From Marsupella aquatica (Eukaryota > Plantae > Marchantiophyta), in contig OZ316899.1 in the NCBI GenBank assembly GCA_973895155.1, positions 12,527,934 to 12,591,933 of the forward strand: a stretch of DNA of 64,000 bases, in the 5' to 3' direction. Within the stretch, counting starts at the first letter, position 1; each line of letters begins with the position of its first letter. Under the pieces are notes generated by a model. That model saw only the letters and a program-made list of their open reading frames with translations, searched no databases and was not told the origin of the DNA. Positions 1 to 64,000 of the stretch are shown here, piece after piece. The position numbers and the translations under genes were made by a program.

Positions 1-1072
1 GGTGAGTTTTGATCAGATTCCCTTTTTATTTTAATCATCCCAGGCTTCCTCGTCATCCTCATTATAAGGGAGTCTTAACTGAACCAGGTCTTGGTAGCTA
101 TTCAACAAATTTTCCAAACAATCAACTGAATCTGTCCATGGTGTTTCTACCAAATGTAATTTGTTCAGAACCTCCTCATACTTCTGTTCTTCCTCGGGTG
201 TAACACGTGCAATTGGAATCTTGTGTTTCTTTAAGAAGAAGTCTAAATCATATTCCTCTTCCATCGGCTGCAACCTTACTCCTTCCATCCACTTCCTTTT
301 TAGCACTAGGACATTAACCAACCTTGCTATCGGAGGTAGATCTGTCGTCCATTTGAATGAAGTTTGGCCATTGATAGGAAGCTCCCTTCTTATCACCTCC
401 CAACTCTCATTGTAAGGATCTCTTAATTGATCTATTAAACGACATCGAGCCAAGGTCATCACCGACTTCTCCTTCCCTAGCAAATGATTTGAATTCTCAT
501 AATAATACTTCAATACATGTTCAAGTTCAATCCCCCAATTTGGATTTTCACTTAAATGTCCCAATGCTGATATCAATTCTCCTTGTGCATCTGCCTCTAA
601 AGTTTCTTCCTCCAATTGGTTAGCAATTATGAATTCCGGAATGATAATTTGGTCAAATTCGTGGTCTGCTGTGGCCGTTACCAATTCTAGGAGCCCATCA
701 ACAGCTCGCTTGAAGACAAAGATCTTATCAAATAGAACATTAGTGGTCCAGGATTTGAGAGGGACTAAATCTTTACCCCAATAATAGCTTTCTCCCAAAT
801 CATCCTCTTGTCTTCTCTTCAGTATTGTGGAGCGACCTTGTGCACAATTACACTTAATAGTGTAGATCTGATTTTCCCTAGACCTGATTTGGGCTCGTTC
901 TCTCTTTCCTGGTCTGTGCCGCCTTACCATTGGTGAAACACCAATCCTTTAGACTCAATTGTCTCTTATTTCATGCTCCATTCTTCCTAGATTCCTTCTG
1001 GAGTCTATAATCCCTCATTCTCATTATTCTTCTAAGTCTGCCTCTTGGCAATGTTTCACCAATGACCGTCCC
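1..1072 (-). mobile_element. 5' internal region of Gypsy element C (continues 18743-19190; split by element A)
   Basis: Flanks on both sides of element A carry the TSD GTCCC (1068-1072 and 18738-18742). The right flank runs into a PBS and LTR at 19170-19191. Confidence 0.75.
31..930 (-). CDS. 299-aa unknown ORF, probably an extra ORF in the leader of element C
   Basis: Open ATG-to-stop frame with a basic N-terminus and acidic C-terminus. It starts about 0.6 kb downstream of the PBS of C once A is removed. No gag or pol motifs recognised. Confidence 0.5.
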   Translation of the reverse strand: MVRRHRPGKRERAQIRSRENQIYTIKCNCAQGRSTILKRRQEDDLGESYYWGKDLVPLKSWTTNVLFDKIFVFKRAVDGLLELVTATADHEFDQIIIPEFIIANQLEEETLEADAQGELISALGHLSENPNWGIELEHVLKYYYENSNHLLGKEKSVMTLARCRLIDQLRDPYNESWEVIRRELPINGQTSFKWTTDLPPIARLVNVLVLKRKWMEGVRLQPMEEEYDLDFFLKKHKIPIARVTPEEEQKYEEVLNKLHLVETPWTDSVDCLENLLNSYQDLVQLRLPYNEDDEEAWDD

Positions 1073-1989
1073 TGTGGTGCGTCCCATGGCTCCCTAAACC
1101 CAAGAAACCCCCCAGCTCAAGCCGATTCCCGCAGGTTTCGCGCTTGGCGAGGCCGTTTCCGCGGCTTAGCGGCATGGGACGCTGCTAACCTTCTACTACT
1201 ACTATTAACATTTTACACACATATACTGGACAGATCCTTCATCGGGTCATGAGATACGTAGCCGGCCTAATCTAGGCCTTCCCTTGTCTTCCCCTCCGTC
1301 TTGTTAGGTATGTTTGGATTCCGCCGCCGGAATGATCCCCAATAGGCTTGGTTAAGCCGCTAAGACCTCTCTCAGCTCGACACATCCAACTCTCACTCCC
1401 CTGCTTACTTTCCTTCCTTCTGTTAGTTGATGTGGGCACTCTTCACACAAGTTAATGTGACACACAAATAGCAAAATGACTCATTCTGACTGAGTCATAC
1501 CATGCACTTGCCATACAAACAGTACATCTCATACACAAGCTCTGCAAACTAAGCCGTGAGGCCAACTCTATTCAGCTCTTAGGCATGAGGAAACATGAAT
1601 ATACACAAGGGTCACTGTATGACTAACCGAGAGCTTCCCTTACTACTTGATCCCAGCCCGGCTGGTGCAAACTAAAAACTTGCTAAAGAAGAGGCCCTGA
1701 GCTCCCCGTTGCCCAGGTACTTATCCTGGTAGTGGATCCGCCTAATTCTTTGCAGCATAAGCCTAATCTACCTAACAGTAATCTACTTGCCCGGATCTAC
1801 CTATGTACAGCAAGGCAGGAGCACAAGTGTTGCTCCTACCAGTGGAACCGCAATCCCACTAAGCTAACTGTGAGGGCCGCTCCTGGTCCTGATCCTAATC
1901 CTAAACTTGGAGATCAGCGCCCGCCCTGCCCACTCACGCCTCCTACCTCCACGTCCGCCCTTCCTAAAAGGAACGGTGCCCTTGCACCG

Positions 1990-3906
1990 TCACGACACCG
2001 GTGGTGGATCCTCAATGGACGCCCCCAACGCTTCCTCCTCAGCCACTGCCGTAGGTTCGTTTTCTGACAGATTACTTGCCTTTGACTGAGTCAACTCTCC
2101 ATCGGCCTGACTGGGTCCACCATCGGCATCGGCTCGGGAATCATTCTCGGCTACGGCCTCAGCCTCGGCTATGGTCTCCCCGGCCTGCTCAAGAGGCGGA
2201 TCTGGGATACCGGCCTCATTACTGAGTAGTTCGGCTTGGGCCGCACCATCCCCACCTTTGATGATAGCGGGATCTATTGTCGTGTTCATGCCGGAGGTTG
2301 GTGCTGGGTCTACCTCCTTGGTCACCACGGCCTGTGGAGTCAGATTACTCCTTGACCCTGAAGGTTTCCGCTTCTTCTTCTTTTCTGGTTCGGCAGCTGG
2401 TCCCTTCCCCTTCCCACTTACTTCCGGCACTGGTGCAGGTGGCGCGGCTTGTTCTTCGGCCAGTACCACTCCTGGTAACTTGGTTGCCCCAATTGGAGTT
2501 GGGCCTGATGAAGACAAGCACTTAAATACTGCGGCTTGTTTCTTCAGCCGCTCTGTTTGGTTGTCGGCCCGCCGCTGGAGGTTCTCCATCTTCCTCGTGA
2601 TTTCCTCCAACTCCTCCTGGGTCTCATCCAGGTCCTTGCGCGCCTCCTTTAGTTCCTTCTGGGCTTCCTCCCGTTCCCTGTGGGCTTCCTCCAGTTCTTT
2701 CTTCAAGGTAGCCCTCTCCTCTCGGGTTGCTCTTAGCTCCTTGTCGAGCTCTGCAATGATGACAGACTCCATCTGGTTCATCTTGGCGTAAGTCTGATCG
2801 AGCATCTCGTCCTTCTCCCTTAGGTCGGCCTTGAAGCTGGCCGTCAGGGACGCAAGCTCCTGCTGCAGCGCCATAATCCCTTGATAGGATTTCCCTAACT
2901 CGGCCTCCTTCTGCTCAAGGGCTCCGCGAATTTTCTCGAGCTCCCCCTTCAACGCCCATTCCTTTCTTTGGGTCTCCGCCATGGCCCGGCTGTTGGCTGT
3001 TATGTGGGCCTCCTCTGCATTCCTCAGCTCTCGCTTCCACTTCTCCCTCTCTTTGATCGTATCGGCCAACTCTCCTTGGGTCCGCGTCAGTAGATTCTCG
3101 ATCATTCGATTATCAGATTGTGCGGTATCCAACTGGCCCTGCATGATATTTAGCTCATGCCGCTTAATCCGCAGCTCATCTTGGGCTTTCTTGGCCACCC
3201 TCAGGTCCTTGATTTCGGCTTCCCTTTCCCTAAGCCGACGGATGACCTCGTCCTTCTTGCTTCTTTCCAAGGCCACCGCTTCTTCTAATTGGCGCTTCTC
3301 CAACATCTCCCTCTGGAAAAAGGGTCCCTGCTCCAACTCCTCCCCAAAGATGCTGAGCGCCAGTTCTCCACACATCTCCCCGTACTCCATGGCTCTGTCT
3401 TTAGCATAGGTGGAGGAAGTAGAAGTCATCGGCATCATCCACCGCGGCCTCTGCTCCCAAGCCGTCTTGCGGATCTCTTCAATCGTGGCTAGAGGTTTGC
3501 TTCCTTTTTCGGCTAGCCGCTTGATGTCCTCCGGCCAATCTCCTCCTGGCAAATCCTTTTCTCTAGCCAGGGCTGCCTCCTCTTCCTGCCTGATTTGCTC
3601 CTGAAATTCCTGCGCCGTCTGTTTTATGCCGTCAAAGCTCGGGGGAGCAACATCTGGTGGGGGAGACTCAGGGCTACTCTGCTGGTTGGGGTCCCCTCGT
3701 ACTACTCTTGGAAGTGTGGGGATAAACCGGCCATAGGTCCTTACTCCTGGAACGTGATGGTCCGACCCATAGCCGGAGTTATCATGGCTGCAGTCCTCCA
3801 CTGCCTCCTCTACTTCTTGGACTTCCGGCTTCTCCCTCTCCTCTTCGTCCGTAGGAGCTTCAGGCAATTCTGCCTCAGATTCAGAGCTTGAGACTCCTAC
3901 GTACAT
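1990..3906 (-). CDS. LTR-encoded protein, C-terminal part (638 aa): long coiled coil, KKKKRK motif, acidic tail
   Basis: Entirely inside the LTR. In frame with 3925-5634, separated by a single TAA followed by SKPGVR. The copy at 59483-60073 reads through this junction without a stop. Confidence 0.8.
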   Translation of the reverse strand: MYVGVSSSESEAELPEAPTDEEEREKPEVQEVEEAVEDCSHDNSGYGSDHHVPGVRTYGRFIPTLPRVVRGDPNQQSSPESPPPDVAPPSFDGIKQTAQEFQEQIRQEEEAALAREKDLPGGDWPEDIKRLAEKGSKPLATIEEIRKTAWEQRPRWMMPMTSTSSTYAKDRAMEYGEMCGELALSIFGEELEQGPFFQREMLEKRQLEEAVALERSKKDEVIRRLREREAEIKDLRVAKKAQDELRIKRHELNIMQGQLDTAQSDNRMIENLLTRTQGELADTIKEREKWKRELRNAEEAHITANSRAMAETQRKEWALKGELEKIRGALEQKEAELGKSYQGIMALQQELASLTASFKADLREKDEMLDQTYAKMNQMESVIIAELDKELRATREERATLKKELEEAHREREEAQKELKEARKDLDETQEELEEITRKMENLQRRADNQTERLKKQAAVFKCLSSSGPTPIGATKLPGVVLAEEQAAPPAPVPEVSGKGKGPAAEPEKKKKRKPSGSRSNLTPQAVVTKEVDPAPTSGMNTTIDPAIIKGGDGAAQAELLSNEAGIPDPPLEQAGETIAEAEAVAENDSRADADGGPSQADGELTQSKASNLSENEPTAVAEEEALGASIEDPPPVS

Positions 3907-3924
3907 TCGAACACCCGGCTTGGA

Positions 3925-5634
3925 TTATGGCCTCTCCTTGTCTCCAGTAAAGGGGTTTTCCCTTGTAAGCCGGTGTAGGCCTACCTCTGGAGCAGTGTCC
4001 TGCATTGTTGCCATTGTCGTTGCCGATGTCGATCTCTTTTCTTTCTCCAGTAGTTTCAGCAGATTTTGCATGCCTGGTTGCTGCATCGGCAAGTCCTCCG
4101 TCCTTGGCCTAAACACCTGCTCGATCGTAGGGCTAACAGGTGGTTGAGGCTTCTCTGCTACCGGCCTCGGTGCTGGAGCTTCCTCGGGTGCCCTTACCTG
4201 TAGGGGAAGTACTGGGGCAAAGGTCTGACCTCTGGCATACCGGCACAACAGCGGCATGTGATAGCCAAGCTGCGACACGCTCCCCATGCCGATTACCTGC
4301 TGCTCCTCCTTTAAGATCTTCTTCAATTGGTTGAGGAGGTACCCGTTGTAGTCCCGGCTTGGGTCTGGCCTCTCTGCCAGATAGACCTGTGCCTTGCCGA
4401 TCTCTGCCCTTGGCAAGTTACAGTGCATGGTCACCCTCAAGAAGTCGATCATCTCTCCTATGTGCGGGTTGGTGCAGGTGTTCCGGAAGAAGCCATTCTT
4501 CGTTGATGGCCCGGGGAACGACCGGAACTCCTTGTCAGGCAAGGTCTTCCTGGTATCAACTTTGATCTTATTGCCTATCGGCAAGCCAAACACTTCGGCA
4601 ATCACCTTGGGAGTAAGATAGAAATCCTTCCCATATATCCTCGTGCAATTGGTCTCGGGTTCCCATGACCCCACGAATTCTAATAGGTCTGAATCCGGCA
4701 CCTCCAGCTTCAGCCATGGTAATCTTACAAAGGCCTCTAAGCCGGATCCGGCCATGAAGCCTTGGTACTTCTTGGTTTGCATGGTCGTAAAGCATGCATC
4801 CTCCTCCCGTGCAAAATGTAGTTGCACCTCCACCGGTAGGGTTGCCGCCCAGCCTTTCCAGGTGTCATCCCTGGTTGGAATGGCCTTGATGGGATCGACC
4901 TCCTCCTCTTCGGCTTCTCCCTGCCTCCTGCTCTGCTGCTCGGTTGGCTTCTTTGGTGCCGCCGACCTCGTTCTTTTTGCCGGGGTGGCTTCATCGTTGA
5001 CGGCTCCCTTCCTCTTCATCTCTGCTGCCGTGGAGGTTTCTCCTAGCACCGTTGCCTGGGTCCACCTTTCCGTGCTACCCTTTAATTCCCAGTGTATGTC
5101 GTTGCAGTTCTTGATGGCGTCTCGAATGCCGATGATGTTGTCTTTGCAAAATAGAAGATCGTCGAGCTGATTGGAAGTAGGAGTCCACAAGAACTCGTCC
5201 TTGATGAGTTCGCCTCCTAAGAAAGCCGTCTTCTGCAGCTCCCACAATTGAGCGAGCTCCTGCCGTTCTCGAGCTGCCCTTTCTGATTCCTCGTCCTCGT
5301 AAGTCTTGATGTACTCAGTTTCCCGTTCGAACAGGCATCCCCAGAAATGTGCCGCTTGATTGACGTTGCTCATACCCTCCTTAGGTCGATCGTCGGTATC
5401 TACTCTCTCCCCGAGTGCTTGCCTAAGCAGCTGACAGTAGTTGGCCTCCCGTAGTCGTCTGCCTAGTTCGTGCTCGCAAATGAGCCACCATTTCTTGCAA
5501 GCACTCCTTACCCCTCTCCTCTTCCGGTCCTTCCTCCCCTTGATCCTTCCTAGCCGCCGACGCTTAACGTGCCCTAACCCTAATTGAGTTTTCACCCCCA
5601 ACTTCCTTACCTCCAGCCTCGGCCCGGGTTCCAT
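3925..5634 (-). CDS. LTR-encoded protein, N-terminal part (569 aa; likely true start MSNVNQ at 5373), with a plant-retroelement extra-ORF-like core domain
   Basis: Entirely inside the LTR. Motif GLEAFVRLPW...LLEFVGSW...RIYGKDFYLTPKVIAEVFGLP is conserved across the A-family copies and similar to the ORFs in LTRs B and C. Confidence 0.8.
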   Translation of the reverse strand: MEPGPRLEVRKLGVKTQLGLGHVKRRRLGRIKGRKDRKRRGVRSACKKWWLICEHELGRRLREANYCQLLRQALGERVDTDDRPKEGMSNVNQAAHFWGCLFERETEYIKTYEDEESERAARERQELAQLWELQKTAFLGGELIKDEFLWTPTSNQLDDLLFCKDNIIGIRDAIKNCNDIHWELKGSTERWTQATVLGETSTAAEMKRKGAVNDEATPAKRTRSAAPKKPTEQQSRRQGEAEEEEVDPIKAIPTRDDTWKGWAATLPVEVQLHFAREEDACFTTMQTKKYQGFMAGSGLEAFVRLPWLKLEVPDSDLLEFVGSWEPETNCTRIYGKDFYLTPKVIAEVFGLPIGNKIKVDTRKTLPDKEFRSFPGPSTKNGFFRNTCTNPHIGEMIDFLRVTMHCNLPRAEIGKAQVYLAERPDPSRDYNGYLLNQLKKILKEEQQVIGMGSVSQLGYHMPLLCRYARGQTFAPVLPLQVRAPEEAPAPRPVAEKPQPPVSPTIEQVFRPRTEDLPMQQPGMQNLLKLLEKEKRSTSATTMATMQDTAPEVGLHRLTRENPFTGDKERP

Positions 5635-5737
5635 GGTCGCCCCTAATTGTTTATATTTTCCTTGTTTTGTCCCTATACTAAGGTGTTTCTAGGGTGCATT
5701 CCTGCTTTACCCACTTAACTGGCCGAGTGATTCCTGT

Positions 5738-6856
5738 CTAGGCATCACATAGCTCCCCACTTAATTGTGAAGCGTCCTCGCGAACAACTTCATCTTCGTC
5801 CATATAGTATTTCTTGAGGCGGTCATAATGGATGCGAACTGGATATACTTCTCCCGTAATGTTGGCCAATTGTACGGATCCATTGGAGAACTTCATGGTT
5901 ACTCTAAAGGGTCCTAACCAGCGAGTGTAAAGCTTTCCTGGAAACTTACTATACCTACTGTCATAAAGTAACACAAGATCACCGGTGTGAATACTAACTA
6001 CTTTCAACTTTTTATCATACTGCTGCTTCATGATATTCTGTCTATATTCTACTCTCTCGGCTGAAATCATTCTAGCCTCCTCTAAAGCTTCTAACCTATG
6101 TTCTCGCTCCTTTAGGCTCTCCTCCGCTGAGGCTCTTTCCTCAATTGTAACTTGAAATGTCGGTATCTCAAGTTGCATGGGTACCAGGGCTTCTTGTCCA
6201 AAGGTTAAGAAGAAGGGTGTATGACCGGTAGTGGATTTATAGGCTAGATTGTAAGCAAAAACAACAGCAAACAATTTATCATCCCAATCAAGTTTGTTCT
6301 GAGCTACTGTCTTGTTCAATATCTTTCCTATAATTCCGTTTGCTCGTTCTGTCAACCCATTTGCCTTTGGATGGTAGGGAGTAGTAGGCCTATGTCTAAC
6401 TAAATACTGCTCATTTAAACGACTAATTATATCATTCAGAAAATGGGTTCCTCTATCACTAACTAATTCTAGGGGTGCTCCATACCTGGTGAAGATCTGC
6501 TCATACATGAATCTAGCCGTAGTAATTGCATCATCCTTCGTGGTCGGTCTGGCCTCTACCCATTTAGTTGCATAATCCGTAGCCAGGATTATGTACTTGT
6601 TCCGTCGAGGGTGGGTCAGTGGTTTCAGAGGTCCGATGTAATCAATACCCCACTTCTCGAATGGTGCCAGAGGTAGAATAGGGTGCAGTGGATGTCTGGT
6701 GGACGCCATTGGTCCTCCCGCTCGTTGACAAGGATCGCATTGTTTGATAAACTGATAGACATCCTTGTGCAAGGTGGGCCACCAGTAACCGGCATTTAAT
6801 ATCTTTTTAGACGTGGTTACTGGGGCAAAATGTCCTCCGGCCTCCTCTCCATGCAT
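5738..6856 (-). CDS. Gypsy integrase of A (pol fragment)
   Basis: HHCC zinc domain (H-GHF...CDPC), rve core (WGIDYIGP, SDRGTHF, ANGLTERAN) and C-terminal WLGPF motif. No chromodomain. Confidence 0.95.
   Translation of the reverse strand: MHGEEAGGHFAPVTTSKKILNAGYWWPTLHKDVYQFIKQCDPCQRAGGPMASTRHPLHPILPLAPFEKWGIDYIGPLKPLTHPRRNKYIILATDYATKWVEARPTTKDDAITTARFMYEQIFTRYGAPLELVSDRGTHFLNDIISRLNEQYLVRHRPTTPYHPKANGLTERANGIIGKILNKTVAQNKLDWDDKLFAVVFAYNLAYKSTTGHTPFFLTFGQEALVPMQLEIPTFQVTIEERASAEESLKEREHRLEALEEARMISAERVEYRQNIMKQQYDKKLKVVSIHTGDLVLLYDSRYSKFPGKLYTRWLGPFRVTMKFSNGSVQLANITGEVYPVRIHYDRLKKYYMDEDEVVREDASQLSGELCDA
5750..5764 (-). other. Polypurine tract of element A
   Basis: Minus strand reads TAAGTGGGGAGCTA immediately before the TG of the 3' LTR. 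Confidence 0.7.
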
Positions 6857-6868
6857 GGCCCGTAGGAC

Positions 6869-8104
6869 TCATTTTACCTCTCCCTTTTCCAAACACCTTT
6901 GAATCGTGCCGTTGATTCCATGCTTGTGCAGTATGCCTTTAATGCACTGATACTGTCTGACCTTCCGCACAAAGACTGCGGCTTGTTCTCGGCTTAATCC
7001 TGGCTGTAATCTGGAAGTGCTGAGAAAATGTAAAATCTCAGGGTACCATGTATCAGCTATTTCCACAACGAATAGCTCCTCGTCGGGGAATCGATCATCG
7101 ATGCAATCCGTGGCAGGTTCACCTGTGATTCTTGAAAAAAAATCGGCATTGGCATGTAATTTTCCCGGCTTGATCCTCAGCTCATAGTCAAACTCCTGTA
7201 ATAGCAAAATCCATCTTGCTACTCTGCCTGTAAGGTCCGGCTTATTGACTAGGTACTTCAAACTTTCATGATCGGTATGAAAGATTACCTTGTACCCTAG
7301 TAAATAATGCCTAAACTTTTTACACAAATAAATGACTCCTAATGCTTCCCTCTCTGTGGTGGAGTAGTTCCGTTCGGCATCGGCAAGCTGACGGCTTGCG
7401 AAGTATATAGGATGGTCCCTTCCTTTCTCATTTAACTGACTTAGTACTGAGCCGATACAGAAGCCCGAGACATCTACAAAAACATGAAAATCTTTGTTCC
7501 AGTCCGGTGCTATCATGACTGGGGCCTCTACTAACATCTGCTTCAATTCTACCACTGCTGTGACTCGTTTGGGTGTGGGTTCGAAGTCTGCTCCTGCCTT
7601 GAGCATGTTGGTTAATGGTAAAGCTAGCTTGGCAAAATCCTTGATGAACCGGTGATAGTAACCAATGCATCCCAAGAAGGATCTTACATCCTTTATGTTC
7701 TTAGGTTGCATGATATCTAGCCATACTGCTAGCTTACCTTTGTCAATCTCAATGCCCTTCCTTGATACCTTGTGACCTAGTAGCACCCCCTCGGTTACTG
7801 CAAAGAAACATTTATCTGGGTGTAACTTGAGACCCACCTCTCTGCATCTCATGAAGGTTTTTCTGAGATATTTAGCATGTTTCGATGCCTTCCCGAATAC
7901 TGCAAAGTCATCAATGAAGATTTCCATGAACTTTCTCAAGTAATCATGAAAAATGTTCACCATCAATCGTTGGAACATAGCTGGTGCGTTGCAGAGTCCA
8001 AACGGCATACGATTGAAGACATAGATCCCCCATTCCGTGATGAAGGCCGTCTTGATTTGGTCTTCCTGCCGAATCCTGATTTGGTTATAACCAGAGTACC
8101 CATC
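6869..8104 (-). pseudogene. RT C-terminal half and RNase H of A
   Basis: MPFGLCNAP, FIDD, VDVS, NYSTTEREALG and HTDH motifs. Frameshift near 8010-8060. Interrupted at DGYSGY by solo LTR B. Confidence 0.93.
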
Positions 8105-8463
8105 TGTGACGCCGCCGGTACGGCGGTTAATGAGTGATTCGGTTTAACTGCGCTCGGCACGCGCGTTAGGAGTGTCTTAGGCCGCTATTATTAGCATAAC
8201 GACAGTATTTAGGTAATCATTATGGGTAGGATATCATTAGGCAATAAGGGGGAATTCAGGTTCGGACTGGCGGCTGGTCGCTATTCGCACACCCGGGTTA
8301 CGAGCGTGGAGGGGCCCCTCCCTCGGGTCCGTATAACAAACTTAAGGAAGCGGCCACTGACACGCGCTGACTCAGACCGGCGGAGTGGCCGACACACCAC
8401 AAGCGTGAGCGGTTCAGCCTATGGGCGTCGAGGAGACGTCGGGGGATCGACAAGCCCTCAAGG

Positions 8464-8470
8464 TATAAAA
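8464..8470 (+). promoter_or_regulatory. Putative TATA box of LTR B
   Basis: TATAAAA about 100 bp upstream of the ATG at 8569. Confidence 0.5.
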
Positions 8471-8568
8471 GGGGAGCCAACCCTTTGTAGTGCACCAGTC
8501 CATTAGTCCACGCGCCAGCTTCGACCCTAGCTCTCTCGTTCGCTCTAAGTCGCCACTATCTCCTCTGA

Positions 8569-10524
8569 ATGTCGCACACGATCCTCTCCAACTCGGCCAT
8601 TCGATTCTGGACGCAGTTCCTATCTACCGGAAGGCACTTGGCCGACTCATTGAAACACGCCAACCCGCGCCGATACAAAATCGAACGCGAGTACGAGAGA
8701 GCCATCCTCCTAGCAGGACGACACCACTACATCCTTAACTTTGACTACCCGTCTCAGAGCGAGCTTTATCGACCAGCAGAGGTATCCGCGTACTTCTTCA
8801 GCGGAGACAAATATATCGGGTTCTGGGAAGCATTGCTTCGGCTTCCGGACGAGGTCTTCAATATCCCGGGTATGATCGACTTGCAACGACATCACTTTGA
8901 CCACATCCCTGCTCAGGTTCGGGCTATCATCAACAGCGAGTCCAGCACAACCCGTTCGACAAGGTCGTCTGCACTCGCTTCGGAGAACTTCTACCAGCAC
9001 CTACAGAGCTTCATAGGAACTCGGCCAGCAACCAACATGACCAACTCAGTCGTACCCGTACCCGTACCCATACAACCTCAGGCTCAACTTCAGCTTCAGC
9101 CGCAGCCTAGCCAAACCCCACCACCGATCGCCCAGCCAGCACAAGTACGCTCCGTCATCAACGCTGTGGATCTTAGCGATGACGACGAGGCTACCCTACC
9201 CTTGACCAGGCGGCCCAGAGGAACAAGCGCTCAGGGGGCCGACACTATATCGTCCCCACCCCCTGCTCTGACCCCAGGAGCGGCCCCGGCAGACAACATG
9301 GTGACCGTGGCCGACCCGGGCCCGTTACTAACGGCAGCGGCACTACCCAGGCCCGATCGGGAGGATGGGGAGGTGTCACCTTCCCCGAGCCAGTCACGGG
9401 GGAAGAAGAGGAAGGAATCCGCCACTGCATCCGGGTTACCGTTGGCCACGGTAGCCGTGGCCAAGGTGACGATGCACCGCATGGGGGAAAACATTCACAA
9501 AAACATCCTCCATCCCAAGCATGCGGTGTACCTGAAGACTCAGGGATTCGAGCACCTCGCCTCCCTCCCCTGGAACACTTGCAGGTACTACGGGGAGGAC
9601 ATGACGGAGTTCGTCAGGAATTATGACGACGCGCGTCAACATACTCGGCTGCAGGGAAGGAGTATGTCCCTCACAAAAGAACGGCTCAGGATGATCTTCG
9701 AGTTACCCGAAGGTGACCATCGAGTCGAATCACGGGCTCCCGGGGGCAAGGGAGCCAAGTACCAATCTTCAAGTTTTCCCTCAGAGGGAGCAGTGGACAA
9801 CGGGTTCGTGATGAAGACCTGCCTCATCCCTGAGATAGCTGAGCGACTGGAGTTCCAGAGGTATGCCCTCCACATGATGGAACCCCGGGGGGAGATCTCC
9901 GCCGCCCAGGTTATCCAGGTCGAGAACTATCAACCTAGGAGGTGGGCGTCGTACTTTGCTAAGAAATTCCATGAAGAGATGGAGCGGCGAAGGAAGACGC
10001 TGTACATTGGCGGGAAGGCGTATTTTGCTAGCCACATCGAGATCATTCTTGAGTGGTACGCCCGGTTTGATCGACGAACCCTTCCCCGTGTCAACGTTAC
10101 AAAGCTGGTCCCAGCTAGGTGGGTTTTCCCGGCCTTGGAGAGACGGCCCCAACCCGAGCCCCGAAGTCCAGCGGACACGCCAGCTTCACCCACCGCACCT
10201 CCACAAGTAGCTGTAGTCGTAACCAAAGAGGTACCGGATGGGTCGGTTGTCGCAACCGTTGATGCGACCCAACAAGCCGGGCTAAGTACAGAAGTCGGTA
10301 CGACGGAGGTCTTACCCGAGCCAGGGTCTCCCAAAGACCCACCGGTGGCTATTCCGGAGAACCGGACATTGCTGCAGGAGGACACTCCAGCCCTTCCAAC
10401 GTTACGTCCTCAGGGCTGGACGTCACTGCCCCGGCCCCCGCGCGTGTTGATGTCTGCCCGTGCCCAACTCCGGACAGGCACAACCTGGACCACCCGGAAC
10501 TCTTCGTACCGGGTACATTTCTGA
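8569..10524 (+). CDS. LTR-B-encoded protein (651 aa), homologue of the A LTR protein
   Basis: GFEHLASLPW...MTEFVRNY...TRLQGRSMSLTKERLRMIFELP...NGF...C..PEIAERLEF...PRGEISAAQV aligns by eye with the A-LTR protein. Contains GKKRK. Confidence 0.8.
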   Translation: MSHTILSNSAIRFWTQFLSTGRHLADSLKHANPRRYKIEREYERAILLAGRHHYILNFDYPSQSELYRPAEVSAYFFSGDKYIGFWEALLRLPDEVFNIPGMIDLQRHHFDHIPAQVRAIINSESSTTRSTRSSALASENFYQHLQSFIGTRPATNMTNSVVPVPVPIQPQAQLQLQPQPSQTPPPIAQPAQVRSVINAVDLSDDDEATLPLTRRPRGTSAQGADTISSPPPALTPGAAPADNMVTVADPGPLLTAAALPRPDREDGEVSPSPSQSRGKKRKESATASGLPLATVAVAKVTMHRMGENIHKNILHPKHAVYLKTQGFEHLASLPWNTCRYYGEDMTEFVRNYDDARQHTRLQGRSMSLTKERLRMIFELPEGDHRVESRAPGGKGAKYQSSSFPSEGAVDNGFVMKTCLIPEIAERLEFQRYALHMMEPRGEISAAQVIQVENYQPRRWASYFAKKFHEEMERRRKTLYIGGKAYFASHIEIILEWYARFDRRTLPRVNVTKLVPARWVFPALERRPQPEPRSPADTPASPTAPPQVAVVVTKEVPDGSVVATVDATQQAGLSTEVGTTEVLPEPGSPKDPPVAIPENRTLLQEDTPALPTLRPQGWTSLPRPPRVLMSARAQLRTGTTWTTRNSSYRVHF

Positions 10525-10577
10525 ATGGGCTTCTGGGAGATTTCTCTCATCAAATTGCCCGGGATACCGGGGAGTTC

Positions 10578-11198
10578 ATGGCCCGAAAGGTAGCTTGTTT
10601 CTTCAATCAGGAGTTGGTTGCCACAGTAAAGGCAGGTCGGGCCCAGTCAGAGGCCCTTCAGAGAATAGAGCGGTACCGAGTGGAGTCCGTGTACCTAAAG
10701 AACAAAGTTGCGGCTCAAGAGGCTGAGCTTCTGCAACTACGACCCAAGGTTGCAGCCGCCAATGAGTTGTTAGCAAAGGCGCACGCTCTTACCGCCCTAG
10801 CCGAACAGGCCAAAGCTGGGAACGAGGCCGAGATTACACGACTCCGGAACCAGATTGACAGTTTGAAGAATCAAACTGTCACCTGGCAGAAAGACCTGGA
10901 GGAGGCCGAGGAACGGGCCCAACGGGACACGGCGGAGATAGCCACGCTGCAGACCGAGGTGGTGCGGCTCCAAACCGAGGCCGAGAAGCAGGACCAGCTG
11001 GCGGGTAAACTGACAAGTGACGCCCAGCAGCTGGAGGAGGCTTGTCAGGAGGCAGCAGAGGAGACGGACGCGGCGAGGCGAGAGAACGAATCTCTGCTGG
11101 ACCAGGTCCAGCTCCTCAAGGCGGACAATGACAGGCTTCGAAGGCAGCGGGATGGCCGCTCCCATTCGGGCGGCTCTGGCAAGCGTGCCAGGCATTAG
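10578..11198 (+). CDS. Coiled-coil C-terminal part of the LTR-B protein (probably joined by a frameshift at about 10300-10520)
   Basis: The frame is open upstream to at least 10341. ARDTGEFMARKVACFFNQEL resembles AMEYGEMCGELALSIFGEEL, which precedes the coiled coil in A. Confidence 0.7.
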   Translation: MARKVACFFNQELVATVKAGRAQSEALQRIERYRVESVYLKNKVAAQEAELLQLRPKVAAANELLAKAHALTALAEQAKAGNEAEITRLRNQIDSLKNQTVTWQKDLEEAEERAQRDTAEIATLQTEVVRLQTEAEKQDQLAGKLTSDAQQLEEACQEAAEETDAARRENESLLDQVQLLKADNDRLRRQRDGRSHSGGSGKRARH

Positions 11199-12094
11199 CA
11201 GCGGAGTAGGAATAGATTAGGATTAGGACTGGCTTAGTCAGGCTCTTGGGACAGGCACCTGCCTTAGGTACAGCAGCGCTGCCGTGCTGTCCAGCCTGCG
11301 TAGATTAGGATCTTCTAATAAGACACAGCCGTTTTCCGGCCTGACTGTCAGCTTAGTTAGGACCTTAGTCAGCGAATCTTCGGCGAGAGGACACCCCGTC
11401 CCTCGCCCCTTAGTATTTAGTGCACCCCTCGGTAGAGGCAGGGGGGTTTTTAGTTGCAGAGTTGGGCGTCCGCGGTATGTGCGTGGAGTCCCGACCTCTG
11501 GGAATGAAAGAGTACCAAGGGGAGGGGGTAGGACTAAGCTCGCCGGGCGAGTGCGGAGCCGGGCTCCGTTGTAGTGTGCACCCTCGGCCTTGGACCTGTT
11601 CATTCCGGGGCTGTCAGGTCAACTAAGTGTACACATATGTTCCCTTTGTAGTAAAATCCTTTCCCATCATTTTCCTTCGTGTAAATCGAGATTGTATGCA
11701 TGTGCGCGTGTATGTGTGTGGGTTTCTCGTATATGGGTGGCAGCGCCAGGCCGAACGCACTACCCGAGACGTGCACAGGGTGCAGCCTGCGGGTAAGTGG
11801 TTGCGAGCACGGGTTGAGGACCTGTATCATCGAATCCGGATCGAAGGCGGACAGCACGAAGGCTTAGAAGCCCTTAAGCCGGGGTTGATCCTGCTATCGA
11901 CTAAGGTACATTCCGGCGGCGGAACACAAACCATACCTAGGAGGTGTCCGTATTTAGCAGTATGCGCACTTAGCGCTAGTTTACGAGAATAAGGTGCATT
12001 ACGTGCTTCCCTTCCTGCCCGAACCCTCAGATTTACGAGGGATGTGCCCGTCTAAGCTGAAGTTTGAGTTAAGGCCGCAGCCGATGACGTGACA

Positions 12095-12999
12095 CCATCC
12101 ATGAATGAATATAGTTCATGACTGGCTACCATGTCTAGTACCATATCAGTAAAGGGTAAGGGAAAATGGTCTTTTAACGTTGCTTCATTCAGCTTCCTGT
12201 AATCTTGACAAACCCGGATCTTGGGTTTACCATCGGGTCCAGCTTTCTTGGGAACTATCACAATTGGAGACACCCAGTCTGAATGTAGGACTGGAGTGAT
12301 GAATCCAGCTTCCACTAGTTTGTCGATTTCCATTTTGACCAGCAGGGAATACTTCGGGTTCATCCTTCGAATTGGTTGTCGAAATGATTTGGCTCCTAAC
12401 ATGAGATCAATTCGATGTTCCCCTAATGTTGGATCTACTCCCTTTAGATCTTGGTGACTCCATGCAAACACATCCTGAAATTCAATCAATAAGTCACTGA
12501 TCTCTCTCTCGAGCTCAGGTGCTAGGTTTCTCCCTAAGTTTAGTTCCCTTCCCTCTCCTAAGTTGAGCTTCCGATATTGCCGTGCTTGGATCATATTAAT
12601 CTGCTTCTTCAAATTCGGGTCCAGCTCGGCGTCCAATCTCTCCAGTCTCATACCTCCATAAACTGGAATCTCGGCTGTACTAGCCGAGTCGGTCTCTTCC
12701 TTGGTGTCCATAGATTGTCCCCTTGCCGGTTTATCCGGTTTTGAATTGGTGGTCGGCTTCCCTTCCTGCCTCGGCTCTGGATTCTGTCTGTGCATCTCAT
12801 CCACCTCTTCCTCCTGAGGGTCAGTCCGCTGTGCTCTCCCGGCTTCTAATAGGGCCTCAATTTGTTCTGCCCTCGTAATCGGCTTGTATGCCGATCCCTT
12901 GGTATTTAATTCCTTGCCGATGATCGATGGCGTTGTGAACCCTGCCGGCTCTACCACAACGCCTGCAGAAAATCCACTGTCCCTGCTACTGCTCCCCAC
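12095..12999 (-). pseudogene. RT N-terminal half of A
   Basis: WVSPIVIVPKK, IRVCQDYRKLN, KDHFPLP and YSFMDG, ending at the B insertion. Confidence 0.93.
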
Positions 13000-13319
13000 T
13001 TAGCCGTTTTATCCAATTGGTCTACATACTTTACTTCCTCTGGAATTGCAGCTAAAAAGGTGGATTCTATTGTAAAGCAGTCCTTGACCTCTTCGTCTTC
13101 TTCTTCCAAGTCACCTTCCATTGGTTCTTGCCATAATCCGCTGGGGGGTACCTCCGGTCCAAAGACACTTTCTTCGGTTAGGTCAGTGAGGCATTCTAGC
13201 CAACGGACTTCATCGGCTGACTCCAGTCCACTATCGTACCCGTCTACCTCCCTGATGCTTTTCCTACGGTCATCCTTAGTGTCCCAGGATACCGTGATAG
13301 AGGGGGTCCCGAAAGTGAA

Positions 13320-13853
13320 CTACTTTTTACCCCAATCTTCTATTACCTCGGCTAGGTATAGCCACGGCCTACCAATCAATAGCCGGAATGACGTAGGATT
13401 TACCGGCTTCATTACTACATAGTTAATGCTAAAAAAAACACCTCCTATCTCTGTCTTGATGCCGGTTAACACTCCCGTGGGAATGACCTGATACCCATTG
13501 GCCATGTTTAGCACTCTTCCAGTCATCTCTAGTGTTAGACCCCACCCTTTTGCTATTGAATCAATCATAATACATACCCCTGATCCTCCATCGATGGGTA
13601 CCCGTAGTAATAATTCTCCTTGAATCATTAATGGTAATGCTGGGGCTCCTTGATCTTCTTCTATCATTAGTACGTCGGATCTGGTCGCTACCTTGGATAA
13701 TCTCGGCTTGTCGAGAATAGCCTTCCTTAATTGCTTCCGGAAGTACGGGCTATTTTTCAATAGTTGACCAACTGTTGCCGAGACTCTAGACTCTAGTACA
13801 TCTTTAGCCAGGTCATAGGGAACAATCGGCTTCTCCTCTGGTGGTGTCTCCAT
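13320..13853 (-). pseudogene. Aspartic protease region of A
   Basis: IDGGSGV catalytic motif and LLIGRPWL. Confidence 0.85.
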
Positions 13854-14186
13854 CTTGGATTCGGCCTATTTTGCCACGCTAGTCTCCACAGCTGTTGGAT
13901 CCTCCAAAGCAAACAATGCTTTTGCTCGTTTCACATCCTTGGCAATGGCTTCGGTATTCTCCAGGGTTTCTAATTCTCTCAGTTGTTCCTTAACACTAGC
14001 CGTAACAGAGGGGTAGAACAACTTAGGATGATCTCGATTGAAGTCGCTATCTTGTGAAGGATTGGGTTCACTGGTGGGCTCATGGCTTACCTGTATTGCC
14101 GGAGCCCTCCCTTCTCCTTCCGTTGATGTTGACGAAGAGTCGATCTTTTCCTCCGTAACCTTCCCTTTATTTTTGGCCAGCCCATC

Positions 14187-15898
14187 TCACCTTTCCTTCC
14201 TTCTGGTAGATCGAGTAGAGACCCGGTAGCAATCATGATCTAAATCCTCTTCTGAGAAGGTTGATAGGGCTTCGGCCTCATCATCAAATGGTACAAACTC
14301 TGCCTCGGCATCCTCTTGCCATCCTAGTTTGATGTGGTTGATTTGAACTCCTCCGGGGGTAGTACCTGGCGGTAAGACCTTTACTGGCAAAAGTTTATGA
14401 TTTGCGGCCAGGCCTGCCACCCAAGTAGGACATTGCCCTAGCATATGACCTTCCTGTCGGCATCCCAGACATAGCTGAGCTGGTTGTCCATCACCCTGTT
14501 TGCGTGCATTCGGGCATTCTCTAGCAAAATGGCCAGGTTGACCACAATTATAGCATGCCGCAAATCTTTGCACATTCGGCCTAGGAGATACTGACGGGTT
14601 CTGAATAATCCGAGGATACATCTCTCCTGGATTGTTCCTTAATCCTGACCACATGGATGCAGGTCTGTTGGATAGGTCTCGTGCTCCAGTCTCACTGATG
14701 CCGAAAACACTATCAGCGGCATCTCCTAAAAAGTACTCTACTTCTCCCTAACATGGTCTGATCTCGGTCACATGCCGAACATGATTAGTATTAAGTTTAG
14801 GACACGCATCTTTATGGTGTCTGGTTTTATAACATAAGGCACACCATACAGAGCTATCCTCCTGTACTACCTTCTTCTTCGGCTTTACCTCTGCAATTAT
14901 AGCCTTAAGTTGCTCGATAAGGGCCACGATGTTATCTGTGGCTTAGCCTCCAGCTTGACTTTCGTCTTCCCTCTCCTTCTGCCCTTCCTTTTCCTAGTTT
15001 TTTCTTCTTCAGAACTAGAAGATGACTCACTCTTGCTACTTCCACTATCCGAGCTTGAGTTATCACTTCTTGACTTCTTAGAATGTTTCTTCTTCTTATC
15101 TTTTTTTTTATGGGGAGATCCCTCCTCTGATGAGGAACTCTCAGACTTAAGCTGTTTCTTCCGGCTTGTGATATCTGCATTAATGTATAATTGAATATCC
15201 TTAATTGCATCGGCTAAAGTCTCCGGGTTCTCCTTCCTAATTGCAAAACTCATCTTCTGTGGCAAAGCATTCACCAACCATTGAAGTTGCATACCTTCAG
15301 ATGCATTGGTCTTTGTACGTCTTACCAGTTTCTGAAAGCGTTGCAAGAACTTCCTGAAGGATTTGTTCTCCTTGAACCGAAGTCGTCCCAACTTCAGCAC
15401 TGCTAGTTCTGAAGTTCCAATGGGTCAAAACTCCTTAACAAAGAGTGTTTTGAAGATATCCCAGATGGCTTGATCTTCCACATCTAATGCTCTGTACCAA
15501 GGCCTAGCCTCACCCTTGAACAGGCCGGGAAGAATCTGCATCTTGATGGCCGATTCTCCATTTGCTGCAGCGGTTCCCTTGAAATCATCCAACCATTCGT
15601 CCGGATCCTCATCTCCTCTCCCATGAAATGCCTTGTAATGTATGCGCGACCGTTGGCTCAGTCTGGTCCCTGGCCTCTCGTCTGGCCGTGCCTCTGGTTC
15701 CCCCATGTCGGTTGGAGACTCACTTCTCCTTACCGACTCTTCTTCTGGTATGTCTTCTTCGACGCCACTTCCAGCTTCGGAGCTACCAGCTCTTTCTGCC
15801 CCTCTCAGTCGCTGTGTATCATGCCACTCGGCGAGCTGCTGCAGTCGAGCTCTCTCCCGTTGAATCACTCTTTCTTCCCTCGGTGTAAGGTCAGTCAT
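14187..15898 (-). pseudogene. gag of A (frameshifted) with three CCHC zinc knuckles
   Basis: Retrotrans_gag-like FHGRGDEDPDEWL...GEARPWY. Knuckles CALCYKTRHHKDAC (about 14800-14845), CYNCGQPGHFAREC and CLGCRQEGHMLGQC. Confidence 0.88.
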
Positions 15899-15945
15899 TA
15901 CCTACGCTTCCTTTTTAACTTCATATCTCACGGCTTAAGAAATGC

Positions 15946-15963
15946 CCCCTCCATCTAGCGCCA
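15946..15963 (-). other. Primer-binding site of A
   Basis: TGGCGCTAGATGGAGGGG, 4 nt after the CA end of the 5' LTR. Resembles the TGGCGCTAGA-type PBS of plant Tat-like elements. Confidence 0.75.
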
Positions 15964-15967
15964 AAAA

Positions 15968-18737
15968 TGTGGTGCGTCCCATGGCTCCCTAAACCCAAGA
16001 AACCCCCCAGCTCAAGCCGATTCCCGCAGGTTTCGCGCTTGGCGAGGCCGTTTCCGCGGCTTAGCGGCATGGGACGCTGCTAACCTTCTACTACTACTAT
16101 TAACATTTTACACACATATACTGGACAGATCCTTCATCGGGTCATGAGATACGTAGCCGGCCTAATCTAGGCCTTCCCTTGTCTTCCCCTCCGTCTTGTT
16201 AGGTATGTTTGGATTCCGCCGCCGGAATGATCCCCAATAGGCTTGGTTAAGCCGCTAAGACCTCTCTCAGCTCGACACATCCAACTCTCACTCCCCTGCT
16301 TACTTTCCTTCCTTCTGTTGTTGATGTGGGCACTCTTCACACAAGTTAATGCGACACACAAATAGCAAAATGACTCCTTCTGACTGAGTCATACCATGCA
16401 CTTGCCATACAAACAGTACATCTCATACACAAGCTCTGCAAACTAAGCCGTGAGGCCAACTCTATTCAGCTCTTAGGCATGAGGAAACATGAATATACAC
16501 AAGGGTCACTGTATGACTAACCGAGAGCTTCCCTTACTACTTGATCCCAGCCCGGCTGGTGCAAACTAAAAACTTGCTAAAGAAGAGGCCCTGAGCTCCC
16601 CGCTGCCCAGGTACTTATCCTGGTAGTGGATCCGCCTAATTCTTTGCAGCGTAAGCCTAATCTACCTAACAGTAATCTACTTGCCCGGATCTACCTATGT
16701 ACAGCAAGGCAGGAGCACAAGTGTTGCTCCTACCAGTGGAACCGCAATCCCACTAAGCTAAGTGTGAGGGCCGCTCCTGGTCCTGATCCTAATCCTAAAC
16801 TTGGAGATCAGCGCCCGCCCTGCCCACTCACGCCTCCTACCTCCACGTCCGCCCTTCCTAAAAGGAACGGCGCCCTTGCACCGTCACGACACCGGTGGTG
16901 GATCCTCAATGGACACCCCCAACGCTTCCTCCTCAGCCACTGCCGTAGGTTCGTTTTCTGACAGATTACCTGCCCTTGACTGAGTCAACTCTCCATCGGC
17001 CTGACTGGGTCCACCATCGGCATCGGCTCGGGAATCATTCTCGGCTACGGCCTCAGCCTCGGCTATGGTCTTAGGGTTTAGGGTCGGCAAGTCTTCCTTC
17101 CTTGGCCTAAACACCTGCTCGATCGTAGGGCTAACAGGTGGTTGAGGCTTCTCTGCTACCGGCCTCGGTGCTGGAGCTTCCTCGGGTGCCCTTACCTGCA
17201 AGGGAAGTACTGGGGCAAAGGTCTGTCCTCTGGCATACCGGCACAACAGCGGCATGTGATAGCCAAGCCGCGACACGCTCCCCATGCCGATTACCTGCTG
17301 CTCCTCCTTTAAGATCTTCTTCAATTGGTTGAGGAGGTAGTCCCGGCTTGGGTCTGGCCTCTCTGCCAGATAGACCTGTGCCTTGCCGATCTCTGCCCTC
17401 GGCAAGTTACAGTGCATGGTCACCCTCAAGAAGTCGATAATCTCTCCTATGTGCGGGTTGGTGCAGGTGTTCCGGAAGAAGCCATTCTTTGTTGATGGCC
17501 CGGGGAACGACCGTAACTCCTTGTCAGGCAAGGTCTTCCTGGTATCAACTTTGGTCTTATTGCCTATCGGCAAGCCAAACACTTCGGCAATCACCTTGGG
17601 AGTAAGATAGAAATCCTTCCCATATATCCTCGTGCAATTGGTCTCGGGTTCCCATGACCCCACGAATTCTAATAGGTCTGAATCCGATACCTCCGGCTTC
17701 AGCCATGGTAATCTTACAAAGGCCTCTAAGCCGGATCCGGCCATGAAGCCTTGGTACTTCTTGGTCTGCACGGCCGTAAAGCATGCATCCTCCTCTCGTG
17801 CAAAATGTAGTTGCACCTCCACCGGTAGGGTTGCCGCCCAGCCTTTCCAGGTGTCATCCCTGGTTGGAATGGCCTTGATGGGATCGACCTCCTCCTCTTC
17901 GGCTTCTCCCTGCCTCCTGCTCTGTTGCTCGGCTGGCTTCTTTGGTGCCGCCGACCTCGTTCTTTTTTCCGGGGTGGCTTCATCATTGACGGCTCCCTTC
18001 CTCTTCATCTCTGCTGCCGTGGAGGTTTCTCCTAGCACCGTTACCTGGGTCCACCTTTCCGTGCTACCCTTTAATTCCCAGTGTATGTCGTTGCAGTTCT
18101 TGATGGCGTCTTGAATGCCGATGATGTTGTCTTTGCAAAACAGAAGATCGTCGAGCTGATTGGAAGTAGGAGTCCACAAGAACTCGTCCTTGATGAGTTC
18201 GCCTCCTAAGAAAGCCGTCTTCTGCAGCTCCCACAATCGAGCGAGCTCCTACCGTTCTCAAGTGCCCTTTCTGATTCCTCGTCCTCGTAAGTCTTGATGT
18301 ACTCAGTTGCCTGTTCGAACAGGCATCCCCAGAAATGTGCCGCTTGATTGACGTTGCTCATACCCTCCTTAGGTCGATCATCGGTATCTACTCTCTCCCC
18401 GAGTGCTTGCCTAAGCAGCTGACAGTAGTTGGCCTCCCATAGTCGTCTGCCTAGTTCGTGCTCGCAAATGAGCCACCATTTCCTGCAAGCGCTCCTTACC
18501 CCTCTCCTCTTCCGGTCCTTCCTCCCCTTGATCCTTCCTAGCCGCCGACGCTTAACGCGCCCTAACCCTAATCGAGTTTTCACCCCCAGCTTCCTTACCT
18601 CCGGCCTCGGCCCGGGTTCCATGGTCGCCCCTAATTGTTTATATTTTCCTTGTTTTGTCCCTATACTAAGGTGTTTCTAGGGTGCATTCCTGCTTTACCC
18701 ACTTAACTGGCCGAGTGATTCCTGTCTAGGCATCACA
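15968..18737 (-). repeat. 5' LTR of A (2770 bp, about 1.9 kb internal deletion)
   Basis: Same termini as 1073-5749. Lacks the segment equivalent to about 2178-4085. Confidence 0.95.
16884..18622 (-). pseudogene. Deleted and frameshifted copy of the LTR-encoded gene
   Basis: Frameshift near 18260. The N-terminal part is fused in frame to the acidic tail through the filler-encoded TLNPK. Confidence 0.85.
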
Positions 18738-19169
18738 GTCCCCTCTCCCAAATTTTCTTCAATGATTGGTAATATCAATCCCGGAGCATTGTCCAATGAA
18801 AATGTTATAGTCTGGAATGAGAAGTCTTGCCCAAAGGTAGGCATCTCCATGATCAGCAATTTTGCAATCTTCTCAATCTTCAAAATGTTGATTCACAACT
18901 CCTAGGATCCTTCTCCCATAAATGTTTCATAAATCTTATGGGTAAGCTTGAAAAGTGAAGAGTTGTGGATCCCATTTCCTCCAATCAGAATAAATTCTCT
19001 CTCCTTGGCACCCTTTGCCTTTCTTCCTAGTATCAAAGAAGTCTTAAGTTAGGGAGATAACTTCCCCACAAGAACATCCTTGGGGGTGGCTTCTCTCCCC
19101 CGTCAAATCCATTCTCCTTTGTCTGGCATTAACGTCCTTTTCTTCTCCAATCTCTTGGTCTCAGGTTGC

Positions 19170-19187
19170 TCCCCGGCAGCGGCGCCA
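19170..19187 (-). other. Primer-binding site of element C
   Basis: TGGCGCCGCTGCCGGGGA, 3 nt after the LTR end. Matches the Athila-type tRNA-Asp-like PBS. Confidence 0.85.
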
Positions 19188-19190
19188 AAA

Positions 19191-22100
19191 TGTAGAGTAG
19201 GGTTTAAGGAAATATGAATTACTTTCCTCTTAAACAACCAGAATTCATTCTCGTTAAGAGCTTGTGAGACCTAAAAGATTGTATTAATATACTTTGAGAT
19301 AGTTAAGCTAACCTATCTCAGATTTTAAGCCTTTACCAACATGCTTAGGTCAGGTGGAAGGAGTTTTTAATACATCCTCAGGTATTGTGATGTTTGTATC
19401 ATCAACAGTGCAATAATCAATTCTAAAAATATAATAAAACAACCAAAAGCCGGAGGCGTAAAGAGAGGATTAGGCGAGCCTTAAATGTCTCATCTCCTCT
19501 CGCCACTTAGCAATCTGTGACTAAGTTAGGCATGATTAAGAGTCAACAGAGAGTCTGACAAAATTAGGCTGATGCCTAAAGCTCATCTTTAAAGCCAACC
19601 ATCTAAGAATTTGTAAAAGATGCATATAAGATAGCCCGTATTAACTTTCTGACCTATGTCAAGACAAAGGTGGTACTGATTACTTCGAACTAACTTATTC
19701 TTCTATTCAATCCTTCGGATTGCTCTTTTAGGACTACACAATTTGTGAGTTCTCGTATGGTGCTTCTTCCACTAATACTTAATAAGCCATAAGTATTCCA
19801 TAGTCAACATGAATCTTTAGACCTTTGCATGGACTCAGGCATGCATTTCCAGTCAGCCTAAAGGTTAACTATGACATTGCTAGTCACTTTCCATAGATTT
19901 TCTAGCAAGAATGGTCACACACTAATGTCCAAACACAAAGCATAGATCACCAAAATTATGAATCTATTACTTCTCTTCAAAGAAGGAAACTTTCAAAAGT
20001 GAAATGCAAGTCTGAGTAAAATGGTGGAAACTTTCCCTCTTATACTTAGGGACAAGTCTCCTCTAAACAAAAGTTGAAGAGGTATGCCCCTTCAATTCCT
20101 AATCTAAGTGTAAAAGTAAAAAGTAATGCTAAAGTCTGAAACTAGACTATGAGATAAAGTGCTCAGCAAAAATTCAAAGTCTAATTCTTCCTATACTAAG
20201 TTTTATAGGGCTTCAAACACGAAACAGGATCAAAAACCGGGTGGGAAACCGGATGGGAAGCCGGTTCAACTTCCGGATGGAATAACTTTTTACTCTTCAA
20301 GAGTTGAAGTGTCAGGCTTCACCGACGTGGAGTCTACTGCTGGATCAATGGAGTTGAGAGGGTTTGGCATGAAAGTGATACCTCCAAAGGTAATAGTAAA
20401 TGGTGAGGTCGGAATGGGTGGAAAATTGGGTGTAACTGTGGTAGAAGTAATATCAGGATCAGGAGAGTCAGCCCATCCTTCTGCTGGTGTCACCTGTGGG
20501 GATGGAACAGTGACTTTCTCTGCAAATTGAGTCTGCTCCTCATCAGAAAGGTCATAGAATTTTTTCAGTTCAGCAAGGATAAGCTTGAGGGCAGAGAGGC
20601 ATTCTTCCACCTTGTCACCATAGTCATGTGCAATTTGGATGACTAAGGGCATGAGAAGGGGATTGGGAACATCAATGAAGTACTGCCTGAATAGTTGGGT
20701 CTGTACCAGGTCCTCTCCCTTGGTTTCTACTAAGGGTTCCAGGTGATCCATAGCTCTGGAAATGTTATCGAAGAGTAGTTGCTCCGCTGTGGTCTTCTCC
20801 TTTGCCTTGTGCAGCAACTGTTCAAGATGATAGTTCTTCTTCTTCTTCTCTTCCTCTAATGATTTCTCTAGCTGCTCAATCTTGAACTTGTTCTCATCTC
20901 CTTTCATCAGGTCCTCCACTTTCTTCACAAGGTCAGCAGGAGCCACACTAGTCACCTGGGAGAGCCTTGAGAGCACTGGTTCCATGATTCCCATCTTGGT
21001 CTTGATGGTCGAAAGATCCTTGAATAAACAAGAAAAATGGTGTAAGGTAGAGTGTGAAAGACCGGCTGAAGAGGTAGTAGCGCCACTCATCGGGTAGGAA
21101 ACCGGGTCAAAAACCGGTTCAGAAGCCGGTTCAGTTTTGTCGAGCTTCCTCTTCTTGGTTGGCCCTACAAAGTTGATCTCTTCCGGCTCTGGGTCATCTT
21201 CAGACTCTGGTAAGCTCTGAATTTCTGGATCCAAGACTCCATATTTCACATAGCTGCTCTTGGTGCCAAATGCACTCTTCTCATGTTTGAATAAGGTTTG
21301 GTCATGAGAGTATAGATGTACCAAGTAACAGGAGAGAGCAGTGGGGGCTCTGTTGGACAGGGCGGAGACCTGCTTCTCTAGAACACTTGAGAAGATAGTA
21401 GCCCATGATACCTCTCTGGTTTTGAAGAAGGAAGCAATGATAGTACTTCCTACTTTAAGAATCACCCTCCTTGGTTTCTCTGGATAGATGAGGGGGACTA
21501 GGAATGCCATCACGTTCCTGAGGTCCTTGTGAGTACACTGGTTGATGGTCCATCCTTCTTTGGCATCCATCTTGCCACCAAAGTATTCCACTGTGAGATT
21601 CTCTCCTCTGGGGCAGAAGCCACTCCCTTTCACTGGTAGCTGAAAAGCTTCTCCAACGAATGCCTTGGTCCAAGCTTCTGGTCGAGCTCGTGCAGTCTTC
21701 TGAAATTCTGTGGGAGGAACTCCTGCCAGCACTTCCCTTACCATGTCTTCACTCAGAAATCCCCAAGTAAGATCCATCAAGGAGGCACAGCCCATTAGTG
21801 TAAGATCTTTTCGGAGCTGTTCCTTCTCAGCTGCATCAGTAGGAATGAGGGGTCTCAAGGGCTTCATGGTGATCTGAGCCTCCTTCCTCTTTGAACATCG
21901 TACTTCAGGCTTTACTGGAGTCCCACTCTGAGTCTTGGAAGAAGGACTGCTCTTGGCACTCTTCATACTGCCTGGTAGTTGGAGTAGCAAACAGATTTGA
22001 ACCGGTGAAGGCAGAAGGTAGGAGCTAGAAGTGAATATAGCCTCTATAATTACTCCGTCGCGTATATCAGCCAACCTTCTCCATCTCAGCACACTTTCAG

Positions 22101-22809
22101 CGAAAACAAACATCCAGCAAGCGAGATATAGCAGAAACCGGTTTGCCACCGGTTCAGTTCCAGTTCAGAAACCGGCTCAAGCCCTGGAAGTAGACAACTA
22201 TCAAAACAGGGGGCCTTAGCGCCAATCTCCACATCCCCAGCCTTCCTTCCAAGCGTAGGAGTAGGCTGCCACCTCACACGAGTCTGTCAAGGATCTCTTA
22301 TATCTTTCTCTCACAGAAACTAGAATGGTCCTATAATCCGGACCCAAGATCCTCAACCGGAAGGGAAGAGCCTCCTTTCTCTACTGCTTCGACAAGCCTA
22401 TTCACTCGGGAGCTCAAAACTTACTCTGTTCAGCTTTGAGAGGTGTGAGAAGAGCAAAACCAGTTCGTCCTTAAGAGGGATTCCGGCTCACTGTCAGGAG
22501 TCCAATGCTTATGGGTTTTCCCCATGACAAAGAGCGTAGCCTCGGCTTCAAGAACCTGGTGTTAGATTTTCTTGATAGCGTCCGGAGACGATTTTATGGC
22601 TTCCAGTTCGTGGTCCGGTTTCCTTCTCTTTACCAAGAAATACTTTCTTCCGATTGAGCCTCTTTTCCTTCTCTTAATCTCTTGAATGGTTGTTAGACTT
22701 TCAATAATGGTTTGCTTAGCATTTAAGGTTCTTCTTTCCCGCTTCAAAGGCAAAAAAAATTAAATTTTTCCACTTTCTTTATTCCTTTCTTCTTAACCAT
22801 GTTATCACA
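19191..22809 (-). repeat. 5' LTR of element C (3619 bp)
   Basis: TGTAGAG...TTATCACA on the + strand, adjacent to the PBS. A-family LTR sequence resumes abruptly at 22810. The partner LTR is outside the window. Confidence 0.8.
20290..22149 (-). CDS. LTR-C-encoded protein (619 aa; likely ATG at 21966, 558 aa), distant homologue of the A and B LTR proteins
   Basis: Intact ORF inside the LTR: GCASLMDLTW...MVREVL...WTKAFVGEAFQLP...KEGWTINQCTHKDLRNVMAFL...PRRV, then KKRK and a coiled coil. Confidence 0.78.
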   Translation of the reverse strand: MANRFLLYLACWMFVFAESVLRWRRLADIRDGVIIEAIFTSSSYLLPSPVQICLLLQLPGSMKSAKSSPSSKTQSGTPVKPEVRCSKRKEAQITMKPLRPLIPTDAAEKEQLRKDLTLMGCASLMDLTWGFLSEDMVREVLAGVPPTEFQKTARARPEAWTKAFVGEAFQLPVKGSGFCPRGENLTVEYFGGKMDAKEGWTINQCTHKDLRNVMAFLVPLIYPEKPRRVILKVGSTIIASFFKTREVSWATIFSSVLEKQVSALSNRAPTALSCYLVHLYSHDQTLFKHEKSAFGTKSSYVKYGVLDPEIQSLPESEDDPEPEEINFVGPTKKRKLDKTEPASEPVFDPVSYPMSGATTSSAGLSHSTLHHFSCLFKDLSTIKTKMGIMEPVLSRLSQVTSVAPADLVKKVEDLMKGDENKFKIEQLEKSLEEEKKKKNYHLEQLLHKAKEKTTAEQLLFDNISRAMDHLEPLVETKGEDLVQTQLFRQYFIDVPNPLLMPLVIQIAHDYGDKVEECLSALKLILAELKKFYDLSDEEQTQFAEKVTVPSPQVTPAEGWADSPDPDITSTTVTPNFPPIPTSPFTITFGGITFMPNPLNSIDPAVDSTSVKPDTSTLEE

Positions 22810-22880
22810 TTGGTTCCGGTAAAGGGGTCTTCCCTTCTGAGTCGGCTTAGGTCGACTTCTGGGGCAGCGTCCTGTATCGG

Positions 22881-22911
<31 letters not shown>

Positions 22912-24634
22912 ACCGTTCTCTTTTCCTTCTCCAGCAATTTCAGCAGATTTTGCATGCCTGGTTGCTGCATCGGCAAGTCTTCTTTCCTTGGCCTAAACAC
23001 CTGCTTGATCGTTGGACTGTCGGGCTGGTTGGGCTTCTCTGGTGCCGGCCTCTGCTTCGGGACCTCCTCCGGTGCCCTTGCCGATAGGGGAAGTACTGGG
23101 GCAAAGATTTGACTTCTGGCATACCGGCACAACAGCGGCATGTGATAGCCAAGCCGGGACACCCTTCCCACGTCGATCACTTGCTGTTCCTCCTTCAAGA
23201 TCTTCTTCAGTTGGTTGAGGAGGTACCCGTTGTAATCCCGGCTTGGGTCTGGCCTTTCTGTCAGGTAGACCTGAGCCTTGCCGATCTCTGCCCTCGGCAA
23301 GTTACAGTGCATGGTCACTCGCATTAAATTGATCATCTCTCCATGTGCGGGTTGGTGCAGGTGTTCCGGAAGAAGCCATTCTTCGTTGATGGTCCTGGGA
23401 ACGACCAAAACTCATTGTTAGGTAAGGTCTTCCTGGTATCAACCTTGGTCTTATTACCCATCGGCAAGCCAAACACCTCAGCAATCACCCGGGGAGTGAG
23501 ATAGAAATCCTTCCCATACACCCTCGTGGAATTGGTCTTGGGTTCCCATGATCCCACAAATTCTAATAAGTCTGAGTCCGGCACCTCCGGCTTCAGCCAT
23601 GGTAATCTTACAAAGGCTTCCAAGCCGGATCCGGCCATGAAGCCTTGGTACTTCTTGGTCTGCATGGCCATAAAGCATGCATCCTCCTCCCGTGCAAAGT
23701 GTAATTGCACTTCCTCCGGTAGGGTCGCCGCCCAGCCTTTCCAGGTGTCATCATTTGTTGGAATGACATTGATGGGATCGACCTCTTCCTCATCGGCTTC
23801 TCCCCTTGTCCTGCTCTACTGCTTTGCTAGCTTCCTAGGTGCCGCCGACCTCGTTCTTTTTGCCGGTGTGGCCTCTTTGTTGTTGTTTCCTTTCCTCTTC
23901 ATCTCGGCTGCCGTGGATGTTTCTCCTAGAAAGGTTGCCTTTGTCCACCCCTCTGTGTTACCCTTCAACTCCCAGTGTAGGTCGTTGCAGCGATTTATGG
24001 CGTCCTGGATGCCGACGATTCTGTTTTCGCAAAACAGAAGGTCATCGAGCTGATTGGCAGTAGGAGTCCACAAGAACTCGGCCTTGATAAGTTCTCCTCC
24101 TAAGAAATCTGTCTTCTGCAGTTCCCAGAGCCGAGCGAGCTCCTGCCGTTCTTGAGCTGCTCTCTCCGATTCTTCATCCTTGTAAGTCCTGACGTACTCA
24201 CCTGCCCGTTCGAACAGTCATCCCCAAAAATGTGCCGCTTGATTGACGTTGCTCATACCCTCCTTGAGTCGATCGTTGGTATTTGTTCCCACCCCGAGTG
24301 CTTGTCTAAGCAGCTGACAGCATTTGGCCTCCCGTAGTTGTCTGCCCAGTTCGTTCTTGCAAATGAGCCACTATTCCTCGCGAGCGATCCTTACCCCTCT
24401 CCTCCTCTGGTCTCCCCTCCCGTTGGTCACCCCTAGCCGCCGAAGCTTACCGCGCCCTAACCCTAATTGTATTCTCTTCCCCGACGTCCTTACTTCCGGC
24501 CTCGGCCCGGGTTCCATAATCACCCTTAATTGTTTATATTTTCCTTGTTTTTGGTCCTATACTAAGGTGTTTCCGGGGTACACTCCTGCTTTACCATGTA
24601 AACCGGGCTTAGTGATTCCTGGCTAGGCATCACA
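22810..24634 (-). mobile_element. A-family LTR (subfamily b), 5' portion with decayed LTR gene; target of element C
   Basis: Homologous to 3940-5749 and ends GGCATCACA. Contains stops and frameshifts. Confidence 0.9.
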
Positions 24635-25020
24635 AACACTTTGGCAATCACCTGGGGAGTGAGATAGAAATCCTTCCCATACACCCTTGTGGAATTTGTC
24701 TCGAGATTCCATGATCCCACAAATTCTAATAAGTTAGAATCCGGCACCTCCGGCTTCAGCCACGATAATTTCACAAAGGCTTCCAAGCCGGATCCGACCA
24801 TGAAGCCCTGGTACTTCCAAGTCTGCATAGCCGTAAAGCATGCATCCTCCTCTCATGCAAAGTGTAATTGCATTTTCTTGCGGAGGGTCGTCGCCCAGCC
24901 TCTCCAGGTGTCATCCCTTGTTGGAACGACATTGATGGGGTAGACCTCCTCTTCTTTGGCTTCTCCTTGCCTCTTGCTTCCTTGGTGCCGCCGACCTCGT
25001 TCTCTTTGCAGGGGTGGCCT
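24635..25020 (-). mobile_element. Older A-family LTR fragment, the target of the 22810-24634 copy
   Basis: Homologous to about 4589-4990 (KYQGFMVGSGLEAFVKL...). Starts at AACAC directly after the CA terminus. Confidence 0.85.
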
Positions 25021-28000
25021 GGAGGGTGGGAAGAGAGAACTATGTGGACCCGCGTATTTGATTTACTAATGGAAGTCGGAGACTGAAACAAACTCTTAAG
25101 GAGATTCAAGCCAAGCCAAGGACGACGGAGGTGGAGATGGCTTTTCAGAGAGCTCAATTGAGGACACTTAAGATGGCCATTCTAGAAAATCATTTGGAGG
25201 AGGACATTGTTGATTTCATGGATGTTGAGGACACATTGCATGCTGTGGAACTGGAGGAAGCTCACAGAGGACGCAGGCTAGCCAGAGTTAAGTGGTTGGG
25301 GGAAGGAGATGAATCCACTAAATTTTTCTTTGCCACAGTGAAAGCCAAGAGATCCAGGGAGGCTATGTCTTCTTTGAGCAGGGTGGATGGGAGCACGATC
25401 TCTCACCCCGGAATGATTTTGAAGGAGGTTGAAGAGTTTTGTGAAACACTATACTCACCTGAGCCTTTTTCCGAAGCGGAGGCTAAAGAGAGACGTCTGG
25501 CTCGCTATAGACTGCTCAACAACACAAGGTTTGCCCTTTCAAGAGAGGACATTTTAAAGATGGAGAAGCTCCCGACATACCAAGAGGTGAAGGATGTGTT
25601 GTGGCTCTTGCCAAGTGATAAAACACCGGGGCCTGATGGTATGACAGCTGAGGTTTATAGAGCATGCTGGGGTTTTATTGGTCAGGATTTAGTGGATATG
25701 ATACAAGAATTTTGGCTTACAGGTGCCCTCGATGCTGGTATTTGTGAAGGGATTGTTAAATTCATACCCAAGAAACCGGGCAAGCGCTTCTTACGTGACT
25801 GGCGCCCATTGACAATGCTAAATACGATATACAAGCTAATAGCCAATATCCTTGCCTTGCGATTAAAACCTATCCTACACTTGATAATCAGTCCGCAACA
25901 AACTGGATTTATCCCTGGACGCCACATATTAGAAAACATTTCCCTTGCTTGGCTTGCCTGTGATTGGGTTCACAAAAGGAGACGAGAGGCATTGTTTCTG
26001 AAACTAGACTTTGAGAAGGCTTTTGACCGTGTTTTGCATGAATATATATGGGAATGTATGCAGCTGCTAGGGATAAGCGGAAGTTTCATCACTCTGGTAA
26101 GAGCGTTGTTGGCTCGGGCATCCTCACGTGCCTTGGTGAATGGCTTACTAACAAACACGTTTGAGCTCAAGCGTGGGGTAAGACAGGGCTGCCCTTTATC
26201 ACCATTGCTGTTTGTGATTTCCACGCAGCCACTCATGGATTTTCTTGATGCAGAGCTGGCAGCGGGTAGACTGTGTGGCTTGCAGATCTCGCTTGATCTC
26301 ACTATTTGTTACAGACTATTTGCGGATGATGTGGGGATGTTTATCCCTACATCTGAGAATGCTTTTGAAGAAGCAACAACTGCTCTTGACTGTTACGAGA
26401 AGGCTAGCGGTGCTCAACTGAATTTGAAAAAATCAGTTGTGATCCCATTGGCAATGGAGGAGGTCCCGGCTTGGCTGAATAACACGGGTTGTCATATCAG
26501 TCAAAGGGGAGAGATGCAGAAATATCTTGGTGCACCATTTGGTGTGGGCTTGAGCACGGAACAACTGCACAAATTCTGCCTTGACAAAATCTGTGCCAGG
26601 CTTGCTGTTTGGTCCAACAAGCTGCTTTCCTTTACTGGTCGATCATTACTAGTTAAACAGGTACTGCTTGCTATTCCGATCTACCATGTAATGTATTGCA
26701 AGGCGTCTGCTGGTCTAGCCAAGAAGATTATTGCTCTCAGTAGGGATTTTCTATGGGGATACAATGACTAAGGAGGGAAGAAGGTTCCGTTGGTGGCTTG
26801 GGACAGGATGGCACTGCCACGGGTGGAGGGGGGACTGGGATTTTGGGATTTCTGCAGTCACTCTGATGCCCTACTCTTGCAATGGTTCACTAAAGCACTG
26901 AACTCGCCTGAACTGGAATGGTCCAAGATGTTGGCGGCCAATCTGGGACTGTTGGGGTGGATGAACTACAAGGTTATTAGGAGAAATGGTTACTCCTTCC
27001 AAGACCAGTTGCTTTTATGTACACCTCGTACTTTTAGTGGGCTCCCCTACACTACGGGTCTCTGGCAATGCTAGGAGCTTGTGAGACCTCATCTATCCTT
27101 TGAGCCTGGTCGGGGGGGGGGCGCCTGCCCGGTGAAGCATCACCGACACACTCAGATGCATGGTGGGCTTTCATTCTCTTCCTAATTCGGCCATTATGGA
27201 CATTGCAACGATCTGTGGCCGGCTGGGAATGAGATCGATTGGTGATGGTTGGTCGGCAGAGGAAGGATGTTGGAAGGACCTCCCACTTAGATGGAGCAAT
27301 ATGCGTGGCTTCTCTACGGAGCATCAATTGCTTGCACGGAAGTTCTTGGAAAGCATATGGAGCGCTTCACACTGCCGGTCAGAGTACTTCCTGTATGCCA
27401 AACAGTGGAGGTGGACAGATAGACCTGAACCATTGAAGGATTTGAGAATTGAGAATTGCAGAGTGTATGACTTCCTGCGGCCCAAGACCTCAAATCACGA
27501 ACGCCTGAATAGGATCTGGTCTCTTACCCGAGAGGAGAGAGGTTGGAATGAGAGCTGGTACAGACTGTGGAGATCGGATTTACCAACCAGAGGCAAGACC
27601 GTTATTTGGAGGATCATTGTGGGGGGCTTGTTCACTGGGGCCCGTGCGCTTCGATTAGAGGTGAGCAACGGTGACTGCAAGTTGTGCAACGGACGGCTGG
27701 AAACCATCCCTCACCTTTTTTTCCATTGTGCACATGCTGTCTACTGCTGGCGTATCTGTTTGACCTCATTGAGTGCGCTGGATATGCCAATTGGACAAGG
27801 GTTGATGGCCCTTTTAGATGCTGCCTATGGGAGGGAGCCTGTGGGAGTGGCGCAGCTTTTTGTCTTGCACCAGATTCTCTGGAGGCTCTGGATTGGGAGA
27901 AACACTCACATGTTTCAGAAGGGGGGGAGACGGGTGTTTGACTTGGGACTTGTCCTGTCGGAGGCAGTGGAGAACTTATTTGCTGCTGGTCGGCGTTGCC

Positions 28001-28377
28001 CCCCAAGGAGGAAGTGCACGCGCCTGCTACGGGCCAAATCATGTATTGATGGGCTTCGCAGGAGCTGGCTTGGCGGTGGGGGGACCAGTTTCACTTCCGC
28101 TGGTTGACTCTGATTTTGCTGTGAGGTTGGAACGTTGAGACCGTTGAATGTATATGGTTCTGGGGGCATGGATGCCCTCTAGATGGTTATTAGGTTGTGT
28201 GGTCGTCCTCTTTTGCTGTTAGGTGTCGTCGAGGAGATTAATTCCCTGCTTGATGTGGGTTTGAGGTAGTTTTTTGTGGTTTGGTCCTCTGTTTTGTCTG
28301 GGCTGTCTCCCGGGAATATGTTCTGTTTGTGCACCCTCCCCGTGGGGCTTTTCGCGGGGGGACTGAAGTATATAAAA
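25021..28377 (+). mobile_element. 5'-truncated L1-clade LINE
   Basis: ORF2 with RT and zf-RVT, followed by a T/G-rich 3' UTR ending TATATAAAA. Boundaries are approximate and no TSD was found. Confidence 0.85.
25131..28107 (+). pseudogene. LINE ORF2 (RT and zf-RVT; endonuclease missing)
   Basis: KTPGPDG, WRPLTMLN, QTGFIPGR, KLDFEKAFD, GVRQGCPLSP, LFADD, KYLGAP and CKLC...ETIPHLFFHC. Stops at 26771 and 27074 plus a frameshift. Confidence 0.93.
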
Positions 28378-29316
28378 TGGCTACAATTCCAAGGAAGAGC
28401 TGGTCGGGTCAAGGAGAAAAGGGGAAAAGGCTCAAGGTTGACCGTCCGGACCCCCGAACGGACTTTGAGTTCTGAGGGCTTGAATGTAAGCTCCTCTTGG
28501 GCCCAAGGCTAATGGAGTTGACTCCATGGGCAACGGACGTTTGGGGCGTGAGTTATGGCCCGATCCGGGTTTGGCCGATCGGGAACCCCAAACAATGATG
28601 AGACCTGAGGGCCTAGGCATGAGCACTGGGTTGGCCCAATCACAACGGGCTAAGGCAATCTTCTTGCAGACGCCTAACGAGAAAGTTATGGGCGTTGTCA
28701 GTTAATGGCGTGCCTAGTATGCGCGATAGAATCCGGGTTGGAGGCCAAATGTTTAGGGACCAAAGTTGATCAGGGGGTGGCAGGTCTCCAGAAGCATATA
28801 TGAGGGAGTGGTGTCTCCATAGGGGCCAAGGGCAAGCCGAAGTCGTGAGCCGCGGCGGTCGCGACACTAAGGGAAAGCGCCAAACAGAAACGGCGATATC
28901 TTCCCAACGGGAAGTGCGTTGGAAAACTCTCAAGGAGGGCTACGTCCTCCTCATCAGGAAATTGGGGTGATGAATGTTCATCAAATAATCATCAATGAAA
29001 TTGACTGTGCGGGGTACGATATTGACCAAGTAATGTGTCATTGCTTATTACATGCTGACATGTCATTGTTGAATTTACAATGATTATTCATTGATTCCAT
29101 GCTTTGTATTTTTTTCAAATTGATTCATCAATTATCCATTGTATGATCAAGATTGATTCAATTTAATTCAAAAATAATAAACAATGAATTTGCATTGATT
29201 CATCATTGGTCTAGCATGTTGAAATTCAATATATCAATGCCACATTAGTGTGTAATCACCGTGTTTTCATTGTGTAAAAGCCATATTTTCATGGAAGGAT
29301 CATTCATGTTTCATTG

Positions 29317-30306
29317 GAGATATATGCTTGATGGGCCCCCTGGTGAACCTTTCTTACCTGATGGGCCCCTAGGGAATTTTTTTTACCAAGTAGGACCCTT
29401 CTTAATGACTAGTACACCTGTTCTTGTGTGGTGCCTACACCTGTCCTTGTGTGGTGCCTACTATGTATGGTGACTCCAAGCAAACTGCAAGTTGAACTGT
29501 GCAGTCAACCTTGCATGGTCGACCAAGAAACCATGGAGATGATTCGGGAGAAACCGCGAAAAGCGACTGCCGCTGTCAAAACTATGATTTGAAGACAATA
29601 TGCATTATGTCTTTGGATTCAATGGGTTAATGCCTGAAGACTCAATGGATTATGTCTTCCCGTGTTTCAAGGTTTAGGGTGTACCCGACACCTTTGGGTC
29701 TGTCTTCTTTGGAAATTGTTTGTATGCATTACATAGGGGAGTATTACCATTTTTTGAGCGCATTTGTCAATCATTTGCCAATTTTTGTTGTGGCGGCAGT
29801 AGGCAAATTCCGAACATTGAACTTGAATATTCTTTGTGGACATTTGGAGGTACCCCACACTGACGCTGACAGTTGTGCATGAAAACATCGTGAAAAACCC
29901 ATGTGCACAACGTGAAAAACATACCTAATAACTACCCCACGATACGGTAAAAATTTGAACCCAAAGACATAATCCATTGTGTCTTCAGGCATTAACCCAA
30001 TGAATCCGAAGACATAATGCATATTGTCTTCAAATCGCAGATTCGGCAGCGGTAGTCGCTTTTCGCGGTTTCTCCCAAATCATCTCCGTGGTTTCTCGGT
30101 CAACCATGCAAGGTTGACCACACGGTTCAACTGTGCAGTTTGCTTGGAGTCACCATACATAGTAGGCACCACACAAGGACAGGTGTAGGCACCACACAAG
30201 AACATGTGTACTGGTCATTAAGAGGGGTCCTACTTGGTAAAAAAAGTTCCCTAGGGGCCCATTAGGTAAGAAAGGTTCACCAGGGGGCCCATCAAGCATA
30301 TATCTC
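29317..30306. mobile_element. Non-autonomous Mutator-like (foldback) element with TIRs of about 340 bp
   Basis: 29317-29658 is the reverse complement of about 29963-30306 (GAGATATATGC...GCATATATCTC). Imperfect TSD of about 10 bp: TGTTTCATTG / TGTTTCAATTG. Confidence 0.85.
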
Positions 30307-31165
30307 TGTTTCAATTGCTTATTCATTATCACTTCATTGACAAATCATTGTCCTTTCATCATGAACCATTATCATTAGTCCATTGTCATTCAGTCAATAT
30401 TGATTCAATACCATTCCATTGATCCATCATCATGATTTCCATAATATTGTATCATGAGTTCATCATTATTTCATCATCTGTTAAATTGTCATTTCAGTGC
30501 CATTTCATTGTGACATTGGTCATCATTTGGTCCTCGTTAAACAACTGTGTTTTGTAGTTGGTTTGTTGTTAGTTCAACATAGTTTTCAAAATATCACCAG
30601 TGTGATTTATTTGTCATTTTTTCATTACAGATTCCTTTTCAGTTCCTCGTTGAATCTATGTCAATTTAATGTCATTTCATTAGCATTTCAATATGATTTT
30701 CTCATTATCATTTCCTTATATTTGCATTGTCATTTATTGGTGAGAAGTTGTCATTCCATTGTTATTTCATCAATCTCCCTTAAGCTCATCAATGTTGTTG
30801 ACTGAGACAATGATTTGTTGTTGATGAATCACAAGTATCATTGAATAGATAATTTATTTGGGGTATCCCAATTTTTCCAATTTGAATACACTTTGGCAAC
30901 CTATTTCAAAAGCTTTCACTTTAAATGTTTCCAATGAACTTTTGATCAAGATGCAAAAGAAATTTGAGCTCTGTAGTCAAATATTCGTCTCCATATTAAA
31001 GGTCGACTAGAGCTAGAGTTATCAAAGTTTTAACAAATATGTGACCGCTGGATTCCAATCATAATGATAGTTTGTCCTAGAGAATCATAAGAGAACTTTT
31101 CTAATTTAAGATTAACTTGGGCTAGTCCAGAGCTCTAAATCTTGAGAGAAGACTTGTTTTTCTGG

Positions 31166-32270
31166 TGCTTGCCGACCTATCCTGCCACTCTCTTCATACA
31201 TGTGAACCAGCGCAGAGCCCACACACAAATCCAACTCCAGTCCGGCATTTCTAGCATGGCCATGAACCTCCTTCACCCACTCCAAAGCCTTTGTACTTGC
31301 AGATGCATTCAGAATACTTGCATGGTAAATGCATCTGGTTCAAAGCCTTCCGGTCTCATTTGGAGAAACAATCAATATGCTTGGTGCCCACATCCATGTT
31401 GTGCAAGTCCTCCTATCATTACATTCCATGTGATTACGTCGCATTTCTCCATTCTGTCAAAAACCAGTCGGGCGTCACCTATCCTGCCACTCTCTGCATA
31501 CATGTGAACCAGCGCAGAGCCCACATGCAAATCTGACTCCAGTCCCGCTTTCCTAGCGTGGCCATGAACGTCCTTCACCCATGCCAAACCCCCATCACAT
31601 GCGGATGCACTTAGCATGCTCGTAAAGGTTATTGCATTTGGTTTGAAGCCATCCCGTCTCATTTGCAGGAATAGTCGATATGCTTCCACACCATCACCAC
31701 GTTCTGCACATGCTCCAATCATAACATTCCATGTAATGACATTTTGATTAGTAACTTTTCAAAAGCTTTCCTTGCCTTGGTGATGCACCCACATTTAGCG
31801 TACATCAGTATGAGAGTAGTCCCTACACGCAAGTCTGATTCAAAGCCGGCATGTCGAATACCCTGATGAATTTATTTTCCCCAATTGGGAGCTAATGGGC
31901 TTGAACATGCATTCAGGATGCTTAGATACATGATCTCATTCAGCTTCATGCCTTCTTGGCGCATTAGATTGAAAATTTTGAGTGCAGATTCAGCATGATA
32001 ACTCCTAGCGTATCCCGCCATCATGTTGGTCCAAGTAATAACACTCTTCTTATCAATTTGATCAAAAACTCTGCGTGCATCCGATAAACCTCCGCATTTG
32101 ATATACACATTCAAAAGCGTGATTGCCACAAATGGATTTTCGTGAATTCCACTCTCGATGATGCAATCATGAATTTACTTGGCTCCTGAAAGGTCTTTCT
32201 ATTGCAAGCACATTTGCAGAACTTTAACATATGTGTACAAGTCTATAGCAATGCCTCACTGTAGACGATC
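31166..32270 (-). pseudogene. PLS-class pentatricopeptide repeat gene remnant
   Basis: Repeated motifs VITWNVMIG, ALVHMYAESGRIGDARLVFDRM and KPNAITFTSML, with many stops and frameshifts. No E/DYW domain visible. Confidence 0.88.
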
Positions 32271-33148
32271 TTTCAATGTAGCAATTGTTTAACCCGTGGT
32301 ACCAGGATGCATATGCCTACTGCCAATCCCTTTCGCAGTGACTTGAGACCGATCTCTCGTGCAATAAACAACATTAGATGGAAATCTGCAATGAGTAACC
32401 AAATTCGCCCTTGCCTTAACCCACGTTGGGGTTGACAATCCATCCACCCAAAGTGCTAGTCTTGTCAACTTCTGATTGAACTCAGTGCTCTGGGCTTCCT
32501 CTGTCGGCACCACAACCCCCGATCAGATTTGCTACCAGGATAAAATCCAGGAGATTCCACAAGGTGCAATGAATTTGTAGTTATTTCTTGACGACTATGT
32601 TTCCAATGATCTTTCTACAGTGAGTGTTCATAAATGGATAGCAGACCGGTAAGCCTCTCAAGTTCTAGGGTGCATGCCTACCTCCGTCCAAAGATGTATT
32701 TTCTTGTCTCCCTTGCTTTGCTGTGATCTTTGGTATAGATAACTTGCAAAAGTTAAATGACTCCTTTCCAATTGAGAGTAACGGCTATCTGTCAAGAATG
32801 CAATGATCTTAGAATAGAATATTGAAATAATTGTGAAAGGCATATCTAGGTATCAAGAAGCTCGTTCCTTCTCCCGTATTTCACTGTACCCACAGAAAGG
32901 ACAGAGTCAAGAGCCTATCAAATTGGTACTAAAATACTTCAGCCAGAAGTCACATGTTATCCTTGGGTTGTGTAAAGGACAGACTTTTAGGGCATCTTGA
33001 TAGGCGTTCATTTGTAAGTTGCCTACACTGTCCTTTCTACGCTATACACAAACCAAAATCTAAGGTTTCTGAAAAGAGACTACTTAGAAATAAATCCTAG
33101 CCATCATCTGTAGAATCCATCGTGACTAGACACAGATGACATGAACGT

Positions 33149-33993
33149 TGTCGCGAGGACTTAAAGTTAGGGGCTCCTCGGGCAAATTGCGCGTTTCTGG
33201 CTGTGATTGGGATAGGCGACAAGCACTTTTTGGAGCGAACTCTCACTCCTTTATTTTTTTTACTTTTCTCACAAAGGTTACAATGGGTGCCCTCAAGTAA
33301 GCTTGCCCGCAAGAGTATAGTAGCTGGCCCTACGGCGGGCCGCTACCTCTAACTTGTCGAGTTGAACTCCTTGAGTGACTATCTACTCAAAATCTGACGG
33401 AAAAACTCTCCTCAGCTCACAAAACCAAAATTTGACTAGCTACTCCACTAGTCTAAAATAGCTCTCACGGAACTTGGGCCTGGACCAATGAGGCTCCAAA
33501 CTTGAGAAATCCCCGCCTGGATCAACGAGGCTCCAAACTTGAGAAATCCCCGCTTGGATCGATGAGGCTCCAAACTTGAGAAATCCCCGCTTGGATTGAA
33601 AACTCCACACCTGGATCCAACACTCACATAGAACTCCAAAACCGCCGCACAACAGTCGAGTTCCGCAGAACGGAGCGGAACTCATAGAACGAAACTCAAC
33701 AGATCTCAATAGACAACCGCCAACCTCAATGAGCCGAGGCCCAAGTCTTAAGTAGCATCGGAAACCCAACCATCCAGCCTGAGCCAGCTGCCATCAGCGA
33801 GGCTCATCTAAACTCCAAGCCTGGTGACTCACCCAAATACCAAACCTGGTGACGACGAGTCACCCAATCACCAAACCTCAATCCATCCAACCAAGCAGCC
33901 CCTCCGAGTCAGCATGCACGCAACCCAACCGGGAGGCCTCGCCCATCATCCCCTATAAAAGCCATTCCTGAGCCAAAATCTTTTGGCACGACA
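33149..33993 (-). repeat. 3' LTR of D (845 bp) with three tandem units of about 37 bp at about 33480-33596
   Basis: Direct repeat of 39164-40011. Unit is GGCTCCAAACTTGAGAAATCCCCGC(C)TGGAT... Confidence 0.92.
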
Positions 33994-34168
33994 TCCTCCC
34001 CCAGTAAACCTGAGCAGCCTCCGGTCTGCTCCAATCCATCAGATTTCCTCTAAGTCTGAGTCCAAACTTGAGCCATGCGCCTGGACCACTTCCTCCTCAA
34101 GAAACTCAAACCCAAAGCCTTCAGACTCGGTCTTAGGCACTCCACTTTCCATAAACTTGAAGTCCAAC

Positions 34169-36024
34169 TGTAAGTAGTGGGTAATTCCAAAAGCATGAAG
34201 AAACTGAAAATTTTTAAATTTTTTATGGTGTTTAGACTGCAATTATTGCTAACTATAACTGAAACAACATTCAAAGTTACTAAGTTCCTAAGTTACGAGT
34301 AAACTCAGTTTACGAGTTTACTAGTTCATTGCTTTACGAGTTACACCTTAAGAGTTGACGACCCTGTGATCGTGACATCTTACGACTAGTTCAACGGGAC
34401 TCCACAACGGATGAAGAGCTCACCTTGAAAGGGAAGGAATGCAAGACATAGGCGCTCATTACTGATTTCTCTTCCACCTTACCTCTCAAACTCTGCCCAG
34501 CTTCAACCGGTATTTCAGAGATGTCAAATGGAGGCTTCACCCTTTCTATTCCAGGATGCTGAACTCTGATGACTTCCTATACCATTATCCCCAAGTATAT
34601 GCTGCTACTTGCAATAATTATGACGTGATTGGGATGTATAGAGAAGCTCTTCGAATAGACATATGTTTCTAAGGAGAAGAATGCCCCTGATGTATCCTGA
34701 AAGGCAATTGAGATGCCTACCCTACTCTCGAGGATCCCCACGCCAGGCTGAACTGATGGAAGTTACACAGAATCAAACTGTCACAGCAGTGGAGCTACTC
34801 GAACCAGATGACATCCGACAACAAGCTTGAGGAGTAGTCTAAGTGTTTTTAGTTAGTTTTAAGAGTAGTGCATCTTTCCCTATTTTTCAAAATGTGTTAT
34901 AGAGCTTTAAAAGCTATGAGACTTCTTCAATAGGTAGTCTGTACCTAGGAAAACCTGCTGGAAAAATTTCAGAGTTTTCCAGAATAGGAGTAAAAAGTTA
35001 AAAATAATTGAATTTGCTAAGTCTTTAAGTCTACCGCATTTACCGGATTACGCCTTTATGCTCTTACGCTTATATGTTTTTACGTTTTTACGCTTTTAAG
35101 GGTTTACAGGTTCTTACTTAGCCATTTCCCGGCTTTTCACTTACTGAATCGTTATTTTGACTTTTTGAGGAGTATGAAGAGGCATGTCTCTTCGACCCTA
35201 TGACCTCTTACCCTGTAGGTTTTTACTATAAGACCCCTCCACCACTAGTGTAGTTTATGGTTAAGTTATGCATTTCTGCCTCTTCCTTGTGTTAAACTAG
35301 TTGATCATGAATCTATGAGTTCAAGATCAGGTTTAACATTTGGAGAGACTTACCTCCTTATTGTGTTTTTACCTATGATTATAAACACAGGAAGTAAAAT
35401 TCCTTTTGTGCAAATCTTTTGAGTTGTAATGACAGATTCCTTGTTGGTGACTCATTGCAATTTCTTGAGTTCTTAAAGTTAACTCATTGAGTTTAAGCCT
35501 TATTGAAATTGATGGATTTTCTTTCATGTTACTTAGTACCATCTAAATGTTGAAGTAGCTACCTTTTAGATCTTGTCTGAGTACCACTTAGAAAGAAAGG
35601 ACAAGATGTGTTGACGGCACTTTAAAGGAGTACTCTAGTAAGCATTTTAGACCTAAAAAGCAATATGGATTTGAATCCTTAAGTCTTTTCATTTTGACTT
35701 ATGTCTAAGGAGCAACCTTGGTCAATTCCAGACTCCCTTAGCGTACTTTGAGATTATTTTCTCTTGTGTTTTGTTAATCATTTCCTTTTCATTAATTTAT
35801 GTTCACATGATGCTGAGTTATCATTGAAAACTACTCACCGTTGTGGAGCGATCTTTAAAATACCTTATTAAAGTAATCAAATTTGATTACTATGTGTGGA
35901 AAACATCTTTAGTTCTTTATTATTGTTTAAATCTATCAAACCAACCCCATCTTGTTCTTTACGGGAACGAATACCGAGTTTGAAGACCATTAAGTGTGTT
36001 TTTGGTTCTTCATAGCAAACTACA
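34169..36024. mobile_element. Solo LTR (1856 bp) inserted in D
   Basis: TGTAAGTAG...AAACTACA with 5-bp TSD CCAAC (34164-34168 and 36025-36029). Confidence 0.85.
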
Positions 36025-39000
36025 CCAACTCATCCGAATCAGAACCAGTCAAGCCACTTTCGTAACTCAAGTCCAACGGATGCGCCTGGACCAGTGCCTC
36101 AACTTCAAACTCACTCAAGTTGGAACTTGGGTCCATTTCATCTCTAGTTTGCGCCTTGCAAACCTTCACTCTCTCCTGTATGTCAACGACTCGATAGTCA
36201 ATCCAATCAAGATCTTGAATCTGCCTCTTCAAGTTGTGATGGATCCCTCGATTGACAACATACTCTTGAACATCCCAATACAAATCTGGCCACCAATACT
36301 CCTTTTGGATCTGCTCACAGACCTTCGCCCTTATTCCTTTCAAACCACCTTTGACCTCAACATCATAGACTTCCTCCAAAATCCGCTTTTTCTCATCCTT
36401 AGAATCGACAACTCTCCTCGGTACTAGCATGGGGCCCTTAGGTTTCCGCCAAAGGTAGCCCTCTCTAAGAATGAACTTATCAGAATTCACTCAAATGTCT
36501 TTGAACTCTTCACCATCCTGCTTAAACCGCTTCCCAAAGTCACTCAGGTACTTCCCAATGTCCAGTAGCTCTCCTGAGTAACACTCTTCCTTGAACACTA
36601 GACTCCCCATCTTTTGGTCCGCAATTGGCTCCCCTTTGAACTTTGCACTTAGATCCATCTTAGCATCTTGGTTCTCCCCCATAGCAATGCCAACTTCTGT
36701 CGCTGTTGGATCTCGCAGCTGCTTTCGGTTCCTCTCATTTCCAAGTAGAACTGCCGGAAACTAAACCACCTCCTTATCATCTTTGCCTCAAACTTTCACC
36801 ATGAAGGTAGTATCGTCCAGAACCTTTGTCTCCATCCTCCATTCAGTGATGAACGGCATGCCCAGTATCATTGGAAATGACAAGTGCTCATGAACAAAAA
36901 TGTTACAAGCCTGCTTGACATTCCCGAACTTCACCATCACATTTGGACATCCGCCCCAAAGATAGTCCTTCATTGAACTCACTGAGTTCACACTCCAAAG
37001 CAACTCATTATCCACCGGCCAATTCCCCTTTTGAAACACCTTTGGATCCATCAAGTTGATCTCCGAGCCAGTATCAATGAGCGCCCGCACCTTGCCTTCC
37101 ATTCCTTCCAACTGGCACTCGCTCTCCGGACTTGCTCGAGCCCAATATCCATCTTGCTAAGCATAACCGTTTCCTTTCATTGAGCCCATGACATGAATGG
37201 TTCTTGATTGCGCGGTAATGCCTTCTCGCTCTTTCCCTTCAGCCGGGACCCTGTTTGCCATAGACTTAGCTTCGCTTTTGGTTCCCATGAGCTCCTCTTC
37301 CGCATCAAAGAACTCATCGTCCAAGTCCATGAGCTCCTCTTCCGCATCGAAGAACTCATTGTCCATCAGCTCCCCTCCAAGGGACTTGATCCTCTTTGGC
37401 ATCCCCAAGCCTGACTCTTCGGGGCCAGCAAACTTGCTTCCTGAACCCATGGACACCCCAGCAGTGTCAGTTTGGAAACTCCCTATTTCCATCTCGCCAG
37501 CCTCCCCCATCAACATGTGAGGGCCCTCTTTGTAAATCCGTTTCCTCTTGGATCTCTCCAAGATTGCCTCATGGATCTCCCGCCTCATGCTGCCAAAGAA
37601 CTCGGCATTGGTAAACACTTGAGCCTATTGGTTCCAGAACTTCTCAGCTACAACCTCTGGGTACATAGCCTAGTCAACATCCTTGCCAAGCACCCAACCC
37701 GGATCCTTCATGATCGGTTTCCCTTTCTCCGGTTCTTTCTCAATCATTTCCTCTTCTTCGAACCTAACCCTTCTTTCCTTGTCTCGAGTATCCCGCCTCT
37801 CTCAATCCCCTGATTGAGACGGAGTGTCATCCTCGTCGGTTTTCTTCCTTTTTGACTTGACCAAGGCATCCCAACTAGCCCCAACCTCAATTGTTATCGC
37901 ATTGATCAGTATCAGGTCACTCCATCCGGATCTCTCTCGCACCAGATCCGCCAAGCGCTTGTAAAACTTGTCCGTTTCCATCACGGGGCCATCCAACTCC
38001 ACATTGTAAACATTTGCTTCCAGGTGCGAAGAGGACGCCTCTTTGACTCGCTTCCCAGCTCACTTCTCAGCCAAAGCCTTCATGCCTCCCTTGTTGGAGT
38101 TGAATTGAATCGGCTCCTCAGTATCGGCAAATGATATCTTTTTCTGACCAAATTCACCGATGAACTTGATCAGCCCTTTATCCGCAGCTTCCCTCAGGTC
38201 CAGGCACTCCCGTTTGTCATGCTCTTTGCTATTGCACCACATGCATGGCCAACTTTGCAACTCTCGCTTCCACTTGAGAGCACTCACAACCCTTGGTTTT
38301 TGGATTCTCAACCACATGTGCCACCAAGATCTTCAAGTTTTGCATCATTTCCGCGAGATCATCCACCAATGGTTTGATCTCATCCTTCGCTGGTTCTCGC
38401 TTCCCTTTCCTCAATGTTGGTTCCAGCGGCCTTAGGTCGAGAGTGGTAGCCTCCTTTTCCAGCTCTCACTACCGGTGTTGATTGCTCACTTTTGACACCG
38501 CTTTCTCAACTTGGTTCCAGTTGTCAGACAAGGTAACTCTCGAAGGTTCCAGTAGCTCCATCGCGTTCTCAAGCTCCTCTCGAAGGTCCTCATCGGCTGC
38601 CCTCAAGAAGAGCGTCGAGCGCTGCAACTCGATGATCCCCACATCCCGCTTTGGTAACTGAGACACCCTTCTCTTGAACTCCCTTAGGAGCTCTTGCGGC
38701 CCCTTCAGATTCTTGTTCCTGTCATTCACCCAATCCAAGAAGGTAGCCTGCGTGACCCGATCATCATCCTTCGCTTGGAACTCCTCTTTCATCTTCTGGT
38801 TGAAATCATCCTAGCCCTCAGCTGACTCAACGATAGTCCGCACCGTCAAACTCAACTCCTTCTCAACTAGCACCATGAACTCTTTCACCGCCGTCCCTTT
38901 GTCCAACTTGTAGACAACTGCTTTTGTCAAGTAAGACTTAAGGTAGTTTGTCACATTTCTCCCATCGAACTGCCCATTCTCCTTCAGAACCTCTTGGAGA

Positions 39001-39122
39001 CACCAAGTAGTTCTATTCGCTTCCCTGTTTGCCCTTTCCGCCTCAAGCTCTTCCTTCCTTATGGTTCTCATCATCGACATGACGATGCTTGAGATCCGAT
39101 CGACTTTGTCATAGTCACCCAT
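36020..39122 (-). pseudogene. Decayed gag-protease-partial integrase of D
   Basis: FDGRNVTNYL gag motif, knuckle CMWCNSKEHDKREC, protease ALIDTGSEINLM...ILGMPF, and an integrase-zinc-like YWWPDLYWDVQEYV fragment. Confidence 0.8.
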
Positions 39123-39163
39123 CTCATCCAATTGCCCCAAGGGATCCCCAATATGGTTGCCAA

Positions 39164-40011
39164 TGTCGCAAGGACTTATAGTTAGGGGCTCCTCGGGCAA
39201 ACTGCGCGTTTCTGGCTACGATTGGGACAGGCAACAAGCACTTTTTGAAGCGAACTCTCACTCCTTAATTTTTTTTACTTTTCTCACAAAGGTTACAATG
39301 GGTGCCCTCGAGTAAGCTTGCCCACAAGAGTCTGGTAGCTGGCCCTACGGTGGGCCGCTACCTCTAACTTGTCGAGTTGAACTCCTTGAGTGACTATCTA
39401 CTCAAGATCTGATGGAAAAACTCTCCTCCTTAGCTCACAAAACCAAAATTTGACTAGCTACTCCACTAGTCTAAAACAACTCTCACGGAACTCGGGCCTG
39501 GACCAACGAGGCTCCAAACTCAAGAAATCCCCGCGTGGATCAACAAGGCTCCAAACTTGAGAAATCCTCGCTCGGATTGACGAGGCTCCAAACTTGAGAA
39601 ATCCCCGCCTGGATTGAAAACTCCACACCTGGATCCAACACTCGCACAGAACTCCAAAACCGCCGCACAACAGTCGAGTTCCGCAGAACGGAGCGGAACT
39701 CATAGAAGGAAACTCAACAGATCTCAATAGACAACCGCCAACCTCAATGAGCCAAGGCTCAAGTCTTAAGTAGCATCGGAAACCCAACCATCCAGCCTGA
39801 GCCAGCTGCCATCAGCGAGGCTCATCCAAACTCCAAGCCTGGTGACTCACCCAAACACCAAACCTGGTGACGACGAGTCATCCAATCACCAAACCTCAAT
39901 CCATCCAACCAAGCAACCCCTCCGAGTCAGCATGCACGCAACCCAACCGGGAGGCCTCGCCCATCATCCCCTATAAAAGCCATTCCTGAGCCAAATTTTT
40001 TTGGCACGACA
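39164..40011 (-). repeat. 5' LTR of D
   Basis: Direct repeat of 33149-33993. Confidence 0.92.
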
Positions 40012-40971
40012 ACGTGAAAGCGCTTCCCACACTCTCCTACAATTCATATATAGAGGCTATCCATCATTCTTGCACTTGGCTCTTATACAATCCATGAAGA
40101 GACACATACAACACAAATGTAATAGCCTCCCCTCCCCTCCCCTCCGCCCACGCCCCCCACCCCCACCCACCCACCCACCCTGTGCTTCTTAACACGAAAA
40201 AGGAATCAAACTTGAAGTCCAACTCAAGTCTTGATCACATAAGCCTCATAGCAAGAAATCCCTGCAACTATAAATGTCACACCGTGGTGCTGGAACAAGA
40301 GTTTATGTTTAAAAGTAGGTACGCATAACGTGGAAATCGCTCTTCAGTCTCATTACCTAAAGGTCGTGTACAAGAACAATGGCAGATGCCAATACCAATC
40401 AAACTGGAAGATGAAGGATAAACTCTGCAAATCAAACATCTTTGTTGAGAATGTATTCAAGGTCGTTTGGTCATATCAAATCCAACAAAATGACATTCAT
40501 ACAAAATTAATCATACCTGGCTGAGGACTATTGCCTAAAGCAGTCCATATCCAAAAGTTCCATCGAGTCAGCTCCGTTCCCGTGTTGGGAATATGGAGCT
40601 CAATGGTACAGTTTTGAGAAATACAATCTTACCTGTTTGACAAAGGTTCAAATCAGTCTAAGTAGTGCAATCTTGCAGACCCCTCAAATTTCAAGTCTCA
40701 TCTTTCCTTCCCATGGACTAAGGAAAGAATATTCATTACGTAAAGGCTCTATTGGGGAAACCTTGCCCGGGTAGAAGAATCTCAGCTCAGCGTAACAGTT
40801 GGAGGAAGCCCTAGAAGCATAGCAGTAGCAGTATCTTCTCCGAGATCAATTCCTCCTGCTGGACTCTTTTACGAATCATCCAAGCTTTGCCATCAAAACT
40901 TGAGAATCAAAACTACAAGTTCTGAGAAGAAAAAGTATGAGAAGATCTTCCATCCAAACCCCAAAGCAACC

Positions 40972-41169
40972 CACCCTTACTGTGAGCGGGTGTGGCTTCA
41001 GCTGGAGGAGAAGCTGATCAATTACCAAGTGGAGAAAATCAACATGCGGTGCTACGGTGAGAAGCCGGATTGGTACAAGCGCATGGTGCCCTCAAGGTTG
41101 CTCCCAACGGTCATGCTGGACGGCGAGCTGCTCACAGAATCTATGGACATCATGTTGATTCTAGAGCTT
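40972..41169 (+). pseudogene. Glutathione S-transferase N-terminal fragment (iota/DHAR-like)
   Basis: HPYCERVWLQLEEK...EKINMRCYGEKPDWY...LLP...LDG...ESMDI matches the cysteinyl-GST N-domain. The CPYC motif is mutated and the flanking parts are missing. Confidence 0.75.
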
Positions 41170-43327
41170 AAGTTCTTAAGCTTTCACAAAATCAACTCCG
41201 CAGCACTTTGCTGCATACTAGTGGATAAATTTTCAGTCAAAGCATCCAAAACTGACATCCATAAGTGAATATTGCAGCTTACCAAAACATTGAAATTCAT
41301 CTTCTAAACTTTTCTTCTGGATCACAAGAGAAGACATACTTGGCTGAACTAGAAAGAGGTCCAACTAGAGATGTTGACAAATTTCGAAGAAAGCAAAGCG
41401 AGTTGAGAACCTGTAACTACGGCCACATCAGAGGTTAATAACTAAAGGGATTGAAACATATCAACCACAATAATAGTGCTAACAGATGGTATCGCCCCGC
41501 GAGAACTAAGATGACCAACATAGTAATGAGAAAGCTTTGTTACCAACTTGGAACCAGACCATATTAAGGGCAATGCCACATTATAATCATCCGATGAATC
41601 AAGTCCCAAGAAAGGCTCACCTCTTGCTCTAAACTCCGTGATAGCTTCTTGTCCATGCCTGCAAGCTTGCCTGAATCAATTAACCAACCATAGAAGTTGT
41701 AAGAAAGCGCAAGACAAAAACACTCCCTCCAAAGGTTGAGGCAGAATGTTAGAACCTCAAGGGATCAGGTGGAATAGAGCCCACGGTTCACTCCCCCTGA
41801 AACTACCGTTGATTTGAAAAGAAAACAATGACCAGAATCGATTTAGTGACTACAAGAGTTTAATTGAGGAATGCTTGTCCAGAAACTGCAACATACAACC
41901 CGTGCGCCAAGCTTTGAAGACTGAGAAACCATAAACTTGCTGAAAAACTGCTACGTGGTCCACGACAAAGGTCCAACCCAGTGTAACACTATAAGATCAA
42001 GAAAAAGACATAGGCGTGACTGCTGCAGAGGAAGGAGGACTATGCCACAAGACTCAATCATTAGCTGCCTCAGAAGTCATCAAACGCAAAGGAGTAGAAG
42101 ACCGTTTAGACCATTACTCTGTAACGGAGTAGTTATCGATCTACACAAACACAAGACCTAGAAGTTGAGACTCACAAGAATAGGCCTCTAGCGCTCCTTG
42201 TATGAGGCAGTCGCCGAGGTTGACATTGGACAGGAAAGCGTTTATTCTGCACAAGAAAAGCGACAAAAATCAAATTACAATTCAACGTTCTTATGATATA
42301 AGGTCGACATGATGAAAGACTCTTTCACAAGAACTCTCAAACAATTGGCACATACACACATGTTGAATAAATGCAGTACATAATAGCATGTTCAATTTCC
42401 ATAATTATAATTGAACATTGGGGACCGACTTGGACAGAATTGGGACTAACAACCTCCAAACTTCCATTAATAACAGAATCAAAGTACCAATGCCATACAA
42501 GACAACGAGGAAAAAAAGGAAACGAAAGGACATACAAATGTGAGAAGAAGCCTACCTTGCAAGCAGGGGGTATAACAGCGGTGACAGGAAACAGGTAACA
42601 GAATTCCTGTTATCAGGTAACTCTTAACTGGTAACAGGAAAGTCTTATGGTAAAAGTGTACTTTTTGGCTAAGTTTGCCAAAAATTAACGTCATTTTCCA
42701 CCACATCATCAAGTTGAATGTCTTCTTAGTGCCAAATGTGACGCGGTCAGATATAAGCCAAGGGTGTGGTCACAGCTGCAAAGAGAGGTTCCAAACCAAG
42801 TGTCCATCTGTTCTACACACAACTAGATTTTGTTGCGTCGGATGCTAACAATACCTCCTCATACGTTTATAACTACGTCCGACGTAACGGCGATGTCGGA
42901 GAAATCTAAGCGCCGATTGCCCCCATTTTAACGTCGCTGGAAACACGTTTAAAATTAACGTCTCTGGATGAGCTGTCCTAAACGTCATTTTGGTCGTCGT
43001 TCAATATTAACGTCGTATTAGAGGACATAATGTGTTTAGGGTATAACAACGTCAATGTTTACGTCGTGGAGGGAGCCGTTAAAGTGGTAACGTTGCTCTG
43101 TAGGACGTTCCAATTGAATCAAGCCATGTTAGACGTTGAGTACATTGGTGTGGACGACTTGAATGAGGAGTAGTCCATGCTGACTCGAGTATAGCTTCGG
43201 TTTTCTATGGGAGGATTTTGGTTTAAGAGTGCTGAGACCAAAGTATGCTTGCGTTTGTGATTTTTGGAGAATGCACTCTTCCTGAGTACAGAGAAATTGC
43301 AGCGTGGGATAGACTCAGTATTCAATC

Positions 43328-43858
43328 ATGGTGCGCAAGTTCTTCAAGGATGTGCATTGTTGCTTCCTTCCACTTGGTGAAGAGGACAAGACTATCCGTG
43401 GGTTCTTTTGTCGGGGAGGCGTTATTGAGAAGTTGTGTACCTCAAAAACAGACTACTTGCTGGCCTATACGTGGAAAGAAGTTGTTGAGCACTTCAATGA
43501 CTACCATGGATTGATCGAGCACTTTGCAGAGACAGTTCATTTCATTTCTATCCGTTGGGTAGAGTGCTCAATTATGGCCAACAAACAGTTAGATCCAGGA
43601 GACTTCCTGCTACATCCAGGTGATGATCAGATGTTGGATGAGGCGCCCAACCCAGATGATGGGGAGGCATATCCACCTACATTGCCCAAATGTGAGCTGT
43701 CTCCGACTGAGCTTCACATTGTCTTGTATGATTACAAGGAAAGTTGTGCAGCTGAGGTTGAGGCTGAAAGGCTAAAGGTTGGGGAAGAGGTCGTCCGGAA
43801 GAAATGGAACCAGAGGCAGAGGCGTGATTCTTACAAAAGAAGGAAGGCAGATGATTGA
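43328..43858 (+). CDS. Unknown ORF inside the CACTA element (176 aa, possibly 5'-decayed)
   Basis: Open frame with protein-like composition and a basic C-terminus. No family recognised. Confidence 0.4.
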   Translation: MVRKFFKDVHCCFLPLGEEDKTIRGFFCRGGVIEKLCTSKTDYLLAYTWKEVVEHFNDYHGLIEHFAETVHFISIRWVECSIMANKQLDPGDFLLHPGDDQMLDEAPNPDDGEAYPPTLPKCELSPTELHIVLYDYKESCAAEVEAERLKVGEEVVRKKWNQRQRRDSYKRRKADD

Positions 43859-44407
43859 GGAGTACTACTGGTCTGGTGAAGGAACTCCTTAAGTAGCAAC
43901 AATCTGGATGTCAATGGATGAGGCAGTTTAGTGATTTGGCTAGGTTATAGTCGCTTTGTGGTGGACATGCAATGTGCTTTGTAGGACCTTTGTATCTCTA
44001 TATCATACTGAATCTGAATAAAGACTCCCTCATGTTTTTCATTTTGAATGCATGTGCCAATTAATGTCACCACTGTCATTAACATCGCGCGGATATAGTA
44101 ACGTTGCAATACACGACGTCTTTGGTTTAATACGTACCCTAAAACAACGTAAGTTAGTTTAATGTCGTTTTAAGTGGAGAATCAACGTCGTGTGGAGTAA
44201 CGTAAACTGGGTCGTGGCTAAATTAACGTCTTTGAAGGCTCAATAAAACGACGTTAATTGGAATTAACGTCTGGCTGGTACGACGTAGTTTGAAGATACA
44301 TTGGTCTACCGAACGTAATAGTCATACAACGACGTTACCCACAGATGCTACAAACCCACATGAAGGTGGCCATAACAAATATATACATGCACTGAATACA
44401 TTTATGG

Positions 44408-47400
44408 TCATGGATCCATATCATCTACAATTACTGAAGCCATCAAACCCTTCCTCCGTCGTGGGAAGATGGGAATGACGATGGACCATCCTCTCATAGT
44501 GTGCATCGGAACCATAATACACTGATCCACCTGGCTAGGAAATACTATAGTGTCACTAACCTCAGTCCCAGATGGTGCTACACGAGTTGTGTCTACCCGA
44601 TAGAACCCACACTCATCTTTCACCATGGTGGCTCTATGTGGAGGTGACATGATGGATTTGTGCCACCGCACCTCTAACACAATAGTAGTAAATGACCCAA
44701 AGTGAACGTCTAAAATATCCAATATAGTGCCACAATAGGGAATCTCAACATCACCTGGGTCTGTCAACATGAACACTCCTGAGTTACATGTACTCTTCTT
44801 CATGTGATCTGTCCTCCAAGTGCGAAAGTGGTGCCCTAACTCATACATGTGTGTATGGGTCGTTGCCCACAACCCTGGTCCCCTAATGATGTTCTGTACA
44901 TCAATGGGAATGGATAAGGGTCCATGCGCTGCAAGGAGCCTATCCATGCGCTCCAATGCCCATACGCAAAATAATGCATACCGTCGTGCAACTATCGGTT
45001 GCTGCTCCAAGAATGCACTGCAAAAAATGTATGAATCCATGAGAATATTGCGACCTCATCCACAGAAGTGCTCCTTGAACCCACTCTAACTTCTACACAC
45101 ATAGAATGTAGAACAACGTCTATTGTTAGATTAACATATATATAGAGTTGCATATATGTACCTATGCAACTCCCTCCACTGAGACATCTCTGGGCGATTT
45201 CCCAACACATAATTGTGGATCTATAGGCAAAGTATGTTGTCATGTAGTGAACGCTTTTTTGATGCACCCATCAAACGCAACCCACCATTGTCATCATCTT
45301 GTGCCTCTTCCCAAGCTGTGGGAGCTTCTGTGTCCAAACTCCCTATCATCCCTCCGGAATAAAAGAGGCACTCCGACATGATATACCCCGTTGCCATACT
45401 TCCCTCTGGTCGAGCTGGTTGACGCACCATGGACTTGAGCACTTTCATGAAGCGCTCTACCCAATACATCCAACGTGCATGGACAGGACCAGCAATCGCG
45501 ACCTCATCCACCAAGTGACATAGTAAATGCAATTGCGTGTCAAATATGCATGGGGGAAACACCTTCTCCATATTGCACATCACGCGAGATGACCTCTCCC
45601 TCATCAAAGGAATCTCAGACTCCTTTATCTCCTTAGCGCATACCCACCTATGTTCCTCCTCAAAACCATCAAAGATTTTGTATATCAGATCCACATAGGG
45701 CCATAGAAAAATGAGTTTGAAATACTTGTTGAATTACATGGCTCCTCAAGCGGTAACAAGAACTTGCAAGAGAGCAATGGAAGAGAGGGTACGTTATCAT
45801 ACCTAAAAATGGAGCACATCTCATATATAGTCAGACGGAGTAAACGACGCTCCCGGGAATCATCACAACAATGCAACACTGCTGGTAGCACATGTTGTAT
45901 CAACTTGTGATAATCATGAGACTTCAACCCTATTGGGGGTATGTGATCATTCCTTGTAGTGCACCCACAAAAACTAGCTCTGTAATGGCTAGGGAACTTC
46001 ATCTCGCTTATCATCCCATTCATGTCCTTCAAAACCTCTCTTGGAAAAATCCAAGGACCAGGAGGTTTCTCCCCAGTACGTGTTATCCAACAACTCTTCA
46101 CTACTCCAACCCTCTCAGCATCCTCTCGGACTCCACGAGTGTCATTCGTCCCATAAATGTGCTTCACCAAGTTCTTAGCAACATTCACTTCAATGTGCAT
46201 GGGGTCCAACAACCATCAAACCTGGAGTCTCTGGAAATTGAAATAACATATTGAATCAGTTGCAATCTCTAAATTAAGCATTTTATTGGTCTAATTTGCT
46301 GTAAAGGAACCATGCACTTCTATCACTTACCCTCCAATAAGGCAAGTCCCACATAGCTAAGCGTTGGTTTACTCCACAATCCTTGGGTTTCAGTAACTTT
46401 GCTTCCACCTTCTCTGCCATTTGAATTCGTCCTTCAGCTGAAGGGCCATTAGGACATGGCCGCACTTCAGTCTCTGCCCAATGTGTTGTGTTTTGTCGCA
46501 AGTGGTCATCCATTGCCAACCGGACCCTACTGCCCTCATATGTGGTTTTGTGCAGTAGTCTTGGGTACCTCCCACGCAACTCTGGGCCACATGAAGGGCA
46601 AGCTGAAAAACCTGCCACCTTCAGGCCATATATTGTCCCCATACCTGCCATTTCATTGAACCATGTTCAGACCACAAATAACCCCAACACTTGCATTGTA
46701 CATGACATTGTGCAAACAATAGTCATTGGGTTGCCCAATGAATTACCTGGACCATCTGTGGTGCAATGAGTGATCATCACCCTCATATTGAAGGTCCTGC
46801 CATTGCCTGCTTCACGAGTGACATCTGTTGTCACTGCTCCAACCTCCCATAGATTATGTAGCTCTTCATAAGCTGGAGCCAAACAGATATCAGGATTCTT
46901 ACAGGCCTTGGGTCCAGGAATTATAGCTAATAGAAGCACATGACCCTTCTTCATTGCCAACCATGGAGGGATGTTTTGATTTATCAAAAGAACAGGCCAG
47001 ATGGACTTAGGCTTCCGTCGTTGTTTATACGGGTTCACTCCATCGATTGCCAACCCCAAACAAACATTTCTTGGCTCCTGGGCAAAATTTGGCCAAGTGG
47101 CATCAATGTGCTTCCACGTTGGACTATCTTGGTGGTATTGCATTATCCCTGGTGGGGATTTGTTCTCCACATGCCAAGTCTGTAGTGTGGATAAGTGCTT
47201 TTGTCGGTAGAGATGCTGAAGTTGGGGAGTGATTGGGAAATAACGAAAAACCTGCCAGATCCAATGTAACGTCGTCAATTTGACGACAATCACACTAAAC
47301 GTCCTTCCACACTACGTATTATTAAAACTAACATCGTGGAGGACGACGTTTCTTACATACGATGTACCATGCGACGTTAGTTATTGCATCCCATACGACG

Positions 47401-48361
47401 TAAAAACAAAAAAAACGTCAGGTGGAAAGACATAAAGTGAGATGGATGACGTAAAGTAATCAATTACATAGTCATGTACGACATTGTTTGAAAGAATGCA
47501 ACGTTAAAAGTTGAACTTTCTTGTTCTCACATTGCGTTGAGGAAAACATTACCTTTTCTGCAATCTTGTCTCCAATGGCGTCTGGTCGATACCGTGGAAG
47601 CCTACAATGCTCCTCTGGGCAGTGAGTGTGATCCTTGTACACCCCTCTATACAAGATGCACCCACCTGGGCACATGTGGATAGTCTCTAAAGCCAATCCA
47701 ATTGAGGCTAACAACTTCTTAGCCTCCCTCACACATCCAGGGAGAGTGTTTGGTTGGGGCAAGAGTTTTCCATGGAACAATTGGAAGAGTGCATCTGTAT
47801 GGACATCTGAACCATTGAAAACTCCTTGCAAATTCAACATCAACAAAGTTGCACCCAACCTGGATTTGCAAAACCACAAACACCAGACTTTTTGCAGTTA
47901 GTCCAAGTAGCTAGATGGCATGCCTGGCACTACAACTTAGACTGCCCAATATTCACTGGATGAAATTCCAGAGTTGTGATAATTTTAGGACAACCTTACA
48001 GTGAGGATGGAGATCCCTCAAATAGTGGTGTTCTGGCTTCAGTCTCCAAGTGATCCCAATCTTCTTGATCCACTTCCATGATAGGGTGCTCGGCGTCAGG
48101 TGCACGAGGTCCAAAGTGAACGTCAACAAGGTGGGCAAAGGCATCTTCTTCAAGGATAGGGTCATCTCCCTCATCTCCCTCGTCGTCAACATCATCATCC
48201 AACTCTCCATCATCATCCAACTCTCCATCATATGCGTCATGGTACTCCTCATCCTCATCGTCCATCTCATCATGGTCAAGGGGCTGACCCTCAGCATCCT
48301 CCTTGTCTGAGAAATGTAAGGTGGCACGTACATGAAAGGCACGGGCTGATGTAGTCATCAT
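44408..48361 (-). pseudogene. TnpD/Tnp2-type CACTA transposase, multi-exon
   Basis: IHMCPGGCILY...CP..C...RY, RYFPITPQLQ, PRNVCLGLAIDGVNPY, LDPMHIEVNV, GLKSHDYH, HLLCHL...GPVHARWMYWVERFM..LK...RPEGSMA..Y and DECGF (Transposase_21/DUF4218/DUF4216-like). Confidence 0.9.
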
Positions 48362-48530
48362 TGATGGGTGAGGTGTGGGAGTAATATGTACACCATCCTA
48401 GAGTTTTCAATATGCAATGACAAATCACAATTAGAGAAAGGGTTTCCGTGATAAAGCTTACAGTGAAACATCAATAATGAAAAATGCAAGGGTCACCCCA
48501 TAATGAATATGTCATGTACACATGTAAACA

Positions 48531-49357
48531 TCAATGCCAATCATAATCTACGAGAATCTCTTCCCCTGCTCTAATGGTGCGGGTAGCATGTGTCAAGATG
48601 TAATGCGTGCATGCTATAGGCAACGAGGGTGACTCTGGTCATGGAACTCGTGCCACTCAGCGTTTGGCCTAAACCCTGAACGCCGAGAACCAATAGTGCT
48701 GTTGATGTAACCCGCCAAGTTCCCCGTGCGAGGTGGGTAACCATCAATCTGAGCATACCTAGGGTCCAACTTTAGTGACATGCCATATCAACTAAAGGTT
48801 GGGCACTGTCAGGACAAGATGTGCCATCTCGCCGCCAAATACTTGGGCCCATAGAATGGAAACAACTGAGGCAAATCATCGGGTGCACAACCGGTAGGGA
48901 CCACGATATCCACAAGAGCAAATACTCCAAGTCCTACATGAGTCCCCAATGTGGAGGGGAGGATGACCCATGGGCGGTCCCAAACTATAATAGGCTCCCG
49001 AAGCGGGAGGTCCATAGGGAGTCCAAACTGGGCTAGGAAGGAGTCCTTTAAGATGTCCAAGGCTCTCCCTCGCAACTGTCTCGGTGCTCGGGACACCGAT
49101 GCATCAAGAAAAGGGCATCGGGGCGGAACAATCCTAGGTGGACGGGACTCAATCGATCGGGGTCTAGTGGTCACCACTACTCCCCTCTCAATAGGGTGCA
49201 TCCTAAACACTCTCCTCCTCCTCCGAAATACACGGTCTATCTCCCTCAATGTGGCTGGCAAATCGGATGGATGGACGAGTGGTGCGAGTGCACGATATGC
49301 AATGTCTCTCAAGCGGTCCACAGGCGAAGATCGCACTACAATAGGAATCTGTTCCAC
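48531..49357 (-). pseudogene. SET-domain protein carried by the CACTA element
   Basis: Manual translation past the ORF stop at 48809 gives PSTLGTHVGLGVFALVDI...FPFYG...IDGYPPRTGNLAGYINS...PNAEW, then after a frameshift ATRTIRAGEEILVDYDWH*. Two TGA stops and one frameshift. Confidence 0.8.
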
Positions 49358-50475
49358 ATGTTCACCAAAACAAGTTCAGAATATGACAATCAAAAAACAA
49401 TTCAAGGAAGGAGATGTTATCATAATTGCAATACCCAACAAAATTGTATTACCTCTCGGGTCGGGGGGGTGTAACGACCATGGATCCCTAAATGGCTAAG
49501 GACAGTGGTCCTCTCGTGTAAGACAACACCCTTGCATCGTCTGCAAGGGCAAGGCATCTTGCGAACTGGCCAATCCCCTGAAGAGCAGCCATGGCCTCTC
49601 CAAATCCATCAGCATGATGGGGGCTCCGGCCTCTCCTACCCTGGAATGATATCTGCGTCGACGACACCTGGATCGGTGATGCCTAGATCGATCATACATG
49701 TCTGGTGAGTAATCTCTCCCGGTTCAACAGGTCGTCCCTCCCCCTATGATGATGGTCATCTCTGCGTCGGGTGTAAGTACCCCCACCATGGTCCTCATAG
49801 GATGAGTCATCCCTCCTCCTCCCTCCCTCGTCATCCCTCCTCCTCCGCCGCTCGTCATTGCTCCTATAGCCCGATGAAGCTTAACTCCCCCTATGCCGAT
49901 GATGGTGTCTATGTTGGTGAGAAATACCGCCATGCTCATCGTCATCATCACACGAGTCATCCCTTCGCCTATCCGACTCATCATACGTCCCCCTATGATG
50001 ATGATGGTATCTGTGCCGATGATGCCTGCCCCCATCATGGTCCGATGCATAGGTTGCCATGTCCCCTGTGATCAAATTTACAAAGGCCCCCACAACATAT
50101 TAAACCCCAAGCATAAACGTATCCCGCTACGTTAACCAAAATAACGTCCATCCACACGATGTTCTTCTAAAATTAATGTCGTTTTTTAGGTTGTGGGGAG
50201 GTTGCTGAATTTAGTTTACGTCATAATGTATGACGTACTTAATAAGTTAACGTCATTTGGTATGACATAATTATGTGTAACGTCGCCACTAAACCCTACA
50301 CCCCTGGTTAACGTTGTGATTAATGACGTTAAATTAGGGTAACGGCGGGTCTCCAATGTTCGTGGGCTACGGTTGTTTTCCTTTAACAAAACACCGGGAA
50401 GTGACTCAAATGTGACTCACATTCAACATTCAACACTTCCCCTCTCCCCCTCTCGACCTCCTATCTTAACAGTGA

Positions 50476-52608
<2,133 letters not shown>

Positions 52609-53852
52609 TCCCTAGGAGTAGAGGCAAGGGAGCTGCGGAGTTGGTGTCTGGTAGCAGTAGTTCAAACGAGGATCCACTTCCGTACGAGTTGCGGCCCCGA
52701 GGCAAACAGTCGGAGGCACCGCCACATATTTCTGTTCGCAGGTCTGGACGTGATAGGAGCCGCTCTCAACGGCATTAGGGTATACCATGCATGACTAGGT
52801 GGACGTCCACCTGCATTTTGTACATTTTTGGCAAAAACTTTTGACGCCATCCATTTATAGTGGCATTCCGGACTTCATATGTCTATTTTATGTGTATTCC
52901 GTGTGTATATGAACCTAAACCTAAAGCCCACCCAACTAAGGTAGCTTGGAAGGATGTTCCATACAAGATTAATGTTTACCACAAACGACACTCCATTCAC
53001 GTCTCTCCATTCTTGGTACTATTTTCAAACATTCTCGTTAACACCATTTTTACCAAGCCTCACACGACTTACTACTCATACGTCCTGGACAGACTCATCA
53101 TTAACAAAGTCACAAACTACGTAATCTGACATTAACGTCGTTTTAAACGATGTTATCAGCTGATTTCCCTATTCAATCTGCGTCCAGAATAACGTCTTTA
53201 TTTACGACGTTAATATGTAACGTAGTATGGACCGACGTATGTAATGTCGTTTTGGACGATGTAAACTGTAACCTTTGTTACTTTGTACAAAATGTGCCCT
53301 CATTCACGTCGAGTATGTCGCCTTTCTTTAGTAGCAAGGAGACGTCGGGCTTAACGTCTTCATGTAACACATAAAAAGTCCTGATAATGTAGTTGTGACA
53401 TGAATAATGTTGTCATTGAATATCCCTGCTATTTAGATACAGCATCATGTCATAACAGTCCAGTTCAGAAAGCGCAGTTCAGCCTACGAGAAGGAAAAAT
53501 AAAATCCATGCAGGGATGGAGTAATTTATGGTGGGACCCACCCTAAATCCAATTATAGGCTTAAAACCGATCGGCGAAGAAGAGTTCTGGCATTTGCAAT
53601 ATTGGAGCCGGACAGAATGTGAAAACTAGCGCCAGGCACTAACAAAGCTTTAACAGGGACAAAAGTTTAAGTTAAGGGACAACAACATGACAATAACCAG
53701 ATAAAATTTAAAATTTAACAATATTAATGTTCTGGAACCAGCACCAGGCGCTAACCAAAAGCAAGAAAAAACCAGTGTAATATCCGTTGACTACAGACAA
53801 AAACCATAGTATCCGTTACAAAAAATGACAGTCTCTAGAATGTCATATTACT

Positions 53853-56800
53853 CTACAAACCATTCGCGTTCTGCCTATCCAGCACCAGTCTGACTTCCAC
53901 AACTATGAAAATGGGCTGGCTACACAGGGTAGACTCCTCTACATGAAACTTGAAGACATTTATAAACACCCAATACAAATGTTTACAAGGCATATATGGC
54001 TTGCCACAAGAATGACGACGGAAGAAATCCTCACAGGAACAGGTTGGGAAGACGCAAATTTGGACAAAGTAAGTGTTTGGGGATCGAAGGTTATCGTGGG
54101 TCCGGATTTTGAATTGCTTCCCAAATGCAATTCCAATACCCACATCCCACTCGCCATCCAAAGTCATAGCTTCTTTCCGAGCCGATTCCATTTGTGTACT
54201 GTGAGCCAAAGTTAGATTTGATCAAGGTCTAGAGTTTCTCCCATTCCTGGTCCGAAGGCGTACGTTGGGGTTGGCGAAATTGATTCTTTCAGGAAATGCG
54301 TTTACATTAATTCTCAAGTTGAATGGAACAGGTGCATCTCGAGACGTCACAGCTGTTTGGACCATTGAGACTCCCTGTGCTTCAAGGATCTCTACCTCGA
54401 CAGGTGACAGGTTGGTCCCTTTCACAACTGGCAAGATATCCGGCACAGGAGGAAGGCGTTCAACACCACGACGCGGGCGGCTCTTGTAGCATGTTTTGTT
54501 TGGGCAGAACCATATCATTTCTGCAATGGGTGTGCCTCTGAAAATGCGATGTCTGCTGACAACAATGCCGACAACACCTATTGCCGAATGGAACCCAACT
54601 TTTTTGACAGGATTTCAACACTCATCCCTCTCAGAATTTCCAGGCAAAGTCCCATTGCACTGAGGCCCTGCACCATATTTGGCCGTCCGCCGCAAATGCC
54701 AGGTCCCTCTAGGAACATCCATTTCCAAAGGAGTTGACTCTATTGGCAAACGTTGAAGAACAGCCAGAGCACTGAGTGGGGGTTGCAATGATGTTGCTAT
54801 TCCTCTAGCTTCAGGGGTGTTCGCGAGGAAATCACTTCCATTCGTTGAAGTGTCGCTCCCGCCGAGGTCAACTATGGGATCTGTTACATTTGCGGGAAAG
54901 GAAGTGAAGACGGTGTTGTTGAGATTCTTCCGTTTGAACCCTTGAGTATTGGGTGTAGTGATGAGAATGGTGTCATGCCGATGGGAGTCTTGTGGCAAGA
55001 CAATCCCAGTTGCAAGTCCCTTCCTCTTAACCGACCTTGTGATAATATCTCCATTAAGAGGAGAGCTCCTATCCAGATCCAAATCAGCAGAGTTGGAAAG
55101 AATCATGTTGGTTGCTTCTTCAAATAACTTGGGTGAACCAGATTGGTCTGCGGATTGGAATGCTAATTCCCAGATAGTTGGCCCCTTCCCTGTATTGAGT
55201 CCCTTTTGATATGCGTTGTAACCCGCAACTTGTGACAAAGCTCAATTTTGATCAACTTTGCATGCTTCAAAGAGACCCACCATTTTTTTGTAGCCCATGC
55301 TTTCATGGAGGCGTGCCTTGACTCTGACCTGGTACAGTTTGGAATGAGCGCACCTTCTTATGCGCTTTTGCTCTGCAATAAAACCCGTCTAGACAAAGTT
55401 TAGTTCTTTTGTATAAGCAGCGCCAAGTGCTAGCAATGAGTAGGAGATAATAAAAGAAGGTTTATTGGTACAAGTTTCTTTTTCTGTAATGTTTGAAGGT
55501 TTTTTGAGTGAAAATTAAAGCAGCGCATGGCGCTAGTATAAACACACTGAGGTTTGACTAATAAATGCATCAGGAAAACTTACCACACAAATGAAATTCC
55601 CCCACTAATGCCATCGAACAACCCATTGAGATATCCAACTCTGCAACATCATCAACTTTCCTGGGACACAGTTTCTCGCTTGCCACCACAACACGATCTC
55701 CCTCGAAACTCGATACGCCGCAACAAACGTTGGAGCATTCCGCAGTTTCTCCCATAGTTGCCGATGGTCTGGTTGCTTACCCTCCAAAACTCCTTCTGTA
55801 GAATGTCGATGGAAAGACTGGTAAAAGTGAAATGCATCAGAGCGTTCAACCCTCCAAAAAAGACATTGTGAACGGCGATCCATCCAGCCTGAGCATTGTC
55901 AACCATAAAACCTTGAATGACAACGTCCTATAACCCATTTTCCTTACAAACCTCAATCATAATTCTCCACGCTTTCTCAAAGGACTCCATGTCTTCAACT
56001 TTTAGTTCGCATGTGAAGATTGTACAAAGAGCTCGGAAGTTGTGATCGTAAACGTGTGCATTGAAAGTAAACCAGTCGGTTGTCACTCGCTTCATCACAT
56101 CAAAACTCACCCAAGTTCCTTCCAATCTTTTGCTGGGTTGCATCTGCCGGAGAAGATCTACACCAGATCCATGACCCTTGACTGTCATTTTGAATATATG
56201 GGGCCTATCTGCTACACAACCCTGACCCGATAGGAGGTACCTTTGGAGGAAAGAAATGTTATTTGACCTTTGCATCCGAGCTAGGAAATCTAACTCACCA
56301 CAACCAGCCTAGTCCATTTGAACGCTAACCCCAATGTTTTCGCAAAGAGCTTTCACGAGCAAACCGGTTGCAGAATTCAAAATACCAGTTGGCTTTGCTA
56401 GAGGATTGGCTTCATGATTTTTTCTTATCAAATCCTCAGCTATCTTCTCAACACTCCTTGAGAAAACTTTCCTACTCGGATGGTTATGCTCACCTATATG
56501 AACTGCGAGCCGAGACATGTGACTACAAGTCTGTGTATCAAGAAGGACTTGAGGGTACATATAAAACAAGCGAGCAGGGCAAGACTTCACACAGAAAGGA
56601 ATCTGCTCACAATAGTGACAGACTACACCACCCTCTTCAATCAACAAACCCACCATGTGCTGGCCATTGAGTTTAGGAGCACCATGCCAGGCCTTTGCAT
56701 TGCATCTCTTCTTTCGCTGAAAGTACTCACAAAACTTGTTCCTGCACTTGATGAACCCGATACACGTAACCTTACCAAATTCCCAATGTTTCTTTGGATG

Positions 56801-57121
56801 CACGTTCGCAGTTGTCGGAAAAATTTGGGTCCAAATGTAACAATCTTTGGCGCGGTCCATGTCACGAAGTCTAAATCCCTTGGAGAGCGTTCCCTCAATG
56901 GGAGGCAGTTCAAATACAACATTTCCGTTGTACTTGTCTGGCAAACAAGGAACTTGCTCATGCCGGAAGTCCCCTGTCGAGATAAACCTTGACAGTTCAC
57001 TATGTCTCGTGGCCTTGAGTAAGGCGTCCATCACACTCCTCCGGTAGACTTTATGACGACCTCCGGAGGTAGCCACCGGCTCATCCTTAACAAAAGCGGA
57101 AACCGGAACTTTGTACTGCAA
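53853..57121 (-). pseudogene. Decayed Mutator-type transposase with SWIM finger
   Basis: CPARL...HIGEHNHP zinc domain, WVSFDVMKRV / GFMVDNAQAG / FHFYQS catalytic-like motifs, and CSCEDF...CKHLYWV SWIM. The 5' end is cut by the LTR insertion at 57185. Confidence 0.8.
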
Positions 57122-58765
57122 TGAAGGAGTGGGTGCAACATCACCATCTTCACTGTCAGATATGTCAACAACAACAACAGGAATTGTGATGCCTAGCCAG
57201 GAATCACTAGGCCGGTTTACATGGTAAAAGCAGGAATGTACCCTAGAAACACCTTAGTATAGTAACAAGACAAGGAAAATATAAACAATTAAGGGTGACA
57301 ATGGAACCCGGGCCGAGGCCGGAAGTAAGGACGTCGGGGGAGAGAACACGATTAGGGTTAGGGCGCACTAAGCATCGGTGGCTAGGGGTGACCAACGGGA
57401 GGGAAGACCAGAGGAGGAGAGGGGTAAGGACCGCTCGCGAGGAATGGTGGCTCATTTGCAAGCACGAACTGGGCAAACGACTACGGGAGGCCAAATACTG
57501 TCAGCTGCTTAGGCAAGCACTCTGGGTGGGAACAGATACCAACGATCGAGTCAAGGAGGGTATGAGCAACGTCAATCAAGCGGCACATTTTTGGGGATGC
57601 CTGTTCGAACGGGCAACTGAGTACATTGGGACTTACGAGGACGAAGAATCAGAGAGAGCAACTCGAGAACGGCAGGAGCTCGCTCGACTGTGGGAGCTGC
57701 AGAAGTTTGCCTTCTTAGGAGGAGAACTCATCAAGGCTGAGTTCTTGTGGACTCCTACTGCCAATCAGCTCGATGACCTTCTGTTTTGCGAAGACAGAAT
57801 CGTCGGCATTCGGGAAGCCATCAACCGCTGCAACGACGTGCATTGGGAGTTGAAGGGTAGCACGGAGGGGTGGACAAAGGCAACTGTGCTAGGAGAAACA
57901 TCCACGACAACCGAGATGAAGAGGAAAGGAAACAACAACGAAGAGGCCACCCTGGCAAAAAGAACGAGGTTGGCGGCACCAAGGAAGCTAGCAGAGCAGC
58001 AGAGCAGGAGGCAGGGAGAAGCCGAAGAGGAGGAGGTTGATCCCATCAATGCCATTCCAACAAAGGGTGACACCTGGAAAGGCTGGGCGGCGACCCTACC
58101 AAAGGAAGTGCAATTACATTTTGCACGGGAGGAGGATGCATGCTTTACGGCCATGCAGACCAAGAAGTACCAGGGCTTCATGGCCGAATCCAGCTTGGAA
58201 ACCTTCGTAAGATTACCATGGCTGAAGCCGGAGGTGCCGGACTCAGACTTATTAGAATTTGTGGGATCATGGGAACCCGAGACCAATTCCACGAGGGTGT
58301 ATGGGAAGGATTTCTATCTCACTCCCCGGGTGATTGCCGAGGTGTTTGGCTTGCCGATGGGTAATAAGACCAAGGTTGATACTAGGAAGACCTTACCTGA
58401 CAAGGAGTTCCGGTCGTTCCCAGGACCATCAACAAAGAATGGCTTCTTCCGGAACACCTGCACCAACCCACACATCGGAGAGATGATCAATTTCTTGCGG
58501 GTGACCATGCATTGTAACTTGCCAAGGGCAGAGATCGGCAAGGCTCAGGTCTACCTGGCAGAAAGGCCAGACCCAAGCCGGGATTACAACGGGTACCTCC
58601 TCAACCAACTGAAGAAGATCTTGAAGGAGGAACAGCAGGTGATCGGCGTGGGAAGCGTGTCCCGGCTTGGCTATCACATGCCGTTGTTGTGCCGGTATGC
58701 CAGAAGTCAAATCTTTGCCCCAGTACTTCCCCTATCGGCAAGGGCACCGGAGGAGGTTCTGGAGC

Positions 58766-60267
58766 AGAGGCCGGCAACAGAAGAGCCCAACCAGCCTGCC
58801 AGTCCTACAATCGAGCAAGTGTTTTGACCAAGGAAAGAAGACTTGCCGATGCAGCAATCAGGCATGCAGAATCTGCTGAAAATGCTGGAGAAGGAGAGAA
58901 TGGCACCAGCAACGGCAACGGCACCGGTACAGGACACTGCCCCAGAGGCCGGCCTAAGCCGACTCAAGAGGGAAAACCCCTTTACCGGAGCCAAGGAGAG
59001 AAGGAGGCGGGACACAAGCCGGGAGTGCAAATGTATGTGGGAGCCTCAAGCCCCGAATCGGAGGCAGAGCAGCCTAAGACTCCTTCCCGAGGAGAGCAGA
59101 GGGAGAGGACAGCCTGGAACCCATAGGAAGAACAAGAGCCCGTGATCTGTGAGGCCATTTTCACGGCAGGACCAGGGGAACAGAGGGGGAAGCCGGGAGT
59201 CCAAGCAGTGGAGGAGGCAGTGGAGGACTACAGCAATGATAACTTTGGCTATGGGTCGGATCATCATGTTCCAGGAGTAAGGACCTGTGACCAATTTATC
59301 TCCACGCTTCCAAGAGTAGTTCGAGGGGACCCCACCCAACAGAGTAGCCTCGAGTCTCCCCCACCAGAGGTTGCTCCCTCGAGCTTTGACGGCATAAAGC
59401 AGACGGCACAAGAATTTCAGGAGCGACTTAGGGAGGAAGAGAAAGCAGCCCTGGCTAGGGAGAAAGATTTACCGGGAGGAGATTGGCCGGAGGACATCAG
59501 GCGGCTTGCCAAAAAAAGAGGCCGGCAACAGAAGAGCCCAACCAGCCTGCCAGTCCTACAATCGAGCAGGTGTTTCGGCCAAGGAAAGAAGACTTGCCGA
59601 TGCAGCAATTAGGCATGCAGAATCTGCTGAAAATGCTGGAGAAGGAGAGAACGACACCAGCAACGGCAACGGCACCGGTACAGGACACTGCCCCAGAGGC
59701 CGGCCTAAGCCGACTCAGGAGGGAAAACCCCTTTACCGGAGCCAAGGAGAGAAGGAGGCCGGAACAAAAACCGGGAGTGCAAATGTATGTGGGAGCCTCA
59801 AGCCCCGAATTGGAGGCAGAGCAGCCTAAGGCTCCTTCCCGCGAGCAGAGGGAGAGGACAGCCTGGAACCCAGAGGAGGAACAAGATCCCATGGTCTGTG
59901 AGGCCGTTTTCACGGCAGGACCAGGGGAACATAGGGGGAAGCAGGGAGTCCAAGCAGTGGAGGAGGCGGTGGAGGACTACAGCAATGATAACTCCGGCTA
60001 TGGGTCGGATCATCATGTTCCAGGAGTAAGGACCTGTGGCCGATTTATCCCCATGCTTCCAAGATTAGTTTGAGGGGACCCCACCCAGCAGAGTAGCCCC
60101 GAGTCTCCCCCACCAGAGGTTGCTCCCCCGAGCTTTGACGGCATAAAGCAGACGGCACAAGATTTTCAGGAGCAACTCAGGGAGGAAGAGAGGGTAGCCC
60201 TGGCTAGGGAGAAAGATTTACCAGGAGGAGATTGGCCGGAGGACATCAGGCGGCTTGCCGAAAAAAG
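58766..60267 (+). repeat. Tandem duplication of about 751 bp
   Basis: AGAGGCCGGCAACAGAAGAGCCC starts at 58766 and again at 59517. Confidence 0.9.
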
Positions 60268-61539
60268 AAGCAACCCTCTTGCCACCGTAGAAGAAATCCG
60301 CAAGGCGGCTTGGGAATAGAGGCCGAGGTGGTTGATGCCGATGACTTCTACTTACTCCACCTATGCTAAAGATAGAGCCATGGAGTACGGGGAGATGTGT
60401 GGGGACCTGGCGCTCAGCATCTTTGGGGAGGAGTTGGAGCAGGGACCTTTCTACCAGAGGGAGAGGTTGGAGAAGCACCGATTAGAAGAAGCGGTGGCTT
60501 TGGAGAGAAGCAAGAAGGACGAGGTCATCCGGCGGCTTAGGGAGAAGGAAGCCGAGGTGGAAGTCATGCAGGCGGCCAAGAAAGCCCAAGATGAGCTGCG
60601 GATTAAGCGGCATGAGCTAAACATCATGCAGGGGCAGTTGGATACCGCTCAGTCTGACAATCAGATTATCAAAGATAAACTGACTCGGACCCAAGGAGAG
60701 TTGGCCGACGCAGTCAAGGAAAGAAAGAAATGGAAGCGAGAGCTAAGGGACGCAGAGGAGGCCCACTTAGCAACCAACAATCGGGCCATGACGGAGAACC
60801 AGAGAAGGGAGAGGGCATTAAAGGGGGAACTCGAGGATATCCGCAGAGCCCTTGAGCAAAAGGAGGTCGAGTTAGGGAAATCCTATCAAGGGATTATTGC
60901 GTTGCAGCAGGAGCTTGCGTCCCTGACGGCCAGCTTCAAGGCCGACCTCCGTGAGAAAGACGACCAGCTCGACCAGACTTATGCCAAGATGAATAAGATG
61001 GAGTCTGAGGTCGTAGCAGAGCTCAACAAGGAGCTAAGAGCAACCCAGGAGGAGAGGGCTACCTTAAAGAAAGAATTGGAGGAAGCCAAAAAGGAGCTGG
61101 AGGAGGCGCGCAAGGACCTGGATGAGACCCAGGAGGAGTTGGAGGAAATCACAAGGAAGATGGAGAACCTACAGCGGCGGGCCGACAACCAAACGGAGCG
61201 GCTGAAGAAACAAGCCGCAGTATTTAAATGCTTGGCTTCATCAGGTCCAACTCCAATTGGGGCAACCCAGTTACCAGGGGTAGTATTGGCCGAAGGACAA
61301 GCCGAGACACTCACCCCGGTGCCGGAGGTAAGTGGCAAGGGGAAGGAACCTGCTGTCAAAATAGGGAAGAAGAAGAAGCGGAAACCTTCTAGGTCTGGGA
61401 GTTATACGGCTTCTCAAGCCGTTGTGACCGAGAAGATAAACCCGGCACCAACCTCCGGCATCGACACGGCAGTGGATCCACCAGTCCTAGGAAGTGGGGA
61501 TGGCAAGGCCGAGGCCGGGACAACCAGTAATGAAGCCGA

Positions 61540-63767
61540 TGTCCTGAGGATAAGCAAAGAGGTGGGAAAGGGCCTCAAGGGACACGCAGGGTGTATGGCT
61601 GCTTGAGATAGGAAACGGTTGCAAACAAGACAAAGTATCTACCCTAACCTTTCATCCACATCATCACAAGCAAGCAAGCATGCTTTCGAAACTCAAGCCA
61701 TTTACATACTCATATCCAATCACAATCAAAATAACTAGTTCAAGCTTCCCAATGTAATCCTCACAAGTCTAAGCCCAACATTCAATTGGTCACCATTCCT
61801 TTTCCAACACTTGATTGCACACAATCCCTTGCAACCCTCTAAGGTACACAAGTTCAAGCTTACATCAATGTGGTCAAGTTAAGGGTCACTCTTGGTTGTG
61901 GCTAAGACAAGTGGGACATCCAAAGGTATGCAAGGCATCTCTATGCACCATTCAAACATCCAACTGTTGAAACATGGAAAACTACTTTCGAAAAGTGACC
62001 TAGGGTTGGTCAACAAACTCCTTAACAAACATGGAATTGACCTTAGTCCCTTCCTCTAGTAGAACCACCAAGTACAATCCACAAACAACCCATTCCATCA
62101 ATCGAAAATGCCTTCACTCTTTACTCTTGCAACTTCCCTCATGTATAATAACTACTTTCGAAAGTACCTTCATCCAACCCATCTACTTTCAAAAACACCT
62201 TCAAGCTCACAACAACATTCGAAAATGGCATGAAGACATTCATTCTAATTATTCCATCACTCATAGCCAAAGCAAGGCATCAACACACATCTCAAAAACG
62301 AGGATACCTCTCCTCTAAATGCATAGCAAGAAGGCACATGTAGCATCATGGCCTCCAAGTAAAAACATGGGTCACAAGCAAGACCCTCCTAGCAAAAATG
62401 AATCATCACCAAGTCTAATCATCAACCAAGCATTCAAAATCCCTCCATAGCCTATCCAAGCTTCAAAACCCTAGTCTCCTTATCTCATACTTCCTTCTAT
62501 CAACCAAATCTACTTTCGAAGCTTCAAGTCAAGGAGTTTACAAGAGAGTAGGCCTTCTTAGTGAGCCATCTCTAATGCAAGACTCCCAAGCTTCAACAAG
62601 ATTAGGTCTCATCTCCTCTAAGCTTTTGAAAATCTCCTACAAGTCCATTCTCCTCAAAACTTGAAGCAACAAACCTACATTCGAGTATGCCTTCTTGTGG
62701 GCAATCTCTCATGCAAGCTCCTTATACTTCCTACTCACATCCTACCTCCTTCCTAAGGCTTTGAGTCAGCCTCTCCTACATTCGAAACCTCTCTCCAAAT
62801 CCCTAGAAAAACCGTCACAAAACTCAATCTCTTCACATTCAAAGCTTCTACTCCATCTATCTCTTCACAAAATCGCCTCTACATCTCCTACCCTCAAAAT
62901 CCTAAGGCCACGGCCAAGGAGGAGGGCTCCCCCTTCACTCATGCCTCATGCTCGAGCTCCCCTCAAGAGGTTCGCTCCTACAACTAAAAATGGGACTTAA
63001 CACTCCAAAATGGCAAAACGGCAGCACTTCAGCAGCATCTAACCTCCGAACCCTTGGCCACTCGAACTTCCTCCTTTAGTACCCAAGTGGGAAGGCCCAG
63101 GGCACCCACAAGCTCCTCCACTTATGGTTTTAATCCTCGTTGAATCACAGCCCTCGATCTCACACCAATTAGATCAAACGGCCAAAAATGAGCCAAAAAA
63201 CCCCTCCTTAGTAACTTGTAAACCAAATGAGCTTCGACCTTTTTGAAAAAGCCACGACCTCCACCAAGCCCTAACTCACATCTCCACCTTCAATCCAAAC
63301 CATCCATTAACCAAAACCAAGATCCACCGTTGAAGTAGATACATTGAATCTGGTCCATTTAACACAAAAATCTGAATCTGGTCCAAATCTCACAAAACTG
63401 ATGCACTTGGACCAAACCCTCTTACATGCCTTGAACCTGGTCACCTCCTCCATGTATTCAATGAACCTGGTCACCATGTTGCCAAAACCCTAAATACCTT
63501 GCTTGTTGAGCAAGCAACCTCCATTCCACCAATCCGCCAAATGATAACTTAATCACTGGTCACAAATGAAAAACATACCCCACAATAGTAACAAGGGTGG
63601 GTAGGCTTGACCTCATCCCTACCTTGACCCTCATAACTCTACTTCCTCCTTCACCTTGGTCAAGTTAGCTCAAGTCAAGTCAACTTGCCCAAGTTAGAAG
63701 CAAAATAGGTTTCAACTTCCTTCACAAAACATGAGGATTCCTCCTTTAGGATGGAAACCTCATGACA
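61540..63767. mobile_element. Solo LTR E (2228 bp)
   Basis: Termini TGTCCTGAGG...CCTCATGACA (imperfect inverted repeat) and 4-bp TSD CCGA. Removing it restores NEA-EVPDPPLE. Confidence 0.87.
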
Positions 63768-64000
63768 CCGAGGTACCAGATCCTCCACTAGAACATGCCG
63801 GGGAGGCCGTGGCCGATGCTGAGGCCGAAGCCGAGGGTGTACCCAGTCAGGCCGATGAAGAGTTGACTCGGTCCGGGGCAGGTAATCTGTCAGAGGACGG
63901 ACCAACGGCAGTGGCTGCGGAGGAAGCATTGGGGGCGTCCATTGAGGACCAGCCACCGGGGTCGTGACGGTGTAAGGGAGTCGTCCCTTTTAGGGAGGGT

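Follow-up and report, generated by a model that had tools for sequence, protein, structure and literature searches.

A gene with a predicted VANC/PMD-like fold inside Ty3/gypsy LTRs of the liverwort Marsupella aquatica

The family B unit and its gene

The window analysed here is a stretch of 64,000 nucleotides from the genome of the liverwort Marsupella aquatica (assembly GCA_973895155.1, contig OZ316899.1, positions 12,527,934 to 12,591,933 of the forward strand), and all coordinates given below count from its first letter. It harbours a unit with TG..CA ends, likely a solo LTR, which spans 3990 bp on the + strand (8105..12094) and is inserted in a complete Ty3/gypsy element, within its reverse transcriptase (RT) gene. 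The unit is referred to as family B and the interrupted element as A. An earlier note on this DNA had described B from its termini and from the target-site duplication (TSD) CCATC. Both termini were recovered, as were the 5-bp flanking repeats on the left (8100..8104, +) and on the right (12095..12099, +); moreover, a similarity search inside 8105-12094 gave no gag or pol, in agreement with that description. Contigs from all four runs join position 8099 to position 12095, with five ambiguous bases, and thereby fix the boundaries of B and of its TSD. These empty-site contigs represent further RT-gene copies of the host element that lack B. Short contigs pile up over the 5-kb stretch, in line with families of high repeat number, and their counts (9,681 and 14,543 in two runs) are not to be read as copy numbers. 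In two runs, contigs also link position 11286 of B to its start (8104), as if one B copy had been inserted into another.

The B gene is organised in the order FW domain, linker, core, linker and coiled coil. It is preceded by a TATA box (TATAAAA, 8464..8470, +), located 105 nt upstream of the ATG, which had already been noticed ahead of a 651-aa open reading frame (ORF, 8569-10524) and proved to be the sole TATA match in the unit. The interval from the TATA box to 8569 contains no ATG, the first one being that at 8569, and when the 464-nt leader of B was shuffled 5000 times, a TATAWAW string arose by chance in 4.2% of cases. At the N-terminus, the 'FW' domain (8569..8925, +) is helical, about 110 aa long and, according to profile comparison, common to A and to five further database clusters; a fold search with the FW domain of B returned no match. 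Further downstream are KKRK (9403..9414, +), a candidate nuclear localisation signal judging from the sequence, and the conserved core (9475..10095, +), for which a VANC21/DUF1985/PMD-like fold is predicted. A basic run similar to KKRK is found at the aligned place in P0153, a database protein of 906 aa.

The 651-aa ORF had been reported together with a separate, frameshifted coiled-coil ORF. Two frames do exist, but they belong to a single gene carrying a lesion in the window copy, because P0153 has all the blocks in one frame: its one ORF matches both frame 1 (E 7e-86) and frame 2 (E 6e-15) of B. The frameshift lies in the two-frame overlap (10263..10524, +), as determined from the ORFs, the contigs and the P0153 comparison, and leaves the C-terminal coiled-coil part (10525..11198, +) out of frame. 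Copies differing by one base in the overlap are present in contigs of all four runs, with depth shares of about 1% in X1, 47% in X2, 89% in X5 and 35% in X6; since these shares are so different, the lesion may be widespread within a part of family B. Among the variants listed (40 of 594), 12 of the 22 sites in the B gene change no amino acid when read in the inferred frame. Programmed frameshifting was weighed but not retained as an explanation, as the relative consists of one ORF and other copies differ in length by one base at that place. By its sequence, the window copy could yield at most a truncated protein devoid of the coiled coil, and the proposal that B is a self-contained expression cassette is plausible.

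Homologous genes inside the LTRs of elements A and C

Element A lies on the - strand, with the TSD GGGAC at both outer ends. Its 3' LTR (1073..5749, 4677 bp) carries a gene homologous to that of B; its internal region (5750..15967) comprises a primer-binding site (PBS-like TGG sequence), a zinc knuckle, the RT interrupted by B, RNase H, integrase and a polypurine tract (purine tract); and its 5' LTR (15968..18737) has undergone a 1.9-kb internal deletion. The homologous gene is present inside both LTRs of this TSD-flanked complete element. Two ORFs (5376-3925 and 3906-1990, -) make up the A gene in the same frame, with one stop between them, and another A copy reads through the stop junction (ORF 59459-60073). 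The true start of the A protein is probably Met87, because dN/dS over codons 1-86 is 1.6 and Met87 aligns with the start of B. A third family, C, is represented by an LTR followed by a PBS-like TGG sequence (19191..22809, -), and its 607-aa gene (22113-20290) contains the same core and lacks the FW domain. The TATA box is 3' of the gene in C, whereas it is 5' of the gene in A and B. The nearest named relatives of the A RT-RNase H belong to Riccia (47-54% identity); in a tree of 29 rows, A groups with unnamed sequences and apart from the angiosperm rows, a position which does not fix its lineage.

Three protein blocks had been matched by eye between B and A, and they fared differently. The core is shared (63/232 identities, 27%, E 5e-19), and the N-terminal FW block holds through intermediates: it is weak in pairwise comparison (E 0.085), while in a search with a profile from which A was left out the two A copies reach E 2.6e-6 and 1.7e-4. 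The third block, GEF..FFNQEL in B and GEM..IFGEEL in A, is not significant (E 11). The coiled coils of the two proteins match only at E 9e-4. As regards the DNA, B and A are not entirely without resemblance: a 31-nt stretch near the 3' end of B (11909..11939, +), which includes a 5-bp hairpin and occurs in the 3' part of both A LTRs too, is 90% identical. In X6, the most distant run, contigs match around this motif (11904-11937) and then run loose for 255 nt, hinting at further families that carry it.

On a broader scale, a profile of four window cores retrieved 197 relatives at E<=0.001 from 1.84 billion proteins; another liverwort, Calypogeia fissa, is the source of 7 of the 20 that were looked up and the sole named organism. 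Nothing was found in a word-seeded protein search with the B core, nor in one with the core alignment among proteins of 1587-4530 aa, a poorly chosen range. Viral and metagenome scans yielded no locus for the B protein or for the motif shared by B and A.

The copies of A and C present further rearrangements. The two LTRs of A differ unevenly, with 38 differences over 1654 sites of the 5' part and 9 over 1104 sites of the 3' part (Fisher P 0.003), a pattern which suggests conversion or recombination with another copy and not plain ageing; the coding differences between them (1073-5749 against 15968-18737) have a dN/dS of 0.37. The C LTR (19191-22809) is located in an A LTR fragment, and A seems to have split the internal region of C, whose continuation would start at 1072 (31-948 region), where an ORF of 299 aa has no Pfam match. 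In addition, a tandem duplication of about 750 bp (58766-60271) and a 2.2-kb insert with ends TGAGG..CCTCA and without a clean TSD (61545-63770) were observed in A LTR copies.

Selection, predicted fold and dispersed CpG words

Between two A subfamilies, dN/dS is 0.10 in the core and 0.21 in the coiled coil, against 0.92 and 1.17 in the respective shifted-frame controls; the A core is under purifying selection. Together with the homologues residing in the LTRs of A and C, this value upholds the view that an LTR-resident gene has been under long-term selection.

The fold of the 207-aa core was predicted with confidence (pLDDT 95). It matches the structure of VANC21 (9LNJ/9LNK) over 195 of the 207 residues, exceeding the next chain by 5 Z units, with an identity of about 10%. 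An independent feature search of the core lists DUF1985 and PMD, the feature-level lead being a cluster with 14% PMD members. Profile searches gave no match to DUF1985 in the window proteins (E<=0.1) or in 76 relatives (E<=0.01), nor to PMD (PF10536) in the same two sets. PF20167 (Transposase_32, the domain of Athila-type ORFs) was hit by 1 of the 76 relatives at E 0.006, below the cut-off, and gave a weak hint in hhalign (E 8e-4 over 63 columns, probability 25%, with a reversed control at 0.5); the core HMM found none of three known PF20167 stretches. The core is predicted to share the DNA-binding fold of VANC21 and PMD, and this modelled fold points to the VANC/PMD anti-silencing superfamily for a gene to which the earlier note had given no function.

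Since each element of a VANC-like system should carry a word specific to its family, entire elements were searched for enriched words. Among words chosen on the same data, and whose significance is lost under an order-3 background that partly absorbs them, AAGCCG was seen 31 times in A (7.4 expected) and AACCGG 14 times in C (1.7 expected), while the dispersed CpG word of A was seen 22 times within gag-pol (6.6 expected). A[AT]GCCG has a density of 3.8-5.7 per kb in each of the seven A segments, compared with 0-1.1 per kb in eight other segments, and exceeds synonymous-codon shuffles in four of the five A coding segments, integrase being the exception. AACCGG likewise exceeds such shuffles in the C gene (5 against 0.7). 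In the non-coding parts alone, the enrichment is borderline, with best P values of 0.025-0.045 before any correction for the 12 tests. The best word of B, ACGCGC, is not significant. Long tandem word arrays were not found: B has only short repeats of 6-13 bp and the A word is dispersed.

A LINE-like region with RT and zf-RVT ORFs (25062-28107) served as a control in the word tests. The Transposase_21 (CACTA-like) region at 43000-57180 has CpG words of its own (ACGACG, AACGTC and ACGTTA) and no detectable core gene, and the insert at 61545-63770 is rich in TTCGAA/TCGAAA without a significant core-gene match. Such CpG-word regions without a detectable core gene count against a pairing of word and core.

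Proposed role, alternatives and known systems

The reading preferred here, on which the balance stands level, is that the gene encodes an LTR-borne, self-recognising anti-silencing factor of the VANC/PMD fold. The upstream TATA box would drive the B gene, and the protein would enter the nucleus through its basic runs and oligomerise via the coiled coil. The core would bind a short family-specific CpG word scattered over its own element, and this binding would likely counter host silencing, protecting word-bearing copies in trans. Location in the LTR would double the dose of the gene per element. Furthermore, the gene would persist after the host removes gag-pol: a solo copy such as B would stem from recombination between two LTRs, and solo LTRs, where intact, would go on providing the factor.

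The evidence from structure, selection and words would also accommodate a VANC/PMD-fold protein that is an ordinary trans-activator, or a tether for chromatin or integration, and leaves the silencing marks in place. The fold alone shows no function and, according to the part of PMC5418596 consulted, MAIN and MAIL1 were first described as silencing factors, so that the effect may run in either direction. This role is nevertheless considered unlikely, as the tested fold relatives oppose silencing at motif-bearing DNA (PMC5735166; 10.1101/2024.09.27.615353) and the enriched words of A and C include a CpG yet persist in coding DNA depleted of CpG, a pattern consistent with protection from methylation. 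It is rather improbable that the gene is a real accessory gene whose likeness to VANC is remote or fortuitous, with a role in RNA export, particle structure or nuclear import and with the words explained otherwise, by a host factor or by a protein whose gene lies elsewhere. Against it speak the extent of the structural match and its distance from the next chain, on a plant transposon protein, as well as the listing of DUF1985 and PMD by an independent search. As for the unit itself, a full-length B element was not observed, and B might be another kind of TG..CA mobile unit sharing the gene, either a non-autonomous element that moves whole or a DNA element. This is highly improbable, for no long terminal direct or inverted repeats occur inside B, its TSD has 5 bp like that of A, and the gene order, the orientation, the 3' tail of roughly 900 nt and the 31-nt motif are those of the proven A LTR. 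With its TG..CA ends, a TSD within 4-6 bp, the absence of gag-pol between the ends, and the protein and motif homology to the LTR of a complete element, B is very probably the solo LTR of a Ty3/gypsy family.

For the VANC proteins of DNA transposons, anti-silencing in a sequence-specific manner is established. The anti-silencing factor proposed here resembles VANC of the Arabidopsis VANDAL/MuDR elements in the predicted core fold, in being transposon-encoded and in the family-specific words of A and C. A coiled coil is present in the same protein, and coiled-coil oligomers have been predicted for VANC (PMC13547354, in the part consulted). Unlike VANC, which the same part of that source describes as dicot-specific and MuDR-borne, the gene lies inside retrotransposon LTRs of a liverwort and not in a MuDR/VANDAL DNA transposon; its words are dispersed and partly coding, whereas VANC motifs are non-coding tandem arrays; and the protein has about 10% identity, no Pfam match and an additional N-terminal domain.

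PMD (PF10536), known from Gypsy PMD-A and from the host proteins MAIN, MAIL1 and MAIL2, is related to VANC by structure (10.1101/2024.09.27.615353) and is similarly found as an extra ORF of Ty3/gypsy elements, including 57% of Ogre elements (PMC6317226). The consulted part of PMC5418596 describes the known PMD-A clades from angiosperms, and treats as open questions both what Gypsy PMD-like ORFs do and how they are related by descent to the host MAIN/MAIL genes. In contrast to PMD-A, the gene studied here gives no PF10536 match and is housed in the LTR itself, so that solo LTRs retain it. Other accessory ORFs of plant Ty3/gypsy elements (Athila env-like/ORF1, Retand, Grande, Retrosat2 ORF0) are comparable as conserved accessory ORFs, often with a coiled coil. 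Those reviewed in the consulted parts of PMC7264820 and PMC3485330 are internal, situated either downstream of pol and ahead of the 3' LTR or upstream of gag. The genes of A, B and C are instead inside the LTR. LTR-encoded genes exist in retroviruses, namely the MMTV superantigen and HIV nef, which overlaps U3. They share with the present case the coding capacity of the LTR, but their proteins are unrelated, their LTRs are much shorter and their carriers are animal retroviruses.

No description of a VANC/PMD-fold gene inside a plant LTR was found in the literature searched, supplements and the VANC21 structure paper being outside its scope; the eORF tables of PMC6317226 may be relevant to this novelty. 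Extra gypsy ORFs and the VANC system are already known, and what appears to be new is a VANC/PMD-type gene in the LTR. It is tentatively proposed, as a possibility somewhat short of probable, that liverwort Ty3/gypsy elements moved a VANC-type gene into their LTR, each family having its own CpG word, gag-pol included, and that solo LTRs are trans-acting sources of anti-silencing. VANC/PMD would then be an invention of early-land-plant retrotransposons and not a novelty of eudicot DNA transposons. If this is true, solo LTRs, usually seen as the dead residue of purging, would be standing anti-silencing sources, and the gene in the LTR would change what solo-LTR formation entails: replication genes are lost and the counter-defence gene is kept. 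New programmable word-binding demethylation factors would serve plant epigenome editing. The window offers three diverged protein-element pairs, two of them with a candidate target word, which makes the proposal directly testable.

Elsewhere in the window, an inverted repeat at 29317-30306, whose arms are about 340 bp long and 94% identical, is possibly a MITE-like element.
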